Part shown: positions 1 through 20,518 of the stretch, one piece after another | How the letters are laid out: each line of letters starts with the position of its first letter | Position numbering within the stretch: the first letter of the stretch is position 1 | DNA from: a virus | Lineage: Duplodnaviria > Heunggongvirae > Uroviricota > Caudoviricetes | Virus record (IMG/VR): IMGVR_UViG_2740892214_000001 | Reading direction: 5' to 3' (one strand) | Length of the DNA stretch: 20,518 nt | Position numbers and translations under genes: made by a program | The notes under the pieces: model-generated | What the model was told of the DNA's origin: nothing | Database searches by the model: none | What the model saw: the letters and a program-made list of their open reading frames with translations, nothing else

Positions 1-1034
1 GCCGAGCAGAAATCACTGAGCACATCCCACGCCTTGCGCTGTGTGGTCAGGTACGCATTACAGGTGATGCGCAGCTCCGTGCCGCCAAAGCCGTCCGGCA
101 CTGACTGGTCGCAGTACTGGCCGATGACATACAGCGCCCATTTATCCACATCCGCCGCACCAAGACGTTTCCCCATGCCGTAGCGCGGATGGGTCAGCAT
201 ATCCCACAGACACCAGGCCATGTTGTTGCTGTATGCCGGTTTAAACGTTCCGTCCCAGATACCGCTGTATTGCCGCGTCTGCGGGTTATAGTTCGACGGC
301 ACCTGCAGAATGCGCCCGCGAAGATGATAATTACGGCTCACCTGCTGACTGCCGAACTGCTCCGAGTCCACCTGCACGCCGACCAGTGCCGTGTTCGGGT
401 AGCACTGTTTCACATCGATAATTTCGGTGTATGACGACCAGAGCGTTTTGTTCTGCAGCTGGTCTGTGGTGCTGTCCGGCGTCATCCTGCACATCCGGAT
501 ATTAAACGGGCGCGGCGGCAGGTTATCCACCACCACTGAGGCCAGATACTGCGACGTGGTTTTGCCCTTAATGGTGATGTCTTTTTCTGTCACCCAGCCA
601 CCATTACGCTGTATCTGAACCAGCAGGCGGACTTCCGACGGATTCCTGTCCCCCTTTGAGGTGGTTTCCACCAGTGCCTGCACACCGAAGGTAAAGCGCA
701 GACGGTCGATATTTGCAGACGTGATGGTCCGGGTGATCGGCGTGTCATATTTCACTTCCGTACCCAGCACCGTCTCGGAGCCGGAGGATTCAAATCCCTC
801 CGGCGGAGTCTGCTCCTGCTCACCTGCCCGGAACACCACCGTGACACCGGAGATGTTGGTATTCCCCTCAGTGTCCAGCACCGGCGTACTGTTCAGCAGC
901 ACGCTTTTTAATCCATCCACCGGACCTTCAATCGGCCCTTCACTGATGGCATCAATCACACTCAGCAACTGCGTGGATTTCAGGTTGTCCTTCGCTTCGC
1001 GCGGGGTATGCCCCTTACTGCTGCCTTTACCCAT
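1..1034 (-). CDS. J: Tail tip / central tail fiber protein J, N-terminal ~344 codons only; gene continues beyond window position 1
   Basis: Minus-strand ATG at 1032..1034; translation begins MGKGSSKGHTPREAKDNLKSTQLL and near position 1 reads NAYLTTQRKAWDVLSDFCS, both matching lambda J as recalled. Sampled codons (3..59) have no stop. Absent from the ORF track because no in-window stop. Confidence 0.9.
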   Translation of the reverse strand, partial: MGKGSSKGHTPREAKDNLKSTQLLSVIDAISEGPIEGPVDGLKSVLLNSTPVLDTEGNTNISGVTVVFRAGEQEQTPPEGFESSGSETVLGTEVKYDTPITRTITSANIDRLRFTFGVQALVETTSKGDRNPSEVRLLVQIQRNGGWVTEKDITIKGKTTSQYLASVVVDNLPPRPFNIRMCRMTPDSTTDQLQNKTLWSSYTEIIDVKQCYPNTALVGVQVDSEQFGSQQVSRNYHLRGRILQVPSNYNPQTRQYSGIWDGTFKPAYSNNMAWCLWDMLTHPRYGMGKRLGAADVDKWALYVIGQYCDQSVPDGFGGTELRITCNAYLTTQRKAWDVLSDFCS

Positions 1035-1094
1035 TCGTCATGCTCCATAAACGACAAAACCGCCCGGAGGCGGTTTCACATAAAACATTTTGCA

Positions 1095-1742
1095 TCAGCG
1101 ACCAATCACCACAACCTGACCACCGTCCCCTTCGTCTGCCGTGCTGATCTCCTGAGAAACCACCCGCGACCCCACACGCATTTCACCGTACAGAACAGGC
1201 AAAACATTGCCCTGAGCAACCATGTTATCCAGTGAGGAAAAATAGGTGTTCTGTTTGCCGTTATCTGTACTGGCTGCCGTGGACGTCCTGGCTTTCGGTG
1301 CCAGCATCTGCGCCACACCGCCCAGGATCATACTGGCCCCTGCCGCATACATGCCCGATACAGCCGCGGCACCCAGCCAGCCCACAGGGTTCCACCATGC
1401 CACCGCAATCAACGCCGCCCCCAGCACCACCTGAAATACACCGCCACTTTTAGCTCCCGCCAGACGCGGCACGATATGGATCACGGCACCATTTGCCAGC
1501 GGCTCATTAAGACGGGCAGATAATTCGGTTTCACCTGCATCACGCCCGGCAATGCGCACCTGATACCAGCCGTCATTCAGTTTCTGACGAAACGCCGGGA
1601 GCTGTGTGGCCAGCGCCCGGATGGCTTCGGCCCCCGTTTTCACACGAAGGTCGATGCGGCGGCCAAATCGTTGCAAATCCCCGTAAAGGCAGATGCGTGC
1701 CATGCCCGGTGACGCCAGAGGGAGTGTGTGCGTCGCTGCCAT
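1095..1742 (-). CDS. I: Tail assembly protein I
   Basis: 215-aa ORF starting MAATHTLPLASPGMARICLYGDLQRFGRR and ending VSQEISTADEGDGGQVVVIGR, matching lambda gpI as recalled; overlaps the 3' end of K by 103 nt, the same overlap I recall for lambda K/I. Confidence 0.9.
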   Translation of the reverse strand: MAATHTLPLASPGMARICLYGDLQRFGRRIDLRVKTGAEAIRALATQLPAFRQKLNDGWYQVRIAGRDAGETELSARLNEPLANGAVIHIVPRLAGAKSGGVFQVVLGAALIAVAWWNPVGWLGAAAVSGMYAAGASMILGGVAQMLAPKARTSTAASTDNGKQNTYFSSLDNMVAQGNVLPVLYGEMRVGSRVVSQEISTADEGDGGQVVVIGR

Positions 1743-2383
1743 TTGTCGGTATACCTCTCTCGTTTGCTCAGTTGTTCAGGAATATGGTGCAGCAGCTCGC
1801 CGTCACCACAGTAAATGGCGGCATGATTCGGCACCGATGAACCAAAACAGCACAGCAGCACATCGCCCGGCTGCGCCGCTGACAACGGCACCTGATACAG
1901 CCCTGTGGCCTCCAGATTATCCAGATAGAGATTCTGACCGTGACGCCACCAGTCATCCCCGCGATGAAAATCCTGCATCTCAATCCCCGCCAGATGATAA
2001 GCATCCCGGAACAGCGTGTAACAGTCCGTCACCCCGTGCTCAAAGCGCCGCCCGGTAAGATGCGGCACACTGCGGAATTTATGAATCTCACCCCGGCAGA
2101 CCAGCCACCAAGGCAAATCGCTCTGCACCTGCAGCCGCCTGTCAGCCTCACTCAGCCAGGGCAGACCACCGGGGTGGCTGTGGACCAGCGCCACAATCTC
2201 ACCCTGCATCTCTGCCCGCAGCCAGTCCTCCGGCGACATCCGGAAATACGCCTCCGGCTCACCGGAGATATTCACGCTGGGAAAATATCTTTCCCCCTCC
2301 GGCGTTCTCACCACGAAGCCGCACGATTCCGCTGGCGCACATCGCCGGGCGTGCGCCAGAATCGCTGATTCTGTCTGTGTCAT
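1640..2383 (-). CDS. K: Tail tip assembly protein K (JAMM/MPN metalloprotease-like N-terminal domain plus NlpC/P60-like C-terminal domain)
   Basis: Start trimmed from track ORF to ATG 2381..2383 (MTQTESAILAHARR), 4 nt after the L stop. Contains E-x(n)-HSHPGGLPWLSEAD (JAMM-type motif) and a downstream Cys-containing DCYTLFRDAYH segment. Gene order L-K-I as in lambda. Confidence 0.85.
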   Translation of the reverse strand: MTQTESAILAHARRCAPAESCGFVVRTPEGERYFPSVNISGEPEAYFRMSPEDWLRAEMQGEIVALVHSHPGGLPWLSEADRRLQVQSDLPWWLVCRGEIHKFRSVPHLTGRRFEHGVTDCYTLFRDAYHLAGIEMQDFHRGDDWWRHGQNLYLDNLEATGLYQVPLSAAQPGDVLLCCFGSSVPNHAAIYCGDGELLHHIPEQLSKRERYTDKWQRRTHSLWRHRAWHASAFTGICNDLAAASTFV

Positions 2384-2387
2384 GGGA

Positions 2388-3086
2388 TTACTGCGAAAGT
2401 TTGTTAATGGAAAGGAAGCCGCCAAAGTTGCCGACGTTATTGCGAAACTTACAACCACTCAGGCATTTGCTGCATTTATCCTTCGTGATATCGGACGTCG
2501 GCTGGTCATATTCATCAGCGACAGCCGGACCGCTATAACCGCACTCATCACCGCGATAGGTCCAGGTGCAGGTGTTGGCCAGCATGATGCGCCCCGGAAA
2601 AACAGCACCATCCGTTTCCGTCGGTGTGGAGAGCACAAAGGAGGCACTGACCGCACTCAGTTCGCTACACTGCTCGATGCGCCAGCGGCTGATCACCTCC
2701 TGCTCCGGATCGGCGTCGCTGTTTCCGTTGACGAAGTTCACCGCATCCAGAAAACGGGCGTAAACCTTACGCCTGACCACCGTTCCGCCGACCAGACTCT
2801 GCAGGTCTTCCGCCATCCCGGTGACCATGCCGTGCAGGTTAGAGACCGTCAGTGTCGGACGGGCAGCACTGCCCTTACCGTTCAGTTCAAATCCCGTCCC
2901 CTGAATGGGGTATGCCTGATACTGCCGCCCCTGCCAGGTGACCGGCTCACCTTTTTCGTTCTGCTCATTACAGAAAAAATAACGTTCACCACCGACCTCT
3001 GTCAGATCGATTTCCCAGAGCACCACCTGGGCTGACTGAGTAAGGCGTGTCGTCTCATGATGTGTTTCCTGTGGAATATCCTGCAT
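2388..3086 (-). CDS. L: Minor tail protein L
   Basis: 232-aa ORF, near-identical over most of its length to lambda gpL as recalled (MQDI.QET...VVLWEIDLTEVGGERYFFCNEQNEKGEPVTWQGRQYQ...); same length as lambda L. Confidence 0.95.
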   Translation of the reverse strand: MQDIPQETHHETTRLTQSAQVVLWEIDLTEVGGERYFFCNEQNEKGEPVTWQGRQYQAYPIQGTGFELNGKGSAARPTLTVSNLHGMVTGMAEDLQSLVGGTVVRRKVYARFLDAVNFVNGNSDADPEQEVISRWRIEQCSELSAVSASFVLSTPTETDGAVFPGRIMLANTCTWTYRGDECGYSGPAVADEYDQPTSDITKDKCSKCLSGCKFRNNVGNFGGFLSINKLSQ

Positions 3087-3095
3087 CAGGGCCTC

Positions 3096-3425
3096 CTATG
3101 CCACGACCTGTTCAAAATCTGCCGTTATGGTTACCCACAGCGCCCCCACGCTTGCCGACCATTTACGACAAACCACCCTGATCGGCTTCCAGTCATAAGG
3201 TGGCGTCCACTGAAATGCGCGGACGCCACCGTGCCGTTCCAGAAAGGCTTTCAAAGATGGGTGTTCACATTTACGAACACGTATCGTCACGCTGTAAGTC
3301 GACAACTGGTTATTCAGTCCCGCCGCACGACGCTGTTCATAACCATCGCCCAGCTTCACTGTCACCACTTTCGGCTCTGATACCACATTCATATCCGGGC
3401 GCACTTTCCAGTGAAACGTCTCCAT
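3096..3425 (-). CDS. M: Minor tail protein M
   Basis: 109-aa ORF METFHWKVRPDM...GDGYEQRRAAGLN...FQWTPPYDWKPIRVVCRKWS...FEQVV, lambda gpM-like; start ATG shares one base with the H stop (TAATG). Confidence 0.9.
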   Translation of the reverse strand: METFHWKVRPDMNVVSEPKVVTVKLGDGYEQRRAAGLNNQLSTYSVTIRVRKCEHPSLKAFLERHGGVRAFQWTPPYDWKPIRVVCRKWSASVGALWVTITADFEQVVA

Positions 3426-6400
3426 TACCGATATGCTCCACTTAACCGACCACCATCACGGGCCTGCTGTTGCATAAAGTCCGCTGCCGCTTTTTTCCCG
3501 AGGTCATAAACCACCTTCAGGGCAGCCGGACCTATCTGCCCGTTCGTGCCATCGTTATTGATCTCGATGTTGTACTGCGGGGCAAACATCGCCATACCTG
3601 AACCACCAATATCCGCCACAACCCCCAGCTTACCGTCAGCACCACGACGCAGAGGCAGAATGGCTTCAGGCCCAGCTTCCCCCATCACACCTGCACCTTT
3701 TGCAAAAGCAAAAAACGTCGGACGGTTAACCACCGTGCCACTGTAGCGACTCAAATCAGCAGACTGATAAACACCACCATCAGCATTGGGCGTCACACTG
3801 GCAGTTGCTGCACTCCCCCAGCCAAACGCCGAACCAATCCCCTTAACTGCCTGCATCATGGACATCTGAGCCATGATTTTTGCCAGATCAGAAAGGAGCG
3901 AGGCGGTAAAAGATTTGAAGTTCAGTTTTCCGGTGGTACAGAATGTTGCCAGTGCATTACCTGCACTATTAAATGCCGCTGTAAGCATCTGCTCCGCAGT
4001 GCCTGCCGCATTATCCGCATCTGCCGTGAAATTCTGAAACGCCCGCATGGCACCGTTTTTCCAGTTACCCTGAGCAATTTCAAGCTGTTGCCAGTAACGG
4101 CGATTCTCATTCAGTTGCCTGTTCAGGCTCTCCGTCAGCGCCTGCTCGGCCTTTCTGTAGTCATCCGTGTTATATGTCCCTTTCTGCTCACTATCCCGCC
4201 TCAACTGCTCCAGCTGTTGCTGGTATTTCTGGCGAAGGCTCAGTTGTACCTGATATCGCTGCCGCTGCTGATCACCCATACCCACCGTGGCGATATCCAG
4301 GTCATGTTGCTGACGCTGAGCGCGCTCTTCTTCAGCCAGTTGACTGGTCAGCTGAATTGTTTTTTTCTTCAGATCGTTGAGTGCCGTCTGTTTCTGAAGC
4401 TCCTGCTGTTTTACATCCAGCAGCGTCAGTGCCTGAATCAGTTCATCTTTACGGGCCAGCACACTCTTTTCATCTGCCGTCAGTTTTTTCCCGTCCAGGT
4501 CGCTGATGCGCTGCTGCAGAGCCAGAAGCTGTTTATGCGCTTCTGTCATCCTGTCAGTGGCAATGCCTGCTGACTGTCTGGCAGCAGCAATCTGCCCTTC
4601 CACCTGTGCCTGTTGCTGGCTGTACTGCAGCAATAACCGGGTGGCCTCATCATTACGGGTTTCGCGTGTTTTTTTCTTACCGGATGCCAGGGCTTTCTCG
4701 TAACGTTCATTTTCACGTTGTATCGCCGCATCCCTGACAGCCTGATCGGCGTACTGCATGGCATTAATACGCGCAATTTCACGCTGATGTCGTGCTGCTT
4801 CCGTTTCATTCATCCGGTTCAGTGCAGCATTTTCAGCATTACGGCGTTTCTGTTGCTCCTGATAATTCCGCTCTGCCTGCTCTTTTGCATCCTGCAAATC
4901 CTTCTGGCGTTTTTTCTCCTGAAGCTCGTTAAGACGCTGCTGATCGTATTCAACCTGAGAAGATGATGCCGTCCAGGGGAGTCTTTTCGCCCGCGATACT
5001 TTCTCCTGCAAAGTGGCAATCTGCGCATCCAGCGAATCTTCACGACCAATATTCATGGCCGCATCCCAGAACTGCTTCCACCAGTCAGACAAGGTTTGCA
5101 GCGTACTACCCAGCGCATTGAGGTTATTATCAATATCCGCAGTACGCCGACCGGTTTCCTCTGCCAGTGCAAACATGGCTATCCGTGCCGCATCACTGGA
5201 GCGCCCCTGCTCTCCAAGGACGCGTATCTGCTCAAGCTGAGTGGCAGTAAGAAAATGCAGCTCATTGTCCAGAGCCTTCGCGGCATTTACAGGATCATCC
5301 TTCAGCCGCTTAAACTGATTTATGGTATCGCTGATCGACTGGCCAACCGATCGCTCCATCTGTGCGGCAGCTCTCGCCACCATACCGATATCGTTTCCAC
5401 GAAATGCACCACTCCCCACCACCTGAGCCAGCGCACCGGCTGCAGCATGTTGCGTGATACCATTCCCGGAAATAGCACGACTGAGCGTCCACAGCTGCCC
5501 GGCAGTGACTCCGGCATAATGCCCCGTCAGCGACAGCTGGCGGTTAAATTCTTCCCCCTCCTTCTGACCGTCATACCAGGCTTTACCCAGACCATAGACG
5601 GCCGCGGTAATACCGCCAATAACCCCGCCCAGCATCATGCCTTTCGGTGACATCAGTGTGTCTATCCATCCGGCACGGTTAGCCAGCGTTATCCCGGATC
5701 CCCTCAGCGCCCCTAAATTGCCGCGGGCCAGTTCACCTATCAGAACGCCTATCTCCTGGCGGGCCGCTGCACTTTTCAGACCCAGCGAATGCGTGGCTTT
5801 TCCTGCCCGCTCCATTTTGCGGATATACACTTCTGCAGCACTGCTTACCCCCAGCTGGGCAGCCCTGGCACGAAGCAACTCAGAAGAAGAAAGATTCTGG
5901 CGGGTTGCCTGCTCTTTAAGCTGACGGATAAACGCCACTTTCTGTCGGGTAGCCTCTGCCTCAGCCTGCGTAAGAACACGGGTTTTCGCCGTAACCTCAG
6001 AAATCAGCGCCAGATAATCCTGCTGACCAATCCCGCCACTGTTTCTGGCCTGTCGGATCTGCTGCTGAATACGCTGTAACTCCTGCAACCCCGCACTGGC
6101 CTGTTTCACACTGTCAATCTGACGATAAAACGCGGCAGCCGCTTTATCCTGAGCCTCCGCCAGAGCCATGGCCTGTGCCTGTTCCTCGCGCATTTTCTGG
6201 CTCAGTGCCTCCATACGCTGGCGGGTTTGCTCCACCTCGCGGGCCATGCGTTCATGAGCCTGTGCGCTCTTCTCCACCGTCTGCGCATGGACGGATGCGG
6301 CTGTTGCAGCCGAAGAAGCCGCCTGCATTGTCTGCCGGGCGGCCTGAGTCTGACGCTCCATAAAACGCTGCATACGGGCAGAAGACCGTTCTGCATCGCT

Positions 6401-6499
6401 GGCTGCACCATTCAGAAGGTTTTTGATACGGGGAATTTCATTTTTAAACTCTGCCGCATCAATCCCCAAATCAATGACCAGGTTGGCTATCTGGTCCAT
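3425..6499 (-). CDS. H: Tail length tape measure protein (about 1024 aa)
   Basis: Start trimmed to ATG 6497..6499 (MDQIANLVIDLGIDAAEF, aligns with lambda H N-terminus) with GGAGG 7 nt upstream. C-terminus NNDGTNGQIGPAALKVVYD matches the lambda gpH C-terminus; long Q/A/E/R-rich presumably helical central region. Confidence 0.9.
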   Translation of the reverse strand: MDQIANLVIDLGIDAAEFKNEIPRIKNLLNGAASDAERSSARMQRFMERQTQAARQTMQAASSAATAASVHAQTVEKSAQAHERMAREVEQTRQRMEALSQKMREEQAQAMALAEAQDKAAAAFYRQIDSVKQASAGLQELQRIQQQIRQARNSGGIGQQDYLALISEVTAKTRVLTQAEAEATRQKVAFIRQLKEQATRQNLSSSELLRARAAQLGVSSAAEVYIRKMERAGKATHSLGLKSAAARQEIGVLIGELARGNLGALRGSGITLANRAGWIDTLMSPKGMMLGGVIGGITAAVYGLGKAWYDGQKEGEEFNRQLSLTGHYAGVTAGQLWTLSRAISGNGITQHAAAGALAQVVGSGAFRGNDIGMVARAAAQMERSVGQSISDTINQFKRLKDDPVNAAKALDNELHFLTATQLEQIRVLGEQGRSSDAARIAMFALAEETGRRTADIDNNLNALGSTLQTLSDWWKQFWDAAMNIGREDSLDAQIATLQEKVSRAKRLPWTASSSQVEYDQQRLNELQEKKRQKDLQDAKEQAERNYQEQQKRRNAENAALNRMNETEAARHQREIARINAMQYADQAVRDAAIQRENERYEKALASGKKKTRETRNDEATRLLLQYSQQQAQVEGQIAAARQSAGIATDRMTEAHKQLLALQQRISDLDGKKLTADEKSVLARKDELIQALTLLDVKQQELQKQTALNDLKKKTIQLTSQLAEEERAQRQQHDLDIATVGMGDQQRQRYQVQLSLRQKYQQQLEQLRRDSEQKGTYNTDDYRKAEQALTESLNRQLNENRRYWQQLEIAQGNWKNGAMRAFQNFTADADNAAGTAEQMLTAAFNSAGNALATFCTTGKLNFKSFTASLLSDLAKIMAQMSMMQAVKGIGSAFGWGSAATASVTPNADGGVYQSADLSRYSGTVVNRPTFFAFAKGAGVMGEAGPEAILPLRRGADGKLGVVADIGGSGMAMFAPQYNIEINNDGTNGQIGPAALKVVYDLGKKAAADFMQQQARDGGRLSGAYR

Positions 6500-7195
6500 A
6501 ACGCACACCTCCGGAAATACCTTCCCCAAGATGCATCAGTTCTTCGTCCGTTCGCTCCGGTATCCCGTTCTCTTCCGGTAAAAGGCTGAAATCAGCCACC
6601 GCAGCATCACTGCTGCCGGACACCATTCTCACGATCAATGCCTTCAGCGAGGCAAACTGCGCATCCATCCACACATCACTGAAGCTCTGCATCCGGAAAT
6701 AATCGCCCCACTCACCAAGCTCAGTGGCCGACATTTCCGACAGCATCCGCCGCCAGTCTGCCCGCCGGAACTCCCGGGCAAGCCGCATGACAAACTGCAT
6801 TTCCCGCGTCAGGACTTTTCCGGCGTCAGCACCTCATGCTCCAAATCCCCGGCATTCTCAATGGCTCCCATACCGCTCAGCGACAGAACCATCTCCGCCC
6901 CCGCTCCCAGGGCATCATACGACCATGTTGTAATAACGGATGCGCAAAGCGTCTCAACATCCTGAGACTGTTCCGCATTCCACAGTGAGCGGGAAACTAG
7001 CCAGGCATTGATATCCATCCCCATCCGCAGAAAAGCAATCTGTCGTTCAGCCTCCGGCAGTTCTCCCTCTTCGGCATCAAACTTTGCCGTTCGCTGCTGA
7101 ACAAACGCCAGATATTCAATTCTCTGCAGCCCGGACAGCTCACTGAGCACCACGGACTGCTTTTCATAATTAAACGTGCCCTGTTTCAGAAACAT
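6471..7195 (-). CDS. T: Tail assembly chaperone GT fusion made by programmed -1 ribosomal frameshift near the end of G (T segment 6471..about 6818)
   Basis: ORF 6471..6800 (REFRRADWRRMLSEMSATELGEWG...GISGGVRYG) matches lambda gpT and lies in the -1 frame relative to G. The T frame is open only from 6833 downward and G stops at 6809, so the shift must occur in that interval; the only slippery candidate is GGAAAAG at 6815..6821. Confidence 0.6.
6809..7195 (-). CDS. G: Tail assembly chaperone G
   Basis: MFLKQGTFNYEKQSVVLSELSGLQRIEYLA resembles lambda gpG (MFLK...LSELSALQRIEHLA). Start at second ATG of an ATGATG pair (alternative 7198); GGTGGAG SD just upstream. Track ORF N-terminal extension overlaps the upstream hairpin and is rejected. 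Confidence 0.85.
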   Translation of the reverse strand: MFLKQGTFNYEKQSVVLSELSGLQRIEYLAFVQQRTAKFDAEEGELPEAERQIAFLRMGMDINAWLVSRSLWNAEQSQDVETLCASVITTWSYDALGAGAEMVLSLSGMGAIENAGDLEHEVLTPEKS

Positions 7196-7211
7196 CATGT
7201 TCTCCACCTGC

Positions 7212-7235
7212 AAAAAAGCCCCGGATAATCGGGGC
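7212..7235 (-). terminator. Intrinsic terminator-like hairpin between V and G (minus strand)
   Basis: Minus strand reads GCCCCG-AUUAUC-CGGGGC followed by UUUUUUG, 6-bp GC stem; lies between V stop (7256) and the G SD/ATG. Confidence 0.5.
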
Positions 7236-7255
7236 AAATGATGAGTATCGTCCTG

Positions 7256-7999
7256 TTAACCTGCGGCGCTGACGGCCACCGTAGCCACTGCCACAAAATC
7301 GCCGTCAGAAGTCATGCCCACAATGCTGACACTGCCCTGCTTCACGCCTTTCACCGTGGCCACAAGCCCGTTCAGGGTCACCGTGGCAGTCTGTGGATCT
7401 GTCGAATGCACACTGATCGCTTTGTCACTGGCTCCGTCAGGTTTTACTGTAAAGGTCAGCGTGGTGGTTGCTCCCACTTTTACACTGGCAGATGCCGGTG
7501 CCACCGTCAGCCCGGTAACGCCCACGGTTTCAGTGCCTTCTTCTGCCAGATACGGACGCCCCACACCGCTGATTTTCACTGTGCGGGTCATCACGTCTTT
7601 TGAGGCAATGGTTTTACCCAGTGAACTCAGCCAGCCACGGAAAACATCAACAGTACCGTTGGGATATTTGATACGAAACGCGCAGACTTCACCGGAGTCG
7701 AACAACTGAACCAGTTTTTTCTGCCCGCTGTCACCCGGACGCCAGGCCAGCGTCGCCGAAGTATCACCGACGGATTTCTGCCCCTGGGTTGTCGTTTTCC
7801 AGTCTGCATCTTCATCATCGAGATAAGTGTCATCTTCTGCATCAGCGGTCATTTCGCCAGGCTGCAGATCCTTCACCATCGCAAGACGCAGCCAGTCAGT
7901 GTCCGATAAAGGGTTCGCAAACGCATCGCCCTTGCCGGTGTACATCCAGAACGTCGTTCCCGCACCTTTCGTTTTTGCCAGTGGATTTGGTGTGGTCAT
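7256..7999 (-). CDS. V: Major tail (tube) protein V with C-terminal Ig-like region
   Basis: Start trimmed to ATG 7997..7999 (MTTPNPLAKTKGAGTTFW) with AAGGAGGTG SD; strong match to lambda gpV (..GDTS.TLAW.PG...NGTVDVFRGW.SS.GK..). C-terminal ~90 aa Thr/Val/Ser-rich, as in the lambda gpV Ig-like extension. Confidence 0.9.
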   Translation of the reverse strand: MTTPNPLAKTKGAGTTFWMYTGKGDAFANPLSDTDWLRLAMVKDLQPGEMTADAEDDTYLDDEDADWKTTTQGQKSVGDTSATLAWRPGDSGQKKLVQLFDSGEVCAFRIKYPNGTVDVFRGWLSSLGKTIASKDVMTRTVKISGVGRPYLAEEGTETVGVTGLTVAPASASVKVGATTTLTFTVKPDGASDKAISVHSTDPQTATVTLNGLVATVKGVKQGSVSIVGMTSDGDFVAVATVAVSAAG

Positions 8000-8009
8000 T
8001 GCCACCTCC

Positions 8010-8411
8010 TTAATTCGTGTACGTGATCTGGTACGTGATTTCCGCCATCGCCCAGGTGGCCATCTCATTATCACGTTGATAGTTAAAACCGAGTGGGATC
8101 AGGGTGTCGATGAGTCCGGAAAGTGCCGGTACATCATTCAGGGCCGGGAAAATGGTGCTCTCCATCCACATATCCAGCTCTGAATCCGGTGCCTGTGCCC
8201 GGATGAAGACGGCAATATGCAGAACAGCCTGCCAGTCATCTTCATCCGTCATTTTTCCGGTGTACTGAGCATCACTCAGCCACACCGCCACGGCAGGCAG
8301 TTCCTGCGCATCAATAAATGCCGGAAGCCCGTCAAAAAATGTGGCGCTGTCTCCACACTGTTCCCGAAGGCGTGCCAGTACGGCCTGGCGGATTTGTGTA
8401 TGTCGGTTCAT
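8010..8411 (-). CDS. U: Tail terminator protein U
   Basis: MNRHTQIRQAVLARL...ATFFDG.PA..D....PAVAV.L..A.YTG...D.D.WQA.LHI.VF..AQ.PDSELD.WMES matches lambda gpU. Start chosen at ATG 8409..8411, which overlaps the Z stop (ATGA); alternative start 8423. Confidence 0.85.
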   Translation of the reverse strand: MNRHTQIRQAVLARLREQCGDSATFFDGLPAFIDAQELPAVAVWLSDAQYTGKMTDEDDWQAVLHIAVFIRAQAPDSELDMWMESTIFPALNDVPALSGLIDTLIPLGFNYQRDNEMATWAMAEITYQITYTN

Positions 8412-8986
8412 CGGGTCAGCCATAACCTCAGTTGTTGTTTCAGTGCATACCCCAGCTGTTTCGGCATTTCCGCAGCAATGATGCGATCGCGGGCATCTTC
8501 AAATGCCTGTGTCAGCGGTCCGGACAGCGGGATTTTCACCACATCAATGGGGTAACGATTTTTGCCATCAATACGCCGCATCACATGCCAGCGACCATTC
8601 GCCAGTTGCTGAATAAACGCATCCCGGAAAAGATATTTACCCACCTTCAGCACGCTGCCACGGTACTGCAGTTTTCCACCACGCCGGGCCAGTCTGACCC
8701 GGGCTGTCCCCAGCTTAATGGCGGGCAGATTGCCCCGGTTAACGCGGATCCTGGCCGTCATTTTTCCTGACGGACTGGCTTTAAACACCCGGACACGCTG
8801 ACGTACCAGTTTCAGGGGGATCCCTTTCACCTGGTTATCTCCCGCAACGGTATTCCCGGCAACCTGCCGGGTGGCAACCGAGACCGCTTTCTGTGCCACA
8901 CGGTTTATCGCCCATGCGCTGGCCTGTGGCACCATACGGGTATCAAGGCTGTTCAGATTGCGGATGGCATTCTCAAGCCCCTTCAT
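8408..8986 (-). CDS. Z: Minor tail protein Z (tail completion)
   Basis: 192-aa ORF, same length as I recall for lambda gpZ, in the conserved position between the head-completion genes and U. The assignment rests on length and synteny; I did not align it residue by residue against lambda Z. Confidence 0.75.
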   Translation of the reverse strand: MKGLENAIRNLNSLDTRMVPQASAWAINRVAQKAVSVATRQVAGNTVAGDNQVKGIPLKLVRQRVRVFKASPSGKMTARIRVNRGNLPAIKLGTARVRLARRGGKLQYRGSVLKVGKYLFRDAFIQQLANGRWHVMRRIDGKNRYPIDVVKIPLSGPLTQAFEDARDRIIAAEMPKQLGYALKQQLRLWLTR

Positions 8987-8997
8987 CCCACACCTCT

Positions 8998-9273
8998 TTA
9001 CTCAATAAAGATCATTGGCTTACCGTTAAAGCGTTCATGCCGTGTGACCGTCCATTGTTGTCCGTCATAAACAACGCGATCCCCGCGCCGTGGGCGGTAT
9101 CCCGAAGAAAACACCACCAGAGAGACCGCAGGTCCGGACAGAGCATTCAGCTCTGCCAGTGTTTCTCCCGGGATCACGGTCATATCGACATCATTAATCG
9201 AGGCTGTCTTTCCCATCTTTCTGACCGTGATAGCATCCATACGCGCTGCCAGCCGGGAAAAGGGATCAGACAT
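8998..9273 (-). CDS. Small head-tail joining / head completion protein (gpFII-like), function inferred
   Basis: 91-aa ORF immediately upstream of Z; C-terminal RRGDRVVYDGQQWTV resembles the RRGDTLTIGEENFWV segment of lambda gpFII; position matches FII. Confidence 0.5.
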   Translation of the reverse strand: MSDPFSRLAARMDAITVRKMGKTASINDVDMTVIPGETLAELNALSGPAVSLVVFSSGYRPRRGDRVVYDGQQWTVTRHERFNGKPMIFIE

Positions 9274-9589
9274 TGAGTTTTACCGGCACTTCTTCTGCAC
9301 TGGTTCCGGCATCTGCCCAGACAACCCCGACCAGCGGATCAGAGCCGCTGTTAGTCAGCTGAACTTTTCCGGACTTCAGATAAACCTTCTTACCCGTTTT
9401 CATGTCATCCGTTTTCAGCTTAGGCAGCATAAACACACCTTCGGTCATACCGTCGCCTGTTTCACCTTGTGGAATATCGGTCAGCGCCACCGCAAAAACA
9501 TCACCCACCTGCACCAGATCTCCGCTGCTGATGGCTGCACTGGCAACAATCGCCACCGTTTTTCCTTCTTCTACAAAATTCTTTGCCAT
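9266..9589 (-). CDS. Small head-associated protein of unknown function (possible DUF2190-like head decoration/completion protein)
   Basis: Start trimmed to ATG 9587..9589 (MAKNFVEEGKT) with GGAG 6 nt upstream; 107 aa, Gly/Val-rich; lies between the major capsid gene and the FII-like gene. Family assignment is from memory and unverified. Confidence 0.45.
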   Translation of the reverse strand: MAKNFVEEGKTVAIVASAAISSGDLVQVGDVFAVALTDIPQGETGDGMTEGVFMLPKLKTDDMKTGKKVYLKSGKVQLTNSGSDPLVGVVWADAGTSAEEVPVKLNV

Positions 9590-9632
9590 AACTGTCTCCA
9601 CACAGCCCCGTTCAGGGGCTGATTTCAGGTAC

Positions 9633-9651
9633 AAAAAAAGCCCTTACGGGC
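9633..9651 (-). terminator. Intrinsic terminator immediately downstream of the major capsid gene (minus strand)
   Basis: Minus strand reads GCCC-GUAA-GGGC (GNRA tetraloop hairpin) followed by UUUUUUUGU, about 25 nt after the capsid gene stop. A second hairpin (CAGCCCC-UGAAC-GGGGCUG, 9603..9621) follows just before the next SD. Confidence 0.55.
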
Positions 9652-9675
9652 CATCAGAGTTGTTGTCTGCGATGT

Positions 9676-11634
9676 TTACGCCGTACATTTCACCAGACCG
9701 CGGTGATCAACTGGCGCGACACCGGCGTCAATACGCACTTTCGTTGTCACGCCATCCACACTGAAGCCCTCCATCTGATCAATATATGGCGTATCCACAC
9801 CGTTGAGATAAGCCACTTCAATCGTATCGGAGCCTTTTGACGCAGCCAGGTAGAAGGTGGTCTGGCTGTTATCATCAAGACGAGGCTCTGCAATAACGGT
9901 CGCAAAATCTTTCACCGGGTTAATAATACCGGCGTTAATGTCAGCCCCCTTGACACTTGAGGAGCGAATGACCTGGTTAGCAACAGACTCCATCGCCGTC
10001 GGTACCAGTACGAACGCAGGACGAATATTCAGATGACGCTCCCCCTCTTTCTGAACACGCATCAACTGGCGGGCTTTATCCAGCGATGCCACGTCCATTG
10101 CAGCGTCCTCCAGTACGTTTGCATGTTTCGCTTTATCGAACAGACTTACATTATCTGTGGAGATTTTCGGGTTAGACGTCAGAATGGCATAAACCAGATC
10201 GGCAATAGTGGATTTCGCCGCACGGCCCAGCTTCATCGGGACATCGGTCAGCATATTCAGATCATCATTGATAATGGCCTGACGGGTGATACTGAACAGC
10301 TCGCCATAGGTCGCCAGTGCAATAGTGGCCTGTTTATCTCCGGTGGTGACGTATTTATATTCCGCCCCTTCACGCACCTGACGCAGAGCACTGAAGCCCC
10401 CCATACCCACGCGATGGGCAATTTTAAAATCAGACAACTGACCTTTCCGCGTCCACTGTTCATAGGTTTCAGGGGCATCCTCCCAGCCCTGCAGAATGGC
10501 TTTGTTCGCAACATCCAGCAGAATATTACCGAAGTCAGACGTACTGTGTGTGAACGCCGCACCGACCATCTGCATCGGGTTATAACCGGAAACCCCAATA
10601 CCCCGTTCAGTCAGTGACATACGGGCATATTCACGCAGGGTCATCCCGTTGTAGACATTATCACGTTCGGTTTTTTCAAATCCGGCACGCGCCATCAGCG
10701 CCTGGCGGATCCCGTCCCCCACAAAATTACCGTTACCGGCATAAATATGAGCCGGGGTATTTTTATTGGATGGCGTGGACTCGCGCCCCATCTCGTTCAA
10801 CAGCTTTTCGCGGGCCTGCTCCAGCGAACATTCAGGATCGGCAAGACACTGAGCCTGCAGCGTCTGATAACGCCCGCCAAACATGGCAAACAGATCATTA
10901 ATACCGTTTACACGCGCTTTTTGCTCTGCCAGTACCTGCGCACGGATACTGTTTTCATCCACCACGGGTGCTGCTGCCTGCACTGGCGTCCGGGAGGCTG
11001 CAGGTTCATTATCCTGTACGCGTGGAGCACTGTTGCGTGGCGGAGTAATCATGTTTCGAATGGATTCCGGCATCTTTTTAAATTCCTCTGTACGTTTTGA
11101 CTGAATACATGCCATTGCCTTAACGGCTGGCGTCACCTGATCAGCAAATCCATGTGCCAGACATTCGGCACCGGACATCCAGGTCTCATCCGCCAGCATG
11201 GCAGCAATTTCATCGGTGGTTTTCCCGGTTTTCTGTGCATAAGCGGGTAACAGAACCGCCTCAACCTTATCGAGCAGGTCGGCATAGGTGCGCATGTCCT
11301 CCGCATCACCGCCCGTAAAGCCAAATGGTTTATGAATCATCATGAAGGTGTTTTCCGGCATAATGACCGGTTTTCCCACCATCGCAATGACCGACGCCAT
11401 TGACGCCGCCACACCGTCGACATAAACGGTAATGGACGCACCATGTGTTTTCAGCGCATTAAAAATGGCGATGCCTTCAAAGACATCGCCACCCGGTGAA
11501 TTGATATGGAGATTAATGTGGGTGATATCGCCCAGTGCATTCAGATCACTGATAAACTGCTTCGCTGTAACACCCCAGAAACCAATCTCGTCATAAATAT
11601 AAATATCCGCGTCACTCTGGTGACCAGCCTGCAT
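9676..11634 (-). CDS. Fused prohead protease (ClpP/S14-like) - linker/scaffold - HK97-fold major capsid protein (about 652 aa)
   Basis: Start trimmed to ATG 11632..11634 (MQAGHQSDADIYIYDEIGFWG), the first ATG after the portal stop. N-terminal domain has ClpP-like motifs (IYIYDEIG, INSPGGDV, MIHKP); a Pro/Ala/Gln-rich linker follows; the C-terminal ~330 aa resemble HK97-type major capsid proteins. Confidence 0.8.
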   Translation of the reverse strand: MQAGHQSDADIYIYDEIGFWGVTAKQFISDLNALGDITHINLHINSPGGDVFEGIAIFNALKTHGASITVYVDGVAASMASVIAMVGKPVIMPENTFMMIHKPFGFTGGDAEDMRTYADLLDKVEAVLLPAYAQKTGKTTDEIAAMLADETWMSGAECLAHGFADQVTPAVKAMACIQSKRTEEFKKMPESIRNMITPPRNSAPRVQDNEPAASRTPVQAAAPVVDENSIRAQVLAEQKARVNGINDLFAMFGGRYQTLQAQCLADPECSLEQAREKLLNEMGRESTPSNKNTPAHIYAGNGNFVGDGIRQALMARAGFEKTERDNVYNGMTLREYARMSLTERGIGVSGYNPMQMVGAAFTHSTSDFGNILLDVANKAILQGWEDAPETYEQWTRKGQLSDFKIAHRVGMGGFSALRQVREGAEYKYVTTGDKQATIALATYGELFSITRQAIINDDLNMLTDVPMKLGRAAKSTIADLVYAILTSNPKISTDNVSLFDKAKHANVLEDAAMDVASLDKARQLMRVQKEGERHLNIRPAFVLVPTAMESVANQVIRSSSVKGADINAGIINPVKDFATVIAEPRLDDNSQTTFYLAASKGSDTIEVAYLNGVDTPYIDQMEGFSVDGVTTKVRIDAGVAPVDHRGLVKCTA

Positions 11635-11647
11635 CCTGAACCAGGAA

Positions 11648-13156
11648 TTATTCTTCGGACTGGTCGTCGGTGTGCTGCGGCTCCTGTCGTTTCGTTGCGG
11701 CACTGCTGCCTCCTTTATCACTGGCCGGATCGGTATCAAATACCAGATCCAGCTTGCGGTTTTCATCAATTTCGGCCTTGCGCCGACGTTTGACATCATC
11801 CGGATTACGACCACCTGCACGTACCCAGTCTGATTCTGTCGCCGCTCCACCACGAATCTGGATTTTCCAGGCCTCAGCCTCCTTAACAGGGTCAATCCAC
11901 GGCATCACCGGTCCGGAATACACCGCGGTATACAGTGAAGAACGGTCAAGATCGCGGGGTAGCCTGATAACACCGGATGCCACAGCCTGTTTCAGCCAGG
12001 CACGGTACATCGGGCGGGTGACGGCACCAATAAACCAGTCCTGCAGGATCAGGTAGCCATCAGTGGATTCAACCAGCTCCTGACGCTGGGCGCTGTAAGT
12101 GCCGTTATAGTTGCGCGCTGTACTGGAAAAACTCAGACGACTGCCAGCCGCCACTGCACGCAACTGACCATTACGAAAAGTTTCAAGATTAGGATTGGGG
12201 CGATCCGACTTCACCATTCCGATTTCTTCGCCGGGTTTCAGATCGTCGTAAATAATGCCTGGCTGAATGGTAAGCTCGCGTTCCTTATCCTTGCTGCCAT
12301 TACCATCCGGTTCATAGCTCTGCCCGTCGCCTTTGCGGATGTACATCCCCAGAGCAGCGGCGATCCTTGCTGCAGTCAGCTCATAATCTTCATAATCTTT
12401 CAGGGCACTGAGGCGGATCAGCACACCGGACAACAAAGACGTCCCGCGCATCTGGTGCAGACGGCGAACAAATTTAAGATGCAGCATTCGCTCTGCATCC
12501 ACTTCTTTGGTTTCCATCTGCCGTCCGGATACGGGACGGCTTTTATACACCAGATATTTTTCGGGACGCCCCCAGTCATCAACAAACACGCCCTGATTCA
12601 GCCTGTTGCTCTCATCACTGGTCATGGGAATAAAGTCTGGCTCGAGCGCCTCCAGCCAGAAATGAACACCGGCAGAAGGCGTCAGGCTGTTTATGCGCCC
12701 GGAAACCATCTGGGCAAACACCTCACCATCGCGCAGCCAGGTACGCAGCATCAGACGTTCCAGCATCGGACGGGTAAACTGCCCGGTGACTTCCGGGCTG
12801 ACAGACCATTCACTCCATCGGGTGCGAATCTCCGCTGCCAGATCACGGGCAATGGCCCCATTGCGTAATACCGGATGTGGCTCGACAATAATCCCGTTTT
12901 TCCCCACCACCCGTTCTTCCAGCTTGTCAAATACACCAATAACCAGATCGTGGTTGTTATCAAGGTAACGGGCCTGCTCACGTAACGACACGGCCCCGTA
13001 CTGGCTTAGCTGGTCGGCAGTTCGGTTCTCCCGTCGGGCTTTGTGTGTCCGCGTCGTTTTTACGGCTTCATAAGCCTGGATCACCGCACGGGAACGCAGC
13101 CTTGCCGCTTTCCATCTAGGTGAAAAAACGCCAATCACATCATCAAGAATTGCCAT
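11648..13156 (-). CDS. Portal protein
   Basis: About 502 aa; start trimmed to ATG 13154..13156 (MAILDDVIGVF), which overlaps the upstream gene stop by one base. Sits between terminase/W and the capsid gene; acidic C-terminus. Family (lambda gpB-like) is inferred, not verified. Confidence 0.8.
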   Translation of the reverse strand: MAILDDVIGVFSPRWKAARLRSRAVIQAYEAVKTTRTHKARRENRTADQLSQYGAVSLREQARYLDNNHDLVIGVFDKLEERVVGKNGIIVEPHPVLRNGAIARDLAAEIRTRWSEWSVSPEVTGQFTRPMLERLMLRTWLRDGEVFAQMVSGRINSLTPSAGVHFWLEALEPDFIPMTSDESNRLNQGVFVDDWGRPEKYLVYKSRPVSGRQMETKEVDAERMLHLKFVRRLHQMRGTSLLSGVLIRLSALKDYEDYELTAARIAAALGMYIRKGDGQSYEPDGNGSKDKERELTIQPGIIYDDLKPGEEIGMVKSDRPNPNLETFRNGQLRAVAAGSRLSFSSTARNYNGTYSAQRQELVESTDGYLILQDWFIGAVTRPMYRAWLKQAVASGVIRLPRDLDRSSLYTAVYSGPVMPWIDPVKEAEAWKIQIRGGAATESDWVRAGGRNPDDVKRRRKAEIDENRKLDLVFDTDPASDKGGSSAATKRQEPQHTDDQSEE

Positions 13157-13368
13157 CAGAACCTCGCCAGCCGGTACCCGGGATGCCCCCGTCGTCGTGT
13201 AATCAGAGCCGCAAGGCGGCGCTCCCACTCCTGCCGTCCCTGCCGGATCTCAGATAAGTTTTCCATGGTCATCTGCTGACCATTAAAGGTGACGGATTTT
13301 CCGTCCAGCACCGCCATTTCAGCTTCCATATAACGCTGAATCATGGCTTCGATATCATTCTGGTTCAT
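13156..13368 (-). CDS. gpW-like head-tail joining / head completion protein
   Basis: 70 aa (MNQNDIEAMIQRYMEAEMAVLDGKSVTFNGQQMT...RRRGHPGY); size, position between large terminase and portal, and the C-terminal RRRG motif resemble lambda gpW. Start ATG overlaps the large terminase stop (ATGA). Confidence 0.55.
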   Translation of the reverse strand: MNQNDIEAMIQRYMEAEMAVLDGKSVTFNGQQMTMENLSEIRQGRQEWERRLAALITRRRGHPGYRLARF

Positions 13369-15467
13369 AACCATCCTCCGGAAGTCAGCCAGGGGTTAAC
13401 ATCGTCAGTTACTGTTTTCTTCCGTTTTTGTTTTTTAACAGGCGTGGATACCGGTTCCGGTGAGGATGACGGTTCGGTACTGTCCTGGACACACTCCAGC
13501 CAGGTTTCCCGGCTCGCCCACTCCGGTGCATCCGGCCAGCGGATCTTTTCGTATCCATGCAGAATGACCAGAGCCTCGGCATACACCATCAGGTCAAAAG
13601 CTTCGTTGGCACCGCGACCCGGCTTACTCCATTTCCCGTCACTGCTCCGCTCTTCATACGTCAGTTCGTCGTAAAACCAGCTCCCCAGCCAGTCAGGGAA
13701 ATGCACATAGCCGGGACCTGGCGAGTCACGCCATAACGCGTTATTCACCCGGTCTTTCAGTGCATCCGTCTGAAGAAGCCAGAGCGGCACATCACCTGCG
13801 GCCTGCGCCCGTCGGCCCGTTCGTCCGGTGTTATCAGGGAATGTACGGGTGATCAGTTTTGCGCGCCGGATGCTGTCGCCCTTAAACAGGTAAATACGTT
13901 TACCAAGGCCATCACGACGGCAACGACGCCAGAATTTATAGGCATTATCAGTGACCCCGTCTTCACCGCCGGAGTCCACCGCCATTGCCATCAGTCGCAT
14001 TTGTTGAGAAGGATCGGAGGCCAGCGGCCAGCTTTTATGAAAAACATCCGTCAGCAGGACATCCCAGTCTTCCGGATAGCTGGCCGGATCAATTCGCTGG
14101 CTCTCCCCGTCGCTGTCACCGCGCAATGACTGCGTGATGTTGTAACGATCAATAATCCAGCGTTCGCCACGGCTGCCATAGCCCGTTACCTGAACCACAA
14201 AACGGCGATGACGTCCCGCCTGCACATCCACTGTCGCCACAAGGAAATTAACGCCATCCGGCACACTGCGGGAAGGAACTGGCTCTGCCCGCTGCTCAAG
14301 CAGTTCACTTTTTCGTTGCTCCATGCTGGCGCGGGGAAGATAAGGTAATCCCCAGTCGGTATTGATAACCGTCTTGAGTGTTTCTTCACTTCCGGTTGTC
14401 TCGTATTCCTGTTCTGCAGTAAGCAGTTTGTAAACGAGTTGCGAGAGTGTCTGGTAAGCAGCTGCCGGACCCTCCATCCAGAATGACGCAATACGTGAGC
14501 GTCGGGGATCACCATAACGACTGCCATCCGCATTGATGGATTCACCATCCCGCAACCAGACCCCACGTCCGTTCAGCTCACGTTTGTGTTCAGGCATAAT
14601 CCGTCCTGAACAGGAAGGACACTGAATATAAGCCGCCTCACTTGCCAGCACGGGATCGGCAATATCACGGAAACCAGCAACCACATCGCCGCAGGGCTGA
14701 AAATACTCACCACAGTGTGGACAGGGCCAGTACCAGCGACGGCGATCACCACGGTTATAGAGCGACAGGATCCCCGTGGTTGGTGGAGCCTCATGCGGTG
14801 AAGTCCGTCGCCATTTCACATCCTTCACATCCCTGCCGGGGGAACTCTCCACCAACGTCATACCGCTGGACATAAATGTGGTGGTACGTTTTGAGGCAAG
14901 AGAGAAGGCATCCCCCTCGCCATCAATATCTTCCGGAAAACGGTCATAATCCGTCAGCGCGACGCATTTATAATCTGATGAGGACATGATATTGACTGAC
15001 GGCCAGCCGATTTTCAGGTAGTTGCCAGCAAGGAATGTTCTGTCATAAACGTTGTTGTCATTTTTGTTCGGACTCAGGCGACTGACCACTTCCGGGCTGA
15101 CGCGAAACGTTCTGGCGAGTCGTTTTTTGGAGTGTTCGCGGGCTTTTTCCTCCGTCATCTGAATGATCAGCATATCAGCAGGATCGCAAATCACGTTGTA
15201 AATCACCCAGCCGTCAATCAGGCCGATAGTCTTGCCGGTTCGTGCCGGGCCAACAAATATCACTGCGTCGTATTCACGCGAGGCCAGGCAGTTCATCGGC
15301 TCAATAACATACGGTGCCACCAGCGGATCCCACGGGACTGAGTTCCCGGCCCCCATGGGCACCCGCATATACTGAGCAACGGCATCAGCAACCCGCATTC
15401 GTCTCGGTGCGCGAAGGATATAACCTGAATCGGTTCGTGCTGCCTTTGCGGTTTCCTGATTCAGCAT
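13365..15467 (-). CDS. Terminase large subunit (GpA family)
   Basis: 700 aa; Walker A-like GPARTGKT; CPHCGEYFQP and WIIDRYNI segments resemble lambda gpA CPHCGEE and WLIDRQII; start ATG overlaps the small terminase stop (TAATG). Confidence 0.9.
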   Translation of the reverse strand: MLNQETAKAARTDSGYILRAPRRMRVADAVAQYMRVPMGAGNSVPWDPLVAPYVIEPMNCLASREYDAVIFVGPARTGKTIGLIDGWVIYNVICDPADMLIIQMTEEKAREHSKKRLARTFRVSPEVVSRLSPNKNDNNVYDRTFLAGNYLKIGWPSVNIMSSSDYKCVALTDYDRFPEDIDGEGDAFSLASKRTTTFMSSGMTLVESSPGRDVKDVKWRRTSPHEAPPTTGILSLYNRGDRRRWYWPCPHCGEYFQPCGDVVAGFRDIADPVLASEAAYIQCPSCSGRIMPEHKRELNGRGVWLRDGESINADGSRYGDPRRSRIASFWMEGPAAAYQTLSQLVYKLLTAEQEYETTGSEETLKTVINTDWGLPYLPRASMEQRKSELLEQRAEPVPSRSVPDGVNFLVATVDVQAGRHRRFVVQVTGYGSRGERWIIDRYNITQSLRGDSDGESQRIDPASYPEDWDVLLTDVFHKSWPLASDPSQQMRLMAMAVDSGGEDGVTDNAYKFWRRCRRDGLGKRIYLFKGDSIRRAKLITRTFPDNTGRTGRRAQAAGDVPLWLLQTDALKDRVNNALWRDSPGPGYVHFPDWLGSWFYDELTYEERSSDGKWSKPGRGANEAFDLMVYAEALVILHGYEKIRWPDAPEWASRETWLECVQDSTEPSSSPEPVSTPVKKQKRKKTVTDDVNPWLTSGGWL

Positions 15468-15961
15468 TACTCCTCCTGCTGTAATTCCTCCTCATCATCC
15501 GCACCTGCTTCAGTCACCCGCAGGGCTATCTGATCGCGCAGATCATCAATAATGGACTGAACACGGCTCACAGCGGCAGGCTGCAGACCGCAGTCACGTT
15601 CAAGAATATCCGGTAATGTCTCCAGCACCTGCACGACCGCTTTTGCCCAGATGGCAAACTCCCGTCTGACATCACTGGCCGGAATGAGTTGTGCCGTTTC
15701 CTGTTCGAACTTAAGACGCTCACGTTCAGACTGATACCAGGCTTTGCGCTCATGCGCGTCCATTTCGCCTTCTGCAACCGGCGGTGGTAATGCCAGAAAT
15801 GCCGACACAATATCAACCACCCGATAAAGCTTGAGGTTGCTTTCATGCCCCCCTGCAACGGGTAGATTTTGCAGCCTTGCCGCAGCAGTCTGGCGATGTA
15901 CACCTGACAGTGCCGCCAGTTGACTGATATTAAGCGTCAGATTTTTTAACTCTCGATCCAT
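15467..15961 (-). CDS. Terminase small subunit (Nu1-like, N-terminal HTH, acidic C-terminus)
   Basis: 164 aa immediately upstream of and coupled to the large terminase; N-terminal LNISQLAALSGVHRQTAAARL is HTH-like; GGAG SD 7 nt upstream; lies about 175 nt downstream of the cosN candidate. Confidence 0.7.
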   Translation of the reverse strand: MDRELKNLTLNISQLAALSGVHRQTAAARLQNLPVAGGHESNLKLYRVVDIVSAFLALPPPVAEGEMDAHERKAWYQSERERLKFEQETAQLIPASDVRREFAIWAKAVVQVLETLPDILERDCGLQPAAVSRVQSIIDDLRDQIALRVTEAGADDEEELQQEE

Positions 15962-16064
15962 ACCCGCTCCAGAATGTTTTAAACATGCATCTTGCGAACA
16001 ACTTTAGGCAAACGGTGTTAGTGATGAACAAAAAACAATCAAAATCGACACTACAAAAATAAAA

Positions 16065-16152
16065 CCACTGTAATATCAATCTATTACAGTAGTGGTGATG
16101 ACGAATGAAATTTCAAAAACTAGCCTTTTTCCGCGACGCTCCCGCCCCGTGG
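16065..16152 (-). other. Candidate cos site: cosN-like sequence (12-nt cohesive-end candidate GGGCGGGAGCGT on minus strand, plus 16136..16147) and cosB-like AT-rich region with a palindrome (16065..16095)
   Basis: Minus strand ACGGGGCGGGAGCGTCGCGG matches lambda cosN region ACGGGGCGGCGACCTCGCGG (as recalled) at 16 of 20 positions; followed by an AT-rich segment and a shared TTCGTCAT motif; distance to the terminase start is about 175 nt (lambda about 190). Confidence 0.55.
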
Positions 16153-16414
16153 CAGGCCACCCCACCGGAAGGACCCGCCAAAATGAGAGTGATTATCACC
16201 ATTGCTGATGAATAAATTGATGAAAATCATTGAAACGCCTTTCAGCAAGATAACGGCGACGGTCGTTGTTGAACTCCGTAACTCTGCTACTAAGGTTAAA
16301 AGCATGGCCATCTTTTGCCACCGGCAAATCTTCAATGGATTTCCCCTGCCGGTTTTTTATTCCTCACATTATCGCAGCCCCTCAGTGAAGGGCTGCTGTA
16401 ATGCCTGCTGTTAC

Positions 16415-16798
16415 TCAGTAACGACCGCGCCTTCCGGTAATTTCATACCGGCAAATACCGGACAGCCCGGGGATCGTTATCTGCAGCTGGTTAGCCAGGG
16501 AGTTAATCTCAGCGACCAACACTGGCTTCGTATAGCGCCATGCCGCCAGCCCTTGTCCACAGAAGCTCGCCATATCTTTTTTCTGATCAAACTCATGACA
16601 CTTCATATTGAGCTGCGCACTTAAGCTGTTGCGATGCTGAAGTTCTCCGGTGAAGTAGTCATCCAGGACTTTATAGGCTGCATATTTAAATCCGGGGTTT
16701 AGCCATGCTGCATAATCATAAGCAACAAACTTCCCGCCATATGTTCCACCGTGTACACCGCGCTCAGTAAAAACCACAGATTCGTGTTTTTTCTCCAT
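16415..16798 (-). CDS. Hypothetical protein (127 aa) between Rz and cos; possible KilA-N-like fragment
   Basis: ORF begins directly after the Rz TAG stop in the same frame, with no SD. Segment GTYGGKFVAYDYAAWLNPGF loosely resembles the conserved KilA-N motif (GTWVHP.LA..FA.WLSPEF) as recalled. Status as a functional gene is uncertain. Confidence 0.4.
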   Translation of the reverse strand: MEKKHESVVFTERGVHGGTYGGKFVAYDYAAWLNPGFKYAAYKVLDDYFTGELQHRNSLSAQLNMKCHEFDQKKDMASFCGQGLAAWRYTKPVLVAEINSLANQLQITIPGLSGICRYEITGRRGRY

Positions 16799-17266
16799 CT
16801 ACTTAATGCGCTGGGTGCGGATATATTCCTGCGCCCCTTCCAGTTGCTTCTGCATCGTCATCAACCGTTCTCTGAGGGTGAAATAATCCCGTTCAGCGGT
16901 GTCTGCCAGTCGGGGGCTGGTTGCATTATCCATGCTGGTGGGTCCGGTGGCTTCACGCACGGCTGCGGAGCAACTGGCATTGACCCGCAGGCGCTTACGA
17001 CCAGCGGCAACATCAGCGCGCAGAGTTTCATTTTCAGTTTTCGCATCGGCTAACTCCTTCGTGTATTTTGCATCGATCGCAGCAACATCACGCTGACGCT
17101 GCTGCATGTCAGCGATGGTGGCGGTCGCCTGCTTCAGCTCACTGACTTTTTTATCACGCTGTTCTTTGTAGGCGATGGCGTTATCACGGTAATGATTAAC
17201 AGCCCATGACAGGCAGGCGATGATACAAATAACCAGAGCGGAGATAATCGCGGTTACTCTGCTCAT
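16799..17266 (-). CDS. Rz: Rz i-spanin
   Basis: 155 aa; [36 protein letters not shown]...[27 protein letters not shown] matches lambda Rz; start overlaps the R stop (ATGA). Confidence 0.95.
16861..17046 (-). CDS. Rz1: Rz1 o-spanin lipoprotein, embedded in the +1 frame of Rz
   Basis: 61 aa with signal/lipobox LVVSAC and proline-rich [30 protein letters not shown], matching lambda Rz1 as recalled. Confidence 0.85.
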
Positions 17267-17739
17267 ACCTCAATCTCTCTGACCGTTCCGCCTGCTTCTT
17301 TGAATTTTGCAATCAGGCTGTCAACTTTATGCTCGAACTGACCATAACCAGCGCCCGGTAGTGAAGCCCAGATATTGCTGCAACGGTCGATAGCCTGACG
17401 AATATCACCGCGATCAATCATCGGTAAAGCGCCACGCTCTTTAATCTGCTGCAGAGCTACAGCGTCCTGGCTTTCTGGAGAAAAATCTTTCAGGCCAAGC
17501 TGTTTACGGTAAGCATCCCACCAGCGTGAAAGAAGCTGGTAACGTCCGGCGGCTGTTGATTTGAGTTTGGGGTTTAGCGTGACAAGTTTGCGAGGATGAT
17601 CGGAGTAATCCGTGAATAACTCACCACCTACAATAACGTCGTAGCCGTGATTGCGGGTTGGCTGTCGCCCGTTATCCGTTCCTTCTGACCACGCCAACAT
17701 ATCGAGGAAAGCTTTACGCTGGGAATTTAGTACCTGCAT
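17263..17739 (-). CDS. R: Endolysin R (lytic transglycosylase)
   Basis: 158 aa, near-identical to lambda R from residue 6 onward ([57 protein letters not shown]...); AAGGAG SD upstream. Confidence 0.95.
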
Positions 17740-17742
17740 AAA

Positions 17743-18078
17743 TTACTCCTTAGAGCCACCAAACTTGTTACCGATTACTCGCATTGCAGCCCCACGAATA
17801 GCATCGACACCGATCAGCCCCACGCCGCCACCAATGGCAACAGAAAGTGATTTAGGCCATCCGACATACTCAAGAGCGGATGCAAAGGTCAGCGTCAGAG
17901 CGCCACAGAGCAAAATCTCGAGCGTTTTTCGCTTCCAGCCACCACCACCGCCAAAATAGGCGATGCGCAAACCAGCCATAACGATCGACATAATCACTGC
18001 ACCCAGCGGCGTGTCTCCACGCCACCAGCTCTGAAACAACTCCAGCCAGTCCGGCCAGGTATTTGGGTTATGAGGCAT
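17743..18078 (-). CDS. Class I holin, 3 predicted TMDs (not lambda S-like in sequence)
   Basis: Start trimmed to ATG 18076..18078 (MPHNPNTW...) because the track ORF N-terminal extension contains the terminator hairpin. Three hydrophobic segments; immediately upstream of R with a 3-nt gap. Confidence 0.6.
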   Translation of the reverse strand: MPHNPNTWPDWLELFQSWWRGDTPLGAVIMSIVMAGLRIAYFGGGGGWKRKTLEILLCGALTLTFASALEYVGWPKSLSVAIGGGVGLIGVDAIRGAAMRVIGNKFGGSKE

Positions 18079-18121
18079 TTCGTCATCTCTCACCTCGCGA
18101 TATTTGCGGGTGCAGTGTTGG

Positions 18122-18147
18122 AAATAAAAAGGCCACGCAACGTGGCC
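18122..18147 (-). terminator. Intrinsic terminator between the methyltransferase and the holin (minus strand); possible tR'-like element
   Basis: Perfect 7-bp stem GGCCACG-UUG-CGUGGCC followed on the minus strand by UUUUUAUUU; begins 8 nt after the methyltransferase stop. Confidence 0.6.
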
Positions 18148-18154
18148 ACCAGAA

Positions 18155-19207
18155 TTATTTCCCCACCAGTTCACTTACCTCTTTCACCGTCTGATTAAAC
18201 CGCTCTGACTCAAGTTCAACACCTAACGCCCGACGCCCCAGCGCCATTGCTGCTTTTATTGTGGAACCGGATCCCATAAAGAAATCAGCAACCAGATCAC
18301 CAGGGCGACTACTGGCATTGATTATTTGCCGGAGCATATCCGCCGGTTTCTCGCACGGATGTTTACCCGGGTAGAACTGAACGGGTTTATGCGTCCAGAC
18401 ATCGGTATAAGGCACGGAGACTGATACGGAGAAATAGCGCCGGAGAGATTTAAACTCATCCAGCAATTCAGAATATTTGCGATTCAGTGAATCATAAGAT
18501 GCCACCAGCTGGTGGTGTGGTTGTTCCAGTTGTTGTTCCTGAAACTTCTCTGCCGCTATACGGGAAAACAGTGCCTGTAACTTCCGATAGTCAGCCTCAT
18601 TCGGCAACTGCCACTGACTGGCACCAAACCAGTGGGAAACCATATTTTTCTTACCTGTGGCTTCGGCAATTTGTTTTGCCGTTATACCCAGTTCGGCACG
18701 AGCATCCCTGAAATACGATATCAGCGGTGCCATTATGTGCTGTTTGAGTTCCCTTTCTTTTGCTGCATAGCCGTCACTTTTGCCGCGATATGGCCCCTGG
18801 TAATGTTCAGCAAACAGAACGCGCTCTGTGGCAGGAAAATATGCGCGCAGACTTTCTTTATTACACCCATTCCAACGTCCGGACGGCTTCGCCCAGATGA
18901 TATGGTTAAGCACGTTGAAACGTTCACGCATCATGATCTCAATATCAGATGCCAGGCGATGCCCACAGAACAGATAAAGGCTTCCGGCAGGTTTTAACAC
19001 CCGCCAGAACTGGGCCAGACAGTGGTCCAGCCACTTAAGGTAATCTTCGTCCCCTTTCCACTGATTGTCCCAACCGTTGGGTTTCACCTTGAAGTACGGC
19101 GGATCGGTAACAATCAGGTCAATGGAATCATCAGGCAGGGACTGAATAAAATGCAGGCAATCAGCGTTGATTAAATCAACACTGTTTATTTTTACAGTAT
19201 TTTTCAT
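18155..19207 (-). CDS. DNA amino-methyltransferase, beta-class (N6-adenine or N4-cytosine), orphan
   Basis: 350 aa; DPPY motif (IVTDPPYF) near the N-terminus and AdoMet-binding FxGxG (DFFMGSGST) near the C-terminus; no adjacent endonuclease-like ORF; weak SD. Confidence 0.85.
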   Translation of the reverse strand: MKNTVKINSVDLINADCLHFIQSLPDDSIDLIVTDPPYFKVKPNGWDNQWKGDEDYLKWLDHCLAQFWRVLKPAGSLYLFCGHRLASDIEIMMRERFNVLNHIIWAKPSGRWNGCNKESLRAYFPATERVLFAEHYQGPYRGKSDGYAAKERELKQHIMAPLISYFRDARAELGITAKQIAEATGKKNMVSHWFGASQWQLPNEADYRKLQALFSRIAAEKFQEQQLEQPHHQLVASYDSLNRKYSELLDEFKSLRRYFSVSVSVPYTDVWTHKPVQFYPGKHPCEKPADMLRQIINASSRPGDLVADFFMGSGSTIKAAMALGRRALGVELESERFNQTVKEVSELVGK

Positions 19208-19357
19208 GGATCAGTAAGCGTAACTCTGGTAGGCTCACTCTGCTTTTGCGCTAAAGCAGTGGGCCGTGGTTCGCTTGTGACCAGTAAGCATGAGCGAATG
19301 GCTGGCAGGTGCTACCAACACCCACCAGCCGCCCATTTTCACAGCAGGAAACCGCCA

Positions 19358-19585
19358 TTACTGGCAGCGTCTGAATTTATTCCCGTACCCGCCGTTATCC
19401 TTCGCCAGCCCCGCCAGAACTAACTGAGTCAGTATTAACTGGCACCGGGCTTCGCTTACTCCGGTAGTTCTCGTCATCATGCGTGGCGTTACCCACTTGT
19501 CAGCAGGTAAGAAATGAAGGACTGCGGCGGCGGTTTCTGTCATATCTTGCTGTTTTAGCATGTCTTTTTCCCTTCTGGTTAACAT
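19358..19585 (-). CDS. Small hypothetical protein (67-75 aa) with HTH-like segment; possible DNA-binding regulator
   Basis: Segment TPRMMTRTTGVSEARCQLILTQLVLAGL looks like a helix-turn-helix; start ambiguous (19585, or 19561 with AAGGGA SD); lies upstream of the methyltransferase. Confidence 0.4.
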   Translation of the reverse strand: MLTRREKDMLKQQDMTETAAAVLHFLPADKWVTPRMMTRTTGVSEARCQLILTQLVLAGLAKDNGGYGNKFRRCQ

Positions 19586-19683
19586 GACATACCAATAACT
19601 CTTGTCTAAAAAGCCAGCAAGATAAAAAGTCAGTATTCACGACCACCAGCGTGTTTACTGTACTGCACCAAGTTTACAGGTAC

Positions 19684-19705
19684 AAAAAACCCGCTCAGTG
19701 GCGGG
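19684..19705 (-). terminator. Intrinsic terminator downstream of the 207-aa cargo ORF (minus strand)
   Basis: Minus strand CCCGC-CACUGA-GCGGG followed by UUUUUUGU; about 130 nt after the ORF stop at 19838. Confidence 0.55.
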
Positions 19706-19837
19706 TTTAAGTTGTGTGGCGAAGTAACCACTCTTAACACACTAATAGCATTTTTGTTATAACACAAGTAGCTCATTCAGTATTTTTAGAATCTTGACTT
19801 TCTTAAGCACGGCGAACTCTGAATACCAAACATAAAA

Positions 19838-20461
19838 TCAATTATCTTCCAGGCCGGATGCTATCAACGAAAGCCTCTCAAAAAACGCTGTAGCAGCCTT
19901 GTCCAAAGTTGAATAAGTACTGTATTCTCCGTGTTCGGGACCAACCACTACCCATGGTCGTCTTTTTGGGATTCGGGATTTCTCAGAAATCACTGTTCCA
20001 GATATACCAATATCAATTGTTACACCTGTTATTATTTTCTCTTCATCTCTTTCCCTGAACTCAATTGCCATAAATGCCGTTTTTTTTCGTTTCCCGTTTT
20101 TAAAAAAATCAAATAAAGCAAAGCGATGCTCATTAAAATCAACACCCCATCGTCCTTCAGGATAAAGGGCATGAAAGTTGTCATTTACGCTCTGCATCGT
20201 CTCATAAGCTTTAACTTCTAAATCTCCATAGTGCATAGATACCGCGCAGGAGTTACTGGGTAACTGTATTTTCCCAAGATTGAAAACCTTTACTGCTCCA
20301 GAACTATGGCATCTTGCCCGCAACTTATCCCCATTTATACTAATCGGAGAAATATTCCTTAATGTTCCGGGCTGGCTCCCTCCTAAGTAAACGACTGTTA
20401 AAGATTGCTTATTTTCAATTGCATCAACTAATACATGCTCTACACTGAGAGATCCCCTCAT
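19838..20461 (-). CDS. Hypothetical protein (207 aa), orphan cargo ORF in a low-GC island
   Basis: Uninterrupted 207-codon ORF with GGGG SD-like element 5 nt upstream of the ATG; local G+C clearly lower than the rest of the window (about 38% in a counted 60-nt sample vs roughly 60% in the tape measure gene); no recognisable motif; own downstream terminator. Confidence 0.6.
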   Translation of the reverse strand: MRGSLSVEHVLVDAIENKQSLTVVYLGGSQPGTLRNISPISINGDKLRARCHSSGAVKVFNLGKIQLPSNSCAVSMHYGDLEVKAYETMQSVNDNFHALYPEGRWGVDFNEHRFALFDFFKNGKRKKTAFMAIEFRERDEEKIITGVTIDIGISGTVISEKSRIPKRRPWVVVGPEHGEYSTYSTLDKAATAFFERLSLIASGLEDN

Positions 20462-20518
20462 AATTTCCCCAAAACGTAACCATGTGTGAATAGATTTTGA
20501 GTAAGCAGGGTTGCAGCC

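Follow-up and report, generated by a model that had tools for sequence, protein, structure and literature searches.

A 247-residue reading of gene K in a lambda-type tail operon, with a complete JAMM motif and a base missing from the lambda reference

The tail assembly gene K in the 20,518-nucleotide stretch of virus DNA analysed here (hereafter, the window) is, in our firm judgement, intact and ordinary, a tail tip assembly gene of the lambda type: its product has 247 residues counted from the ATG at 2383 and combines a JAB/JAMM domain with an NlpC/P60 domain, and the 199-residue form is the product of a reference sequence from which one G is missing. This is the correct reading of a known protein and a matter of annotation, not a new biological feature, since the JAB plus NlpC/P60 architecture and the JAMM motif were published in 2003-2006 and 247-residue annotations already exist. 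In the lambda reference (NC_001416/J02459; NP_040598), K is short by 48 residues through one missing base, and cloning, modelling or mutating K from that reference removes the catalytic Glu together with three secondary-structure elements of the JAMM domain. The truncated K has been copied into the records of Gifsy-1, DE3, lambda imm21 and recent prophages.

The window carries its tail genes on the minus strand, arranged H-M-L-K-I-J as in lambda. A preliminary description of this DNA had claimed that an open reading frame (ORF) of 247 codons opens 4 nt after the stop of L, and the coordinates bear this out, with the TAA of L at 2390..2388 and the ATG of K at 2383..2381; the K frame closes with a TGA at 1642..1640, and its product is a 28.2-kDa protein. 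Of 5,426 complete E. coli genomes, 4,374 contain similar DNA, and the matched feature in them is named 'C40 family peptidase'. The features referred to below are the following.

2388..3086, minus strand: gene L (minor tail/tail tip protein L, 232 aa), directly upstream of K
2384..2387, minus strand: L-K spacer of 4 nt, between the L stop and the K ATG
1640..2383, minus strand: full-length ORF of gene K, 247 codons plus TGA, with an N-terminal JAB/JAMM metallopeptidase and a C-terminal NlpC/P60 cysteine peptidase domain (predicted)
2240..2383, minus strand: K codons 1-48, a segment that the classical 199-aa annotation leaves out; in the modelled JAB fold it contributes helix 3-15 as well as strands 21-27 and 30-36
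2327..2329, minus strand: JAMM Glu19, codon 19 (GAA) in ..PAESCGF.., aligning with the JAMM Glu of solved proteins
2141..2182, minus strand: zinc-site half of the JAMM motif, H-x-H-x7-S-x2-D, codons 68-81, HSHPGGLPWLSEAD, placed by conservation counts
2237..2239, minus strand: internal ATG (Met49), by alignment the counterpart of the annotated lambda K start at 14276
2251..2255, minus strand: GGAGG, Shine-Dalgarno-like, 11 nt upstream of the internal ATG and part of the long-frame codons E-P-E-A (residues 42-45)
2249..2249, minus strand: the G absent from J02459/NC_001416 after reference position 14266, from the alignment and an ORF check of eight loci
1712..2053, minus strand: NlpC/P60 domain of K by Pfam, residues 111-224, with Cys121 and His187/His199/His200
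1095..1742, minus strand: gene I, 215 aa, overlapping the 3' end of K by 103 nt; ubiquitin-like domain at residues 14-97, then Gly100-Gly101

The JAMM motif was defined by Ambroggio et al. (PMC300881), who described its Glu as hydrogen-bonded to the zinc-bound water and predicted it to be the acid-base catalyst. All elements of the motif E-x(n)-H-S/T-H-x(7)-S-x(2)-D are contained in the 247-residue ORF (E19, H68-S69-H70, S78 and D81), so that the earlier claim that the extra 48 residues hold the Glu completing a JAMM motif with the HSHPGG..S..D segment is confirmed by Glu19 in PAESCGF together with H68, H70, S78 and D81. The product counted from Met49 (ATG 2239..2237), which has 199 residues, is without this Glu. 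When compared with the Pfam profile Prok-JAB (PF14464; curated cut-off 25 bits), residues 3-100 of the 247-residue K matched profile positions 3-108 of 114 with 50.9 bits, whereas the 199-residue K matched profile positions 63-108 only, with 23.3 bits, which is below the cut-off. Residues 1-48 by themselves matched Prok-JAB profile positions 3-40 (E = 1.2e-4). The second half of the protein, residues 111-224, matched the entire NLPC_P60 profile (PF00877, positions 1-105 of 105) with 45.7 bits, against a cut-off of 23.

Structural comparisons point in the same direction. In a search of PDB profiles, the K family profile aligned from its position 2-9 with the solved JAMM proteins 2kks, 2kcq and 5lda (PfJAMM1), and the family PxExCG aligned with their Glu-bearing motif (P)xE(x)CG. 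The AlphaFold2 model of the 247-residue K has a mean pLDDT of 97.3, with values of 97-98 for residues 1-48, and it places a helix (residues 3-15) and two strands (21-27 and 30-36) in the core of the JAMM fold. Foldseek matched the first ~107 residues of the model to PfJAMM1 (TM(target) 0.67, rmsd 2.5 A), AMSH, CSN5 and Rpn11, and the rest to NlpC/P60 enzymes of the MepS type and to Clostridioides difficile cell wall hydrolases (hits 8xup, 7v6t and 9ubf). On these profiles and models, residues ~1-105 of K are predicted to be a JAB/JAMM (MPN+) zinc metallopeptidase domain, and residues ~111-224 an NlpC/P60 papain-like cysteine peptidase domain. Since the first helix, two core strands and the acid-base Glu19 all come from residues 1-48, a product started at Met49 is predicted to contain a broken and catalytically dead JAB.

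To assess conservation across homologues, 1.84 billion cluster representatives were searched exhaustively, and 2,676 relatives of K were found at E <= 0.001. In full-length relatives at 35-50% identity (about 230-260 aa), the query residue ~4-10 aligned with their own residue ~4-15, and most homologues have 8-17 residues ahead of the column of the conserved His11. Residues were counted in 104 distant homologues (<65% identity) and, separately, in 52 close enterobacterial ones. Among the distant homologues, P17 was retained in 91, E19 in 99, C21 in 93, G22 in 101, N38 in 99 and F47 in 93, and at the zinc site H68 was retained in 101, H70 in 100, S78 in 95 and D81 in 101; that is, the six N-terminal residues are kept as strongly as the zinc ligands H68, H70 and D81. 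Glu19, Cys21, Gly22 and Asn38 are conserved in collinear homologues of 31-50% identity, Glu19 is found in all 52 close homologues, and C121, H187, H199 and H200 of the second domain are at least 90% conserved (78 sequences). The alignment of homologues proposed in the preliminary description thus revealed conservation upstream of Met49, and Met49 itself was found to be poorly kept: position 49 is Met in 13 and Ile in 61 of the distant homologues, and Met in 24 and Ile in 23 of the close ones, with Ile, Leu or Val together accounting for 28 of the 52.

Selection at the protein level was estimated against Salmonella phage Gifsy-1. In codons 8-48 the dN/dS ratio was 0.122, in codons 49-247 it was 0.117, and the differences between the two K genes in codons 8-48 were distributed over the three codon positions as 3/5/14. 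An open stretch of 48 codons is by itself weak evidence for coding; however, the segment 1-48 is more than a chance opening, since it matches Prok-JAB on its own, holds near-invariant residues and is under purifying selection equal to that on the rest of the gene. The earlier claim that the long form is the functional protein is accordingly supported by Pfam, the PDB profiles, AlphaFold2 with Foldseek, the collinear N-termini and dN/dS. The classical view, in which the functional K is the 199-residue protein from Met49 only and the upstream 148 nt are an untranslated gap between L and K, can appeal to the annotation of the lambda reference, to its copies in DE3, lambda imm21, PhiR47_1 and Gifsy-1, and to the Shine-Dalgarno-like GGAGG before Met49. 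We consider it highly improbable, because this supposed gap is under protein-level purifying selection and encodes near-invariant JAMM residues, the short form falls under the Pfam JAB cut-off, and the gap in the reference arises from a missing base.

The missing base accounts for the classical length. In the lambda RefSeq/GenBank annotation, K is placed at 14276..14875 and has 199 aa (NP_040598), and the alignment of this gene with Met49 upholds what the preliminary description had said about the equivalence of the two starts. The cause that it implied was incomplete, as the short form is not simply a matter of start-codon choice but of a G missing from J02459. In the alignment, GGAGGCGTATTTCC of the window, mEp460 and PhiR47_1 stands opposite GGAGGC-TATTTCC of the reference; the absent G follows NC_001416 position 14266 (locus L001 position 1267) and corresponds to window position 2249. 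Without this G, the upstream ATG of J02459 is out of frame with K: in NC_001416 the ATG that follows L (record position 14133) opens only a 76-codon frame that is out of register with K. The classical 199-residue K is thus a consequence of a 1982 lambda reference lacking one G after 14266.

Other lambda sequences carry the base. Five lambda-derived records, namely LC730321 (48,503 bp), DE3, KT232076, lambda imm21 and PV340536, contain the additional G together with an unbroken long K ORF; the ORF has 247 aa in the four whose examined stretch extends to the stop, and that of LC730321 stays open as far as its examined stretch goes. Notes by a commercial supplier on its lambda sequence reportedly record two differences, the loss of a G at 138 and the gain of one at 14266. 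Both of these changes appear in independent data, in Table 5 of a whole-genome study of the MutaMouse (PMC6760142), in which '137 AG>A' and '14266 C>CG' were constitutional differences of the lambda-gt10 transgene from the reference. A search of 50,697 phage records yielded just four that agree with the reference stretch at every base. Two of them, J02459 and NC_001416, are one and the same sequence; the others are an UNVERIFIED and unannotated record of lambda strain lambdaS3243, and a cloacal-swab isolate with gene coordinates identical to those of the reference. J02459 might carry a real, strain-specific frameshift or a mutation of the clone that was sequenced, but the lambdaS3243 and cloacal-swab records are the only two further ones without the G, and we suspect that both derive from the reference sequence. 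The missing base in the 1982 lambda sequence is very probably a sequencing error. No paper stating that lambda K has 247 aa, or tying the additional G at 14266 to K, was found in a literature search in which subscription-journal work on lambda was thinly covered.

The ATG at 2383 is the sole start codon that lies downstream of the L stop and upstream of the conserved His11..Glu19. It has no Shine-Dalgarno sequence (anti-SD duplex +0.7 kcal/mol), in contrast to the internal ATG at 2239, which is preceded by GGAGG at 11 nt (-9.5 kcal/mol); the bases equivalent to this GGAGG are labelled as an RBS in the lambda imm21 record. The L-K spacer measures 4 nt in the window and PhiR47_1, 5 nt in lambda and mEp460, and 6 nt in Gifsy-1. 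No Shine-Dalgarno motif was found in the spacer of the window or in the homologous spacers of loci L001, L002, L011 and L015, which fits translational coupling of K to L. The spacer appears short enough for coupling by termination and reinitiation, and the ATG at 2383 is probably reached in this way from L, whose stop is 4 nt away. Among the window and these same four loci, the L stop codon differs between otherwise nearly identical phages, being TAA, or TGA in L011. In the searched literature, no N-terminal sequencing, proteomics or ribosome profiling that fixes the N-terminus of K was found.

The GGAGG before Met49, the only substantial argument that some initiation occurs there, raises the question of nested products, in which the 247-residue K would be accompanied by a 199-residue protein consisting of NlpC/P60 with a JAB remnant, by analogy to the in-frame nested late products of lambda. 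The GGAGG with its duplex of -9.5 kcal/mol and the repeated choice of Met49 on intact ORFs by annotators and gene callers speak for such a pair. We nevertheless think it unlikely, as position 49 is Ile, Leu or Val in more than half of the close homologues (28/52) and is not Met in 91 of the 104 distant ones, the GGAGG bases double as E-P-E-A codons and stand at a long spacing of 11 nt, and the JAB remnant would lack one helix and two core strands. Because Met49 is poorly conserved, any 199-residue isoform is not a feature of the family. A minor short isoform made from Met49, in the subset of phages that have this residue, is less likely than the de-ubiquitinase-like reading of K described below.

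A start still further upstream was also examined and rejected. The frame is open back to an in-frame GTG at 2458, from which a protein of 272 aa overlapping the end of L would be made, and we regard this as next to negligible. Homologues have only about 8-17 residues before His11, the K frame of Gifsy-1 is closed right after the L stop, and the variation in spacer length between close relatives (4, 5 or 6 nt) means that the frame upstream of the ATG is unconserved. The 247-residue product from the ATG at 2383 is retained here as the reading of K.

Short annotation has spread well beyond the reference. An intact long ORF is present in DE3, lambda imm21, PhiR47_1 and Gifsy-1, yet 199 aa are annotated in all four; K is annotated from yet another start in KT232076, and as 247 aa in PV340536 and the mEp460 RefSeq record. 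A 2020 review likewise gives gpK 199 residues and one peptidase domain only. In a metagenome protein collection, most close homologues have 247 or 245 aa, and there are large clusters of 199 aa too. These 199-residue proteins were considered as real truncations, which was rejected: the 247-aa ORF is intact on three of the four contigs checked, so that the short call there reflects the start choice of the gene caller, for which the GGAGG before Met49 and the lack of a Shine-Dalgarno sequence at ATG 2383 are the likely reason. On the fourth contig (locus L014; ENA ERZ28660271 scaffold_37003), a TAG replaces Tyr46 (GCGTAGTTCCGGATG), some 8 nt ahead of the gene call at 79; the long ORF is truly interrupted at this locus, through either decay of a prophage copy or a sequencing error.

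Protein family collections show a comparable pattern. When window positions 1643-2383 were compared with PHROGs, phrog_7305 ('unknown function', 76 positions) matched K residues 1-76 only, phrog_2635 ('tail protein', 135 positions) matched residues 1-132 only, and phrog_2552 and phrog_24556 matched C-terminal parts of K only. Such matches suggest that pieces of K, or split calls of it, were the material for these families. With 76 positions, phrog_7305 is exactly as long as the out-of-frame ORF of the lambda reference.

The closest known system is lambda gpK itself, the 'TAPK' of Iyer, Burroughs & Aravind (2006), with which K of the window shares the gene order, the JAB plus NlpC/P60 architecture and the 103-nt overlap with I. 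The two proteins are identical at 236 of 247 positions (95.5%) when lambda is represented by PV340536, a record with the extra G, and they differ by 11 substitutions, including Ser36 here where most relatives have Cys, and by an L-K spacer of 4 nt in place of 5 nt. The mismatch in length is with the reference annotation (199 aa, NP_040598) and not with the real lambda gene. Codon 36 (window 2276-2278, minus strand) lies outside the JAMM motif; the residue is Cys in 48/52 close and 57/104 distant homologues (..YFPCVN..).

A second comparison is with prokaryotic JAMM/MPN+ enzymes that process ubiquitin-like proteins, such as Pyrococcus furiosus JAMM1 with SAMP2 (5ld9/5lda) and the haloarchaeal desampylase. 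K resembles them in its complete motif, in a predicted fold that superposes on PfJAMM1 with TM 0.67 and rmsd 2.5 A over about 107 columns, and in its adjoining gene, which encodes a ubiquitin-like protein ending in Gly-Gly. The NCBIfam desampylase model matched K residues 3-115 weakly, with a score of 28.7 that is far under the cut-off of 130. Unlike these enzymes, the JAMM domain of K is fused to NlpC/P60 and placed in a phage tail-assembly operon, there is no E1/E2-like partner here, and the presumed substrate is a linear fusion and not an isopeptide conjugate. The second domain is comparable to E. coli MepS/Spr (C40 NlpC/P60), as it matches the full-length Pfam NLPC_P60 profile and has the conserved Cys121, His187 and His199; in contrast to MepS/Spr, K shows neither a signal peptide nor a lipobox context, and its action is cytoplasmic, in the course of assembly. 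Tail assembly in lambda depends on K, but the protein has not been found in virions, which makes a cell wall substrate doubtful, and gpK was likewise undetected in virion mass spectrometry (PLoS Biology 2023 supplements).

The neighbouring gene I suggests what the JAB domain may act on. In the description of Iyer et al. [quoted passage not shown] In a 2024 cryo-EM study, gpI was resolved only from residue 101 onward, which is suggestive in that it fits cleavage after Gly-Gly, and it fits disorder equally well; the PLoS Biology 2023 supplements list one peptide of gpI, with its position unstated. Based on these observations, the N-terminal, ubiquitin-like domain of protein I may be the target of the K JAB domain while the tail tip is being assembled, the cut would fall at or near Gly100-Gly101, and K itself would not be retained in the virion.

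That K, with a complete and presumably active JAMM, serves as a 'de-ubiquitinase-like' maturation enzyme of the phage that cuts the ubiquitin-like domain off I at Gly100-Gly101 is a tentative reading, possible rather than probable in our estimate, and it makes the prediction of Iyer et al. (2006) more concrete. No report of zinc binding, of peptidase activity of either K domain or of cleavage of I was found in the searched literature. If this reading is true, cleavage of I by K would explain both the resolution of gpI from residue 101 and the absence of K from virions, and earlier work with the 199-residue reference K, including clones, two-hybrid screens and HHpred surveys, would have been done with an incomplete protein.

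The annotated start of gene I likewise varies between records. In lambda, DE3 and Gifsy-1 it is an ATG 103 nt inside K (window 1742, anti-SD duplex -9.3 kcal/mol), in PhiR47_1 it lies 37 nt inside K, and in mEp460, KT232076 and PV340536 it is the GTG of a GTGA overlap with the K stop (window GTG 1643). The coordinates of gene I compared with those of the window were 2058-2606 in locus L002, 2024-2605 in L003 and from 1475 in L006 and L008. Because Lambda_tail_I begins at residue 14, both later starts cut into the ubiquitin-like domain. Met14 of I (ATG 1703) is an alternative start that keeps this domain.

Follow-up and report, generated by a model that had tools for sequence, protein, structure and literature searches.

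A probable programmed -1 frameshift site with the heptamer G GAA AAG in the tail assembly chaperone genes of a lambda-like Escherichia coli prophage

Introduction

The G/GT frameshift of bacteriophage lambda reportedly takes place at the heptamer G GGA AAG, an observation credited to Levin, Hendrix and Casjens (1993) and to Xu, Hendrix and Duda (2004). The ratio of G to GT, about 30:1, is critical for lambda tail assembly (PMC5009743). By far the most shift-prone tetramer in E. coli is A_AAG (Sharma et al. 2014, PMC4066793), which on its own gave 0.147% frameshifting in vivo against a background of 0.112%, and 5.6% when combined with a strong pseudoknot; G_GG.A_AA.G was among the best heptamers (PMC4066793). 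The genome search in that study was limited to X_XXZ_ZZN patterns (PMC4066793), so GGAAAAG would escape it.

Several reports bear on this heptamer and its parts. Peng et al. (2019) took G GAA AAG as a 'less slippery' comparison to G GGA AAG, noting the second-position mismatch of tRNA-Glu, and in their reconstituted E. coli system with wild-type EF-G and no stimulator it yielded mainly the 0-frame product (PMC6924986). Functional hexanucleotide NNA_AAG sites are present in cdd and IS1222 (CGA_AAG; Atkins et al. 2016, PMC5009743), with low efficiency and dependence on stimulators (PMC5009743), and G_GA is listed as a tolerated X_XX in several eukaryotic virus groups (PMC5009743). In the free-energy data of Bock et al. 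(2019), exchange of a first-position A.U for G.U costs about 5 kJ/mol and an A-site change from G.S to A.S gains about 2.9 kJ/mol, second-position changes lying outside the data set (PMC6787027). Shine-Dalgarno (SD) sequences stimulate -1 shifts at a spacing of 9-14 nt (PMC5009743).

Here we describe the G/T junction in a 20,518-nt stretch of viral DNA (IMG/VR record IMGVR_UViG_2740892214_000001; hereafter the window, meaning the whole stretch that was analysed). Comparison with related sequences indicates that its G GAA AAG is probably where ribosomes undergo a programmed -1 shift in a tail assembly chaperone pair of the lambda type, probably with help from an SD-like element.

Results

Tail gene neighbourhood

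The window spans the head and tail morphogenesis genes of a lambda-like E. coli prophage, all encoded on the minus strand. Among them Pfam identifies terminase gpA, a lambda-family portal, a ClpP-protease/capsid fusion, Z, U, V, G, T, the tape measure H, L and I. The tail genes run in the order V, G, T frame and H, with an overlapping G/T pair of open reading frames flanked by the major tail and tape measure genes, which is the lambda-type layout:

7256..7999, minus strand: gene V, major tail tube protein with a C-terminal Big_2 domain (Pfam Phage_TTP_12, 1.5e-66, and Big_2; annotation)
7210..7235, minus strand: terminator-like hairpin GCCCCGATTATCCGGGGC followed by TTTTTT, between V and G (sequence)
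6809..7198, minus strand: gene G, tail assembly chaperone, 129 aa, from ATG 7198 to stop TGA 6811..6809 (Pfam PF06894 Phage_TAC_2, E = 1.8e-39); PGAP starts it at ATG 7195 (128 aa; RefSeq 'gpG: phage tail assembly chaperone G')
6471..6833, minus strand: T frame
6471..6800, minus strand: gene T as a stand-alone gene in PGAP, 109 aa, from ATG 6800..6798
3425..6499, minus strand: gene H, tape measure protein, from ATG 6499 (Pfam TMP_2, TMP_4 and Tape_meas_lam_C; annotation), overlapping the 3' end of T by 29 nt

The Ayreon and mEp460 records mark the hairpin between V and G as a terminator, and the N15 record lists it as a putative one. The hairpin probably lowers transcription of G/GT/H relative to V. 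The G-T region is 97.6-99.5% identical to that of phages phi458, Ayreon, cdtI and mEp460, isolated phages that have the same junction. The 251-nt junction was also matched in 1846 of 5426 complete E. coli genomes, O157:H7 included, nearly all at 95% identity or more.

A single re-pairable site in the G/T overlap

On the minus strand the 3' end of G reads ...CTG ACG CCG GAA AAG TCC TGA. The T frame lies one base upstream of the G frame (-1) and, after a TGA at 6836..6834, is open to the stop at 6473..6471. A shift from G to T is confined to the 25 nt of 6833..6809, and these limits, together with the end of G at 6809..6811, coincide with those given in the original prediction:

6834..6836, minus strand: TGA in the -1 (T) frame, upstream limit of the permitted shift interval (sequence)
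6815..6821, minus strand: candidate shift heptamer G GAA AAG, with 0-frame codons GAA (6820..6818) and AAG (6817..6815) and -1 codons GGA and AAA
6471..6815, minus strand: T-frame coding segment after the shift, from GTC 6815..6813 through 114 codons to the stop at 6473..6471 (PF06223 Phage_tail_T, E = 5e-15)

Within the interval a -1 move converts GTG to GGT, CTG to GCT, ACG to GAC, CCG to GCC, GAA to GGA, AAG to AAA and TCC to GTC. Of these seven moves, AAG to AAA alone leaves the first two codon positions unchanged; in GAA to GGA the first and third are unchanged and the second becomes a G.U, and the remaining five keep at most one position. G GAA AAG is the sole re-pairable site in the 25 nt, and the codon-by-codon check agrees with the earlier statement that nothing else in the interval resembles a slippery sequence. 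The overlap has no canonical X XXY YYZ heptamer: as had been proposed, G GAA AAG departs from lambda's G GGA AAG by one base, A instead of G at heptamer position 3. The YYZ half (A AAG) is canonical, and GAA AAG in the G frame is an in-frame NNA AAG that permits tRNA-Lys to move from AAG to AAA. The mismatch proposed for the P site, at codon position 2, is likewise what the letters give (tRNA-Glu from GAA to GGA, with a middle G.U), and the same heptamer has been described in the same way (PMC6924986). GGAAAAG occurs five times on both strands of the window, against 2.67 expected from shuffles. The chance of the heptamer is ~6.5e-5 per position. With a probability of ~4e-4 that any one 25-nt interval contains an in-frame copy, a chance origin is unlikely.

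The conceptual GT fusion and its alignment with lambda

A conceptual fusion was assembled from 7198..6815 in frame 0 and 6815..6474 in frame -1, so that base 6815 is read twice:

6471..7198, minus strand: conceptual GT fusion, 242 aa, carrying both Pfam domains

Its junction reads ...HEVLTPEK/VLTREMQF... (the slash marks the shift), and both Phage_TAC_2 and Phage_tail_T are detected in it. A single BLASTP alignment with lambda gpGT spans the junction (34% identity, E = 1e-41). The lambda junction, taken from phage 434, has GCG GGA AAG TGT at the corresponding place, and after the heptamer the two -1 frames align residue for residue without gaps (GKVFDGELSFALKLAREMGRPDWRAML in lambda, GKVLTREMQFVMRLAREFRRADWRRML here), the post-heptamer residues being GKVLTREMQF here and GKVFDGELSF in lambda. 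Homology of the T frame to lambda reaches back to the heptamer, upstream of any start codon. Overall, the Pfam identities, the placement between V and H, the -1 phase, the lambda-homologous site and the nucleotide invariance reported below support a -1 frameshift of the lambda G/GT type, as originally predicted.

GGAAAAG at G/T junctions of other phages

The same heptamer is already on record for a tail gene pair. In phage N15 (NC_001901) a misc_feature at 10027..10033, labelled 'slippery sequence for -1 translational frameshift', is GGAAAAG and belongs to the homologous genes 14/15. G GAA AAG also stands at the homologous position in phi80, mEp043, an N15-like Enterobacter phage, Klebsiella phage Kp4865-4 and Providencia phage PSTCR8lys. 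Similarly, Gifsy-1 has GGAAAAG, and its record calls T 'part of ... gpG by translational frameshifting'. G GGA AAG is found in lambda, Perceval and Stx2a phages, and A AAA AAG in Stx1 phages. Within the papers covered by our literature search, no description of GGAAAAG as a tail-gene slip site was found.

An IMG/VR sample seeded with N15 G provided 63 distinct junctions: approximately 46 with GGAAAAG, 13 with GGGAAAG, one each with AAAAAAG, GGCAAAG and AGAAAAG, and one in which G is truncated. GGAAAAG is the commonest natural G/T shift heptamer in this sample. The A_AAG core is present in every junction apart from the truncated G (L347), and it is the 5' part that varies; the variants A GAA AAG (L305) and G GCA AAG (L292) lack P-site re-pairing. 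The novelty implied when the heptamer was termed 'non-canonical' does not hold up, given that GGAAAAG is a common natural form and an annotated slip site in N15. The site is an ordinary one: a known type of recoding, in a known gene pair, with a widespread variant already annotated in N15.

Conservation within the cdtI/mEp460/Gifsy-1 clade

Relatives within the cdtI/mEp460/Gifsy-1 clade were gathered from the phage collection, IMG/VR and assemblies. A scan of IMG/VR ranked on the window's own G returned 80 near-identical loci, and divergent first sequences were then used as seeds; a single-protein search of genome contigs found at least 7 near-identical loci and brought no further diversity. 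In total, 261 loci represent 47 distinct junctions among which G identity falls as low as 54%, and the analysis used 16 representative variants of the upstream tail.

The sequence CCGGAAAAG is invariant in 261/261 clade loci and all 47 distinct junctions. An alignment of homologous G/T junctions, the check proposed alongside the original prediction, left CCG GAA AAG unchanged throughout, including its synonymous positions (CCG; GAA and not GAG; AAG and not AAA). Because the upstream residues of the -1 frame are never translated, invariance at synonymous positions points to selection on the nucleotides, that is, on a slip site. The 15-20 residues ahead of Pro-Glu-Lys are hypervariable in both sequence and length. 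The base before GAA is G in 47/47 clade junctions and in all but one of the approximately 47 NGAAAAG junctions of the N15-seeded set, even though it falls at the synonymous third position of Pro, Ala or Leu codons. No GGGAAAG form of the clade cassette was found among related phages in IMG/VR, and a search of IMG/VR for GCCGGGAAAGTCCTGA returned no cdtI/lambda relative, the sole match being an unrelated environmental gene pair. A sequencing error in place of the canonical GGGAAAG is ruled out by the 261/261 related loci and the junction matches in 1846/5426 E. coli genomes.

Downstream of the heptamer, clade junctions have one codon (TCC, CCC, CCG or TCA) and then a TGA or TAA stop. A hungry codon after AAG was considered and rejected: the next codon varies across junctions (TCC, CCC, CCG, TCA, TGT, TAC, CTC or a direct stop), with no consistent rare codon.

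Candidate stimulatory elements around the heptamer

Pairing with the anti-SD was scored for 8-nt windows against the 3' end of 16S rRNA, with the 16 junctions aligned on the heptamer. A sharp minimum was observed for windows ending 7-10 nt before the heptamer (mean -5.4 to -6.1 kcal/mol, vs about -1 to -3 kcal/mol elsewhere). Clade junctions carry GAGG, GGAG or AGG 10-14 nt upstream of the heptamer, and in the window the GAGG lies at 10 nt, within the 9-14 nt over which an anti-16S sequence acts in a dnaX-type arrangement:

6830..6835, minus strand: SD-like GAGGTG, putative upstream stimulator, with its GAGG core 10 nt 5' of the heptamer and an anti-SD duplex of -9.2 kcal/mol

The mean block minimum of the 16 junctions, -6.66 kcal/mol, compares with -3.33 +/- 0.62 kcal/mol for codon shuffles of the tail and was reached in 0/5000 shuffles. 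When 11 lineages were treated as independent, the codon shuffle gave p = 2.5e-4 and synonymous resampling with amino-acid order kept gave p = 0.023. Codon choice follows a similar pattern: Glu codons at -4 to -6 are GAG:GAA 14:3, against 3:17 in the rest of the tail (Fisher 5.6e-5), or 9:3 against 2:10 when counted per independent lineage (p = 0.012). The element is weak in several clade lineages (-2.9 to -5.8 kcal/mol). No SD-like element at that distance was found in the lambda, Stx, N15, phi80, mEp043, Klebsiella and Providencia junctions (block minimum -3.6 kcal/mol or weaker), and just two junctions in the N15-seeded set come to about -5.7 to -5.8 kcal/mol. The element is thus specific to the clade, and it suggests a stimulator without proving one. 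The lineages are not unrelated to one another, and amino-acid composition accounts for part of the signal. It was also considered as a ribosome-binding site for T and rejected, lying 31 nt from ATG 6800 with no start codon 5-10 nt after it.

On the 3' side, a search for RNA structure gave negative results. Folds of 6850..6700 and 6814..6730 were not better than shuffles (z -0.25 and -0.59), and the RNAalifold consensus of 16 divergent junctions (-7.9 kcal/mol, covariation term -0.41) contained no conserved downstream structure. No stable stem-loop of the dnaX type, 5-9 nt 3' of the shift site, was present, and an Rfam scan of 6400..7300 identified no family, with a chance-level lncRNA match alone (E = 0.89).

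Discussion

Proposed mechanism

We propose that most ribosomes would read G to its stop, yielding the 129-aa chaperone, and that a minority would slip back by one base with GAA in the P site and AAG in the A site. The tRNA-Lys would re-pair perfectly from AAG to AAA on the A_AAG core that is shift-prone in E. coli, and tRNA-Glu would either re-pair to GGA through a middle G.U or have its mismatch merely tolerated. Shiftiness is said to track the wobble propensity of the P-site tRNA, as attributed to Licznar and colleagues (2003). Reading on in the T frame would then produce the 242-aa GT fusion (...TPEK-VLTREMQF...), which is expected to connect the tape measure and tail tube proteins in the manner of lambda gpGT. 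Such a two-tRNA or A-site slip would be of low efficiency, thermodynamically plausible and in need of kinetic help. In this clade the weak heptamer is probably aided by GAGG(TG) 10 nt upstream pairing with 16S rRNA, as in dnaX.

A more specific and more tentative reading can be offered for the cdtI/mEp460/Gifsy-1 clade. It is possible, though we hold to it loosely, that here the weakness of G GAA AAG is offset by an SD-like element held 10-13 nt upstream within the hypervariable, indel-prone tail of G, partly through the choice of GAG over GAA, with the 0-frame stop one codon past the site. A dnaX-like stimulator layout of this kind was not described for phage tail chaperone frameshifts in the literature searched, and the SD-like element may be the one new feature of the locus. 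If such compensation is real, different lambdoid lineages would reach their G:GT ratios in different ways.

Alternative readings of the junction

One alternative is a matter of detail. A single tRNA, tRNA-Lys on A_AAG, might slip either in the A site or in the P site with the next codon waiting, which would make this an NNA_AAG hexanucleotide site where heptamer position 1 and the P-site codon are irrelevant. A_AAG is indeed the invariant core, the L305 and L292 variants lose P-site re-pairing and CGA_AAG sites function in cdd and IS1222 (PMC5009743); however, the synonymous G before GAA is nearly always kept, which suggests that position 1 matters. We consider this reading rather unlikely, and as it gives the same protein product it is a refinement and not a true alternative. 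A different protein would result if T were made free, as 109 aa, by independent or termination-coupled initiation at ATG 6800..6798, with the heptamer conserved for other reasons. That ATG is 8 nt past the G stop, every clade member has a T-frame ATG within about 25 nt of the G stop, and T is a separate gene in PGAP and most phage records, among them all close records. Yet the first T-frame ATG has no fixed position (REMQ, FVM or VMN, and L102 is without the FVM Met), and the ATG has no properly spaced SD, GGGAA abutting it and GAGG being 31 nt away. In every sequence the T frame runs without a stop between the heptamer and the end of G, and its lambda homology, including an invariant Glu, starts upstream of ATG 6800. 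The synonymous invariance of CCG GAA AAG would also be left unexplained, and we regard free T as improbable. Lambda T is reportedly made only as GT, according to work ascribed to Levin, Hendrix and Casjens (1993) and Xu et al. (2004, 2013), and this counts further against it.

Two other readings do without a ribosomal shift. The site could be non-functional or decaying in a defective prophage, GGAAAAG being a mutated lambda heptamer that no longer frameshifts. Many E. coli prophages are defective, databases contain in-frame G-T deletion fusions (P0032, P0046) and the heptamer is intrinsically weak (PMC6924986, PMC4066793). Decay is nevertheless very improbable in our view when isolated phages carry the junction at 97.6-99.5% identity, when the heptamer is both invariant over deep divergence and common to independent clades, and when related phages in IMG/VR hold no GGGAAAG version of the cassette. 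Finally, RNA polymerase could slip on the four-A run of the heptamer and so make a G-T fusion at the level of transcription. Productive transcriptional slippage in bacteria requires runs of about 8-9 or more identical bases. With a run of only 4 bases, no longer in any relative, this reading is rejected as exceedingly improbable; lambda, moreover, uses ribosomal slippage. A programmed -1 ribosomal frameshift at G GAA AAG is the reading that we retain.

Annotation and significance

All records inspected (cdtI, mEp460, Ayreon and a RefSeq O157:H7 chromosome) have T as a stand-alone gene and miss the GT fusion. About one in three complete E. coli genomes carries the tail module, as do several isolated phages, and GT is absent from the annotation inspected. 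Part of the reason lies in searches confined to X_XXY_YYZ, such as that of Sharma et al. (2014), which by construction pass over GGAAAAG. In lambda, whose tail assembly depends on the G:GT ratio, it is the slip site that sets this ratio. In our sample, the heptamer that served Peng et al. (2019) as a 'less slippery' control occurs at natural G/T shift sites more often than any other. These findings do not overturn current understanding; the GGAAAAG junction offers a convenient natural system in which to quantify how a P-site middle G.U, an upstream SD and a nearby stop would tune low-level frameshifting.

Comparison with known systems

Lambda shares with this locus the gene pair, the -1 direction, the position of the site and the residues after the shift (GKV...E..F..LARE..DWR.ML), and in both lambda and the clade there is no conserved downstream structure. 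They differ at heptamer position 3, A here and G in lambda, which would place tRNA-Glu with a middle G.U in the P site instead of tRNA-Gly. The stop follows the heptamer after 3 nt here and after 15 nt in lambda, and the SD-like element present here is absent in lambda (block minimum -2.1 kcal/mol).

N15, phi80 and mEp043 likewise place homologues of G (Phage_TAC_2) and T between the genes for the major tail and tape measure proteins, with an identical GGAAAAG at the homologous position. G here is approximately 33-35% identical to G of phi80, mEp043 and lambda. The heptamer is 15 nt from the G stop in N15 and 3 nt here, it is preceded by CCNGTTACNGC in N15 and by (A/T)C(G/A)CC here, and an SD-like element at 6-11 nt is absent in N15/phi80 and present in the clade.

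The E. coli dnaX site, A AAA AAG between an SD on its 5' side and a stem-loop on its 3' side, resembles this one in its 3' A_AAG and in the SD-like sequence at a stimulating spacing. Unlike dnaX, the junction here has no conserved downstream stem-loop and a weaker 5' half of the heptamer, and the expected efficiency is a few percent or less, compared with about 50% or more for dnaX. The hexanucleotide sites of B. subtilis cdd (A_CGA_AAG) and IS1222 (G_CGA_AAG) resemble this one in that the A-site tRNA-Lys moves from AAG to AAA behind a codon with a final A and no canonical re-pairing. In contrast to cdd and IS1222, however, the P-site GAA here would keep two Watson-Crick pairs and a G.U in the -1 frame.

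Natural variation of the slip site

Two single natural variants at the site homologous to the heptamer were found among the IMG/VR loci, with G GCA AAG in place of G GAA AAG in one (L292) and A GAA AAG in the other (L305). Both retain the A_AAG core, and in both the P-site re-pairing is lost. Natural fusions of G and T were also detected among database proteins from E. coli assemblies (P0046 and P0032). Here the two frames are joined in frame via deletions, with joints reading ...SYDA/GKVLTREMQ... and ...LSLSG/FVMRLAREF..., and the P0046 joint lies at a GCC microhomology exactly at the heptamer. The sources of both proteins are probably decaying prophages.

A different arrangement was observed in Gifsy-1, which carries an additional in-frame GAA AAG (AGT GAA AAG; L005:1566-1572) 21 nt 5' of the conserved copy. 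This extra site is placed exactly where the -1 frame opens and is overlapped by the -1 TGA, and the AAGGA that follows it also serves as the SD-like element.

The canonical heptamer in environmental contigs

The cassette with the canonical heptamer, CCG GGA AAG TCC TGA, is present in 67 environmental contigs from IMG/VR (L354-L420; for example L355:5455-6146, plus strand), which form a single family with no relation to lambda G/T. The upstream open reading frame encodes about 133 aa and ends in ...PPGKS*, and the -1 frame reads on as GKVL[SN]PGW...RALQYYHC..., reaching 81-84 aa in most members. In L355, the one member in which this was checked, the -1 frame stops immediately before the ATG of the next gene. 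Neither part of the pair had a match in Pfam or PHROG, and Pfam likewise gave none for five neighboring open reading frames. Overall, this looks like an undescribed, putative chaperone-type frameshift pair.

Genomic context in the window

The following features were noted around the G/T locus:
7210-7235, minus strand: GC-rich hairpin followed by a T tract, between V (major tail gene) and G
9676-11895, minus strand: single 739-aa open reading frame with a ClpP-type protease domain and a capsid domain (Phage_capsid_4)
11648-13228, minus strand: portal open reading frame
18155-19207, minus strand: N6/N4 DNA methylase (PF01555), 350 aa

The hairpin is marked as a terminator in the records of Ayreon and mEp460, and as a putative terminator in that of N15. 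As a predicted terminator, it would reduce transcription of G, GT and H relative to V. Counted from its most upstream start, the protease-capsid frame overlaps the portal frame by about 250 nt. The methylase falls within the prophage late region, on the far side of the terminase genes and, in minus-strand orientation, 5' of them.

Distance from slip site to G stop

In Providencia phage PSTCR8lys (L264:1069-1078) and Klebsiella phage Kp4865-4 (L269), the G stop is found directly 3' of the heptamer (G GAA AAG TAG) or one codon further on. In lambda and N15, 15 nt separate the heptamer from the G stop. The spacing between slip site and stop is clade-specific, at 0, 3 or 15 nt.

Follow-up and report, generated by a model that had tools for sequence, protein, structure and literature searches.

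Terminator-type hairpins after the capsid and tail-tube genes in a lambdoid late operon: probable read-through elements with a possible main effect on RNA ends and stability

Why would a late structural operon carry canonical transcription terminators between genes that must be transcribed together? The question is raised by a stretch of 20,518 nucleotides from a tailed phage (Caudoviricetes; IMG/VR record IMGVR_UViG_2740892214_000001), hereafter the window, in which a GC hairpin followed by a U-tract stands after the gene for the major tail protein V and after the gene for the major capsid protein. A sequence-only reading had proposed that partial termination at the two points sets the ratio of the major structural proteins to the chaperones and minor proteins encoded downstream. 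The two elements are indeed found on the coding strand at 7235..7212 (site 1) and 9651..9633 (site 2), and the proposed mechanism is plausible, but it is not the one best supported by the comparisons described below.

Nucleotide comparison showed that positions 6800..10000 are 98-99% identical to the coliphages phi458, Ayreon, mEp460 and cdtI. The late gene order recovered by Pfam and PHROG searches is lambda-like, with the genes of interest on the - strand: the DNA methylase gene and the holin and lysis genes are followed, further along, by those for the capsid fusion, the decoration protein, a Gifsy-2-family protein, Z, U, V and G, in keeping with the lambdoid arrangement of lysis genes, terminase, head and tail. 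The names of T, the tape-measure gene H and the distal tail genes were taken from the mEp460 annotation. The capsid gene (9676..11634, - strand) codes for a ClpP-protease/scaffold/major capsid fusion of 652 aa (PF00574 and PF25209; PHROG 133), while V (7256..7999, - strand) codes for a major tail tube protein of 247 aa (PF16461 Phage_TTP_12, 1.5e-66, and a Big_2 domain; major tail protein in mEp460), so that both gene identities assumed in the earlier reading are borne out. The genes that follow were described there as chaperones or minor proteins, which applies to the tail assembly chaperone gene G behind V (6809..7205 with its Shine-Dalgarno sequence, - strand; ORF 7198..6809; PF06894, 1.8e-39) but not to the capsid site, where the next gene encodes a head decoration or cement protein (9266..9599 with its Shine-Dalgarno sequence GGAG at 9599..9596, - strand; ATG at 9589, ORF 9589..9266; PF09956, 9e-21; PHROG 122 'head decoration'). 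The V stop and G start codons lie in the same frame with no other stop between them (7196..7258, - strand), and database proteins of 396 aa (P0004, P0006, P0007) in which the Pfam domains of both genes are joined resemble the products of a lost stop codon or of sequencing errors.

The head-tail block is tightly packed save for the three sizeable gaps seen, of 86 nt after the capsid gene, 57 nt after V and approximately 60 nt after the gene in the lambda gene I position, and each of the three contains a sense-strand hairpin with a U-rich tail. Site 1, GCCCCGauuaucCGGGGC plus U6 (7235..7212, - strand), begins 20 nt past the V stop codon (7258..7256). Its hairpin, GCCCCG-AUUAUC-CGGGGC (7218..7235), pairs 7235..7230 with 7223..7218 in six G-C pairs around a 6-nt loop (7229..7224), and the U6 tract (7212..7217) abuts the stem directly; none of 200 shuffled sequences folded as stably. 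The Shine-Dalgarno sequence GGAG (7205..7202) and the ATG (7198) of G come directly after the element. Sequestration of this Shine-Dalgarno sequence was considered and rejected, its pairing with the flanks of site 1 being weak and no better than in shuffles (z = -0.82).

Site 2, GCCCguaaGGGC plus U7 (9651..9633, - strand), begins 24 nt past the stop codon of the capsid fusion (9678..9676). The hairpin (hp1, 9640..9651) is composed of GCCC (9651..9648), a GNRA-type GUAA loop (9647..9644) and GGGC (9643..9640), giving four G-C pairs to which a G9652-U9639 pair may be added, and its U7 tract (9633..9639) abuts the stem. The fold free energies bear out the hairpins that had been read from the letters, at -13.0 kcal/mol for site 1 and -8.4 kcal/mol for site 2, the latter ranging from -6.7 to -8.4 kcal/mol with four to five pairs. 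That the U-tract directly precedes the next Shine-Dalgarno sequence, as had also been stated, holds for site 1 but not for site 2, where a single-stranded spacer, GUACCUGAAAU (9622..9632, - strand; conserved columns in alignment A2), is followed by a second hairpin (hp2), CAGCCCCugaacGGGGCUG (9603..9621, - strand; CAGCCCC-UGAAC-GGGGCUG), located between the U-tract and the Shine-Dalgarno sequence of the decoration gene. Hairpin hp2 lacks a U-tract and is more stable than hp1 (-13.9 kcal/mol; as-stable shuffles 0/200). With arms, GCCCC/GGGGC, that repeat those of hp1, it could alternatively cross-pair with that hairpin. The spacer was discarded as a candidate promoter, since inspection revealed no acceptable -10/-35 pair. 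Rfam covariance models gave no match at site 1 or site 2, even at E-values up to 5.

A d'Aubenton-Carafa-type score for hairpin and U-tract was computed along both strands of the whole window. Eight sites score above 0, seven of them on the - strand, compared with a mean of 0.19 sites above 0 and 0.01 sites above 20 in 100 dinucleotide-preserving shuffles, and among them site 2 ranks second (27.9) and site 1 third (23.7). A simple consensus terminator scan also reports both. Each thus has the G+C stem, the abutting U-tract, the location in an untranslated gap in the sense direction and the above-random score by which intrinsic terminators are recognised, and since no U-tract follows either element on the opposite strand, both would act in the direction of late transcription only.

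The highest score in the window, 30.0, belongs to a terminator between the DNA methylase and holin genes (GGCCACGuugCGUGGCC plus UUUUUAUUU; 18131..18147, - strand), which may close a moron or safeguard the lysis genes. Further terminators occur downstream of a gene for a WYL-domain protein (CCCGCcacugaGCGGG plus U6; 19690..19705, - strand; 14.8) and upstream of the terminase genes (16092..16065, - strand; 10.4), and an in-operon hairpin, CCGCCuccgGGCGG plus UUUUGUCGUUU (1060..1073, - strand; 19.3), separates the tail assembly gene in the lambda gene I position from the J-like host-specificity gene, both named after mEp460. The protease part of the capsid-fusion ORF also includes a hairpin that runs into a U-rich tail (UGGCGAUGUCUUUGAAGGCAUCGCCA plus UUUUUAAU; 11466..11491, - strand; 17.1).

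The upstream terminators bear on the state of the polymerase that reaches the capsid gene. Between 18131 and the capsid gene, the - strand has no predicted sigma-70-like promoter, and with three terminators upstream the polymerase transcribing this gene would already have ignored such signals. A Q-like 'late gene regulator' is encoded by the close relative mEp460. In the window, the ORF located where Q would be expected codes for the WYL-domain protein instead, and Q would therefore lie beyond position 20518. Q-modified polymerase resists hairpin-dependent termination, and processive antitermination suppresses such termination in general. The passage of upstream terminators scoring 30.0, 14.8 and 10.4, the lack of a predicted promoter in between and the Q-type regulator of relatives together suggest that the polymerase arriving at both sites is probably antiterminated.

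This affects the proposal that the hairpins are leaky terminators which release a substantial fraction of the polymerases during lytic growth, lowering transcription downstream of the capsid and V genes. Canonical hairpins with U6 and U7 tracts and high scores, situated in untranslated gaps in the sense direction after genes for abundant proteins and conserved in hundreds of prophages, are what such attenuation would call for, and the short stems of 4-6 bp fit weak, leaky termination. The U-tract is moreover strictly conserved at the capsid site and, at the V site, in the E. coli clades. Set against this, the stronger terminators upstream have to be read through, which implies processive antitermination, and a comparable hairpin stands behind a tail assembly gene (1073..1060). 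Together with the evidence from relatives given below, these points make a substantial release of polymerase unlikely as the main role of the two sites, although it retains an appreciable probability. For T7 and LUZ7, inefficient terminators have been cited as a means of balancing expression (PMC9163698), which provides attenuation with precedents.

The same distribution of signals could alternatively point to fail-safe insulation in the lysogen, in which the terminators stop unmodified polymerases that leak through or start from stray or moron promoters and are ignored by the antiterminated polymerase. The concentration of scoring terminators in the sense direction of the late operon (7/8), their spacing along it and the position of the strongest one immediately before the holin gene and after the methylase moron agree with this role, which would also explain why U-tracts are kept although the late polymerase should ignore them. 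Stray expression of capsid and tail proteins is not obviously harmful, however, a scan for promoters within the structural region turned up no candidate ahead of either site, and insulation leaves unexplained both the placement after genes for abundant proteins and the U-less hairpins of relatives. It is accordingly given only a small probability.

The V site was compared across approximately 250 loci from viral contigs, eight from genomes, and phage records. A scan of the genome collection with the V alignment contributed only the eight loci, so the wider diversity derives from the phage records and the viral-contig scans, which included additional ones seeded with diverged V and capsid proteins. 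Among the approximately 250 close relatives, changes at both sites are almost confined to the loops. The clade of the window (V at least 94% identical) always has GCCCCG..CGGGGC followed by T5-T7, and the loop accounts for nearly all variation. In a second E. coli clade (V 85% identical), the flanks of which are not alignable, the site reads ACCCCGG-UAUG-CCGGGGU plus U6, the outer stem pair having changed from G-C to A-U. Salmonella clades (V 67-70% identical) keep the stem, GCCCCG(n5)CGGGGC, followed by a tail, AUCUUC..., with no usable U-tract. Gifsy-1 has a slightly different stem, GCCCCGG/CCGGGGC, and a weak U-tract (UUCUAUGG), the site of a Citrobacter prophage reads UUUGCGGG, and the tail in N15, UUCCCCCC, includes no usable U-tract. 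The stem GCCCCG/CGGGGC is thus kept at 67-100% V identity, while the Salmonella, Gifsy-1, Citrobacter and N15 relatives keep a stem with a weak U-tract or none. No hairpin follows V in lambda, phi80, mEp043, an Stx2d phage or Vibrio phage K242, where the gaps measure 4-15 nt overall and 10-15 nt in the first four.

It is the hairpin and not the U-tract that, as far as these sequences indicate, outlives divergence at the V site; the U-tract appears specific to the E. coli clades and the element as a whole appears dispensable for a lambda-type tail operon. Neither the absence of the hairpin in lambda, phi80, mEp043 and the Stx2d phage nor the lack of a usable U-tract in Salmonella, Gifsy-1 and N15 is expected under attenuation. 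What is found at the V site, a hairpin at the 3' end of an abundant cistron that is kept regardless of the U-tract, is the pattern of an RNA stabiliser.

At the capsid site, a module of approximately 55 nt is common to all ClpP-capsid-fusion phages compared, the C-terminal part of their capsid proteins being 70-100% identical. It consists of hp1, (G)GCCC-GNNA-GGGC, then U6-8, the spacer (G/A)U(A/G)CCUGAAA(N)C, hp2, AGCCC(C)-loop-(G)GGGCU, and GGAG. The hp1 stem is invariant in 23 distinct relatives and T6-T8 is present in 46/46 distinct module sequences; the 7-bp stem of hp2 is nearly invariant, while its loop varies freely, in a dozen forms or more, among clades with capsids 70-100% identical. 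Conservation extends from hp1 to the Shine-Dalgarno sequence, and the stretch between the stop codon and hp1 is not alignable between clades. In phage L185 the hp2 stem has been replaced by CCGGCCCG/CGGGCCGG. RNAalifold recovers both hairpins of the module and scores no compensatory pairs, the stems being essentially invariant, so that the case for structure rests on the variable loops as against the fixed stems.

The hp1 half of the module, GGCCCGUAAGGGC-U6-GUGUCAUGAAAUCAG, also follows the lambda-E-type capsid gene in Salmonella phages, in which the next gene is unlike the decoration gene of the window; the hp1 cassette is therefore common to unrelated capsid genes. A fixed-gap pattern scan for the cassette recovered only this Salmonella variant, at nine loci. 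Hairpins of unrelated sequence occupy the same position between lambda E and FI (poor U-tract), in Gifsy-1, in Vibrio phage K242 and in the Sakai prophage Sp10. The last does not carry the GCCCGAAAGGGC-U7 module; its head module is a different one, in which the hairpin behind the protease/capsid gene lacks a U-tract, and Sp10 was on this account ruled out as a link between the public Sakai Term-seq data and the GCCCGAAAGGGC-U7 module. The ClpP-fusion clades always keep U6-8 at the capsid site, whereas the E-FI hairpins of lambda and N15 have poor U-tracts. In lambda, N15 and phi80, a hairpin with a perfect U7 lies between D and E.

Attenuation presupposes that the downstream gene is needed in smaller amounts than the upstream one, which is true of G relative to V. 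The proteins D and E of the lambda type are needed in about equal and very high copy numbers. Since both are abundant, attenuation between their genes would be counter-productive, and the decoration gene downstream of the capsid-site terminator and the D-E terminators of lambda, N15 and phi80 tend to speak against it. Translation initiation has reportedly been regarded as the main determinant of late-protein ratios in lambda (Sampson et al. 1988).

The occurrence of one cassette behind unrelated capsid genes raises a further alternative, that hairpin cassettes persist mainly as recombination points between gene modules, with little selected role in expression. Such joints would account for the presence of GGCCCGUAAGGGC plus U6-7, GU.. 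and UGAAAUCAG after the lambda-E-type gene of the Salmonella phages. They would likewise fit the mosaic boundary at 19705, where homology to mEp460, Ayreon and Stx2c phages begins exactly at the start of the hairpin (19690..19707), and the 15-nt tail TTTTTGTACCTG(A/T)AA shared by two different hairpins of the window (9623..9637 and 19674..19688, both - strand), for which 0 matches are expected by chance, a significance that is inflated by the pattern having been set after both sequences had been seen. Stems, U-tract and spacer that stay fixed while the loops vary are, on the other hand, a signature of structural selection, and the unrelated hairpins in the same position in lambda, N15, Gifsy-1, K242 and Sakai Sp10 argue for convergent function. 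A role chiefly as mosaic joints is hence considered the least probable of the readings, with very little chance of being correct.

The pattern as a whole is tentatively best accommodated, at slightly under even confidence, by elements that are mostly read through and that act mainly on RNA ends and stability. Both are genuine signals of the Rho-independent terminator type and would delimit the capsid and tail-tube cistrons at their 3' ends. The late operon would be transcribed by antiterminated RNA polymerase, most molecules of which would pass both sites during lytic growth. A minority of terminated transcripts, together with read-through transcripts cut in the intercistronic spacer, would then carry a terminal hairpin protecting the upstream cistron against 3'-to-5' exonucleolytic decay, and the capsid and tail-tube message would outlast the message downstream. 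At the capsid site, the succession of hp1 plus U7, a conserved A/U-rich spacer and hp2 would suit an endonucleolytic cut, after which hp1 would cap the capsid message at its 3' end and hp2 the decoration-gene message at its 5' end. Attenuation of transcription would be a small and secondary effect. Antitermination in this phage, the processing step and the stabilising effect are all inferred here.

Several features suggest such stabilisation, namely the hairpins beyond chance expectation in two of the three sizeable gaps with changes almost confined to the loops, the survival of the V hairpin without its U-tract, the presence of hairpins in N15 after the genes for its three most abundant virion proteins, and the conservation of hp1, spacer and hp2 across capsids that are only 70% identical. 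A stabilising role appears to fit more of this comparative pattern than attenuation does and is favoured for that reason. Two features stand against it. With four to five pairs, hp1 offers exonucleases little resistance, and the U7 tract, invariant in the 46 distinct sequences, would be superfluous in a pure stabiliser. The E. coli clades also keep U5-U7 at the V site. The conservation of the U-tracts suggests real selection for termination or for Hfq binding. Recent horizontal spread could also explain part of the conservation of the capsid module, since its stems are invariant and show no compensatory changes. Literature searches for the 3' termini of late lambda transcripts returned nothing usable.

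Neither site is new. The sister genome mEp460 (GenBank JQ182728.1), 98.5% identical over the region, annotates a 'rho-independent terminator' at 6334..6353 and at 8751..8774, which map exactly to site 2 and site 1, respectively; these are the same two elements in homologous positions with no structural difference. A third 'terminator' annotated in mEp460, inside gene T, corresponds to a hairpin of the window, GCAGCAgugaUGCUGC (6580..6597, - strand), that has no U-tract and no terminator score. The mEp043 record (JQ182734.1) includes the capsid-site terminator at 6294..6312, and like that of mEp460 it assigns terminators as annotation only, without a function. In N15 (AF064539.1), stem-loops described as 'putative rho-indep. 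transcription terminator' follow genes 7 (decoration), 8 (major head) and 13 (major tail). Late-operon hairpins after decoration, capsid and tail genes are therefore shared with N15 (all three) and lambda (D-E and E-FI), in sequences unrelated to those of the window. The N15 tail-gene hairpin and the E-FI hairpins of lambda and N15 differ from site 1 and site 2 in their poor or absent U-tracts, and lambda, unlike the window, has no hairpin after V. What the comparison adds is modestly new: the two-hairpin module, the occurrence of its terminator half at unrelated capsid genes, the loss of the U-tract in the Salmonella clades and the dispensability of the V hairpin for many lambdoid phages.

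Leaky internal terminators are known from lytic phages, in the form of T-phi after capsid gene 10 in T7 and the serial leaky terminators of phiX174. T7 T-phi resembles the capsid site in following a major capsid gene with obligatory read-through. The late genes of T7, phiX174 and LUZ7 are, in contrast to those considered here, not transcribed by a Q-modified, terminator-resistant host polymerase, and their partial termination has been measured. Intercistronic stabilising stem-loops, such as those of the malE-malF REP, Rhodobacter puf and E. coli pap systems, stand at the 3' end of a cistron needed in excess, act after endonucleolytic cleavage and need no U-tract. The U-less V hairpins of the Salmonella and N15 relatives match stabilisers of this type, from which the elements of the window differ in their perfect U-tracts and, in the case of hp1, a much shorter stem. 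If the hairpins tune the capsid and tail-tube messages, they would form part of the means by which a polycistronic operon of 15 kb yields copy numbers from hundreds to a handful, with relevance for phage engineering and for the prediction of expression from prophage sequences. The elements are ordinary in kind, annotated in sister genomes, and the underlying idea is long-standing. Late gene clusters bounded by predicted terminators have been described in SPP1 (PMC6316719).

A more specific role for the capsid-site element, as a horizontally mobile bipartite RNA cassette of hp1(GNRA)-U7, the spacer RUACCUGAAAY and hp2 that directs endonucleolytic processing of late RNA, has a slim probability. 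This processing could release from the 3' UTR a short RNA of the Hfq type. The C/A-rich 5' part, here CAGACAACAAC, is complementary to the G/U-rich seed of GcvB and differs from one phage clade to another, in contrast to the conserved terminator part. The proposed RNA would in this parallel the anti-sRNAs of EHEC prophages, for which a 'variable 5' end, conserved 3' end' has been described (PMC4104026). Anti-sRNAs of the AgvB/AsxR type themselves were ruled out as counterparts, as they map to the moron site downstream of PR' and not to capsid 3' UTRs; the screen that yielded them left out peaks within 100 bp of coding sequences. An sRNA of 193 nt, sRNA-17, has been reported in an mEp460-like prophage of E. 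coli K1 RS218 (PMC7719688). Elsewhere in the window, the sequence just upstream of the 19705 hairpin, CACACAAC, resembles the GcvB-target consensus CACAACA, and the Enterobacteria sRNA family STnc130 has an Rfam hit below threshold (19580..19716, + strand; 30.1 bits against a gathering threshold of 55, E = 0.54) that overlaps the 19705 terminator on the strand opposite to the late genes.

Follow-up and report, generated by a model that had tools for sequence, protein, structure and literature searches.

Does the border between head and tail genes in this phage DNA mark the place where two unrelated phages were joined? The window, by which we mean the whole stretch of 20,518 nucleotides that was analysed (IMGVR_UViG_2740892214_000001), carries this border at 8986-9676. 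An earlier note had read it as a mosaic junction, at which lambda-type tail and lysis modules meet a head module of another type. We consider it very probable that 8986-9676 is instead an ordinary head-neck-tail transition, lying in the minus-strand late operon of a lambdoid prophage of Gifsy-2 type (mEp460/cdtI lineage). The features pointed out at the site are all there, namely two small minus-strand open reading frames (ORFs) at 8998..9273 and 9266..9589, overlapping by 8 nt, and a hairpin/terminator pair in the gap that separates the stop codon of the capsid gene (9676) from the ATG of the next gene (9589).

Read along the minus strand, the transition starts with a tripartite ClpP-protease/scaffold/capsid gene. 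This gene is followed by a putative intrinsic terminator, then a spacer that is short and conserved, then a structured hairpin, and then the ribosome-binding site (RBS) and gene of a cement protein; a gpFII-type head-tail joining gene, which overlaps the cement gene by 8 nt, and the gene of tail completion protein Z come last. The first of these genes (9676..11634, minus strand, stop codon at 9676-9678) encodes a fusion of ClpP-like prohead protease, scaffold, and major capsid protein, with 652 aa counted from the ATG at 11634; the mechanical ORF, of 739 aa, starts at a TTG at 11895 and overlaps the portal gene. Pfam searches with the 739-aa ORF found CLP_protease at residues 95-255 (3e-36) and Phage_capsid_4 at residues 441-736 (9e-55), that is, an N-terminal ClpP (S14) domain and a C-terminal HK97-fold capsid domain in a single ORF. 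The fusion is also supported by PHROG 133, ClpP chains in the PDB, the mEp460 annotation, and the PGAP name. Its counterparts in Gifsy-2 and Fels-1 are 70-72% identical to it (Gifsy-2, 70%). According to PMC12315714, the protease and coat genes of Gifsy-2 are fused (citing Effantin 2010) and the fusion protein undergoes autoproteolytic maturation. The claim that the head genes differ in type from those of lambda holds for the protease/capsid fusion but not for the portal and the large terminase, which have 22-25% identity to lambda and are members of lambda's own families, PF05136 for the portal and the gpA family for the terminase.

The two small ORFs, described as being of uncertain identity, could both be assigned. 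The ORF at 9266..9589 (minus strand, 107 aa) encodes a capsid decoration ("cement") protein of the DUF2190/Phage_cement_2 type (PF09956, 9e-21; PF22758, 3.5e-5; PHROG 122 "head decoration," 1.8e-47), and the mEp460 record annotates its counterpart as head decoration. The head therefore does have a decoration protein. A DUF2190/Phage_cement_2 gene lies directly 3' of the capsid gene also in Gifsy-2, Fels-1, mEp213, 1720a-02, and about 35 genomes, the Gifsy-2 and Fels-1 proteins being 60-63% identical to that of the window (Gifsy-2, 60%). In Gifsy-2, as stated in PMC8538268, a trimeric cement protein sits on the 3-fold axes of the capsid. Foldseek with the structure model of the window's protein listed weak matches to capsid decoration chains (E of at least 0.016); the model is of low confidence (pLDDT 61), and these matches are therefore a hint only.

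The second small ORF (8998..9273, minus strand, 91 aa) encodes a gpFII-type head-tail joining (stopper/head-closure) protein (PF13856, 1.8e-17; PDB 2PP6, 1e-19; PHROG 153). Its gene is placed between the cement gene and Z, as in Gifsy-2, where STM1035 is the protein of PDB entry 2PP6; identity to the Gifsy-2 and Fels-1 proteins is 42-45%. "DNA breaking-rejoining protein," the NCBI name of this protein, and "ATP-binding sugar transporter-like" are misleading database names found on the two small ORFs. The relation to lambda gpFII is weak by sequence: PF05354 (Phage_attach) scored 19.2 bits on the window's protein, below the 26-bit cutoff, the reciprocal match of lambda FII to PF13856 was likewise subthreshold (E, 0.0028), and a profile-profile comparison of the family with lambda/phi80 FII by hhalign was weak (probability, 15%; E, 0.0017). 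An AF2 model of the protein (pLDDT 79) was matched by Foldseek to 2pp6 (2.5e-8), the lambda neck chain 8k37_M (probability, 1.00; TM, 0.72), 8xow_f (0.69), and the R4C stopper 8gtf_M. PDB entries 8k37 and 8xow contain gpFII, and from their length (114 of 117 residues) chain M of the former and chain f of the latter would be the gpFII chains. It is by its fold, and by the place of its gene, which like that of gpFII comes after the last head gene and before Z, that the protein is identified as the counterpart of lambda gpFII. As a member of the gpFII type (stopper/Hc1), it would bind a portal-associated W-type adaptor as well as the tail terminator U.

Two short features at the ends of this gene were read from the sequence. 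The stop/start overlap with the cement gene occupies 9266..9273 (minus strand, ATGTCTGA); its form, ATGNCTRA, is common to 1720a-02, mEp213, Gifsy-2, and Fels-1, and it may couple translation of the joining gene to that of the cement gene. An 11-nt spacer at 8987..8997 (minus strand, AGAGGTGTGGG) holds the RBS of Z, which follows at 8408..8986 (minus strand; PF06763, 1e-76).

How lambda-like is the tail that adjoins this border? Z is 50% identical to its lambda counterpart, 71% to that of phi80, and 77% to that of Fels-1. Z, U, and V together show 50-55% protein identity to lambda, with about 66% nucleotide identity over the aligning stretch 7539-8659, and H, T, and G show 25-38%. Closeness to lambda at the protein level, as previously claimed, is seen for J (99%), L and R (94% each), I (78%), and Rz (77%), and also for K (95%), but not for M (56%). 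On the nucleotide level, blastn and a 100-nt identity profile delimit a lambda-like block at 1..3050 (minus strand; the N-terminal part of J, I, K, and L), which has 92-100% identity apart from a diverged patch at about 1200-1600. A second block, R and Rz at 16821..17721 (minus strand), has 87% identity; no nucleotide similarity to lambda was found in 8660-16820. The near-lambda block thus stops at L|M, at about 3,000-3,100, and not at Z|capsid, where the switch had been placed; given also the modest identity of Z, U, and V and the low identity of H, T, and G, there is no sharp lambda switch at 8986-9676. The window's recent exchanges with lambda-like phages lie at L|M (about 3,050, bringing in the tail tip J-L) and around R-Rz.

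It could still be argued that an exchange at 8986-9676 joined a lambda-type tail and lysis region to a foreign head and that the junction has been preserved, since lambda homologues detectable by BLAST end at Z, while the FII-like, cement, capsid, W-like, and TerS proteins give none. The portal, TerL, and FII-like genes, however, are distant members of lambda families themselves, and close relatives of the window run through the site without a change. The alignment with mEp460 (NC_019716) has 97.5% nucleotide identity over window positions 1-15986, stopping where the mEp460 record ends, and each protein from TerS to J is 94-100% identical, with the terminator, the cement gene, and the FII-like gene included in the match. 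Uniform similarity to a single reference phage across head and tail genes, the finding named beforehand as speaking against a junction, is what mEp460 provides. Near-identity across head and tail genes was also found with cdtI, Ayreon, and phi458. In 100-nt profiles against mEp460, cdtI, Tritos, and PhiR55_1, no identity break was seen at 8986-9676, with 98-100% identity on both sides. The mEp460 group, Tritos included, differs from the window in G and H, where small patches have diverged (those in H at about 3700-4000 and about 5000), and Tritos and PhiR55_1 have a different patch inside Z, at 8539-8711. Fels-1 is evenly diverged on both sides of the site (42-77% at the amino acid level). In addition, 159 IMG/VR loci with identical cement and FII-like genes have at least 90% identity over about 5 kb on both flanks, with a single exception (L133), a 5.5-kb internal deletion joining 9099 to 3598.

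The arrangement is also widely shared. An 861-bp boundary segment is present in 1,810 of 5,426 complete Escherichia coli genomes, and PGAP has names for all four genes; prophages of this mEp460/cdtI/Gifsy-2-like type are very common in E. coli and have been described before. A scan of genome collections, with a 5-sequence cement alignment as the query, returned about 35 species-level prophages of Enterobacterales and Pasteurellaceae with the order ClpP-capsid, cement, FII-like, Z, and U, and a lambda-type V was detected in most of them; in other taxa, the same head type is found with other tails. Because the gene order is kept in about 35 species, this head must have been combined with a lambda-type Z-U-V tail long ago; the pairing is ancient. 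The intact flanks, the uniform identity to mEp460 and Fels-1, and the wide sharing of the arrangement, which reaches one third of E. coli genomes, argue together that the window holds no recent breakpoint at 8986-9676. A preserved head-to-lambda-tail junction is accordingly very improbable, and we retain the reading as an ordinary transition.

Comparison with known systems places this transition among lambdoid phages, whose mosaic junctions reportedly fall at gene borders (a description attributed to Juhala et al. in 2000). Gifsy-2 and Fels-1 share with the window the gene order, the Z-U-V-G-T-H-M-L-K-I-J tail, the terminator along with the second hairpin, and the 8-nt overlap, at 45-77% protein identity throughout. 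Gifsy-2 differs in carrying virulence morons in the tail cluster (sodC and a homologue of Lom, lying between its counterparts of M and L), whereas the J-L tail tip of the window is nearly that of lambda. With lambda itself, the window shares the late-operon logic, a head-tail joining gene of gpFII fold adjoining Z, homologous Z, U, and V genes, and the Pfam families of portal and terminase. Lambda has a separate S49 protease (C), the Nu3 scaffold, gpD, gpE, and FI; the window instead has a ClpP-type protease fused to the capsid protein, a decoration gene of another family (PF09956) 3' of the capsid gene, and no FI. The HK97 record has putative terminators directly 3' of the capsid gene and of the major tail gene, but the head and connector genes of HK97 (gp6, gp7, and gp10 families) are unrelated in sequence to those of the window, and HK97 has no decoration protein. 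Pseudomonas phages of the MD8/F10 type share the portal (50%), the ClpP-capsid fusion (57%), and a PF09956 cement protein followed by a weakly Phage_attach-like joining protein. Z, U, and V are absent from them, their tail terminator and their major tail protein are different ones, and the gap has only one terminator-like hairpin. That MD8-type phages share the head as far as the cement gene, and then have another connector and tail, shows that the deep border between head and tail modules lies just after the cement gene; it also counts in favor of an exchange at this site. Head genes and tail genes of lambdoid phages are known to be separate modules, with mosaic junctions at gene borders established (PMC9836094).

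The 87-nt spacer between the capsid and cement genes contains a terminator followed by a covarying hairpin just 5' of the cement RBS. The intrinsic-terminator-like hairpin, found by a consensus scan directly 3' of the capsid gene (9632..9652, minus strand), is GGCCCGTAAGGGCT (GGCCC-GTAA-GGGCT) followed by T7. It has the G+C-rich stem-loop and, on the transcribed strand, the U-tract of a rho-independent terminator, and such a terminator is annotated at the matching site in the mEp460 and mEp213 records. Next comes a single-stranded conserved spacer, (A/G)TAYCTRAAA(T), with nearly invariant alignment columns (9622..9631, minus strand; in the window, GTACCTGAAAT). The centroid fold then gives a second hairpin, CAGCCCC-TGAAC-GGGGCTG (9603..9621, minus strand), which ends 3 nt 5' of the Shine-Dalgarno sequence GGAG of the cement gene (9596..9599, minus strand), itself an invariant column block. 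A promoter in the spacer was considered and rejected, with no sigma-70-like site in a scan of 6500-12000 and a TATACC lacking the final T of a -10 box.

Could the two stem-loops have arisen by chance and have no function? The consensus scan found 8 terminator-like sites where 5.1 ± 2.5 are expected in the region, and folding of the 116-nt gap as it stands in the window gives a z-score of only -1.2; both results speak for chance. Conservation already contradicts it, and we give this explanation almost no credence. GCCC-N4-GGG plus T7 is invariant in 26 of 26 sequences, and the terminator stem is fully paired in 37 of 37. The motif GCCCN4GGGCT7ATRYCTRAA was found in at least 120 IMG/VR contigs, lying between ClpP-capsid and cement genes in 116 of 120. 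In the second hairpin the structure is kept and the sequence is not: it folds in 26 of 26 diverse relatives (mean dG, -13.4; z, -4.0), which have 25 distinct sequences. Four of its seven pairs have changes on both sides, and 25 compensatory cells were counted versus 14.2 ± 2.3 after shuffling (0 of 500 shuffles reached the observed number). This hairpin was assessed by per-sequence folding and covariance-model realignment, the latter with a small gain in pairing (from 74% to 77.5%); when applied to the MAFFT alignment, RNAalifold recovered the terminator helix alone, because the second hairpin is out of register there. A covariance model of the terminator-hairpin element had a strong match at this position alone in every locus and none in lambda. 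In a search against Rfam, nothing in the whole window reached the gathering score, and 9400-9800 had no match at an E value of ≤10.

As for function, the terminator would be read through by Q-modified polymerase in lytic growth, and it may mainly set a stable 3' end of the capsid message or stop stray transcription in the lysogen. The second hairpin may protect or insulate the translation start of the cement gene on its 5' side.

For the family as a whole, the suggestion of a boundary prone to exchange is partly right. Pairwise change-point mapping of 106 family sequences placed about 12 independent junctions between the window equivalents of 9703 and 8715, a span that reaches from the 3' end of the capsid gene into the 5' portion of Z; the ~750 nt of the capsid gene scanned ahead of it had none. 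The counts come from nonindependent pairs under a single-change-point model. Example pairs, close to each other on one flank and different on the other, are L303/L234, L183/L195, and L342/L281; L239 and L234 compared with mEp213 are further cases. Such junctions also count in favor of an exchange in the window, which, however, has no recent junction of its own and whose adjoining tail is not closely lambda-like. Across the family, this span between capsid gene and Z is nonetheless a zone with recombinants, as expected at the border of modules that touch through few contacts.

The terminator and spacer (about 28 nt) may also be more than a signal for expression, namely a conserved linker of short length where phages that are otherwise diverged exchange, by homologous recombination, the cement/neck/tail cassette relative to the head genes. 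The spacer is far better conserved than the flanking coding DNA, and 3 of the ~12 junctions (9703, 9613, and 9568) lie inside the 87-nt gap or at most about 30 nt away from it; between L303 and L234, identity shifts from about 78% to 100% at about 9700. Cement identity is weakly correlated with neighbor-gene identity (Spearman, 0.14-0.56, values used for description only, the loci being related by phylogeny), and capsids that are 88-92% identical to that of mEp213 come with cement proteins at 65% to 87%, yet a surface-exposed decoration protein may simply evolve faster. Moreover, terminator and translation functions fully explain the conservation, most junctions lie elsewhere (in the cement gene, where the FII-like gene starts, and in the 5' portion of Z), the pairs are nonindependent, and 28 nt is at the lower length limit for RecA-type exchange. 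We therefore regard a linker role as unlikely, and the ordinary transition remains our reading of the site.

The main value of these results is a correction: 8986-9676 is a textbook case of a border between head and tail modules, in a prophage type that is among the commonest in E. coli. A modest new lead is the element of terminator and hairpin 3' of the capsid gene, which is strongly conserved. Tentatively, and with more doubt than conviction, we suggest that the gap contains an undescribed RNA/DNA element, conserved across Enterobacterales phages and made up of an invariant 4-5-bp terminator with T7, a conserved ATAYCTRAAA spacer, and a covarying 6-9-bp hairpin at the RBS. By way of RNA processing or protection of 5'/3' ends, it may set the ratio in which capsid, decoration, and neck genes are expressed, and it may act as a Susskind-Botstein-style linker where diverged Gifsy-2-type heads swap neck-tail cassettes. 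If the element does control capsid/decoration/neck dosage or channel recombination, it would explain, in a small and testable way, part of how working modules stay together in mosaic phage genomes.

The late genes of the window follow the classical lambdoid order, and every gene of the window lies on the minus strand. First in the direction of transcription is TerS (15467-15961), followed by TerL (13365-15467), a W-like adaptor gene (13156-13368), the portal gene (11648-13156), a ClpP-protease/capsid fusion gene (9676-11634), two small ORFs (9266-9589 and 8998-9273), Z (8408-8986), U (8010-8423), and then V, G, T, H, M, L, K, I, and the start of J. The small ORFs share 8 nt (ATGTCTGA, 9266-9273). 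The capsid stop codon (9676) is separated from the next ATG (9589) by an 87-nt gap containing three features on the coding (minus) strand: a terminator-like hairpin (GGCCCGTAAGGGCT followed by T7, 9632-9652), a second hairpin (CAGCCCC-TGAAC-GGGGCUG, 9603-9621), and a GGAG ribosome-binding site (9596-9599). The overlapping ORFs and the hairpin/terminator pair had been correctly described in the earlier note, which read the interval 8986-9676 as a mosaic junction between a lambda-type tail and a non-lambda head.

Both small ORFs, previously regarded as of uncertain identity, could be assigned. The 107-amino-acid product of ORF 9266-9589 matches Pfam Phage_cement_2 (PF09956, 9e-21) and PHROG 122, "head decoration" (1.8e-47), which makes it a head decoration, or cement, protein. 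Its counterpart is labeled head decoration in the mEp460 record, and its Gifsy-2 homologue is 60% identical; in Gifsy-2 capsids, cement trimers occupy the 3-fold axes (PMC8538268, citing Effantin 2010). The AlphaFold model is poor (pLDDT of 61), and its weak Foldseek matches (E ≥ 0.016), all of them small phage-capsid decoration chains, are only a hint of the same role. The 91-amino-acid product of ORF 8998-9273 matches Pfam PF13856 ("Gifsy-2," 1.8e-17), the crystal structure 2PP6 (Gifsy-2 STM1035, 1e-19), and PHROG 153. Sequence similarity to lambda gpFII was below threshold in both search directions. A fold search with its reasonable structure model (pLDDT of 79) returned 2PP6 first and then the lambda-neck chain 8k37_M (TM score of 0.72, probability of 1.00), with the lambda portal-vertex chain 8xow_f also among the matches and stopper/neck proteins of other siphophages ranking after the lambda chains. 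Both lambda chains have 114 residues, and gpFII (117 amino acids) is present in both entries. The modeled fold and the position beside Z identify the FII-like product as the protein that joins head and tail (stopper). In the databases, the small ORFs carry the misnomers "DNA breaking-rejoining protein" and "ATP-binding sugar transporter-like," and public names including "DUF2190" are uninformative or misleading for this neck protein and the decoration protein.

At the protein level, identity to lambda is 99% for the N-terminal part of J, 95% for K, 94% for L, 78% for I, 56% for M, 55% for V, 53% for U, 50% for Z, 38% for T, 33% for G, 25% for H and TerL, and 22 to 23% for the portal; the lysis proteins R and Rz are 94% and 77% identical. 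The FII-like, cement, capsid, W-like, and TerS proteins had no BLAST match in lambda. Since the portal and TerL belong to the lambda portal and gpA families and a decoration protein is present, the head module cannot be described as having a portal of a different type or as lacking decoration. Nucleotide alignment to lambda is limited to 1-3563, 7539-8659 (66.6%), and 16821-17721. The block of 92 to 100% nucleotide identity, covering the start of J, I, K, and L, stops sharply where L meets M (about 3000-3100), identity falling to 55 to 71%. It is there, and not at 8986-9676, that the lambda-like DNA of the window ends; the interval qualifies only weakly as a lambda/non-lambda switch. A diverged patch in gene I (1200-1600, 64 to 87% within the 95 to 100% block) suggests a second, smaller mosaic patch, and the 3' end of H carries a small island of 89% nucleotide identity to lambda (3501-3563). 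Upstream of the lysis genes, a 350-amino-acid ORF (18155-19207), whose match in related phage records is annotated as a DNA adenine methylase, has no lambda counterpart.

By the earlier note's own account, uniform similarity to one reference phage through head and tail genes would refute its reading. Phage mEp460 is such a reference: it is 97.5% identical to window positions 1-15986 at the nucleotide level, and each of its proteins from TerS through J is 94 to 100% identical; cdtI, Ayreon, phi458, and Tritos are similar likewise. In 100-nt bins, identity to four close phages is 98 to 100% on either side of 8986-9676, and the diverged patches in these profiles lie inside Z (8539-8711) and H. 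Fels-1, by comparison, is evenly diverged through head and tail (42 to 77%). Among 159 IMG/VR loci with identical cement and FII-like genes, essentially all retain at least 90% identity over about 5 kb of each flank. The sole exception, L133, has an internal deletion joining 9099 to 3598. The 861-bp boundary was also found, counted at a coverage of at least 80%, in 1,810 of 5,426 complete Escherichia coli genomes. Given this uniform identity, the intact flanks, and the number of genomes, there is no recent junction at 8986-9676 in the window. The 5.5-kb deletion of L133 (contig positions 6487-6491) extends between the interior of the FII-like gene and the 3' end of H, and this locus is probably a defective prophage.

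The patches in H (3600-4100 and 5000-5100) are 58 to 86% identical to mEp460, cdtI, Tritos, and PhiR55_1, with surroundings at 97 to 100%; at 3800-4000, the majority of the 159 loci are likewise diverged or unaligned. In the middle of Z (8539-8711), Tritos and PhiR55_1 carry another allele (56 to 59% nucleotide identity), their Z and U genes measuring 591 and 402 nt against 579 and 414 nt in the window, and the Tritos-type Z variant is common to about 34 IMG/VR loci. The window Z is 77% identical to that of Fels-1 and 71% to that of phi80, but only 50% to that of lambda and 43 to 44% to those of Gifsy-2 and 1720a-02. The neighboring U shows a different pattern of identities, a hint that Z has its own exchange history.

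Exchange was then sought within the wider family of Gifsy-2-type lambdoid prophages by aligning 106 unique sequences over the span of -1000 to +1350 relative to the terminator and fitting a single change-point to pairs with at least 95% identity on one side and at most 88% on the other. The 34 qualifying pairs yielded about 12 independent junctions, at window-equivalent positions 9703, 9613, 9568, 9410, 9314, 9253, 9232, 8933, 8921, 8888, 8870, and 8715, and none in the roughly 750 nt of upstream capsid gene scanned (about 9750-10500). Half of the 12 fall within 8986-9676, which is 34% of the scanned length; this is not significant alone, and the pairs are non-independent. Three clean examples are L303 versus L234, in which identity rises from about 78% in the capsid gene to 100% from about 9700 on, L342 versus L281, which falls from 100% to about 85% at about 8900, and L183 versus L195, two prophages on separate contigs of one Klebsiella spallanzanii genome, which falls from 98% to about 55% at about 9310. 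In this last pair (strain SB6411), the head genes, the terminator, and most of the cement gene are 96 to 100% identical and the FII-like and Z genes about 45 to 70%, with the switch at the 3' end of the cement gene. In descriptive Spearman correlations of identity to the window, TerL, portal, and capsid are tightly linked (0.74 to 0.85) and cement is only weakly correlated with every other gene. The boundary zone is thus exchange-prone within the family, for which "plausible module-exchange boundary" is a fair description, though not for the window itself. That lambdoid phages keep their head and tail genes in separate modules was already known (PMC9836094), in keeping with this reading.

Searching species-level genomes with the cement protein gave 55 loci. 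The order ClpP-capsid, cement, PF13856 FII-like, Z, and U is kept in about 35 of them, most with a lambda-type V, from Enterobacteriaceae, Yersiniaceae, Erwiniaceae, Morganellaceae, Hafniaceae, and Pasteurellaceae. The same head and cement genes precede different connectors and tails in Pseudomonas, Burkholderiales, and other taxa, MD8 being the annotated example, which places the deep boundary of head-type and tail-type modules directly after cement (window equivalent, 9266-9273). Blastn blocks between family members likewise stop 0 to 70 nt past the start of the FII-like gene.

Looking for conserved boundary sequences in relatives, as the earlier note had suggested, uncovered one in the capsid-to-cement gap. 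Across 26 diverged phages and prophages, GCCC-N4-GGG with its T7 never varies and the subsequent ATAYCTRAAA is nearly invariant, although the flanking proteins are only 45 to 75% identical. The second hairpin folds in all 26 (mean ΔG of -13.4 kcal/mol, z of -4.0) from 25 different sequences. With 37 sequences aligned to a covariance model, pairing in the terminator helix is 100%. The second helix has both-side changes in four of seven pairs, and its 25 compensatory cells compare with 14.2 ± 2.3 for shuffled data (0/500). At least 120 IMG/VR contigs contain the motif GCCCN4GGGCT7ATRYCTRAA, which is located between the ClpP-capsid and cement genes in 116 of those 120, and the covariance model scores strongly at this position only. 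The element had no match in Rfam. The first hairpin is labeled a terminator in the mEp460 and mEp213 records, and a putative terminator also follows the HK97 capsid gene. Another strong terminator-like hairpin (GCCCCGATTATCCGGGGC followed by T6, 7218-7235, minus strand), directly after the major tail gene V and annotated as a terminator in mEp460, matches the model weakly (21 bits). A weak match in phi80 between D and E (L009 6118-6163, 16 bits, E of about 0.01), that is, between decoration and capsid genes, may be only a generic terminator.

During late transcription, Q-modified polymerase would pass the terminator, whose hairpin may stabilize the capsid mRNA at its 3' end or prevent stray transcription during lysogeny. 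Processing could plausibly occur in the AU-rich stretch that separates the hairpins, the second hairpin could shield or insulate the cement translation start, and the conserved ATGNCTRA overlap would couple translation of the FII-like gene to that of cement. Overall, what the earlier note saw at 8986-9676 is there but is ordinary for this known phage type, with the conserved terminator-hairpin element as a minor addition. The mosaic interpretation, wrong on where the lambda-like DNA ends, is right at the depth of the family only.

Follow-up and report, generated by a model that had tools for sequence, protein, structure and literature searches.

The head-shell gene in the DNA stretch analyzed here (20,518 nucleotides of a tailed phage, referred to below as the window) is almost certainly a tripartite capsid gene of the Gifsy-2 type, in which a ClpP-like prohead protease, a central domain, and an HK97-fold major capsid protein are encoded in a single reading frame. 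Within this frame, we find an internal Shine-Dalgarno-like site and ATG whose conservation suggests that the gene specifies a second, protease-less product. In its full form, the assignment that we consider probable is therefore that of the head-shell gene of a lambdoid prophage of Escherichia coli of the Gifsy-2/mEp460/cdtI type, nested second product included. The fusion itself is already known: it is the subject of a curated NCBI family and was characterized in Gifsy-2 in 2010. Since the gene is an ordinary representative of a family that has already been curated and studied by experiment, the fusion that had originally been predicted for this stretch is not novel, and the modest interest that remains lies in the conserved internal start. 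The “tripartite capsid gene” of Gifsy-2 is attributed to Effantin et al. 2010 in PMC12315714, and in the literature that we searched, references to this study were the only trace of experiments on precisely this family.

The complete gene occupies positions 9676 to 11703 on the minus strand, on which all features described below are located. As annotated in RefSeq, it runs from a GTG (11703-11701) to a TAA (9678-9676) and encodes 675 amino acids (73.6 kDa). The frame is open from this TAA back to position 11895, which agrees with the original prediction that no stop codon separates the protease from the capsid protein. The same prediction placed the start just after the portal stop, at an ATG (11632..11634) that opens a 652-residue version of the protein; residue numbers in this text are counted from that ATG. 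It has no Shine-Dalgarno site and is replaced by Ile or Leu codons in many lineages, and the residues just upstream of its Met form an SW[FY] motif that is conserved as protein. The GTG used by RefSeq lies 69 nt (23 codons) further upstream and is preceded, at a distance of 5 nt, by a Shine-Dalgarno AGGAGG (11709..11714) within the 3′-terminal part of the portal gene (AAAGGAGGcagcaGTG). This AGGAGG is conserved in the Enterobacterales relatives, and most relatives carry an AGGAG(G) together with a GTG or ATG between codons −22 and −27. Given the RefSeq start, the conserved upstream peptide, and the nonconserved Met at 11634, the true start is most likely the GTG at 11703-11701, which gives the 675-residue protein and moves the start from behind the portal gene to within its 3′ end. 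With the portal stop at 11650-11648, the two genes thus overlap by 56 nt in different frames. We had also considered that a weak site in front of the ATG at 11634 might mark a poorly translated long form, an idea that was dropped once the conserved GTG and its AGGAGG had been found. Several phage records begin the gene at the downstream ATG. At the other end of the gene, 23 nt past the stop, a scan combined with folding identified an intrinsic terminator (9632..9652; GGCCCGTAAGGGC followed by seven T in the DNA, GGCCCGUAAGGGC followed by seven U in the RNA). It is annotated as a terminator in the 99%-identical record of phage mEp460, and the expectation that a terminator follows the gene was thus borne out.

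Family profiles assign the two ends of the protein to different families, with Pfam CLP_protease matching aa 23-168 (E 4e-36) and Phage_capsid_4 matching aa 356-649 (E 2e-54), the capsid part also giving a weaker Pfam match to Mu-like gpT. The NCBIfam model NF045540, entitled [quoted passage not shown] (short name scaf_prot_MCP1), spans aa 9-651 of 652 with 984 bits versus a cut-off of 475, and the match to PHROG 133 covers the full length. The NCBIfam model NF045541 (scaf_prot_MCP2) matches the scaffold-capsid part only and, at 401 bits, stays below its cut-off of 525. Judged by family profiles, the protease fits ClpP (S14) far better than SppA, and the Pfam search of the protein listed no match to an S78 protease. 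An AlphaFold2 model built on an alignment of 129 representatives (34-59% identity) reached a pLDDT of 90.3; a shallow alignment of 25 relatives (76-99% identity) had given an unusable model with a pLDDT of 34.5.

According to the structure model, the N-terminal part forms a compact α/β domain up to about aa 170, which is followed by a short helix before a disordered stretch. The ClpP-family (MEROPS S14-like) serine protease domain (aa 9-170; 11125..11610) contains the catalytic Ser78 (11403-11401) within GVAASMAS, the catalytic His101 (11334-11332) within MIHKP, and Glu150 (11187-11185), which takes the place of the Asp of ClpP. Across 132 cluster representatives, Ser78 and His101 are invariant or nearly so, and 127 have Glu or Asp as the third triad residue. 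The disordered stretch that follows is a hypervariable, proline-rich linker (aa 202-222; 10969..11031) with a pLDDT below 50 and a column identity of 0.22. It leads into a three-helix central domain (aa 227-285; 10780..10956) whose helices, at 227-250, 257-265, and 271-285, are modeled at high pLDDT. No Pfam family matches this central domain; taking the delta domain of HK97 and the central domain of Gifsy-2 as analogues, we presume it to be a scaffolding or delta-like domain. A flexible loop (aa 286-303; 10726..10779), in which the pLDDT dips to about 58, separates it from the HK97-fold major capsid domain (aa 304-652; 9679..10725), which accounts for about 38 kDa and carries the spine helix at aa 460-487. 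Column conservation is about 0.5 ahead of aa 301 and steps up to about 0.74 there. This conservation step and the dip in model confidence suggest that the capsid protein is probably released by a maturation cut within the aa 286-303 loop. Taken together, the family profiles, the structure model with its fold matches, and the Gifsy-2 precedent support the reading of the protein as protease, scaffold, and capsid. The two domain assignments made in the original prediction are both upheld, the ClpP-type protease at the N terminus by the CLP_protease match, the catalytic Ser and His, and the structure model, and the HK97-fold capsid protein in the C-terminal half by the Phage_capsid_4 match and the confident model with its fold matches.

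The genomic surroundings are those of a lambdoid late region. On the minus strand, genes for a DNA methyltransferase, a holin, an endolysin, an Rz-like spanin, and a Rha-like regulator are followed by those for the small and large terminase, a W-like adaptor, a lambda-family portal, the fusion protein, and a cement protein, and then by the neck, tail-tube, chaperone, tape-measure, and tip genes. The portal gene directly upstream of the fusion gene (11648..13156; Pfam Phage_portal_2, E 8e-82; PHROG 21) has the same length as the mEp460 portal gene. Downstream of the fusion gene lies a gene for a cement or decoration protein of 107 aa (9266..9589; Pfam Phage_cement_2 [DUF2190], E 9e-21; PHROG 122), a position that is shared by the window, mEp460, Gifsy-2, and 7 of 9 distant loci. 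No second capsid gene was found between the portal and tail genes of the window, and in the lack of another capsid gene in this module, the fusion gene must supply the shell.

The closest well-studied counterpart is the Gifsy-2 gene, whose protein is 70% identical over 100% of the length and has the same order of protease, central domain, and capsid protein in one frame. Its neighbors are also the same, with a lambda-type terminase, a W-like adaptor, and a portal on one side and a small cement/decoration gene followed by lambda-like tail genes on the other. Every part of the Gifsy-2 type is found in the window gene: a ClpP-fold protease with its Ser and His, then an HK97-fold capsid domain in the same frame, and, for the central domain of about 100-200 residues, the disordered aa 202-222 together with the helices of aa 227-285. 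We see no substantive difference between the two genes and regard the window gene as the E. coli orthologue. The 2010 study by Effantin, Figueroa-Bossi, Schoehn, Bossi, and Conway (Virology 402:355) is said to have modeled the T=7 shell of Gifsy-2 using the capsid protein of HK97 and gpD of lambda, and cleavage of the Gifsy-2 precursor reportedly yields a mature capsid protein of about 35-40 kDa. On its shell, Gifsy-2 carries a lambda-like trimeric decoration protein, for which PMC8538268 cites Effantin et al. 2010, and the cement gene of the window is found at the matching position.

We then turn to the internal start. Between the protease domain and the linker, an in-frame ATG encoding Met188 (Met211 of the 675-residue protein; 11071..11073) is preceded at 10 nt by a Shine-Dalgarno-like GAGGA (11084..11088), and it represents a candidate start for a product of 465 aa (50.7 kDa; the window sequence at codon 188 is acaGAGGAAtttaaaaagATG). 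Gifsy-2 shares this arrangement, with GAGGAG, a spacing of 9 nt, and an ATG at the same place. Codon 188 is ATG in Gifsy-2 and in all of 78 loci from other species (Enterobacterales, Pseudomonas, Shewanella, Pasteurellaceae, and others), and all 78 have AGGA, AGGAG, or AAGGA 7-11 nt upstream of it (9-10 nt in 75). This is the sole alignment column that combines an ATG with a Shine-Dalgarno 4-mer in 100% of the 78 loci; no other column exceeds 22%, against a 4-mer background of 4%. The residue pair encoded across the site varies (EE, ED, QE, KD, KE, ME, IE, TE, GD). When the loci are reduced to 43 lineages (<85% identity), codon −5 ends in AG in 41, and every Glu, Gln, or Lys codon at this position ends in G, including those of the Pasteurellaceae, whose background use of NAG codons is 15-30%. 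The naive probability of this codon-choice bias over the 43 lineages is 1e-16, a value that overstates its significance because the lineages are related by shared ancestry.

In representatives below about 48% identity, residue 188 is Ala, Val, Ile, or Pro, and a loss of the internal start in distant relatives was therefore considered. The DNA of nine of these representatives spoke against a loss, with a Shine-Dalgarno site and an ATG being present 15-45 residues further on in the linker. All nine relatives inspected (34-45% identity, GC 0.40-0.67) have an in-frame ATG after AGGAGG, AGGAG, GGAGG, or GAGG at aa 205-233 of the linker, while elsewhere in these nine genes, such combinations occur only 0-3 times per gene. 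A very distant fused homologue from a Vibrio phage (27% identity) has only a weak AGGT before its linker ATG, an observation that counts against the internal start. The retention of AGGA while the encoded residues change, and the movement of the site within the linker, argue for a functional start rather than a protein motif or a relic. Judging from these nucleotide patterns, the site probably yields a nested scaffold-capsid product of 465 aa. The original prediction of a single polypeptide accordingly holds for the joining of protease, linker/scaffold, and capsid in one frame, and falls short in that a second product lacking the protease is probable. With somewhat less assurance, we favor the view that the tripartite gene is a nested pair, with an internal ribosome-binding site that selection maintains throughout the family. 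Its short form, an HK97-like scaffold-capsid protein, would be the main building block of the shell, and its long form would only deliver a dosed ClpP-type protease on a covalent tether, the protease copy number per procapsid being set by how often each start is used.

Alternatively, the gene might make strictly one product, such that all of the roughly 415 subunits of a T=7 procapsid would be 74-kDa chains that each cleave themselves; the internal AGGA and ATG could then reflect a translational pause at the domain boundary or a need of the protein for Met188. The fused frame is universally preserved, as this alternative would have it, and Pro189 is conserved even in distant relatives without Met188, which indicates that the motif is partly a protein feature. 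Space would not forbid it either, as about 415 internal parts of 35-40 kDa would, by a rough estimate, fit into a lambda-sized procapsid. However, the AGGA nucleotides are retained while the residues they encode change, a Shine-Dalgarno site and an ATG reappear together elsewhere in the linker of distant relatives, as a fixed protein motif or a relic would not, and no other alignment column behaves in this way. We thus regard a single product as unlikely, although it is the most serious of the alternatives weighed here.

The two remaining alternatives concern the reality and the functionality of the fused frame. The original prediction had raised the caveat that faulty assembly or sequencing, or else a frameshift of recent origin, might have produced the fusion from a protease gene and a capsid gene that are really separate, as in HK97. 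Nothing was found in favor of this, and it is refuted by the comparative data. A gene with the fusion-family PGAP name is present in 2125 of 5426 complete E. coli genomes (about 39%), 74 records of isolated phages match with near-full coverage, and a protein search yielded 3647 relatives with E ≤ 1e-10, most of the 120 matches listed being full-length. Among the matches listed, more than 100 clusters (represented at 50% identity) share the 640-740-aa architecture at 36-60% identity. The frame is likewise intact in Gifsy-2 and in 87 DNA loci, namely the 78 from other species and 9 metagenomic relatives. The linker between Pro189 and Arg241 occurs in 24 different lengths, every one of them in frame, and an intact frame despite such length variation implies that selection keeps both halves joined. 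With the same architecture in independent complete genomes, isolated phages, other species, and many clusters, with a curated NCBI family for the fusion, and with an experimental study of it in Gifsy-2, an artefact is practically inconceivable. A decaying remnant in a defective prophage, which would provide no functional capsid in this host, is slightly less far-fetched and still very improbable. Decay does affect some relatives, given that the VT1-Sakai copy carries IS629, that of PAN70 is annotated as disrupted, and the neighboring terminase is frameshifted in strain 2013C-3264. Against this, the whole late module of the window is intact from the small terminase to the tail genes, and at the DNA level, the gene shares 99% identity with its counterparts in the plaque-forming phages mEp460, cdtI, phi458, and Ayreon, as well as in Tritos (the long-tailed Stx2 phages being about 78% identical).

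If the gene is indeed a nested pair, head assembly would most likely proceed as follows. Translation from the GTG at 11703 would give the 74-kDa protease-scaffold-capsid chain and translation from the ATG at 11073 the 51-kDa scaffold-capsid chain, and both would co-assemble on the portal through their capsid domains. The long form would bring the protease into the procapsid covalently, in a dose set by the ratio of the two starts, and because the protease would be tethered to a shell subunit, it would be incorporated without a separate targeting signal. It would then cut off itself and the scaffold segment, with the short chain losing about 112 N-terminal residues at this later stage (102 in HK97 gp5), and leave a mature shell protein of about 38 kDa. 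On DNA packaging, this shell would expand and be stabilized by the cement protein. Of this scheme, the domain architecture, the intact catalytic Ser and His, the preserved fused frame, the conserved internal ribosome-binding site, and the synteny are observed, whereas we infer the use of the internal start, the stoichiometry of the two products, and the position of the cleavage site; the role of the cement protein is suggested by analogy with the Gifsy-2 literature.

Such a scheme would combine two arrangements that are known separately: the fusion of the scaffold to the capsid protein, as in HK97, and the nested principle of lambda C/Nu3, herpesvirus UL26/UL26.5, and HFTV1 gp17. As for the first, HK97 gp5 carries its scaffold at the N terminus of an HK97-fold capsid protein, and within the procapsid, a phage protease cuts this scaffold off; the putative internal product of the window gene, with about 112 residues in front of the capsid domain, has the same layout. 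The proteases differ, however, in that HK97 gp4 is an S78 protease with a herpesvirus-like fold encoded by a separate gene, whereas that of the window is ClpP-like and fused to the capsid protein; the pair of a separate S78 protease gene and a delta-domain capsid gene that makes up an HK97-type module is thus not what the window contains. The HK97 shell, moreover, is stabilized by covalent cross-links, while the module of the window carries a cement protein.

In the nested systems, the I/Z genes of phage Mu being a further in-frame pair of the lambda C/Nu3 type, the scaffold is read from within the protease gene. For lambda C/Nu3, UL26/UL26.5, and HFTV1 gp17, the long product of the shared frame is the protease and the short, more abundant one is the scaffold. 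Their capsid protein, unlike that of the window, is encoded by a separate gene, and gpC of lambda is an S49 (SppA-like) protease, whereas the nested unit proposed for the window would run through the capsid protein. An overview of the nested protease/scaffold genes of lambda, HSV-1, and HFTV1 is available (bioRxiv 10.64898/2026.09.13.751334). Fusions of protease and capsid also recur elsewhere among tailed phages, as in the “major capsid and protease fusion protein” of actinobacteriophage clusters AU, AW, EE, and DJ; these and the NF045541 proteins belong to sequence families different from that of the window protein.

Should the internal start be used, it would explain how a phage with a fused protease avoids loading its head with one protease per capsid subunit, and the two starts in one frame would offer a simple genetic handle on the protease dosage of the procapsid. 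The nested protease-scaffold principle of lambda and the herpesviruses would, if this reading is true, extend through the capsid protein itself. The gene is also a useful case for annotation, as GenBank phage records name it inconsistently, the labels including “head-tail preconnector protein Nu3,” “terminase protein,” “Clp protease,” “scaffold protein,” and “major capsid protein.”

The start of the fusion gene, which encodes the ClpP-like protease, scaffold and HK97-fold capsid protein as one polypeptide, probably lies inside the portal gene, whose final 56 nt (window positions 11648-11703) would contain it in another frame. Because the likely start falls within the end of the portal gene, the two genes may be translationally coupled. 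At the other end, a strong second hairpin, CAGCCCCUGAACGGGGCUG, lacking a U-run, is located on the minus strand at 9603-9621, after the intrinsic terminator of the fusion gene and ahead of the GGAG ribosome-binding site that serves the cement gene (ATG at 9589). This hairpin may serve as an RNA-stability or processing element of the downstream message.

The label given to the fusion gene differs among GenBank phage records, in which it appears as "head-tail preconnector protein Nu3", "terminase protein", "scaffolding protein" or "Clp protease". The survey of labels and disruptions drew on phage records H2, H6, H13, H126, H127, H110 and H135; IS629 interrupts the gene in VT1-Sakai, and PAN70 carries a copy with an annotated disruption. 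In Escherichia coli 2013C-3264 (locus L085), the fusion gene is 100% identical to that of the window, and the annotation marks both the neighbouring large terminase gene and the gene following the cement gene as frameshifted pseudogenes. Some prophages with an intact fusion gene are therefore defective. Contigs with the enterobacterial prophage fusion gene were also found in MAGs labelled Bacillota (L005, 99% identity) and Geobacteraceae (L012, 74% identity), most likely reflecting mis-binning or contamination of those MAGs.

Elsewhere in the window, two overlapping ORFs at 6471-7237 on the minus strand, assigned to PHROG 42 and PHROG 39/Phage_tail_T, look like a tail-chaperone pair of the lambda G/GT type; such pairs ordinarily rely on a programmed -1 frameshift. 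Upstream of the holin-endolysin-spanin cassette, the minus strand encodes a 350-aa DNA methyltransferase (18155-19207) and a 207-aa PHROG 8498 protein of unknown function (19838-20461). A 127-aa protein with a Rha-like regulator domain (16415-16798, minus strand) is encoded between the spanin and small terminase genes, an unusual position for a regulator.

What the first reader, a model, noticed from the sequence alone, without database searches (positions are those of the whole stretch)
16065..16152. Candidate cos site with a lambda-like cosN and a diverged 12-nt cohesive-end sequence
About 175 nt upstream of the small terminase gene the minus strand reads ACGGGGCGGGAGCGTCGCGG, matching the lambda cosN region at 16 of 20 positions but with changes inside the predicted 12-nt overhang (GGGCGGGAGCGT vs lambda GGGCGGCGACCT). 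Downstream is an AT-rich region with a near-perfect palindrome (CCACTGTAATA-N6-TATTACAGTAGTGG, 16065..16095) that could be a small-terminase or IHF binding site in a cosB-like region. This would place the virion chromosome ends inside the window and implies a cohesive end different from lambda's.
Basis: partly seen in the sequence, partly recalled or inferred. Interest (0 to 1): 0.55.

Follow-up and report, generated by a model that had tools for sequence, protein, structure and literature searches.

The report
Lambda-type cos site of a prophage
This is the DNA-packaging cut site (cos) of a common E. coli lambda-like prophage: real and correctly spotted, but it is a known kind of site, and public phage records already start at exactly this sequence.

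Summary
The minus strand at 16150..16131 reads ACGGGGCGGGAGCGTCGCGG, 16/20 to lambda cosN, and a near-palindrome lies at 16065..16095.

The interpretation as a cos site is strongly supported:
- The lambda termination heptamer cosQ (GGGTCCT) sits 22 nt to the left (23 nt in lambda).
- CG dinucleotides flank both predicted nicks.
- A Nu1-related small terminase (DUF1441), a gpA-family large terminase and a lambda-family portal follow directly.
- The same cosQ / CCACG-N12-CGCGG / spacer layout lies 85-229 nt upstream of DUF1441 terS genes in 49 distinct loci from Enterobacterales and Pasteurellaceae.
- The GenBank records of phages cdtI and Tritos begin exactly with GGGCGGGAGCGT.

The "diverged" end differs from lambda only at bp 7, 8, 9 and 11. 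Published work says this right half varies naturally. It differs from Gifsy-1's end at one base.

The palindrome is not conserved as such. Its centre holds the only IHF consensus in the window, at the position of lambda's I1 site between R3-, R2- and R1-like repeats.

The virion ends themselves were not measured here. Verdict: an ordinary, already known lambda-type cos site. Low interest.

The parts
16170..16176 (-). cosQ-like heptamer GGGTCCT (packaging-termination signal), 22 nt left of the top-strand nick
   Evidence: Identical to lambda cosQ at 48473-48479, which lies 23 nt from the nick. Found by the pattern search. Invariant in 70 cos haplotypes. GGGTCCT or AGGTACT occupies the same place in distant relatives.
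16134..16149 (-). cosN core CG|GGGCGGGAGCGT|CG. The predicted nicks are between 16148/16147 on the minus strand and between 16136/16135 on the plus strand.
   Evidence: The flanking CG dinucleotides and bp 1-6 are identical to lambda. 8 of 16 positions are rotationally symmetric, against 10 of 16 in lambda.
16136..16147 (-). Predicted 12-nt 5' cohesive end GGGCGGGAGCGT (left end). The right end would carry its complement.
   Evidence: The cdtI and Tritos records begin with this 12-mer, and both records end with ...GCCACG. It differs from lambda at bp 7, 8, 9 and 11, and from Gifsy-1 at bp 7 only.
16115..16135 (-). Conserved spacer after cosN (CGCGGAAAAAGGCTAGTTTTT), at the position of lambda I2
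   Evidence: Nearly invariant in 70 haplotypes. The consensus CGCGG.aaaCGgCtggTTTT is seen across 49 unique distant loci, although CGCG[GA] and TTTT were part of the anchoring pattern. Identity with cdtI and Tritos ends at bp 33/34.
16092..16102 (-). R3-like element GTCATCACCAC (bp 46-56), the putative primary small-terminase site
   Evidence: Same position as the conserved GTCATCATCATCAT of relatives (bp 44-57) and near lambda R3 at bp 50-65 (PMC9026076). bp 44-51 are invariant in the haplotypes.
16074..16086 (+). IHF consensus TATCAATCTATTA (WATCAANNNNTTR), bp 62-74, equivalent to lambda I1. An A-rich tract (AAAAATAAAA) lies just 5' on the same strand.
   Evidence: It is the only match in the 20.5-kb window. 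The core and the TT are conserved in 70 haplotypes, while the NNNN positions (bp 66, 67) vary. A TTGAT core recurs at the same place in relatives. The A-tract is shown.
16065..16095 (.). It overlaps the 3' part of R3-like and encloses the IHF core. It is specific to this lineage.
   Evidence: The outer stem pairs are broken in 10-31% of haplotypes. It is absent in L007, whose TerS is 100% identical, and in distant relatives.
16044..16054 (-). R2-like element GTAGTGTCGAT (bp 94-104), an inverted partial copy of R3-like
   Evidence: 9/11 inverted match to bp 49-59. Relatives carry a conserved GATGTCGAA at bp 96-106.
16017..16031 (-). R1-like element TTGTTCATCACTAAC (bp 117-131), a direct partial copy of R3-like
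   Evidence: 9/11 direct match. Relatives carry a conserved GTGTTCACCATCATGG at bp 117-132.
15467..15961 (-). Small terminase (164 aa), DUF1441 / PHROG 141, remotely related to lambda Nu1
   Evidence: Pfam DUF1441, E 2.7e-41. PHROG 141, E 7e-74, plus a cross-hit to PHROG 57, E 8e-10. Lambda Nu1 is PHROG 57 and cross-hits PHROG 141, E 5.6e-8. There is no direct BLASTP similarity.
13365..15467 (-). Large terminase (700 aa), gpA family (ATPase plus cos endonuclease)
   Evidence: Pfam GpA_ATPase, E 4e-72, and GpA_nuclease, E 1e-85. 25% identity to lambda gpA over 623 aa, E 7e-19.

Best explanation
The segment 16017..16176 is the cos site of a lambda-like (mEp460 / phi458 / Ayreon-type) E. coli prophage. 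It reads cosQ - cosN - cosB on the minus strand, directly upstream of the terminase genes.

Inferred mechanism, by homology to lambda:
1. Dimers of the Nu1-related small terminase bind the R3-, R2- and R1-like repeats of cosB. IHF bends the DNA at the I1-like site at 16074..16086.
2. This anchors the gpA-type large terminase on cosN. The enzyme nicks the two strands 12 bp apart, between 16148/16147 on the minus strand and between 16136/16135 on the plus strand.
3. Strand separation leaves a virion left end with the 5' overhang GGGCGGGAGCGT.
4. DNA is packaged from there towards terS, that is, towards lower window coordinates.
5. Packaging ends at the next cos of the concatemer, which requires cosQ (16170..16176).

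Shown here: the sequence anatomy, its conservation, the gene context and the agreement with public record ends.
Inferred only: the cleavage positions, the overhang chemistry, and IHF and TerS binding.
For: 1. Anatomy shared with lambda:
- cosQ GGGTCCT is present and spaced 22 nt from the nick, against 23 nt in lambda.
- ACG|GGGCGG...|CGCGG matches lambda.
- CG flanks both nicks.

2. Gene context: DUF1441/Nu1-like TerS, gpA-family TerL, lambda-family portal, ClpP-capsid fusion and lambda-type tail genes.

3. Comparative evidence:
- In 42 of 65 loci that encode relatives of TerS (37-100% identity; Escherichia to Haemophilus), the best + strand match to the window's 21-mer in the whole ~5.4-kb locus lies 89-233 nt upstream of terS.
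- 49 unique loci share the cosQ-like / CC(A/G)(C/A)G-N12-CGCGG / spacer layout.
- G2 and G3 are invariant while bp 4-12 vary: 27 distinct 12-mers among 49 unique loci.

4. Among 70 haplotypes with identical TerS, cosQ, bp 1-6 and the spacer are fixed. Sequence left of cosQ is mosaic.

5. Public records are linearised at the predicted nicks:
- cdtI (AB285204) and Tritos (OV696610) start with GGGCGGGAGCGT and end with ...GCCACG.
- LLS annotates bp 1-12 of the homologous site as the cohesive end.
- Hafnia phage yong2 is cut exactly at the bottom-strand nick.

6. The same cos DNA (100% over 101 nt, 99.5% over 1.1 kb) is in phi458, a plaque-forming siphovirus (PMC9701743).

7. The differences from lambda (bp 7, 8, 9, 11) fall in the half reported as naturally variable and not needed for cleavage (PMC4669245).
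Against: - No virion-end data were available for this prophage or for any phage carrying this exact terS.
- The Ayreon paper explicitly did not locate cos (PMC5764929).
- I could not read the cdtI paper, so I do not know whether the record start was measured or inferred.
- The LLS/mEp213 end is stated by its authors to be inferred (PMC12315714).
- R3/R2/R1-like repeats within the window alone are weak: 9/11 matches, reached by 65 of 300 shuffles.
- TerL is only 25% identical to lambda gpA, so identical nick geometry is an extrapolation. Gifsy-2, which has a TerS of the same family, shows 14 nt rather than 12 between the conserved flanks.
- Part of the cross-locus conservation at the flanks was imposed by the anchoring pattern used.
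Confidence: 0.9

Rival explanations
1. The palindrome at 16065..16095 is a dyad-symmetric operator bound directly by a small-terminase dimer. IHF would then play no special role.
For: The left arm starts at bp 53, inside the R3-equivalent position (lambda R3 is bp 50-65, PMC9026076). The inner arms CTGTAAT/ATTACAG are kept in most of the 70 haplotypes.
Against: - L007 encodes a 100% identical TerS but has no palindrome there (CCAATGCAACTAATTGATATTCCAGATA).
- Relatives with 55-70% identical TerS have no palindrome at this place. They do keep GTCATCATCATCAT, TTGAT, GATGTCGAA and GTGTTCACCATCATGG at fixed positions.
- The outer arm pairs are broken in 10-31% of haplotypes.
Confidence: 0.12
2. The palindrome plus the following T-run (minus strand ...ACUACUGUAAUA-GAUUGA-UAUUACAGUGGU UUUAUUUUU) is an intrinsic transcription terminator or attenuator upstream of terS, unrelated to packaging.
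For: The consensus scan flags it as the only terminator-like site in 15800..16600. The RNA hairpin is -14.4 kcal/mol, z = -3.6, and 0 of 200 shuffles fold as well.
Against: - Only 3 of the 12 stem pairs are G-C, and one such site is about what shuffles give (mean 0.8).
- The hairpin is not conserved in L007 or in distant relatives.
- The T-run is equally the A-tract that accompanies strong IHF sites; this comparison to the lambda H' site is from my own knowledge.
- No Rfam family matches.
- A terminator in front of the terminase genes of a late operon would have to be read through anyway.
Confidence: 0.1
3. The cos sequence is intact, but the prophage in this window is defective, so the site is a relic that is never cut in this host. 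Alternatively it is used only when another resident lambdoid phage supplies terminase.
For: Related sequence occurs in 2243 of 5426 complete E. coli genomes, and many lambdoid prophages in E. coli are known to be defective (general knowledge). The window does not show the regulatory or integration regions.
Against: All packaging, head and tail ORFs seen in the window are full length. The cos-terS region is 99.5% identical to that of the plaque-forming phage phi458 (PMC9701743).
Confidence: 0.1

Closest known systems
Bacteriophage lambda cos (cosQ-cosN-cosB; 12-nt 5' end GGGCGGCGACCT)
   Same: - Identical cosQ heptamer.
- Identical ACG before the nick and CGCGG after the overhang.
- Identical bp 1-6.
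- Same order cosQ-cosN-spacer-R3-IHF-R2(inverted)-R1-terS.
- gpA-family TerL and a Nu1-related TerS.
   Different: - The overhang differs at bp 7, 8, 9 and 11.
- The cosQ-to-nick spacing is 22 nt instead of 23.
- cosN symmetry is 8/16 instead of 10/16.
- The R sequences are unrelated (CATCA-type).
- TerS shows only profile-level similarity to Nu1, and TerL is 25% identical to gpA.
cos of phages cdtI (AB285204) and Tritos (OV696610)
   Same: 351/353 identity to cdtI to the left of the nick. The first 33 nt (cdtI) or 34 nt (Tritos) to the right are identical, including cosQ, cosN and the whole 12-mer. Both records are linearised at this nick.
   Different: From bp 34/35 onward, cosB is unrelated and TerS is only 42% identical. 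The two phages therefore share cosQ and cosN with the window but presumably have a different packaging-initiation specificity, like the lambda / phage 21 relationship.
cos of mEp460 / Ayreon / phi458 (same TerS) and of mEp213 / LLS (57-58% identical TerS; putative end GGGCGGCGCGCT)
   Same: phi458 is identical over the 101-nt cos core. LLS/mEp213 has the same architecture, with its cohesive end annotated at the homologous position (PMC12315714).
   Different: In LLS-type phages the R1-like repeat overlaps the terS start codon, 129 nt from the nick. The window lineage has 57 more bp, 186 nt from the nick. For Ayreon the authors did not locate cos (PMC5764929).
Salmonella phage Gifsy-1 cos (end GGGCGGCAGCGT)
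   Same: The overhang is 11/12 identical, differing at bp 7 only. cosQ and the flanking CGs are the same. Gifsy-1 is listed among the lambda-like cos phages, with differences from lambda at bp 8, 9 and 11 (PMC4669245).
   Different: Gifsy-1 has a phage-21/Nu1-type TerS and lambda/21-type head genes, not DUF1441 with a ClpP-capsid fusion.

Membership tests
lambda-like cos site (12-nt 5' cohesive ends, as defined by Feiss et al., PMC4669245) | [quoted passage not shown] | tested here: met
   GGGCGGGAGCGT against GGGCGGCGACCT: 8/12 identical, bp 1-6 identical, differences at bp 7, 8, 9 and 11.
lambda-like cos site (12-nt 5' cohesive ends, as defined by Feiss et al., PMC4669245) | Conserved 5'-CG-3' dinucleotides flanking both nick positions | tested here: met
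   CG|GGGCGGGAGCGT|CG at 16149..16134. Conserved across relatives (partly imposed by the anchoring pattern).
lambda-like cos site (12-nt 5' cohesive ends, as defined by Feiss et al., PMC4669245) | The 7-bp cosQ element upstream of cosN | tested here: met
   GGGTCCT at 16176..16170, 22 nt from the nick. Invariant in 70 haplotypes.
lambda-like cos site (12-nt 5' cohesive ends, as defined by Feiss et al., PMC4669245) | A cosB between cosN and terS with R3 - IHF site - R2 (inverted) - R1 | tested here: inconclusive
   The IHF consensus is present and unique in the window. R-like repeats sit at the positions conserved in relatives, but within the window they match only 9/11, which is not above shuffles. 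Protein binding was not tested.
lambda-like cos site (12-nt 5' cohesive ends, as defined by Feiss et al., PMC4669245) | Adjacent terminase of the gpA (TerL) / Nu1 (TerS) type | tested here: met
   Pfam GpA_ATPase and GpA_nuclease. 25% identity to gpA, E 7e-19. TerS and Nu1 give reciprocal PHROG cross-hits.
lambda-like cos site (12-nt 5' cohesive ends, as defined by Feiss et al., PMC4669245) | Virion DNA actually ends here with 12-nt 5' protruding complementary ends | not testable with these tools
   The only evidence is indirect: the cdtI, Tritos, LLS and yong2 records are linearised at the predicted nicks. How those ends were determined is unknown to me or stated to be inferred.
IHF binding site (lambda I1-type) | Match to WATCAANNNNTTR with a 5' A/T-rich tract, located between inverted TerS sites | tested here: met
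   TATCAATCTATTA at 16074..16086 is the only match in the window, with 0.49 expected window-wide. The A-tract AAAAATAAAA lies 5' of it. The core is conserved and the NNNN positions vary in the haplotypes. Binding was not tested.
Rho-independent terminator (considered for the palindrome) | A G+C-rich stem-loop followed by a U-run, conserved in relatives | tested here: not met
   A U-run and a stable hairpin (-14.4 kcal/mol) are present. However, only 3 of 12 pairs are G-C, and the hairpin is absent in L007 and in distant relatives.

The most novel reading that the evidence does not exclude
The diversity of the cohesive end may not be neutral drift. There are 27 different 12-mers among 49 related cos sites, and six variants even among phages with an identical small terminase. 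This could reflect selection for end incompatibility between the many lambdoid prophages that share one E. coli cell. Such a 'cos barcode' would lower the yield of hybrid chromosomes that start at one phage's cos and end at another's. A related possibility concerns the polymorphism hotspot at bp 53-96 of cosB, with the complementary bp 58/95 covariation. It might mark a nucleic-acid structure rather than protein sites.
Probability: 0.08. Interest if true: 0.45.

Novelty: already known. Interest (0 to 1): 0.12.

Why it matters
It fixes the virion chromosome ends of this prophage inside the window, at 16136..16147. That is useful for annotation, for orienting the genome, and for predicting which direction of host DNA could be mispackaged. 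It adds no new biology. Lambda-type cos sites with variable right halves of the overhang are documented, and this exact cosQ-cosN sequence already starts two deposited phage genomes. One minor practical point: for phages with this exact terS (Ayreon, mEp460, phi458), the records and the papers I could read (Ayreon, phi458) do not mark cos, and the comparison here places it.

Tried and rejected
- A literature search for the exact 12-mer found only unrelated eukaryotic papers.
- The cdtI paper (Asakura 2007), Vahanian et al. 2017 and Casjens & Gilcrease 2009 are not held. I could not check how the cdtI ends were determined, or whether this variant is listed in the cosN survey.
- The Tritos (LF82) paper and the phi458 paper do not discuss cos.
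- Direct BLASTP of TerS against lambda Nu1, and searches of TerS and TerL against PDB sequences, gave nothing. The Nu1 relationship rests on reciprocal PHROG profile hits.
- R-repeat detection within the window alone is not significant.
- The covariation scan of the 70 haplotypes cannot be separated from linkage: a non-complementary pair scores as high as the complementary one.
- There is no Rfam match in 15800..16600.
- Among the viral contigs sampled, the few in which the contig end falls within the fetched flank have that end 698-2014 nt upstream of terS rather than at cos. None gives independent end evidence.
- I did not run structure prediction or the large protein-database searches, because the answer did not depend on them.

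Full report
**What is in the sequence.** All relevant genes lie on the minus strand.
- The minus strand at 16150..16131 reads ACGGGGCGGGAGCGTCGCGG. This is 16/20 identical to the lambda sequence around cosN.
- The 12-mer that corresponds to lambda's cohesive end is GGGCGGGAGCGT at 16147..16136. It ends 174 nt before the ATG of a 164-aa ORF (15961..15467).
- The near-palindrome CCACTGTAATA-N6-TATTACAGTAGTGG is at 16065..16095.
- A relaxed cosN pattern occurs once in the window, against 0.04 expected by chance. A combined cosQ-spacer-cosN pattern occurs once, against 0.00 expected.

**Gene context.**
- The 164-aa ORF is a DUF1441 protein (Pfam, E 2.7e-41) and a member of PHROG 141, 'terminase small subunit'.
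- It has no pairwise similarity to lambda Nu1. The profiles do cross-hit in both directions: the window protein hits PHROG 57 at E 8e-10, and Nu1 (a PHROG 57 member) hits PHROG 141 at E 5.6e-8. I read this as a remote Nu1 relative.
- The next ORF (700 aa) carries both gpA domains, the ATPase and the cos endonuclease. It is 25% identical to lambda gpA over 623 residues.
- A lambda-family portal follows, then a ClpP-capsid fusion of the Gifsy-2 type and lambda-type tail genes. An Rz-type lysis gene (Pfam Phage_lysis) and a holin lie upstream.
- This is the standard position of cos in a lambdoid prophage.

**Lambda-like anatomy beyond the 20-mer.**
- Lambda's termination element cosQ is GGGTCCT at 48473-48479, 23 nt before the nick (the coordinates agree with my recollection of Wieczorek & Feiss 2001).
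- The window has GGGTCCT at 16176..16170, 22 nt before the predicted nick.
- CG dinucleotides flank both predicted nick positions.
- Of the 16 core bp, 8 are rotationally symmetric, against 10 in lambda and in Gifsy-1.

**Comparative test across species.**
- I collected 65 loci from one-genome-per-species contigs that encode relatives of the small terminase (37-100% identity; Escherichia, Citrobacter, Klebsiella, Serratia, Proteus, Pasteurella, Haemophilus, Mannheimia, Marinobacter, Psychromonas).
- In 42 of them, the best + strand match to the window's 21-mer anywhere in the ~5.4-kb locus lies 89-233 nt upstream of terS.
- Anchoring on the motif gives 49 unique sites (49 of the 65 loci were anchored, spanning Enterobacterales and Pasteurellaceae). 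Their common layout is:
  - a cosQ-like GGGTCCT or AGGTACT;
  - about 22 nt of spacer;
  - CC(A/G)(C/A)G, then 12 nt, then CGCGG;
  - a conserved spacer CGCGGnAAnCGGCTnGTTTT.
- G2 and G3 of the 12-mer are invariant, while bp 4-12 vary. There are 27 different 12-mers.
- Some flank positions were imposed by my anchoring pattern, so their 'conservation' is partly circular. One search is free of that problem.

**Test with the small terminase held constant.**
- Eighty viral contigs encode a 100% identical TerS. Together with the window and the near-identical genome loci L006-L008, they yield 70 distinct cos-region haplotypes.
- cosQ, the CCACG, bp 1-6, the spacer to bp 40 and bp 44-51 never or almost never vary. 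Everything left of cosQ is a patchwork.
- The overhang has six variants. GGGCGGGAGCGT is in 58 haplotypes and GGGCGGGAGCGG in 8. The other four each occur once, with changes at bp 7, 11 or 12.
- Similarity to mEp460-type phages with other lysis modules begins at window 16180, 4 nt left of cosQ.
- Identity to cdtI and Tritos stops at bp 33/34.
- Recombination joints therefore hug the cosQ-cosN unit, as expected for a functional module.

**Public record ends.**
- The cdtI record (AB285204) starts with GGGCGGGAGCGTCGCGG... and ends with ...GGCCTGCCACG. The Tritos record (OV696610, linear) has the same start and ends with ...CCCCTGCCACG. This is exactly the predicted top-strand nick.
- Phage LLS annotates the homologous 12 nt as the '5' extended single-strand cohesive site'. 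Its authors say this is inferred (PMC12315714).
- The Hafnia phage yong2 record (57% identical TerS) ends with ...CCGAG GGGGCAGCGACA and starts with CGCGGG.... It is cut exactly at the predicted bottom-strand nick.
- phi458 carries this cos region unchanged and forms plaques (PMC9701743).
- For Ayreon, which has an identical TerS, the authors only assumed that cos lies within about 1 kb upstream of terS (PMC5764929).
- I could not read the cdtI paper, so I do not know whether its ends were measured.

**Is the cohesive end unusual?** No.
- Feiss et al. define the lambda-like group by 12-base 5' ends similar to lambda's. They state that differences at bp 7-12 are common (N15: bp 9 and 12; Gifsy-1: bp 8, 9 and 11).
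- They also state that the CGs flanking the nicks and cosQ are conserved, and that lambda terminase cuts cosN variants changed in the right half equally well (PMC4669245).
- The window differs from lambda at bp 7, 8, 9 and 11.
- It differs from Gifsy-1 only at bp 7. I verified the Gifsy-1 site in NC_010392 as GGGTCCT...TTACG|GGGCGGCAGCGT|CGCAGG.
- A survey of cosN in lambda-like phages exists (Vahanian et al. 2017, cited in PMC9026076 and PMC12315714) but is not held.

**The palindrome and cosB.**
- In relatives whose terS start lies 129-130 nt from the nick, four blocks are conserved at fixed positions:
  - GTCATCATCATCAT at bp 44-57;
  - a TTGAT core at about bp 69-76;
  - GATGTCGAA at bp 96-106, the inverse of GTCATC-type;
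  - GTGTTCACCATCATGG at bp 117-132, overlapping the start codon.
- This is the R3 - I1 - R2 (inverted) - R1 layout described for lambda, 21, phi80 and Gifsy-1 (PMC9026076).
- The window has matching elements at the same distances:
  - GTCATCACCAC at bp 46-56;
  - TTGATAT at bp 69-75;
  - GTAGTGTCGAT at bp 94-104;
  - TTGTTCATCACTAAC at bp 117-131.
- It then has 57 extra bp before the ATG.
- Within the window alone these repeats are weak: 9/11, reached in 65 of 300 shuffles.
- The only match to the IHF consensus WATCAANNNNTTR in the whole 20.5-kb window is TATCAATCTATTA at 16074..16086, in the centre of the palindrome.
  - Its core and TT are fixed in the haplotypes, while the NNNN positions vary.
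  - An A-tract precedes it, as at the strong H' site of lambda attP (my recollection).
- The palindrome as such is not conserved.
  - L007, with an identical TerS, lacks it, as do all distant relatives.
  - The outer pairs are broken in 10-31% of haplotypes.
- The hairpin plus T-run scores as terminator-like and folds at -14.4 kcal/mol. It has only 3 G-C pairs and the same lack of conservation.
- My reading is that the conserved functional element is the I1-type IHF site flanked by R sites. The dyad is a lineage-specific feature of uncertain meaning.

**Mechanism.** Inferred by homology, not shown here.
1. TerS dimers bind the R sites, and IHF bends the DNA at I1.
2. gpA-type TerL is thereby positioned on cosN. 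It nicks between 16148/16147 on the minus strand and between 16136/16135 on the plus strand.
3. The left end carries 5'-GGGCGGGAGCGT.
4. Packaging runs towards terS, that is, towards lower coordinates, and ends at the next cos with the help of cosQ.

**Verdict.**
- The site is an ordinary member of a well-described class, and public phage records already begin at this very sequence.
- Related sequence is present in 2243 of 5426 complete E. coli genomes.
- Novelty: already known. Interest: low.
- What remains open is only the direct measurement of the ends for this terS lineage and the role, if any, of the lineage-specific dyad.

Noticed in passing
L156 (Gifsy-2, NC_010393) about 170 nt upstream of terS: Gifsy-2, which has a DUF1441 TerS, shows CCACG-GGTGGCTTCGGGCT-CGCGG. 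That is 14 nt rather than 12 between the conserved flanks, so its overhang length or nick positions may differ from the rest of the family.
   Followed up: no
window 16052..16095 (bp 53-96 of cosB), compared across L072-L151: Among 70 cos haplotypes with a 100% identical small terminase, this 44-bp stretch is a polymorphism hotspot, while the flanking cosB is almost fixed. bp 58 and bp 95 covary complementarily (A-T 39, G-C 6, A-C 3 of 48 haplotypes). A non-complementary pair (bp 41/106) has equal mutual information, so linkage may be enough to explain it.
   Followed up: partly
window 16180 and 16114/16115: Recombination joints hug cos. Similarity to mEp460-type phages with other lysis modules begins 4 nt left of cosQ. 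Identity with cdtI/Tritos, which have a different cosB and a 42% identical TerS, ends at bp 33/34. cosQ-cosN is thus exchanged as a unit separate from cosB-terS, as with lambda and phage 21.
   Followed up: partly
window 16120..16335 (-): A 71-aa TTG-start ORF runs across cosQ and cosN. It hits PHROG 17397 only over the part encoded by cos DNA (aa 34-71, E 2.7e-7). It is probably a spurious ORF family created by conserved cos sequence.
   Followed up: partly
L015 and L019 (Proteus cibi, P. penneri): The best cosN-like match (18/21 in L019) lies about 830 nt upstream of terS instead of about 130. This suggests an insertion between cos and terS in these prophages.
   Followed up: no
window 15962..16016 compared with L024-L052: In most relatives the R1-like repeat GTGTTCACCATCATGG overlaps the terS start codon, which might couple TerS binding to terS translation or transcription. 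The window lineage instead has 57 additional bp between the R1-like element and the ATG.
   Followed up: no
window 9676..11895 (-) and 18155..19207 (-): There is a 739-aa fused ClpP-protease/major-capsid ORF, of the Gifsy-2 type. There is also an N6/N4 DNA methylase gene immediately upstream of the holin gene in the late region.
   Followed up: no
L153/L159 (Hafnia phage yong2, MZ516527): The record is linearised exactly at the predicted bottom-strand nick of the homologous cos. It starts with CGCGGG... and ends with ...CCGAG GGGGCAGCGACA. This supports the 12-nt geometry in a CCGAG-type variant of the site.
   Followed up: yes

Follow-up and report, generated by a model that had tools for sequence, protein, structure and literature searches.

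In the window (the whole stretch of DNA analysed, 20,518 nt), every feature examined, namely Rz, Rz1, the ORF, its joints and the hairpin, lies on the minus strand, which the original prediction had left unnamed. Rz (i-spanin, 155 aa; 16799..17266) matches Pfam Phage_lysis (E 7.4e-50) and the Rz-like spanin family phrog_13 (E 1.6e-77), and Rz1 (o-spanin lipoprotein, 61 aa; 16861..17046; phrog_3198, E 3.3e-29) is encoded inside it in another frame. The Rz stop codon TAG (16799-16801) is followed immediately 3' by an in-frame ATG (16796-16798), the minus strand across the end of Rz reading ...ATT AAG TAG ATG GAG AAA AAA CAC.... This ATG opens an ORF of 127 codons (16415..16798, including the TGA stop at 16415-16417), which has the orientation of the late operon and lacks a promoter and a Shine-Dalgarno sequence of its own. 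The original prediction had noted the adjacency of TAG and ATG in one frame, as well as the lack of a Shine-Dalgarno sequence; the minus-strand sequence bears out the former, and the sequence upstream of the ATG (CCGCACCCAGCGCATTAAGTAG) contains no Shine-Dalgarno-like purine run. It had also given the ORF the span 16336-16801; the ORF is real and occupies 16415-16798, and the 79 nt from 16336 onwards are downstream sequence that includes the hairpin. The hairpin itself (GCAGCCC-N9-GGGCTGC) was found after the ORF stop exactly where it had been placed, at 16374-16396.

An identical 384-nt CDS is present in E. coli JE86-ST05, where it encodes the hypothetical protein WP_000412156.1 (RefSeq). This protein, orf60 of phage cdtI (YP_001272573.1) and Orf23 of phi458 (UYE91756.1) represent one and the same truncated, chimaeric ORF, with DNA about 99% identical and, as in the window, a place between Rz and cos. 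In cdtI and phi458 the Rz TAG is followed by CTG and the ORF is annotated from a GTG at codon 8 (120 aa), whereas in the window and in JE86 strains it is followed by ATG and the annotation is of 127 aa; the cdtI record comments on its ORF that 'Start codon is not identified'. In the PHROG search the ORF matched phrog_10441, a family of unknown function, end to end (E 1.7e-76; ORF residues 3-127 on profile positions 2-126 of 126), and this family is evidently this very truncated ORF. The ORF covers only profile positions 64-175 of the 273 of PHROG 129 (Rha-Ant-type regulators, 'Bro network'); it is not a complete multi-domain member of that family, as the N-terminal DNA-binding part is missing. 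An NCBIfam search returned noise only.

The ORF had been proposed to resemble, at its N-terminus, the C-terminal half of a KilA-N domain. This resemblance is real but partial: residues 15-50 align with positions 71-106 of the 107 of the Pfam KilA-N profile (PF04383) at 15.9 bits (E 0.012), below the gathering cutoff of 23.8 bits. The same search revealed a domain that had not been foreseen, ORF11CD3 (PF10549), which is complete in the ORF (residues 58-110 on profile positions 1-54 of 54; 51 bits, E 1.7e-13, for a gathering score of 25 bits) and is found elsewhere in many domain combinations. For comparison, the full-length hkbK protein of phage HK620 scored 58.5 bits for KilA-N (residues 7-101, profile positions 6-106) and 50.5 bits for ORF11CD3. 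The KilA-N part of the ORF is therefore homologous by descent, with about the first half of the domain lost, and is not a complete domain. In the AlphaFold2 model of a full-length homologue (pLDDT 83), the part deleted from the ORF holds strands 2-6 and 9-13 and helices 21-28, 36-41 and 43-54. The model of the window ORF contains four confident helices, with the ORF11CD3 part helical at pLDDT 73-88 and its residues 58-110 forming a long helical hairpin at pLDDT about 80-88, and residues 1-15 and 116-127 are below pLDDT 50. A Foldseek search of the full-length homologue model against the PDB gave nothing significant (best E 0.42); the APSES domain of yeast Mbp1 ranked second (E 0.73), which is compatible with the known link between KilA-N and APSES domains.

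HK620 hkbK (NP_112071.1), gp49 of Stx2-phage 1717 and 'kilA' of phage 2851 are 165-aa KilA-N + ORF11CD3 proteins encoded downstream of Rz. Phages carrying hkbK-type genes are lambdoid and P22-like, and in them the gene is flanked by the lysis cassette on one side and the packaging genes on the other, as is the window ORF. The relationship is one of direct descent: the ORF is 97% identical at the amino acid level to HK620 hkbK and 93% identical to Stx2-1717 gp49, in both cases over residues 52-163, and residues 1-51 of these proteins have no counterpart in it. The hkbK-derived segment (16464..16798) comprises codons 52 to 162/163 of the 165-aa gene. Unlike hkbK, the window ORF lacks its own ribosome-binding site and the spacer of 200-340 nt with a terminator-like hairpin, and in place of the natural hkbK stop and the overlapping hkbL it has a 15-residue out-of-frame tail. 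The nearest full-length alleles differ from the ORF by one nucleotide in 333 nt. This single difference, AAC to AAA at ORF codon 4, is nonsynonymous (N to K), and the position reads AAC in all full-length copies (113/113). In the literature searched, hkbK was not mentioned and ORF11CD3 appeared only within lists of 'Bro network' domains.

Of three options raised originally, translational coupling, amber read-through and a remnant, the last had been favoured, in the form of a gene truncated by recombination where the lysis cassette ends. Comparison of the Rz-to-cos interval with that of related prophages upholds this suggestion and reveals descent from an hkbK-type gene together with two joints; as judged from these alignments, the ORF is a recently created hkbK-type fragment, cut at both ends by recombination. 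That the truncation affects both ends, and that the last 15 residues are the 3' end of another gene read out of frame, goes beyond what had been proposed.

The 5' joint, of which Rz is the left-hand partner, fuses the Rz stop codon straight to hkbK codon 52, with the three bases AGC shared between the two partners (3-nt microhomology). The junction sequence is GAG CTG GAG in HK620 and Stx2-1717, TAG CTG GAG in phi458 and TAG ATG GAG in the window, the ATG (16796..16798) being derived by a C-to-A change from the CTG that encodes Leu52 of the hkbK-type parent. The Rz TAG is followed by CTG in phi458 and cdtI, and the same holds for 48 of the 54 further copies sampled. Its first base was C in 39 sampled copies and A in 7, and C in the nine metagenome copies (9/9). 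By source, ATG was present at 6 of 42 IMG/VR loci, at none of 9 metagenome loci and in 2 of 100 E. coli genome records; the last count is that of records carrying the joint that were 100% identical across it, and about 98 of the 100 have CTG. ATG is restricted to a small sublineage that includes the window; the TAG-ATG adjacency is present in the window, and about 98% of E. coli carriers of the joint have CTG at this place. This distribution of alleles indicates that ATG is a rare derived point mutation and that CTG is ancestral and far commoner. The alternative start, the GTG at codon 8, has its GGAG 15 nt away, and there is no well-spaced Shine-Dalgarno sequence before any alternative start.

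A simple internal deletion in one phage was considered as the origin of the 5' joint and was rejected for the sampled data, because a check of the 900 nt upstream of 122 full-length hkbK loci did not find this Rz end at any of them. The same 5' joint was also seen with the native hkbK 3' end and hkbL (loci L008 and L029).

The ORF continues in frame with Rz and a TAG alone separates them, so that amber read-through, one of the possibilities raised originally, would produce a 283-aa Rz-KilA' fusion that might play a role in lysis; supE or supF laboratory hosts would make such a fusion by amber suppression. However, a junction falls in frame by chance one time in three, and all copies descend from one junction event. 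The extension would come from a cytoplasmic DNA-binding regulator and yet be placed on the C-terminus of Rz, a part that lies in the periplasm and has to contact Rz1. No promoting structure or known RNA family was found at the stop, the extension is not under purifying selection (pN/pS about 1, see below), and the same Rz allele end precedes unrelated sequence in other phages; phage phi467, for example, shares the Rz 3' end (...ATTAAGTAG) but not what comes after it. The cargo of the Rz-to-cos slot varies: phi467 carries an HNH endonuclease there, HK620 carries hkbK and hkbL, and the UMNF18 prophage carries a 98-aa gene. On these grounds the read-through proposal is unsupported, and its probability would seem negligible.

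The 3' joint was localized by a three-way DNA alignment of the window, UMNF18 and HK620 to a 7-nt microhomology, CCGGGCT (16464..16470), and the megablast match to the UMNF18-type module stops at 16470. The sequence from the joint onwards (16367..16470) is the 3'-end fragment of an unrelated hypothetical gene of 98 aa, of the E. coli UMNF18 WP_000450338.1 type, together with its hairpin (94% DNA identity). ORF codons 113-127 and the stop codon (16415-16462) are the wrong frame of this fragment: its native frame ends in ...HPGCPVFAGMKLPEGAVVTE before the stop, and the frame used in the window reads SGICRYEITGRRGRY and then stops. In a variant with a 1-nt deletion (L011, L039 and L177) the entire tail becomes PVFAGMKLPEGAVVTE, again followed by a stop. 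The small module that carries the 98-aa gene recurs in phiP27, Fels-1 and Klebsiella phages.

The hairpin at 16374..16396 was inherited with the fragment of the 98-aa gene, and is kept in UMNF18 with one loop difference. Its stem comprises 10 bp and its loop 3 nt, and it starts 18 nt past the ORF stop; the RNA fold of 16335-16420 has a free energy of -29.2 kcal/mol (z -4.05 versus shuffles). After the hairpin the minus strand continues with GAUAAUGUGAGG and the plus strand with UGUAAUGCC; neither contains a U-tract, and because the U-tract is missing the hairpin is not a canonical intrinsic terminator. A terminator scan, which permits loops of up to 8 nt, did not report it, and an Rfam search of 15900-17300 with E values up to 1 gave no match. 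A role as terminator of the ORF was rejected in view of the missing U-tract and of the arrival of the hairpin with a third-party fragment.

The region might still be kept for a cis element, the hairpin serving to terminate transcription, to process or stabilize RNA, or, close to cos, in packaging. Its stability, far above that of shuffled sequence, and its conservation in a module that is found in several phages would fit such a role, but a terminator at this place would stop late transcription from reaching the terminase genes, and some 225 nt separate the hairpin from the region of cos cleavage (near 16148-16152), which puts it outside the usual cosQ/cosN/cosB span of lambda cos. Moreover, a cis element would account only for the 100-nt third-party fragment and not for the hkbK-derived ORF, and we regard this explanation as highly improbable.

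About 100 of 5426 E. coli genomes (about 2% of complete genomes) carried the truncated allele, in at least two downstream contexts. The 5' joint gave no hit in a GTDB scan with one genome per species, a result that has no bearing on its spread outside E. coli. The reading frame was unbroken in every complete copy sampled (about 50), which speaks neither for nor against function, because at such a small divergence an intact frame is expected by chance. Copies with the chimaeric tail showed 2 synonymous and 7 nonsynonymous segregating sites (pN/pS about 1), and all truncated copies 6 and 7, compared with 47 and 7 in full-length hkbK clusters of similar divergence (pN/pS about 0.04); the truncated and full-length counts differ with Fisher p values of 0.0002 to 0.009, for a crude count of segregating sites in which the numbers are small and phylogenetically non-independent. 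Rz, used as a matched control in the same loci and with close alleles only, gave 8:4 versus 4:4 (p 0.65), counts that are too small. The 5' parts of Rz are mosaic among the loci. There is no sign of a selected function of the ORF.

Several observations count against a remnant. The ORF11CD3 domain is complete and predicted to fold, the frame is intact in all sampled copies, the allele has spread, with two 3' contexts, and the ATG arose at the very position that would permit coupling to Rz, being adjacent to the Rz stop in the window. The many domain combinations of ORF11CD3 are also consistent with an autonomous module. The ORF could accordingly be read as a functional small late protein, an ORF11CD3-only product made by TAG-ATG reinitiation or, elsewhere, from the GTG at codon 8, which might for instance bind and poison full-length KilA-N/ORF11CD3 ('Bro network') regulators of co-resident prophages. 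We consider such a protein unlikely. About 98% of carriers have CTG instead of ATG and alternative starts that lack a well-spaced Shine-Dalgarno sequence; truncated copies have a pN/pS of about 1 compared with about 0.04 for full-length genes; the tail is out of frame and is rewritten by a frameshift in three copies; the sole fixed change strikes a codon that is invariant among full-length genes; and the event is too young for the intact frame to be informative. The bolder proposal that the fragment interferes by heteromerisation with regulators of competing or co-resident prophages, the CTG-to-ATG change being an adaptive gain of Rz coupling, appears very unlikely.

In conclusion, the ORF is a prophage remnant of an ordinary kind, neither a new gene nor a device for read-through; most probably it is what was left of a gene where a mosaic joint formed in a cdtI/phi458-type lambdoid prophage. 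An hkbK-type gene (165 aa; KilA-N 7-101, ORF11CD3 109-161) would normally lie a few hundred bases past Rz with its own ribosome-binding site. Illegitimate recombination would have joined the last base of the Rz stop codon (AGC shared) to hkbK codon 52, so that hkbK lost its start codon, the Shine-Dalgarno sequence before it and roughly the first half of KilA-N. A second recombination, within CCGGGCT, would have swapped the hkbK stop and the downstream hkbL for the last 100 nt or so of the 98-aa gene, and because this end was joined out of frame, 15 unrelated codons run up to a fortuitous TGA.

As the remnant sits in the Q-antiterminated late transcript that runs from the lysis cassette to cos/terminase, it would, by analogy with lambda, be transcribed passively with the late operon. 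Most carriers are without a good start codon, CTG coming first and then the GTG at codon 8 (GGAG 15 nt off). In the window sublineage, the C-to-A change would have created TAG-ATG, at which ribosomes that have just finished Rz could start again and yield a protein of 127 aa; the ORF is thus possibly translated there by termination-reinitiation. For this product four helices and disordered ends are predicted, and it would lack a DNA-binding domain.

For annotation, the 'hypothetical protein', 'DNA-binding protein' or 'protein KilA' that follows Rz in cdtI-, phi458- and related prophages of E. coli is an hkbK-type gene truncated twice and provided with an out-of-frame tail, and annotated starts differ (ATG or GTG at codon 8) because most copies have no real start. 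The locus exemplifies the joints of lambdoid mosaicism, one where an essential gene ends (the Rz stop) and one inside dispensable cargo, with microhomologies of 3 and 7 nt. Should the minority reading be true, this would be a small case of a new coupled gene born from a recombination scar and caught in the act; beyond annotation, the importance of the finding is small.

Like lambda bor and the other accessory genes ('morons') of the Rz-to-cos interval, to which it had been likened, the ORF sits in the variable interval where the lysis cassette ends. The likeness is limited to position: the ORF has no sequence kinship with Bor, no Bor family being present among the Pfam, PHROG and NCBIfam matches, and the ORF, which as a bor gene would be expected on the strand opposite the late operon, is co-oriented with the late genes and is a fragment, not a complete cargo gene. 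The TAG-ATG of the window, without a Shine-Dalgarno sequence, has the same geometry as coupled gene pairs with adjacent stop and start codons, at which termination-reinitiation is known in bacteria. It differs from such pairs in that it is a point mutation on an accidental joint, at which most relatives carry CTG.

The window ORF, a 127-codon reading frame at 16415-16798 on the minus strand, is most likely a remnant; it is a chimaera built on part of an hkbK-type gene that has been cut short at both ends. The original prediction had extended it from 16336 without stating a strand; the ORF is real, but that start coordinate takes in downstream sequence. Its 127 aa are encoded directly after Rz (16799-17266, minus strand, 155 aa; Pfam Phage_lysis, E 7e-50), in which Rz1 (16861-17046, minus strand) is embedded, and it is followed by the cos region (about 16148-16152) and, on the minus strand, by the DUF1441-type small terminase (15467-15961) and large terminase (13365-15467) genes. 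At the Rz end the minus strand reads ATT AAG TAG ATG GAG AAA AAA CAC, in agreement with the predicted ATG, in frame and directly after the Rz amber codon; as also predicted, no purine-rich Shine-Dalgarno sequence was found in the preceding 20 nt.

Pfam detected a complete ORF11CD3 domain in the window ORF (residues 58-110, 51 bits). The KilA-N resemblance noticed originally was real but sub-threshold (15.9 bits) and restricted to profile positions 71-106/107; the ORF is a member of ORF11CD3 but a fragment, not a member, of KilA-N. Among PHROGs, it matched the 126-residue family phrog_10441 end to end, and only the middle of phrog_129, a 273-position regulator family. Phages phi458 and cdtI, together with about 90-100 complete E. 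coli genomes, match the window interval at about 99% identity. In many other lambdoid or P22-like phages a 165-aa 'KilA-N domain-containing protein' is encoded 3' of Rz, for example HK620 hkbK, Stx2 phage 1717 gp49, phage 2851 'kilA' and PhiR49_1 'KilA-N-ORF11CD3'. In full-length hkbK, KilA-N (58.5 bits) spans residues 7-101 and ORF11CD3 spans residues 109-161. The window ORF aligned to residues 52-163 of the 165-aa protein (97% identity with HK620, 93% with 1717), and neither alignment revealed a counterpart of hkbK residues 1-51, which bears out the earlier proposal of a truncated gene left by recombination.

AlphaFold2 modelled a full-length homologue (P0007; mean pLDDT 83) with strands 2-6 and 9-13, followed by helices 21-28, 36-41 and 43-54, short strands 60-61 and 71-72, helices 74-84 and 86-101, and the ORF11CD3 helical hairpin (103-130 and 134-156). 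According to this model, the truncation, by taking away everything ahead of residue 52, deprives the DNA-binding domain of two strands and three helices. The window ORF model (mean pLDDT 71) has four helices within residues 20-105, and pLDDT falls below 50 at residues 1-15, the orphaned strand region, and 116-127, the out-of-frame tail. A Foldseek search against the PDB returned nothing significant.

In HK620, unlike in the window, 342 nt and a terminator-like hairpin separate hkbK from Rz upstream of it, and hkbK is preceded by an AAGG-type ribosome-binding site of its own. This canonical hairpin (3142-3161, minus strand, of the HK620 locus), AGCCTCGCATTCGCGGGGCT then TTTTATATCT, stands between Rz and full-length hkbK, and similar hairpins precede hkbK in two other loci (L072, L100); these hairpins suggest that hkbK stands apart from the lysis cassette as a moron would. 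A literature search on the parental hkbK-type gene found nothing. Further natural rearrangements of such genes were encountered in P0012 (Escherichia sp. E4742, 215 aa), P0002 (191 aa) and P0006 (217 aa); among these forms, one has a PF10828-containing C-terminus in place of the ORF11CD3 end, one has PF09669 (Phage_pRha) fused to ORF11CD3, and one is N-terminally extended. They fit the domain shuffling described as the 'Bro network' (PMC10111431).

At the 5' joint, HK620 and 1717 read GCC GAG CTG GAG AAA AAC, phi458 reads AAG TAG CTG GAG AAA AAA and the window AAG TAG ATG GAG AAA AAA. The stop codon of Rz is thus fused directly to codon 52 of hkbK; CTG (Leu) is the ancestral state of the first codon, and the window ATG is a C-to-A change from it. 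In phage phi467 the identical Rz allele end, ATTAAGTAG, continues into CCTTTTT and a gene for an HNH endonuclease, so AGC is all that the two parents share at the crossover. This Rz end was found within 900 nt upstream of full-length hkbK in none of 122 IMG/VR loci, so that a simple deletion is seen in no sampled genome and the 5' joint is a junction between modules. The original prediction had also considered amber read-through of Rz into the window ORF. The in-frame arrangement is the one thing in its favour, but it has a one-in-three chance in a single junction event. The C-terminus of Rz is periplasmic and is the end that must meet Rz1; read-through would place a piece of a cytoplasmic regulator there, and we consider it extremely unlikely.

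We scanned for the exact 5' joint pattern, leaving the variable base free, and found 42 loci in IMG/VR, 9 in metagenomes and none in GTDB (one genome per species). The variable base was C in 36 IMG/VR loci, all 9 metagenome loci, phi458, cdtI and E. coli 51008369SK1, and A in 6 IMG/VR loci, E. coli JE86-ST05 and the window. A hundred E. coli records spanned the joint; among the matches listed, only JE86-ST05 and JE86-ST02 were 100% identical and the other 58 had one mismatch. The A-allele copies form one sublineage, because they have an identical Rz allele in common. The one mildly interesting possibility, that with its gain of an ATG this sublineage shows a small coupled gene being born, is improbable.

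At the 3' joint, hkbK homology ends at ...ATC CCC GGG CT. From there to just beyond the hairpin (16367-16470), the window matches at 94% identity a segment of the E. coli UMNF18 prophage that consists of the 3' end of an unrelated hypothetical gene (98 aa) and the hairpin downstream of it; the crossover lies within a 7-nt microhomology, CCGGGCT (16464-16470). Translated in the frame of the donor, these bases give H P G C P V F A G M K L P E G A V V T E stop; in the window ORF the same bases, one frame off, give S G I C R Y E I T G R R G R Y stop. In two IMG/VR loci (L011, L039) and one metagenome locus (L177), one T is lost at the equivalent of window ~16460 (CTGTCCGG to CTGCCGG), which moves the tail into the donor frame and gives a 128-aa product ending PVFAGMKLPEGAVVTE*; the tail therefore tolerates a complete change of sequence. 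In E. coli 51008369SK1 (L008) and in L029, the same 5' joint occurs together with a native hkbK end (PG*) and with hkbL, the downstream neighbour of hkbK, so the two joints were separate events. The donor gene (2542-2838 of the UMNF18 locus) and hkbL (85 aa; 2242-2499 of the HK620 locus) matched no Pfam family; both are uncharacterised cargo in the slot between lysis cassette and packaging genes.

The hairpin 3' of the ORF lies exactly where predicted (16374-16396), with a 10-bp stem and a 3-nt loop; its stability far exceeds that of shuffled sequence (z -4.05). Since the UMNF18 identity runs through it, it belongs to the third-party fragment. It has no adjacent U-tract on either strand, and the terminator scan did not call it. 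The small module with this hairpin recurs in phiP27, Fels-1 and Klebsiella phages. A cis-acting role for it, although compatible with a remnant, is very improbable. The sole terminator-like site in 15900-17300, where about one is expected from shuffled sequence, is at 16064-16093 (minus strand), a 12-pair A+T-rich hairpin then TTTATTTTTG, between the cos region and the small terminase gene. Positions 16199-16366 were seen only in phi458 and cdtI, and 16100-16198 form a conserved cos-proximal block kept in mEp460, mEp213 and VT1-Sakai-type phages. At about 16148-16152, presumably where cos is cut, the records of cdtI and mEp460_4F5 come to an end. The whole Rz-to-cos interval is a patchwork. 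In phi458, a 41-aa Orf24 is annotated at the equivalent of 16196-16321.

Upstream on the minus strand lie the lambda-R-type endolysin (17263-17739), the holin (within 17743-18174) and a DNA methyltransferase (18155-19207). Likeness to phi458, cdtI and most E. coli matches ends precisely where Rz starts (query position 1267), and the two phages carry a 498-nt RrrD-type lysozyme; the R/Rz boundary (17266/17267) is another mosaic joint, at a gene border. The window endolysin (158 aa), common to HK620, ECP1 and Dewey, had no Pfam match at E up to 1. The mechanical call for the holin ORF (17743-18174, minus strand) is 143 aa from GTG; the Phage_holin_3_1 profile spans residues 35-137 only, so the real S-type start is probably an internal ATG near residue 33.

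The age of the truncation was estimated by comparing the hkbK-derived 333 nt, with CTG restored, with full-length alleles. The nearest, in eight IMG/VR loci, differ by 1 nt, AAC to AAA in ORF codon 4 (N to K; AAC in 113/113 full-length copies), so the truncation is very recent; an intact frame in about 50 copies is the chance expectation. From full-length alleles overall, the window differs on average by 18.2 synonymous and 3.0 nonsynonymous changes, which shows strong purifying selection on the parental gene. Segregating sites over the 336-nt core numbered 2 synonymous and 7 nonsynonymous in 42 chimaeric-tail copies (pN/pS 0.98), 6 and 7 in all 44 truncated copies, and 47 and 7 in full-length hkbK (clusters linked at <=5 differences). 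Fisher's test against full-length hkbK gave p 0.0002 for chimaeric-tail copies and p 0.003 for all truncated copies (0.009 without the start-codon change). By these counts, constraint was relaxed after truncation; the direction is clear, though the method is crude and the numbers for the truncated set are small. The remnant evolves without detectable constraint. A functional ORF11CD3-only protein is unlikely.

By analogy with lambda, a Q-dependent late transcript running from the lysis genes through cos to the terminase genes would include the remnant. Most carriers lack a proper start. In the ATG sublineage, ribosomes ending Rz could reinitiate on the AUG next to the stop and yield some product of 127 aa, which could not bind DNA through KilA-N and would probably have no selected activity. 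PGAP takes this ATG as the start in JE86; the GTG at codon 8 is used for cdtI orf60 (record note 'Start codon is not identified'), phi458 Orf23 and the PGAP 'protein KilA', and GGAG lies 15 nt upstream of that GTG, a spacing too long for a normal Shine-Dalgarno sequence.

RefSeq already holds a protein identical to that of the window ORF (WP_000412156.1), phages cdtI and phi458 have the near-identical ORF annotated, and a PHROG of its own exists for it. The original comparison with lambda bor holds for position, but the ORF is otherwise unrelated to Bor; a gene fragment at a mosaic joint of a lambdoid phage is a well-known kind of object.

Follow-up and report, generated by a model that had tools for sequence, protein, structure and literature searches.

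Why should a lambda-like prophage carry a DNA methyltransferase gene directly ahead of its holin gene, and what does the hairpin between the two genes do? We addressed this question in a 20,518-nt stretch of DNA from a tailed virus (IMG/VR record IMGVR_UViG_2740892214_000001), referred to here as the window. We examined the identity of the methylase, the hairpins and leader sequences around it, and the context in which the gene is found in related loci.

Identity and class of the methylase gene

The methylase gene lies on the minus strand at positions 18155-19207 and encodes a protein of 350 aa, from an ATG start to a TAA stop at 18157-18155. In a profile search the protein matched Pfam PF01555 (N6_N4_Mtase) over profile positions 1-220 of 221 with 146.6 bits (E=1.3e-42), against a curated cut-off of 26.7 bits for this family. 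An N-terminal DPPY (aa 35-38), a central insert and a C-terminal FxGxG motif (FMGSGST, aa 310-316) follow each other in the order of the beta class. A two-part alignment to beta-class structures placed the insert between aa ~115 and ~280, and the best solved relatives (RsrI, MboIIA, CcrM and DpnA) are all beta-class enzymes. The Pfam match, the motif order and the structural relatives thus confirm the beta-class assignment made in a preliminary description of this locus.

We found that 283 of 349 residues are identical to M.EcoGII (81%, over 349 aa) and 310 of 348 to the reconstructed ancestor Anc291 (89%), both identities being approximate to within a few residues, since the two references had been read by machine from a PDF supplement. 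High identity over the full length puts the protein in the M.EcoGI/M.EcoGII clade. Together with the PF01555 match and the motif order, these identities indicate an already catalogued, ordinary prophage gene for an M.EcoGII-family, beta-class N6-adenine DNA methyltransferase.

The gene had also been called an orphan, and a domain search of all window ORFs agrees with this. No restriction endonuclease domain was found in any of them, the sole nuclease domain being that of terminase gpA, and all others are head, tail or lysis genes of lambda-like type. Similarly, no restriction endonuclease was found next to the methylase in 80 related loci. In place of the adjacent cognate endonuclease of a type II restriction-modification system, the gene has as neighbours a 67-aa winged-helix-like protein and a holin.

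Two hairpins and the late context of the cassette

After the methylase stop codon, a spacer of 7 nt (TTCTGGT) leads into GGCCACG-TTG-CGTGGCC (18147-18131) and then TTTTTATTTC (18130-18121). In the transcript this element, hairpin 2 (18121..18147, minus strand), reads GGCCACG-UUG-CGUGGCC followed by UUUUUAUUUC. Its 7-bp stem is perfect, with 6 G-C pairs and a 3-nt loop, and runs into UUUUUAUUU with 8 U in 9 nt; the U-tract is present on the coding strand only. The hairpin reported in the preliminary description is therefore there, at a spacing of 7 nt rather than 8 nt, and it has the anatomy of a rho-independent terminator: a stem, a loop of 3-8 nt and a U-rich tract, placed after a stop codon. 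The U-tract is followed after 42 nt by the ATG (18078) of holin S, a lambda-family holin and the first lysis gene (17743..18078, minus strand; PF05106, E=5.9e-27), and then by the endolysin (17263-17739, minus strand) and Rz (16799-17266, minus strand; PF03245, E=7.4e-50) genes. Matches to phrog_126 and phrog_90 and the annotation of E. coli E189 agree with these lysis gene assignments.

The earlier wording was "strong terminator", of which the shape stands and the strength is overstated: hairpin 2 alone folds with a dG of -11.3 kcal/mol, and of 200 shuffles of its 66-nt context, 5 fold equally well (z = -2.4). We consider it unlikely that hairpin 2 is not a working terminator and serves instead as a 3' stabilising or processing hairpin, or is a recombination scar at the junction of methylase and lysis cassette. 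Several observations would fit such a role. The stem is short, and simple terminator patterns are about as frequent in the region as in shuffles (6 sites vs 5.0±2.3). Homology breaks at 18091, just past the hairpin, in 52/83 close loci, and the same hairpin stands in 70/80 close loci ahead of either of two unrelated holin types (lambda S or S21). Across the wider family, a strict terminator follows the methylase stop in only 24 of 80 relatives, and none is seen where tRNA or stx genes come next. As only ~30% of family loci have one, hairpin 2 is dispensable for the methylase, and it may just be a module-boundary feature.

However, a perfect, G+C-rich stem with an immediate U-tract on one strand argues for termination, as does the frequency in relatives, which is 3- to 7-fold over that in controls (10.3% of other ORF stops and 4.3% of random windows). 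In addition, relatives in other genera have a hairpin and U-tract with different stems at the same offset, +5 to +10 after the methylase stop. On account of its place 7 nt after the stop on the coding strand, this enrichment, and its annotation as a terminator in phages SfV and Ayreon (worded "putative" in both records), hairpin 2 looks like an intrinsic terminator of canonical shape, from which we infer actual termination.

The preliminary description had further placed hairpin 2 at the position of lambda tR'. A canonical late cassette consists of Q, pR', a sigma-dependent pause and a terminator, tR' being the first terminator after the pause (bioRxiv 10.1101/651190). Comparison of Q/pR' modules gives that place to another element, hairpin 1 (19684..19708, minus strand), which folds as AAACCCGC-CACUGA-GCGGGUUU with a U run; the SfV and Ayreon records label this element, too, as a terminator. 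In SfV-type loci a lambda-family Q (PF03589) is followed by TTGCAT-17-TAAGAT-6-AACGATGGG, a promoter that matches lambda pR' (TAAATT-6-AACGATGGG), and hairpin 1 comes ~45 nt further, 106 nt after Q. In Stx2_14040 it lies ~75 nt past the stop of a PF06530 Q. Hairpin 2 neither comes first among the terminators that follow pR' and the pause nor precedes all late genes, because the two hairpins are separated by orf47, a 150-nt leader and the methylase. Judged by position, hairpin 1 (19708-19684) is the true tR' equivalent, and hairpin 2 is best read as the second of two terminators, placed downstream at the boundary of the cassette. The strict terminator scan misses both lambda tR' and hairpin 1, and its negatives were not used.

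Upstream of hairpin 1 is a short leader shared with Q21-type phages (GUGUUAAGAGUGGUUACUUCGCCACACAACUU; 19709..19750, minus strand). An extended -10-like TGcTATTAG lies ahead of it at 19750-19742, and four sequence classes diverge just 5' of GTGTTAAGAG, each with a -10-like hexamer there; from this we infer a candidate late promoter start at 19709..19750. A consensus promoter scan did not call this candidate; the scan gave chance-level output (5 promoter-like sites in the region vs 5.6±2.4 expected) and did not locate pR'. From hairpin 2 to the holin, the same scan returned no promoter-like site. Lacking a promoter-like site to themselves, the lysis genes should rely on antitermination of transcription from upstream, as had been suggested. 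A search for Q beyond the window had also been suggested earlier; in the nearest relative, E. coli E189, Q lies just past the window end. In the window, the sequence 5' of hairpin 1 is different from that of validated pR' regions: a WYL-like ORF of low GC content and an IS10-like end sit there and separate the hairpin from any Q gene. Q dependence of the window copy is thus presumptive, and the prophage may be defective.

To place the gene in its family, we used 80 Enterobacterales species-representative loci with 62-93% aa identity to the methylase; a scan of IMG/VR yielded relatives of at least 99% identity only, which served for mosaic junctions and were unsuited to covariation. The next ORF downstream is a holin, from five Pfam families, in 40/78 species loci, and the second ORF upstream is a Q antiterminator in 34/74 (PF06530 in 19, PF06323 in 9 and PF03589 in 6). 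This position between Q and holin, conserved across genera, identifies the methylase as a late gene. The slot is shared with other genes: Tad2-like anti-defence genes occupy it in other species, and the closest phage relative of M.EcoGII has the order Q, orf47, methylase, tRNAs, stx2AB. Homology junctions on the 5' side fall at 19705-19708 or 19735-19746, so that the edges of the mobile cassette coincide with hairpin 1, its 5' boundary, and hairpin 2. The GC content of the cassette equals that of the phage backbone, unlike that of foreign cargo.

Predicted activity and control of the methylase

M.EcoGI and M.EcoGII come from prophages of E. coli O104:H4 C227-11 (PMC5778455). It has been reported that M.EcoGII methylates adenine in any context and blocks many restriction enzymes, and that the two enzymes are unexpressed in the lysogen, leave no trace in its methylome and are deleterious if constitutive (PMC5778455). 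Their family is large, prophage-borne and "likely exploited to overcome host restriction" (PMC5778455).

The window enzyme might instead be site-specific, with an uncharacterised recognition sequence that protects against one particular restriction system, a possibility we regard as rather remote. The generic database name "site-specific DNA-methyltransferase" speaks for it, although this name is an automatic label. The predicted lack of specificity is also an extrapolation across the 19% of residues, some of them in the target-recognition region, that differ from M.EcoGII, and M.PflMI, the nearest site-specific relative of the clade, shows that a change of specificity is possible in the wider family (PMC11551740). 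However, Anc291, with which the window protein shares 89% identity, is experimentally active and non-site-specific, and deeper ancestors, down to a node shared with a sister clade, are non-site-specific as well (PMC11551740). Furthermore, homologues 93% similar to M.EcoGI/II were classed as non-specific in O111 strains (PMC6602927).

Because this clade methylates adenine without sequence specificity, no motif is expected, and the proposal that the absence of a motif attributable to the gene would refute its function is not valid. Of the two roles suggested earlier, anti-restriction is likely and epigenetic control in the lysogen is unlikely, since enzymes of the clade are non-specific and silent in lysogens. 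Prophage location and orphan status are seen directly in the sequence; silence in the lysogen is suggested by the position behind a terminator and by the literature. Taken together, shielding of progeny DNA from restriction enzymes is the most likely role by analogy with the clade. It is very improbable that the cassette is an autonomous moron, with its own promoter and with hairpin 2 as its terminator, whose expression in the lysogen would regulate host or prophage genes epigenetically. In favour of this reading, the cassette is discrete, mobile and flanked by hairpins, one promoter-like site lies on the coding strand inside orf47 (19503-19476), and other orphan methylases, Dam and CcrM among them, have regulatory roles (PMC5778455). 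Against it, promoter-like sites are no more frequent than expected by chance, M.EcoGI/II are invisible in lysogen methylomes and toxic if constitutive (PMC5778455), O111 strains that carry two homologues lack an extra motif (PMC6602927), the GC content is that of the backbone, and the position between Q and holin is kept across genera.

Between hairpin 1 and the methylase lies orf47 (19358..19561, minus strand), which encodes a small protein of 67 aa (phrog_331) and is a conserved partner, found upstream of the methylase in 60/78 species loci. Its fold is probably a winged helix, as sub-threshold winged-helix matches were seen in 20/38 homologues; an AlphaFold model computed without an alignment had a pLDDT of 57, which is too low to search by fold. 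Lambda orf-64 was considered as a homologue and rejected (E=0.95).

The 150-nt spacer from orf47 to the methylase ATG (19208..19357, minus strand) forms a strongly conserved, covarying and unannotated 5' leader that abuts the methylase start codon. Its first part is P1, a hairpin in three tiers; the second domain has at its base the helix GGUCAC-AAG / CUU-AC-UGAUC, which stops 1 nt short of the AUG. Another helix crosses this fold and includes a covarying pair, which points to a pseudoknot or to alternative folding. No Shine-Dalgarno sequence was found before the methylase AUG. With this structured leader in front and no Shine-Dalgarno sequence, the methylase may be under an extra layer of control besides Q. 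A search of window positions 15900-20518 against Rfam 15 (E<=1) gave no match for either hairpin or the leader, and the leader RNA does not seem to have been described before. A match to STnc130 on the opposite strand (30 bits vs a gathering score of 55) was taken as chance. A leader peptide was likewise rejected: the conserved-AUG ORF in the spacer has 3, 7 or 18-38 codons or stays open, depending on the species.

Phage lambda has a degenerate copy of the first hairpin of the leader between tR' and S, which suggests that the lambda late leader is a relic of an orf47/leader/methylase cassette. We tentatively propose, at somewhat less than even odds, that the ~130-150-nt leader could gate a toxic methylase beyond Q, as a pseudoknot or two-state switch that acts with orf47 or responds to a metabolite or the methylase itself, the lambda late leader being such a relic. 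If functional, the leader would be a new cis-regulatory element on an enzyme widely used as a biotechnology reagent, and would explain how phages keep a non-specific methylase harmless.

A proposed course of events and comparison with known systems

The reading we favour, with a probability of roughly 70%, is that this orphan methylase of the M.EcoGI/M.EcoGII clade forms the first, resident cargo in the late operon of an SfV/mEp460-type lambda-like E. coli prophage, serving lytic anti-restriction and flanked by two terminators. In the lysogen, RNA polymerase from the late promoter would stop at hairpin 1, leaving orf47, the methylase, and the lysis and virion genes off; such a shut-off fits the observed silence and toxicity of M.EcoGI/II. 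Upon induction, Q-loaded polymerase would pass hairpin 1, transcribe orf47, the structured leader and the methylase, and then read through hairpin 2 (18147-18121) into S-R-Rz and the head and tail genes. The methylase would place m6A at adenines of replicating phage DNA, with little or no sequence preference, before packaging. As m6A blocks many restriction systems of types I, II and III, progeny DNA would thereby be shielded from these. Hairpin 2 would mark the 3' edge of a mobile two-gene cassette, as an intrinsic terminator of the ordinary kind. As a second barrier, it would keep polymerase unmodified by Q, whether leaked past hairpin 1 or started spuriously inside the cassette, out of the holin and endolysin genes.

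The value of the methylase finding lies mainly in correct annotation. Thousands of E. coli genomes have genes of this type under the name "site-specific DNA-methyltransferase", and almost certainly these encode non-specific adenine methylases of the M.EcoGII type; their expression, if lytic only, would be missed by lysogen methylome surveys, and motif-based tests are the wrong assay. The family context of Q, a winged-helix protein, a leader, the methylase and then holin or stx points to a broad-spectrum anti-restriction function in a Q-controlled slot that also carries Shiga toxin and anti-defence genes.

The arrangement itself is already known: the SfV record of 2002 and Ayreon annotate the methylase (orf48 in SfV) and both flanking terminators. 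The window block is 97-98% identical in nucleotide sequence to phages SfV, mEp460 and Ayreon, and occurs also in cdtI and vB_EcoM-720R4; mEp460 and Ayreon carry the label "DNA methylase". SfV (GenBank U82619) has the same order as the window, namely terminator, orf47, orf48, terminator, S, R and Rz. Directly upstream, however, SfV has a lambda-family Q and pR', where the window has the WYL-like ORF and IS10-like end. M.EcoGII and M.EcoGI resemble the window gene in their N-terminal DPPY, central helical recognition domain, C-terminal FxGxG and length of 349-350 aa. They are likewise prophage-borne orphans, and a close relative has the same Q-proximal late position. In Stx2 phages, tRNA and stx genes come after the M.EcoGII-type copies with no terminator hairpin, whereas the window copy is followed by a terminator and the lysis cassette.

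The lambda pR'-tR' cassette follows the same logic, with one or more terminators that separate the lysis genes from a constitutive late promoter and are overridden by Q-loaded polymerase. Lambda tR' is the first terminator after pR', which corresponds to hairpin 1 and not to hairpin 2. Lambda has further terminators downstream of tR', and it is these that hairpin 2 resembles more. Finally, the Q-to-lysis slot of Stx phages (Q, pR', tR', tRNAs, stx, S) is the same slot with the same dependence on Q read-through; its cargo is a toxin, whereas that of the window is a DNA-modification enzyme.

Genomic context of the methylase

The late region on the minus strand of the window is lambda-like. In order of transcription it comprises a low-GC ORF of 207 aa (19838-20461), a 67-aa ORF resembling orf47 of phage SfV (19358-19561; phrog_331), the 350-aa methyltransferase ORF (18155-19207), the holin (17743-18078, with its ATG at 18078), the endolysin (17263-17739) and Rz (16799-17266), followed 3' of Rz by small and large terminase, portal, protease-capsid and tail genes. 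Between Rz and the small terminase lies a 127-aa minus-strand ORF with an ORF11CD3 / Rha-like regulator domain (16415-16798), and an A+U-rich, terminator-like hairpin of 12 bp (16093-16064) is found 3' of this ORF and 5' of the terminase genes. The window closes with 78 nt (20441-20518) from one end of an ISVsa5/IS10-like element of the IS4 family, of which a single genome can hold up to 45 copies. This element interrupts the low-GC ORF at its 5' end, where it has replaced the native first codons, and it stands between the late region and wherever the late antiterminator Q lies in this genome. The interrupted ORF (GC 38-41%; phrog_8498, function unknown) has a weak WYL-domain match and is probably a moron or cargo gene, because only about 24 of 5426 E. 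coli genomes have it in the interval from Q to the late leader. In the otherwise near-identical prophage of E. coli E189, a 123-aa Q gene (PF06530) is located directly beyond it.

The methyltransferase matches Pfam N6_N4_Mtase in a profile search (E=1.3e-42), and its motifs, DPPY at residues 35-38 and FMGSGST at 310-316, are in beta-class order. It is identical at 283 of 349 positions to M.EcoGII, whose reference sequence came from a machine-read supplementary table of PMC11551740 and may contain a few wrong letters, and at 310 of 348 to the reconstructed ancestral enzyme Anc291, which is active without site specificity (PMC11551740). M.EcoGII is a 349-aa beta-class enzyme from a prophage of E. 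coli O104:H4 that methylates adenine in any context and blocks many restriction enzymes; lysogens do not express it, constitutive expression is deleterious, and the "very large family" of E. coli prophage enzymes to which it belongs is thought to overcome host restriction (PMC5778455). Homologues from O111 STEC have been classed as non-specific and left no motif in the lysogen methylome (PMC6602927). On these identities, and on the classification of the O111 STEC homologues, we assign the window methylase by sequence to the M.EcoGI/M.EcoGII clade, and we infer by homology that it lacks sequence specificity. No motif would then be expected, which changes the meaning of the motif and lysogen tests suggested in the preliminary description: a comparison of lysogen and cured strain should come out negative even if its hypothesis is right. 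Two further observations concern this family. Many Stx2a phages (records H67-H79; for example NC_049918, 25405-25503) retain just the final ~34 codons of an M.EcoGII-like gene, labelled "DNA methyltransferase", which looks like a leftover after replacement of the gene by other cargo. In addition, gene 52 of the linear plasmid-prophage N15 (NC_001901, 41387-42433) is a 55% identical homologue of M.EcoGII.

The proposal that the methylase is an orphan was borne out, as no other ORF in the window has a restriction-nuclease domain, all encoding lambda-type structural or lysis proteins. Nor was an endonuclease ever seen next to the methylase in 80 related loci from other species, where the neighbours are holins, Q proteins and phage cargo; in the window the direct neighbours are the holin and the small winged-helix-like protein encoded by the orf47-like ORF. 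Most species loci (60 of 78) have a gene for such a protein upstream of the methylase, and its homologues gave repeated sub-threshold winged-helix matches (DprA_WH, TrmB, MarR_2); it may regulate the methylase or may handle m6A-modified DNA.

These 80 loci (62-93% protein identity) came from a scan of one genome per species and span genera from Escherichia and Salmonella through to Providencia, Morganella, Photorhabdus and Xenorhabdus. Directly downstream of the methylase, 40 of 78 loci have a holin gene, with five different Pfam holin families represented; in 7 loci (among L084-L163) the next ORF encodes a Tad2-like (Thoeris anti-defence) protein, and in another 7 a DUF7823 protein. The slot between Q and the holin seems to collect counter-defence genes. 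Two ORFs upstream of the methylase, 34 of 74 loci encode a Q antiterminator, which may belong to any of three Q families, and 14 encode a DUF1133 protein. A Stx2a phage encodes the closest phage relative of M.EcoGII (93%), with the gene order Q, orf47-like gene, methylase, three tRNAs, stx2AB. The methylase thus holds a conserved place after the late switch and ahead of the lysis genes, a strong argument that its expression would be late and Q-dependent.

A mobile cassette between two hairpins

The 2.1 kb around the methylase are 97-98% identical to mEp460_4F5, vB_EcoM-720R4, SfV, cdtI, Ayreon and mEp460, and 99.6% identical to the E189 prophage. The SfV record gives the order Q, putative rho-independent terminator, orf47, orf48 (the methylase), second putative rho-independent terminator, S, R and Rz (holin, endolysin and Rz), and the Ayreon record annotates the same two terminators; both window hairpins had therefore been noticed by earlier annotators. 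The methylase and the hairpin that follows it (hairpin 2) are already known as SfV orf48, a member of the M.EcoGII family, and its annotated terminator. The preliminary description was correct in what it observed and partly correct in how it interpreted it.

Across 83 close loci there are two points where similarity to the window is repeatedly lost: one, at 19705-19708 or 19735-19746, lies by a further hairpin (hairpin 1, 19708-19684), and the other is at 18091 (52 of 83). These recurrent breaks at both ends define a mobile unit that runs from hairpin 1 through orf47, the spacer (leader) and the methylase to hairpin 2; it stands in front of a lambda-type S in 27 of the close loci and of an S21 pinholin in 43.

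Hairpin 2 had been placed at the position of tR', the lambda late terminator, and this does not hold: hairpin 1 adjoins Q and the late promoter pR' in relatives, and hairpin 2 is a second terminator ~1.5 kb downstream. In SfV-type loci a lambda-family Q (PF03589) ends 106 nt 5' of hairpin 1, and the interval contains TTGCAT-17-TAAGAT, then 6 nt, then AACGATGGG, compared with TAAATT-6-AACGATGGG in lambda pR'. In Stx2_14040 a PF06530 Q ends ~75 nt 5' of hairpin 1. Both arrangements fit the cassette of Q, pR', pause element and terminator defined previously (bioRxiv 10.1101/651190), and make hairpin 1 the tR' equivalent. The window segment upstream of the shared transcribed leader is unlike these validated segments and has only an extended -10-like TGcTATTAG (19750-19742), so that the late promoter of the window copy is a presumptive one.

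Hairpin 2 (minus strand; stem-loop 18147-18131, tract to 18121) reads GGCCACG-UUG-CGUGGCC followed by UUUUUAUUUC. It starts seven nt 3' of the methylase TAA, and the holin ATG (18078) lies 42 nt beyond the tract. Its position and form were accurately described, although "strong" was generous (dG -11.3 kcal/mol; context z=-2.4). In favour of function, its anatomy is canonical and confined to the coding strand, a scan for promoters gave no candidate site in the stretch up to the holin, and other genera have hairpins with different stems 5-10 nt 3' of the methylase stop, followed by the same UUUUUAUU tract (stems include GGGUCGC/GCGGCCC, GAGGCGAC/GUCGCCUU, AAACCCGC/GCGGGUUU, GGGCUCGC/GCGGGCCU and GGCCCGC/GCGGGUC). 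A strict terminator pattern within 60 nt of the methylase stop was found in 24 of 80 loci, versus 4.3% of random windows and 10.3% of other ORF stops. Against function, 70% of relatives, including those with tRNA and stx genes next, lack the strict pattern, and a simple terminator pattern is frequent by chance. The most likely reading of hairpin 2 is a genuine but unremarkable intrinsic terminator, which would shield the lysis cassette from polymerase unmodified by Q and also mark a module boundary. Dependence of lysis on antitermination holds for lambdoid phages in general, and claiming it here says nothing particular about hairpin 2.

A structured leader RNA candidate and its possible relic in lambda

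The 150-nt leader between orf47 and the methylase ATG (19208-19357, minus strand) is conserved far above expectation for a spacer. Compared pairwise among 24 genus-level relatives, it averages 79% identity, versus 68% for the methylase gene (80% at codon positions 1+2, 45% at position 3), and Stx2c phages share the window's leader at 100% identity while their methylase region is only ~90% identical. A coding explanation was rejected, as the ORF from the conserved AUG runs from three codons to open.

RNAalifold predicts a three-tier hairpin and a second domain, whose basal helix (GGUCAC-AAG / CUU-AC-UGAUC) ends 1 nt 5' of the methylase AUG; the fold contains G.U pairs and is therefore sense-strand specific. 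Two-sided changes occur in 8 of 35 pairs (2.5+/-1.3 in shuffles; 0/500 as high), and 96.6% of cells are paired, versus 29-43% with partners slid. A covariance model finds the element in 53 of 78 assessable species loci (E<=1e-24), its end falling precisely on the methylase start codon, and the model-fitted alignment contains 14 covarying pairs versus 5.3+/-1.5. A few clades supply most of the covariation. The best covarying pair (C-G 11, U-A 4, A-U 3, U-G 3) lies in a further helix, UUCGCU/AGCGAA, which crosses the basal helix and thereby implies that the leader may form a pseudoknot or alternative folds, as in a switch.

Taken together, these results make the leader a strongly conserved, covarying structured RNA candidate. 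There is no Shine-Dalgarno sequence at the methylase start codon, and the overall picture is suggestive of an extra, undescribed layer of control on the methylase. The leader has no Rfam match, bears no annotation or at most an automatic "hypothetical protein" label in the 40 records listed of 60 from carrier phages, and gave no match in a literature search for its literal sequence; it is the only part of the finding that may be new.

The covariance model also has a weak match in lambda itself (24.4 bits, E 7.8e-4 in 739 kb), at 45001-45129 (1202-1330 of locus L164), between tR' and S. There the three-tier hairpin is kept through compensatory changes (GGCUGG/CCAGCC to GGCAGG/CCUGCC) and is followed by GUUUUG; the lambda late leader may carry a relic of the methylase cassette.

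Follow-up and report, generated by a model that had tools for sequence, protein, structure and literature searches.

The window, that is, the whole 20,518-nt stretch of viral DNA analyzed here, is the late region of a lambdoid prophage, and near-identical DNA is found in phages mEp460, Ayreon and cdtI and in Stx2c phages. Annotated relatives, as well as gene calls for two of the loci studied below (L003 and L006), have the gene order Q - cargo - small ORF - methyltransferase - holin - endolysin - Rz. The stretch bounded by the antiterminator Q region on one side and by the lysis genes (holin, endolysin, Rz) on the other holds a module consisting, in this order, of a conserved upstream motif, a 67-aa gene for a predicted winged-helix protein, a hairpin over its stop codon, a putative leader RNA of ~135 nt, an M.EcoGII-type methyltransferase gene and a terminator. 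The module is carried by ~21% of complete E. coli genomes (1122 of 5426), Stx2c and cdt phages included, and occurs across Enterobacterales. Its elements and the preceding terminator are located in the window as follows:

19681..19711, minus strand: Rho-independent terminator ending the upstream cargo gene, AAACCCGC-CACUGA-GCGGGUUU followed by UUUGU, found by inverted-repeat search; a terminator is annotated at the equivalent place in phage Ayreon
19585..19620, minus strand: conserved motif TTGCTG-N12-AGAGTTAY-N3-4-GTRTGTCA upstream of the small gene, possibly its promoter or operator
19358..19585, minus strand: 75-aa ORF of the small, predicted winged-helix protein; an in-frame second ATG at 19561 gives the likely 67-aa product
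19351..19368, minus strand: terminator-like hairpin P0, GCUGCCA-GUAA-UGGCGGU followed by UUUCCU, immediately 5' of the leader
19208..19342, minus strand: conserved, putatively structured leader RNA of the methyltransferase mRNA; the covariance-model match covers 19202-19342 and includes the first 6 nt of the coding sequence
18155..19207, minus strand: gene of a predicted beta-class N6-adenine DNA methyltransferase of the M.EcoGII family (350 aa), assigned from the ORF, Pfam, PADLOC and identity to M.EcoGII
18131..18147, minus strand: terminator-like hairpin right after the methyltransferase stop codon, GGCCACGTTGCGTGGCC followed by TTTTTATTTC; phage Ayreon has a terminator annotated there

The 350-aa methyltransferase has the motifs DPPYF (residues 35-39) and FMGSGST (residues 310-316). 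It matched Pfam N6_N4_Mtase (E 1.3e-42, the match being split by an insertion) and the PADLOC model MTase_II (E 1.6e-152). End-to-end comparison with M.EcoGII (PMC11551740, Supplementary Table S1) gave 283 identical residues out of 349 (81%), the query having been taken from a machine-read supplement in which one or two residues are possibly misread. The N-terminal DPPY, the central helical target-recognition domain and the C-terminal FxGxG follow one another as in the M.EcoGII family, for which this beta-class motif order and a length of ~350 aa have been described (PMC5778455, PMC11551740). On its sequence, we assign the enzyme to the M.EcoGII family and predict for it the non-specific adenine activity of this family. 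M.EcoGII was found to be silent in lysogens and harmful under constitutive expression (PMC5778455, PMC12707154), and its substrates include RNA as well as DNA (PMC11551740, PMC5778455).

The methyltransferase starts with an ATG at 19207, and the preceding 20 nt, CAGAGUUACGCUUACUGAUCC, contain no GGAG, AGGA or GAGG; the start, described in the first-pass annotation as having a weak Shine-Dalgarno sequence, thus has none. The same annotation had pointed to a spacer of 150 nt between the small ORF and the methyltransferase (19208-19357) with a 7-bp inverted repeat, CTGCTTT-N6-AAAGCAG, which can be read directly at 19240-19259. It had also noted that an endonuclease is missing, and indeed no restriction endonuclease was found among the neighbors in the window or in any other context inspected, where cargo ORFs, holin, endolysin and Rz genes are present instead.

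The small gene and its predicted winged-helix product

The ORF of 67 or 75 aa noticed earlier just upstream of the methyltransferase proved to be coding and conserved. In a window with 76 ORFs of at least 70 aa such an ORF is not remarkable against chance by itself, and neither is the repeat; we estimate that a perfect 7-bp inverted repeat with a loop of 3-8 nt is expected ~0.05 times per 150 nt. Both are real because they are conserved. Homologues of the small ORF occur across Enterobacterales, and substitutions pile up at the third codon position (159/115/579 at positions 1, 2 and 3 in subfamily B, and 184/91/318 in the Xenorhabdus type). This pattern indicates a genuine coding gene. The ATG at 19561 is preceded at a distance of 9-13 nt by the Shine-Dalgarno sequence AAGGG and is kept as the start of MLKQQDMTE in all subfamilies; the annotations of phages mEp460 and Ayreon begin the gene there, too.

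The protein matched PHROG 331, a family with unknown function (E 3e-26), whereas matches to Pfam MarR_2, TrmB and DnaD_N were weak (E 0.06-0.2) and below the family cut-offs. Its AlphaFold2 model (pLDDT 84.7, pTM 0.70) has the topology H1-S1-H2-H3-S2-wing-S3, with helices at residues 4-25, 34-41 and 45-57 and strands at 61-63 and 71-73. All Foldseek neighbors were winged helices (Zalpha, SelB-WH, IclR and TrmB); the nearest folds include SelB bound to SECIS RNA (2pjp) and Zalpha (1qbj, rmsd 1.2 A), the matches being weak and generic (E >= 3e-3). The HTH-like segment of the first-pass annotation, for which a structure prediction had been suggested, is thus modeled as part of a winged helix, and we conclude that the small protein, as predicted, has a nucleic-acid-binding winged-helix fold of MarR/TrmB/IclR-like topology. 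No Pfam match at E <= 1 was obtained for either HTH_3 or the Com domain. Searches for a solved homologue returned none by sequence and generic winged helices only by fold. Of the cysteines, C48 alone is invariant, and a C-terminal cysteine is usually present. In all subfamilies the recognition helix, RCQL(I/L)LTQ, is almost unchanged, and mosaic small proteins are joined exactly at this helix.

A fusion of the small protein with the methyltransferase was looked for in a profile search of 1.84 billion representatives and was rejected: among the 90 matches, the true ones were all small, stand-alone proteins, and the long ones were tandem winged-helix or LRR proteins. The search of viral contigs with the small protein returned near-identical copies only, so it tells little about the frequency, in distant lineages, of small genes that lack a methyltransferase partner.

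The motif upstream of the small gene is present in 159 of 207 sequences and as a single copy in the window; the spacing between TTGCTG and AGAGTTAY is exactly 12 in 159 of 162 instances. It was not called in a sigma-70 consensus scan. A hairpin within it was considered and rejected, because the spacer positions show no pairing, and the motif is therefore of the DNA type. No dyad was found in the conserved motif in front of the small gene, where the inverted-repeat search gave only weak matches (79-89%). Downstream, the P0 loop contains the stop codon UAA of the small ORF (19358-19360), and the P0 stems covary (GCUGCC/GGCGG, GCCUCC/GGGGGC, CCUUC/GAAGG and GCCCC/GGGGU).

The leader is present at 77 of the 79 assessable genome loci selected by their methyltransferase (one of the 80 loci is cut off at the methyltransferase start). 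The small gene lies directly upstream of the methyltransferase and in the same orientation in 55 of 80 species-level genome loci, and in 111 of 128 viral loci that were picked by the leader motif. At 24 of the 80 species-level loci (~30%) the small protein is missing within 3 kb, and the leader is equally well kept there; a comparison of leaders with and without the small gene (22 loci without) revealed no difference in conservation. In these loci, the upstream genes are unrelated cargo, a canonical terminator occupies the place of P0, and the upstream motif is missing as well, except for one opposite-strand match in L201. The leader thus always has a terminator or a terminator-like hairpin 5' of it. 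Since ~30% of the methyltransferase loci lack the small gene and keep the leader, the small protein cannot be an obligatory controller. We conclude that the winged-helix protein is a frequent but dispensable partner of the leader-methyltransferase unit.

A conserved leader RNA with two alternative folds

Across genera of Enterobacterales, the leader is more conserved than the flanking coding sequences. The covariance model built from it (R1) matched the window with 153.5 bits (E 4.9e-39) and recovered all 61 long-form loci; the short leaders of Xenorhabdus and Photorhabdus were missed by the model, and the four of them that we folded also pair the ribosome-binding region. The core persists with methyltransferases of only 64-66% identity (Yersinia, Ewingella, Serratia and Lonsdalea), its helices showing compensatory changes.

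In a search of Rfam 15, no family matched 19208-19342 at E <= 10, and the leaders of loci from four genera (L176, L188, L185 and L006) gave no match at E <= 1. STnc130, which was found near the leader, was rejected, as it lies on the other strand, scored 30 bits against a gathering score of 55 and mostly matched the terminator. We also rejected a leader peptide (MGGWWVL...): the distance from its ATG to the conserved TCAC block is 53, 54, 55 or 56 nt and thus falls in all three frames, and some sequences have in-frame stops, so the spacer contains no conserved ORF. A sigma-70 promoter was not detected in the spacer; only one call was made on the same strand, within the small ORF, and chance would account for it.

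The open-access text of the M.EcoGII papers, of a review on restriction-modification and of papers on small RNAs of the Q-holin region mentions neither the leader nor the small gene. In the M.EcoGII paper (PMC5778455), the word 'upstream' occurs 0 times and 'promoter' refers to vector promoters only. Published work describes the enzyme, and both leader and small gene thus lie outside current knowledge. Conservation and covariation indicate that the leader is a previously undescribed, widely conserved structured RNA of ~135 nt read on the methyltransferase strand. Its predicted elements, given as mRNA sequence, are:

19300..19330, minus strand: helix P1a, a long hairpin, GGCUGGUGGGUG / CACCUGCCAGCC, found by inverted-repeat search; the most variable and most strongly covarying helix
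19260..19335, minus strand: three-way junction of fold A, in which P1 encloses P1a and P2
19331..19335 with 19260..19264, minus strand: P1, UGGGC with GCCCA; 100% paired, with a single double change (A-U in L147)
19293..19297 with 19271..19275, minus strand: P2, UCGCU with AGCGA; alignment pair 51/75 is CG in 34, AU in 10, UA in 9 and UG in 5 sequences
19240..19259, minus strand: P3, CUGCUUU-AGCGCA-AAAGCAG, the inverted repeat of the first-pass annotation, also found by inverted-repeat search
19209..19282, minus strand: sequestering helix of fold B', which encloses P3 extended by GGCCCA / UGAGCC (19232-19238)

In the MAFFT alignment, 85.6% of the cells were paired (24-49% when the pairing was slid), and 14 pairs had changed on both sides, compared to 6.8 ± 1.4 in shuffled alignments. 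The covariance-model alignment of 59 distinct sequences, which is fitted to fold A and aligns the tail region of the most divergent members poorly, had 17 of 29 pairs changed on both sides (9.1 ± 1.5 after shuffling, and 0 of 500 shuffles reached 17); related sequences can exceed shuffles without any structure. In P1a, 11 of 12 pairs had changed on both sides, and wobble pairs are present (UG 22, GU 10). The arms of this helix are entirely different in Yersinia, Ewingella, Lonsdalea and Serratia, yet pairing is kept. The P3 core GCUUU/AAAGC is preserved in 58 of the 59 distinct leaders, with compensatory changes at two or three pairs (double changes: UA 54 and GC 5; UA 25, CG 7 and UG 4; CG 8 and UA 5), whereas the family as a whole does not keep the outer two pairs of the 7-bp stem, which are often open.

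In fold A, which consists of the P1/P1a/P2 junction and P3, the start region is single-stranded and the AUG is free. Fold B', the minimum free energy fold of the window leader, pairs GGUCA (19278-19282) and AAGCG (19272-19276) with CGCUU (19216-19220) and UGAUC (19209-19213), i.e. with positions -15 to -3 of the AUG. Its pairs were 87.1% formed (29-43% when slid), with 20 double-change pairs. Within this fold, GGUCA:UGAUC was 95% and P3x 96% paired, and P4 had double changes at 4 of 5 pairs, with only one or two pairs left in Ewingella, Yersinia and Lonsdalea. The helices GGUCA:UGAUC and AUGGGC:GCUCAU vary on one side only and are therefore supported by conservation and not by compensatory change. 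P2 and P4 both covary with the same AAGCG segment. The energy difference dG(A)-dG(B') was +2.2 ± 4.8 kcal/mol over the 59 sequences and within 3 kcal/mol in 27 of them. Three unpaired blocks of the leader, GGUCACA, ACCAAGGCCCA and GUGAGCCUAUCA, are near-invariant. To summarize, folds A and B' are mutually exclusive, near-isoenergetic and both conserved, which is the structural signature of an RNA switch.

Proposed control of methyltransferase translation

The geometry of the leader and its conservation suggest, with a probability that we put at roughly 55%, that it serves as a translational gate on a toxic late methyltransferase gene, in a manner similar to com-mom, with the winged-helix protein as an accessory factor. 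The leader would gate translation initiation, with fold B' as the closed state, in which the start region is paired, and fold A as the open state, in which the AUG is freed; closed would be the default. The toxic enzyme would then be made only from Q-antiterminated late transcripts and in a limited amount, and the progeny DNA would be methylated just before packaging. The winged-helix protein would most likely be an accessory nucleic-acid-binding regulator, with either the motif upstream of its gene or the mRNA as its target, and the leader and methyltransferase would persist without it. Like translational riboswitches that occlude the ribosome-binding site, the leader begins with a conserved multi-helix domain, downstream of which an alternative pairing takes up the initiation region, and its two folds are similar in energy; different from those, it has no Rfam match and is located inside a polycistronic phage late transcript, right after a terminator.

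In phage Mu, the hairpin bound by the Com protein adjoins a structure of the mom mRNA that inhibits translation (PMC6483171), and in Mu-like prophages com-like genes precede the non-specific adenine methyltransferases hin1523/nma1821 (PMC3299994). Like these systems, the window has a small ORF immediately upstream of, and presumably on the same transcript as, the gene of a presumably late, host-toxic, anti-restriction adenine-modifying enzyme (PMC6483171, PMC3299994). With com-mom the window shares an RNA structure over the enzyme start region (here the predicted fold B') and a neighboring hairpin. However, Mu Com is a four-Cys zinc finger (Pfam Mu-like_Com), while the window protein is a predicted winged helix with two conserved cysteines; the leader, with its ~135 nt, three-way junction and two global folds, exceeds the Mu structure by far in size; 150 nt separate the ORF from the methyltransferase, with no overlap; the phage is lambdoid and Q-dependent; and the small gene is missing at ~30% of the loci.

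A wider interpretation, which we put forward only tentatively and regard as possible, is that the leader defines a new, bistable class of cis-regulatory RNA dedicated to M.EcoGII-type methyltransferases and flipped by the winged-helix protein, the methyltransferase or a metabolite.

A closer parallel to Mu, in which the winged-helix protein acts as a non-zinc-finger analogue of Com, binds the leader RNA or P0, shifts fold B' to fold A and thereby activates methyltransferase translation, appears rather unlikely to us. The architecture is that of com-mom and com-hin1523, the structural neighbors include winged helices that bind RNA or Z-nucleic acid (SelB-SECIS and Zalpha), the recognition helix is nearly invariant, and the leader has two alternative folds. 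However, the 24 of 80 loci at which the protein is missing within 3 kb conserve the leader to the same degree, the fold matches are weak and unspecific, and the invariance of the helix, where the mosaic joints are located, may partly reflect recombination at the nucleotide level. Furthermore, the motif that strictly co-occurs with the protein is upstream of its own gene, outside the leader.

The leader could also be a self-contained sensor, either a small-molecule riboswitch (e.g., for SAM or SAH) or an autogenous operator for the methyltransferase, with the small protein as cargo or self-regulator. This is consistent with the three-way junction, the highly conserved junction and loop nucleotides, the alternative expression-platform fold and a conservation that is independent of the small gene. 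The methyltransferase is the only protein always encoded alongside the leader, and M.EcoGII acts on RNA, too (PMC11551740, PMC5778455). Nevertheless, no SAM, SAH or other riboswitch class in Rfam was similar at E <= 10, and it is hard to see what a late lytic gene would gain from sensing a metabolite, so we consider a sensor of this kind unlikely.

Alternatively, the leader might be a processing or stability element rather than a switch. The ~12-25 bp P1a/P1x hairpin would then be an RNase III site, as a long perfect hairpin like P1a could equally be, or a 5' stabilizer, and would set the methyltransferase mRNA apart from the transcript upstream, with the alternative pairings incidental. P1a keeps its shape and not its sequence, as expected for a substrate recognized by structure, and the position right after the terminator in a polycistronic late transcript would fit. 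Since this would explain neither the near-invariant unpaired blocks nor the covariation of P2 and P4 with one AAGCG segment, we judge it quite improbable.

The first-pass annotation had likened the arrangement to the small controller proteins of restriction-modification systems and had suggested a gel shift on the repeat. Read in this way, a C-protein-like controller would set methyltransferase transcription by binding 19240-19259 as a DNA operator. C proteins are Xre-type, all-helical HTH proteins of ~70-100 aa that bind tandem dyad C-boxes before their own gene and chiefly control the endonuclease. The window resembles the systems of C.PvuII, C.AhdI and C.Esp1396I in having a small, predicted nucleic-acid-binding protein upstream of and co-oriented with a DNA-modification gene, as in most loci, and the presumed purpose, the timing of a dangerous activity, is shared. 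The conservation of the ORF across Enterobacterales and its predicted winged-helix fold, which is compatible with DNA binding, are also in line with this proposal. Its likeness to a C protein does not hold, though: the fold is not Xre/HTH_3, an endonuclease is absent, no C-box-like dyad precedes the small gene, the spacer has no promoter-like site, and 22 loci that lack the small gene conserve the repeat, like the leader as a whole, equally well. The leader pairs, including those of the larger structure around the repeat, contain many G-U wobbles, which are meaningless in duplex DNA and occur only on the methyltransferase-sense strand, and the presumed operator is therefore an RNA helix, P3 of the ~135-nt leader. 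While the earlier view of the leader as a control element stands in so far as it looks regulatory, a DNA operator bound by a C-protein-like controller is very improbable. A functionless spacer, conserved merely through a recent horizontal spread of the cassette, can be dismissed despite the many E. coli copies that are 99-100% identical, as the leader core is kept at 64-66% methyltransferase identity with compensatory changes in its helices, and covariation contradicts it.

What the analysis adds is a covarying RNA leader of considerable size without a counterpart in Rfam, a concrete model of two folds that would gate translation of an M.EcoGII-type enzyme, and a small, predicted winged-helix family, left without assigned function in PHROG 331, that travels with the leader. 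If the leader is a switch, the principle of Mu com-mom would extend to lambdoid phages with unrelated parts, and the leader could supply a compact and tight translational off-switch for toxic genes. If the RNA is flipped by an effector, it would be a second, independently evolved safety catch of the 'small protein plus RNA switch' type on a toxic phage DNA-modification enzyme. M.EcoGII has found wide use as a reagent, both in footprinting of chromatin and RNA and in methylation tools. Together with M.EcoGI, it represents the orphan prophage methyltransferases of E. coli O104:H4, which the window enzyme resembles in family, domain order, identity (81% to M.EcoGII) and lysis-gene neighborhood. 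M.EcoGII itself carries the leader, and in loci L010 and L091 the M.EcoGII-type genes are preceded by this leader and by this small ORF as well.

Organization of the methyltransferase module

The region 19208–19585 lies on the minus strand, in the late region of the lambdoid prophage. The small ORF, the spacer and the inverted repeat CTGCTTT-N6-AAAGCAG (19240–19259) reported in the first-pass annotation were all found where it had placed them. This observation is confirmed, and its interpretation as a restriction-modification-like controller with a binding site is partly supported. The features, in 5′ to 3′ order, are as follows.

19838–20461, minus strand: cargo ORF (207 aa), first in the series
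about 19681–19711, minus strand: rho-independent terminator after the cargo ORF
19585–19620, minus strand: motif TTGCTG-N12-AGAGTTAY-N3-4-GTRTGTCA, 5′ of the small gene
19358–19585, minus strand: small ORF, after the terminator
150 nt, minus strand: spacer from the small ORF to the methyltransferase
18155–19207, minus strand: N6_N4 DNA methyltransferase (350 aa)
3′ of the methyltransferase, minus strand: holin, endolysin and Rz, in that order

Near-identical DNA is present in phages mEp460, Ayreon and cdtI and in several Stx2c phages, where the cassette has the antiterminator Q region on one side and the lysis genes on the other; in Ayreon, terminators are annotated 5′ of the small ORF and 3′ of the methyltransferase. 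The 207-aa ORF (PHROG 8498, function unknown, E 7e-124; weak WYL-domain matches, Pfam E 0.009 and PADLOC WYL E 0.002) lies between Q and the module in a cargo slot whose content varies; in mEp460 the slot holds an unrelated 139-aa ORF. A terminator-like hairpin (18131–18147, minus strand) follows right behind the methyltransferase stop, within the 5′ extension of the 143-aa holin ORF (17743–18174, minus strand). The Pfam Phage_holin_3_1 match in this ORF starts at residue 35, and its real start is probably downstream of the listed one. A weak match to the Salmonella sRNA STnc130 in Rfam (19580–19716, plus strand; 30.1 bits, gathering score 55, E 0.024) owes its score mostly to the terminator hairpin, lies on the strand opposite to the module and is probably due to chance.

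M.EcoGII is a non-specific adenine methyltransferase from a prophage of E. coli O104:H4. The methyltransferase of the window is 81% identical to it over the full length (reference sequence from the supplement of PMC11551740) and has the motif order of the beta class, with an N-terminal DPPYF and a C-terminal FMGSGST; its family is already known. In two other loci (L010 and L091), the methyltransferase N-terminus is identical to that of M.EcoGII and the upstream elements are the same as in the window. The Shine-Dalgarno sequence of the window's gene had been described as weak; the deficiency stands, and in fact no such sequence precedes the ATG.

A conserved leader RNA with two alternative folds

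When the window was aligned with the Salmonella, Plesiomonas and Erwinia loci, the spacer was more conserved than both flanking coding sequences. A protein-coding spacer was rejected, as the distance between two of its conserved blocks (53–56 nt) takes all three frames and some members contain in-frame stops. A pattern drawn from the spacer recovered more than 120 viral contigs. In species-representative genomes, searching with the methyltransferase yielded 80 loci, which range from Escherichia to Yersinia, Serratia, Ewingella, Lonsdalea, Photorhabdus and Xenorhabdus. Rfam 15 contained no match to the leader. Using RNAalifold and manual inspection, we identified four helices in the roughly 135 nt before the methyltransferase (19208–19342):

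P1: UGGGC / GCCCA
P1a: long hairpin
P2: UCGCU / AGCGA
P3: the inverted repeat of the first-pass annotation

The arms of P1a are wholly different in Yersinia, Ewingella, Lonsdalea and Serratia, with pairing nonetheless kept, and one P2 pair occurs as CG (34), AU (10), UA (9) and UG (5). The inner five pairs of the 7-bp P3 stem (GCUUU/AAAGC) are nearly universal and the outer two often missing; three pairs show compensatory change. Across 42 representatives aligned with MAFFT alone, 85.6% of cells pair versus 24–49% with the partners slid, and double-sided changes affected 14 pairs versus 6.8 ± 1.4 in shuffles. The covariance model derived from this alignment found 61/61 long-form loci (E 1e-18 to 1e-38), with one match in the window; in its own alignment 17 of 29 pairs had double changes versus 9.1 ± 1.5, a value equalled by 0 of 500 shuffles. 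G-U pairs are common, which assigns the structure to the methyltransferase-sense strand; the leader element is therefore RNA, and P3 is not a duplex-DNA operator, the role that a controller model would give the repeat.

UGGGC, GCCCA and AAGCG each have one further conserved partner, which defines two folds. In fold A, a three-way junction made of P1, P1a and P2 precedes P3, and the final ~35 nt including the AUG are unpaired. In fold B′, the minimum-free-energy fold of the window leader, P1a is lengthened by AUGGGC / GCUCAU and P3 by GGCCCA / UGAGCC, and GGUCA-AAGCG pairs with CGCUU-UGAUC, which lies at −15 to −3 relative to the AUG. Fold B′ is 87.1% paired overall, with double changes at 20 pairs; its helix P4 (AAGCG / CGCUU) has them at 4 of 5 pairs, and the helix adjoining the AUG is 95% paired with one-sided variation only. 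Constrained folding of 59 distinct leaders gave dG(A) − dG(B′) = +2.2 ± 4.8 kcal/mol, the gap being ≤3 kcal/mol in 27 of them. The leader has the anatomy of a translational switch, and we infer that it functions as one. A Dam site (GATC, 19209–19212, minus strand; −6 to −3 relative to the methyltransferase AUG) lies in the UGAUC segment, which is nearly invariant (five paired columns, each with a standard pair in 53–59 of the 59 leaders); we read the site as part of the sequestering helix.

The Photorhabdus and Xenorhabdus loci (L179–L206) have a shorter leader form, about 85–105 nt 5′ of the methyltransferase, with a P1a-like hairpin and a second helix pairing the ribosome-binding region, without the three-way junction; the covariance model misses these leaders, and their methyltransferase start appears to be GUG. 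Four viral contigs (L023, L062, L088, L107) retain the leader just as far as P1a, beyond which an unrelated 237-aa ORF (MVVVCSVIMVCSPINIF...) replaces the methyltransferase; judged by sequence, this is a recombination junction within the leader. In a prophage remnant of Erwinia sp. P7711 (L005, 5001–6029) the module is degraded: the small gene and leader are intact, the methyltransferase is cut to 225 aa and the tail 5′ of the AUG has diverged.

The small winged-helix protein

The small ORF is a true gene whose product is a winged-helix protein. Of its two possible ATG starts, the second is the conserved one (67 aa, MLKQQDMTE, Shine-Dalgarno sequence AAGGG), and substitutions by codon position (159/115/579 and 184/91/318) fall mostly at the third. 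A word-seeded search found 89 homologues and an exhaustive profile search 90 cluster representatives, all small, stand-alone and from Enterobacterales; they form at least three subfamilies sharing a near-invariant RCQL(I/L)LTQ helix. The confident AlphaFold2 model (pLDDT 84.7) has canonical winged-helix topology, bearing out the DNA-binding type of fold that had been suspected. Its weak-E structural neighbours are generic winged helices, including Zalpha (rmsd 1.2 Å), the SECIS-RNA-binding domain of SelB and the N-domains of IclR, TrmB and MarR. Pfam matches were below threshold, PHROG 331 is without function, and NCBIfam and PADLOC gave no match. The proposed likeness to C proteins, the controllers of type II restriction-modification systems, did not hold, since the fold is not an Xre-type HTH and C-boxes and an endonuclease are absent.

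Four homologues (P0050, P0051, P0053, P0056) are mosaics, with N- and C-terminal halves from different subfamilies joined at the invariant RCQLILTQL segment. From the sequences this segment seems to be a recombination point, and its invariance may therefore partly be at the nucleotide level. The fixed-spacing motif TTGCTG-N12-AGAGTTAY-N3-4-GTRTGTCA is confined to the stretch 5′ of the winged-helix gene, in loci from E. coli through Xenorhabdus. The motif's internal spacer does not pair, and the motif is not a consensus sigma-70 promoter; it may be an activator-dependent promoter or an operator.

Linkage of the elements and proposed control of the methyltransferase

Among 128 viral loci chosen by leader motif, 111 had the small gene 5′ and the methyltransferase 3′ of the leader. 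In the 80 genome loci chosen by methyltransferase, the leader was missing from only two assessable loci, and the small gene was present in 55. In 24 assessable loci without it the upstream genes were unrelated cargo, and the leader was as conserved as elsewhere. With the small protein as the starting point, leader and methyltransferase lay downstream in 75/75 assessable loci; every one of these loci is closely related to the window. These counts indicate that the leader belongs to the methyltransferase, and that the small gene, along with the motif preceding it, is a common addition.

The reading with the most support is that of a safety catch guarding a toxic late gene. M.EcoGII is silent in the lysogen, and its constitutive expression harms the cell (PMC5778455). 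The flanking terminators would limit methyltransferase transcription to Q-modified polymerase, and the leader would hold the start, which lacks a Shine-Dalgarno sequence, closed until refolding. In logic, the com-mom operon of phage Mu is the closest known system, and a Mu-like prophage variant has a com-like gene 5′ of a non-specific adenine methyltransferase (PMC3299994, PMC6483171). On this analogy the winged-helix protein could be an obligatory Com-like factor acting on the leader. However, the small gene is dispensable and the leader is unchanged in loci without the protein, which argues against such a role. The protein has no four-Cys zinc finger of the kind found in Com and does not belong to the Com family. 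Its target may be the leader, its own upstream motif or something else. Going by Rfam, Pfam, PHROGs, RefSeq annotation and the searchable literature, neither the leader RNA nor the family of the small protein has been described.

A hairpin (P0) is always present directly 5′ of the leader. Where the small gene is present, it covers the stop codon and its stems covary; where the gene is absent, it is a canonical terminator. In the window (19351–19368, minus strand) the small-ORF stop codon is in the loop, and a U-rich tract of variable quality comes after the hairpin. With the stop codon in this position, translation of the small ORF could influence hairpin formation or termination before the leader.

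Follow-up and report, generated by a model that had tools for sequence, protein, structure and literature searches.

WYL domains have so far been described as the sensing half of transcription factors that switch defence systems, among them CapW, BrxR, DriD and PafBC, or as accessories of Cas13d and helicases. The WYL domains of DriD and CapW bind single-stranded DNA (ssDNA) through conserved serine and arginine residues (PMC11662680, PMC12041258). In these wHTH-WYL-WCX regulators the sensor is combined with an N-terminal winged helix and a WCX domain in a protein of about 300 amino acids. Among the accessory genes of phages, morons of the HK97/HK022 type are independent units of promoter, gene and terminator, and rexAB of phage lambda is one of the exclusion genes that are expressed in the lysogen and sit behind the repressor gene, here cI.

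We analysed a window of 20,518 nucleotides, an IMG/VR record of a tailed virus (Caudoviricetes; IMGVR_UViG_2740892214_000001), in which the last gene encodes a protein with the same sensor. Unlike the regulators, this protein has neither a winged helix of its own nor a WCX domain, and it is about 200 amino acids long. Because both modules are missing, it cannot repress or activate by binding DNA as those regulators do. We therefore do not class it with the wHTH-WYL-WCX regulators, two of whose defining features (HTH and WCX) it lacks.

An AT-rich accessory gene joined to the end of IS10

The GC content falls from about 0.54 to 0.40 at about position 19590 and remains low to the end of the window (0.398 across 19590-20518 versus 0.537 across 1-19589). 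Equally low windows of 929 nucleotides make up 0.36%, and every one of them overlaps this stretch. The 207-aa open reading frame (ORF) on the minus strand (19838..20461) is present in the sequence as the preliminary description had it, with a GC content of 0.402 and a GC3 of 0.327, against 0.48-0.54 and 0.47-0.58 in the six neighbouring genes. Windowed GC and the GC3 comparison with flanking genes thus bear out the sharp shift to AT-rich composition that had been proposed. The island drawn on this basis (19590-20518) keeps its low GC and loses its right end, as all 74 of the nucleotides from 20445 to 20518 belong to the end of IS10/ISVsa5 (Table 1). In intact relatives the low-GC block also takes in the C-terminal half of the Q antiterminator; in E. 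coli 219 it runs from the terminator region into Q.

Table 1. Features identified at the right end of the window
Feature	Position	Strand	Remarks
IS10/ISVsa5 inside end (CTGAGAGATCCCC...)	20445..20518	.	74/74 identity to an annotated ISVsa5 copy
IS-derived start of the ORF, 17 nt	20445..20461	-	ATGAGGGGATCTCTCAG, encoding MRGSL and the first two bases of an S codon
Native part of the WYL-family gene	19838..20444	-	from the last base of native codon 4 to the stop; otherwise intact
WYL (Sm-like beta-barrel) domain, residues 10-66	20264..20434	-	
C-terminal alpha/beta domain, residues 78-207	19841..20230	-	without recognisable relative
3' untranslated region	19709..19837	-	left mosaic boundary of the gene-specific block at ~19740-19755
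Intrinsic terminator downstream of the gene	19683..19708	-	from the fold; annotated 'terminator' in phages Ayreon and SfV
75-aa ORF (67 aa in the RefSeq annotation), small winged-helix-like, phrog_331	19358..19585	-	E 3e-26

At 20444/20445 a prophage accessory gene, of which the 3' 97% is present, meets the inside end of IS10. We placed this junction by three-way alignment of the window, the gene of E. coli 219 and the ISVsa5 end. The 607 nt to its left agree 100% with the intact gene of E. coli 219, indicating that the insertion is recent. Full-length matches in complete E. coli genomes (24, at 99.4-99.9% identity) all end at 20444, and the EC332 genome matches the same span at 89.7%. The final 74 nucleotides match hundreds of copies annotated as 'IS4-like element ISVsa5' (IS10).

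The annotated reference copy of ISVsa5 is 1329 bp long, has a 9-bp duplication on either side and ends in CTGAGAGATCCCC and CTGATGAATCCCC. From the IS10 literature, we take CTGAGAGATCCCC to be the 'inside' end, which adjoins the 3' end of the transposase gene. As in annotated copies of this IS4-family element, the 3' end of the transposase gene lies 13 nt from the tip, and the terminal 74 nucleotides are identical; its frame runs on the minus strand and ends in ...HGYVLGKL with a TGA stop at 20460-20458. Annotated copies have two ends, whereas the window holds one, and the expected 9-bp target duplication is TGCTCTACA. Beyond the end of the window we expect the 1329-bp IS10, then TGCTCTACA, then TTTTTATCCAT..., that is, the native MDKN start followed by the hairpin and Q described below.

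In the window copy, IS10 has displaced the native start codon, the ribosome site and the upstream region beside the Q gene. The gene of intact relatives (WP_000360286/WP_000360285) encodes 205 amino acids with a different N-terminus (MDKNVEHV...). Its native start reads ATGGATAAAAATGTAGAG (MDKNVE...); in the window this has become ATGAGGGGATCTCTCAG followed directly by TGTAGAG (MRGSLSVE...), with five codons and two bases of the sixth being IS sequence fused in frame. It is the in-frame ATG supplied by IS10 that creates the 207-aa chimeric ORF. Counting from an in-frame stop that lies 51 codons upstream within IS10, this ATG (20461-20459) is the earliest start codon; it overlaps the transposase stop as ATGA. 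The promoter that had been assumed to lie past the window end is not what stands there; its place is taken by the transposase gene of IS10.

The window copy is probably silenced, at the level of transcription, or misregulated. We lean slightly towards regarding its ORF as a dead remnant, deprived by IS10 of promoter, leader and start, with a 207-aa frame that is accidental and unexpressed. The junction and the loss of the native start and leader argue for this, the chance of an in-frame join is one in three, and the expression of IS10 transposase is very low. Moreover, the junction was seen in no other E. coli genome or viral contig searched: it was absent from 5426 complete E. coli genomes and from 71 IMG/VR loci, in which close copies all match residues 6-207 only, and a search of GTDB representative genomes gave no match. 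Against a dead remnant, the other 607 nucleotides show no decay relative to the intact allele, and a GGGG-rich ribosome site together with the ATGA overlap leaves room for low-level expression. Q-modified or transposase read-through could yield some product, and at best the window copy would be expressed weakly, through coupling to the transposase frame or read-through from it. A dead remnant concerns the window copy alone and fits any function of the family. Annotation or cloning should take an intact allele, since the ORF in the window is a chimera made by IS10.

The native locus between Q and the lysis genes

On the coding strand of E. coli 219, S88 and E189, a DUF968 gene is followed by Q (123 aa), 75 nt, the 205-aa gene and the terminator. 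After the terminator come a small winged-helix ORF, a DNA methyltransferase, and then holin, lysozyme and Rz; in S88 an HTH gene and tRNAs occupy the place of the methyltransferase. Other phages carry unrelated genes in the slot between Q and the terminator, namely a 138-aa gene (mEp460_051) in mEp460, a 148-aa gene on the opposite strand in PhiR40_1 and a 141-aa ORF in an Stx2k phage. These three replacements agree with the earlier suggestion of a variable cargo site between Q and the lysis genes. Both mEp460 and the Stx2k phage have the terminator twice: a further copy separates Q from the cargo and follows a good promoter (TTGCAT-17-TAAGAT), and this combination looks like pR'-tR'.

The terminator downstream of the gene reads AAACCCGC-CACUGA-GCGGGUUU-UUUG on the minus strand (19708-19683) and folds into an 8-bp GC-rich stem with a 6-nt loop and a U6 tract (-13.8 kcal/mol, z -2.67). 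A simple terminator scanner did not report this hairpin; the ability of its stem to extend into the T-run is the probable cause. The DNA to the left of 19707 or of about 19740-19755, which includes the terminator, is shared at 98-99.8% identity with phages without the gene; identity with mEp460 and Stx2c phages begins at 19707, and the gene is absent from 42 phage records that have the shared flank. The intrinsic terminator thus exists as predicted, and the same sequence in gene-less phages makes it part of the phage backbone rather than the gene's own. In the 3' untranslated region the motif TTGTGTTATAACAAAAA is kept in a variant of the gene with 72% protein identity. The 75-aa ORF to the left of the terminator, whose product also gave weak MarR/TrmB matches, is found in mEp460, Stx2c phages and cdtI; it is a downstream backbone gene outside the cargo.

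The accessory gene is carried by 52 of the 5426 complete E. coli genomes, in copies that are all at least 99% identical and all chromosomal. Among the records of cultured phages, none has a close copy. Exactly the same 52 genomes, and no others, have the corresponding C-terminal half of Q together with the 75-nt leader, and the mosaic joint with PhiR40_1 falls in the middle of Q. The 72% variant retains the order of Q, gene, terminator, winged-helix (wHTH) ORF and methylase, which shows that the linkage to Q is old. With the gene tied to a single Q allele in every one of its 52 genomes and the mosaic joint inside Q, it does not behave as the independently mobile moron that had been envisaged. 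It resembles morons of the HK97/HK022 type in its deviant GC, its presence or absence in near-identical phages and the terminator downstream. It differs from them in that its terminator is shared backbone, that we found no convincing promoter for the gene itself and that the C-terminal half of Q is exchanged along with it.

We found no convincing sigma-70 promoter in the 75-nt native leader, and consensus scans for the late promoter (pR') of this type of Q gave background-level scores. There are two candidate sites for pR', the 75-nt leader that separates Q from the gene and the conserved TGTGTTATAAC motif, which lies downstream of the gene and ahead of the terminator. A pR' in the leader would place the gene between pR' and terminator, where it could be transcribed in lysogens, and a pR' at TGTGTTATAAC would put it at the end of the early-right operon.

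The native leader can form 21 consecutive base pairs that cover both the GGAGG ribosome site and the AUG. This hairpin has a predicted stability of -26.9 kcal/mol (z -7.0), equalled by none of 200 shuffled sequences. The corresponding stem of the 72% variant is predicted at -18.1 kcal/mol (z -3.9); the two changes in the outer arms of the stem leave G.U pairs, although the leader around the stem has diverged. We infer that the hairpin may serve as a translational gate, which would hold expression low at the native locus. The window copy is without it, as IS10 insertion has removed it. We also considered the hairpin as a general feature of the family and rejected this, because distant homologs have none and only the enterobacterial Q-linked versions have one.

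A two-domain WYL protein family in prophages and satellites

No motif had been recognised in the protein by the preliminary description. A sub-threshold Pfam match, a family profile and the fold now identify its N-terminus as a WYL domain. The protein of the window matches Pfam WYL (PF13280) over residues 10-66 with E 0.009 and 16.5 bits, below the gathering threshold of 21.8 bits. Individual matches to the same model at E<=0.01 were obtained for 17 of 52 family members (best 1.2e-5), and the WYL models of PADLOC match relatives with E values down to 8.5e-7. A profile built from the 52 members matches the WYL domain of DriD (E 1e-3) over YxGGSxPGxxRExxP. Two structure models of moderate confidence (pLDDT 74-76) were obtained, and the protein has the Sm-like five-stranded beta-barrel fold of WYL domains.

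The family-conserved motif of this domain is Y25-GGS29-PG32-R35-I-P39, R48-A49-x-C51, K58-x-F60 and K64. Within it, S29, R35, R48 and K58, the putative counterparts of the ssDNA-binding residues of DriD and CapW, are 73-100% conserved. RefSeq names some copies 'WYL domain-containing protein', and the PHROGs matched (phrog_8498, to which the protein is assigned, and phrog_31886) are both families of unknown function. The protein gave no match in NCBIfam or in a sequence search of the PDB. In PADLOC-DB v2.0.0 the only matches were to generic CRISPR-associated WYL accessory models; their E values ranged from 1e-3 to 1e-7, and they covered nothing but the WYL region. No HTH was found with Pfam or NCBIfam, the WYL domain starting as early as about residue 7.

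The C-terminal domain has conserved residues of its own (W105, L116, F120-K-N-G123, K127, R168-P-W170, A189 and F193). Searches with it retrieved no WCX domain, and it has neither a conserved acidic or histidine catalytic set nor an informative fold match; thus no effector activity can be named.

An exhaustive profile search yielded 935 clusters (at 50% identity) with E<=1e-3, of which 190 reached E<=1e-30, versus nine relatives only from a word-indexed search. Nearly all members are 185-210 amino acids long, mostly 190-200, and match from end to end, indicating a real conserved two-domain protein. Among longer members, some carry zinc ribbons and C-terminal transmembrane helices and some an N-terminal transmembrane helix. 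Other long members (356-374 aa) share an extra C-terminal domain of about 170 amino acids, for which Pfam and the PDB gave no match.

A search of viral contigs with a profile from a 6-sequence alignment gave the 71 IMG/VR loci mentioned above. Among the genomic contexts examined was a lambdoid prophage (L016/L017), in which Cro lies on one strand and the CI repressor (Peptidase_S24), the family gene, a 129-aa ORF and HicAB on the other. The gap between the CI-type repressor and the family gene, on the same strand, is 16 nt in L016 and 15 nt in L007. At L007/L008, L019 and L074 the family gene lies behind a 138-152-aa protein, with an extra gene between the two in L019; the L007 and L019 copies of this protein are homologous to the S24 part of CI. 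The gene is found between integrase and repressor in Pseudoalteromonas phage PY3 (L018) and at L077-L082, adjoining a repressor at L078 and an integrase at L084, and at the end of a satellite-like element at L009. Two copies lie in packaging regions: the one at L076 immediately follows the terminase gene, and the one at L021 has terminase on one side and portal on the other, with an ORF6N gene directly before it. Small chromosomal islets carry it together with a ParE toxin-antitoxin pair (L010), a NERD protein (L015), a kinase/CoiA operon (L014) or a transposase (L022).

An all-against-all comparison of neighbours revealed no conserved partner gene beyond phage relatedness, and L012 and L010 contain no tandem paralogs. 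Members of the family are thus carried singly by prophages and satellites, in the accessory slots in which temperate phages keep exclusion genes. Distant homologs directly behind CI-type repressor genes hold the slot that rexAB holds in lambda. RexA and RexB have no similarity to the family in sequence or fold, the family consists of a single gene, and the E. coli prophage gene studied here sits behind Q, whereas rexAB sits behind cI. A literature search that included the protein accession and the PHROG id found no paper on the family; a Gifsy-1 paper and a paper on P2/P4 hotspots were set aside, as they mention WYL in their reference lists only.

Possible functions of the family

We tentatively propose that this accessory gene of a prophage encodes a protein that has ssDNA or a similar molecule as its ligand and takes part in conflict between phages. 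The proposal draws on the position of the gene and on the roles of WYL domains elsewhere. Like the WYL domains of DriD and CapW, that of this protein would bind single-stranded nucleic acid, and ligand binding would switch the C-terminal domain, which would act on a phage or host target. In this way the prophage would exclude or abort competing phages. A role in defence or exclusion would be plausible. The position of the gene is circumstantial evidence. A more specific version, which we regard as possible and rather doubtful, is a new single-protein anti-phage system of prophages and satellites, in which the WYL pocket would sense the ssDNA of an incoming or replicating phage, the effector would have a new fold and translation of the enterobacterial Q-linked versions would be gated by the hairpin.

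Such a sensor could instead serve the prophage's own cycle, responding to DNA damage or replication stress through a C-terminal domain that modulates RecA/SOS, induction or late development; other phages would then not be its target. DriD, PafBC and CapW are WYL regulators that sense ssDNA arising from DNA damage, and the gene adjoins the CI repressor and Q, at which temperate phages take their two main decisions, with strict linkage to one Q allele. Most closely related phages nevertheless function without it, and satellites, packaging modules and chromosomal islets carry it as well; similarity of the protein to PsiB is at noise level, with frataxin and Mediator subunits scoring higher. We consider this role unlikely. 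Slightly less likely still is an anti-defence decoy, an HTH-less WYL protein that soaks up the ssDNA or oligonucleotide signal by which host WYL repressors (CapW, BrxR) or other sensors turn on immunity. Its ligand-binding fold and motif are those of CapW, BrxR and DriD, and their DNA-binding and WCX domains are missing; a position after Q would give expression during lytic growth. A decoy would shield the phage during induction or infection. The slot directly behind CI repressors, however, implies expression in lysogens, which is typical of exclusion and not of anti-defence genes, and the conserved 130-aa C-terminal domain and the membrane-anchored variants exceed the needs of a sponge; the AcrIIA11 score is at noise level.

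The location of the gene would also suit a product that is delivered to a eukaryotic host, be it a toxin or a virulence factor, as stx occupies the slot between Q and the lysis genes in Stx phages. This alternative found no support and is highly improbable: the sequences contain no signal peptide, transmembrane segment or toxin-family match, the fold is that of a cytoplasmic nucleic-acid-binding domain, and homologs are widespread in marine and environmental bacteria and their phages (Alteromonas, Pseudoalteromonas, Leucothrix and a Dolichospermum phage).

Whichever role applies, a WYL sensor joined to an undescribed domain and lacking a DNA-binding module is a new combination, and it is a reasonable candidate for tests rather than a surprise. 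If the protein acts in defence or counter-defence, it would represent an ssDNA-sensing module wired straight to an effector, and thus a small and tractable new system.

Longer family members and other features of the window

The longer members of the WYL family considered here were the proteins P0102, P0112, P0079, P0114 and P0156, together with PY3_2 (locus L018) and those of the distant-homolog loci L077-L082. Beyond the standard WYL-family protein, P0102 carries zinc ribbons and C-terminal transmembrane helices, and P0112 has an extra N-terminal transmembrane helix. The 356-374-aa forms (phrog_31886) have in common an additional C-terminal domain of ~170 aa, for which searches of Pfam and PDB revealed no known relative.

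The window's longest holin ORF and the methyltransferase gene overlap, at the 3' end of the latter. The true start of the holin is probably internal, as the closest relative has a lambda-family holin that RefSeq annotates at 111 aa. We also observed another dip in GC content (0.44-0.49) between Rz and the small terminase gene (DUF1441).

Coordinates of features in the window and related loci
Feature	Sequence	Position	Strand	Remarks
Q gene	L001 (intact WYL gene)	7332-7703		compared with the window-type block
Native leader of intact WYL gene	L001	7248-7305	minus	not present in window
Leader hairpin	L068 (72%-identical variant)	3935-4000
Terminator	window	19677-19707
Terminator copies	L003 (mEp460)	4644-4675; 3968-3998
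Terminator copies	L005 (Stx2k phage)	5825-5856; 5149-5179
Conserved non-coding segment	window	19586-19682
75-aa ORF (RefSeq: 67 aa)	window	19358-19585	minus	phrog_331; weak MarR/TrmB-like winged-helix matches
Longest holin ORF, 143 aa	window	17743-18174	minus	GTG start
GC dip	window	15800-16800
127-aa ORF	window	16415-16798	minus	ORF11CD3 domain; immediately downstream of Rz, inside GC dip

Linkage of the WYL gene to Q and its leader

Exactly 52 of the 5426 complete E. coli genomes combine the WYL gene with the 75-nt leader and the C-terminal half of Q (the L001 allele); what the remainder share is limited to the ~50 codons at the start of Q. The mosaic joint falls within the gene of an essential regulator. 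The L001 leader can form a 21-bp hairpin (-26.9 kcal/mol, z -7) that sequesters the intact gene's ribosome site and AUG. This hairpin is also present in the 72%-identical variant, where the changes are G.U-compatible, and is absent from distant homologs of the WYL gene.

Borders of the cargo slot

The non-coding segment between the terminator and the small winged-helix ORF is near-invariant among the window, the related phage PhiR40_1, mEp460 and the diverged variant, and is more conserved than the adjacent coding sequence; it could contain a promoter or regulatory site. The phrog_331 ORF itself is retained immediately upstream of the methyltransferase gene in many lambdoid and Stx2c phages.

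The window terminator is present in two copies each in mEp460 and the Stx2k phage, flanking their differing cargo genes. Just past Q, both phages have a TTGCAT-17-TAAGAT promoter followed by the upstream terminator copy, an arrangement that looks like pR'-tR', the late promoter and terminator. Cargo swapping may use the terminator repeat as a recombination joint.
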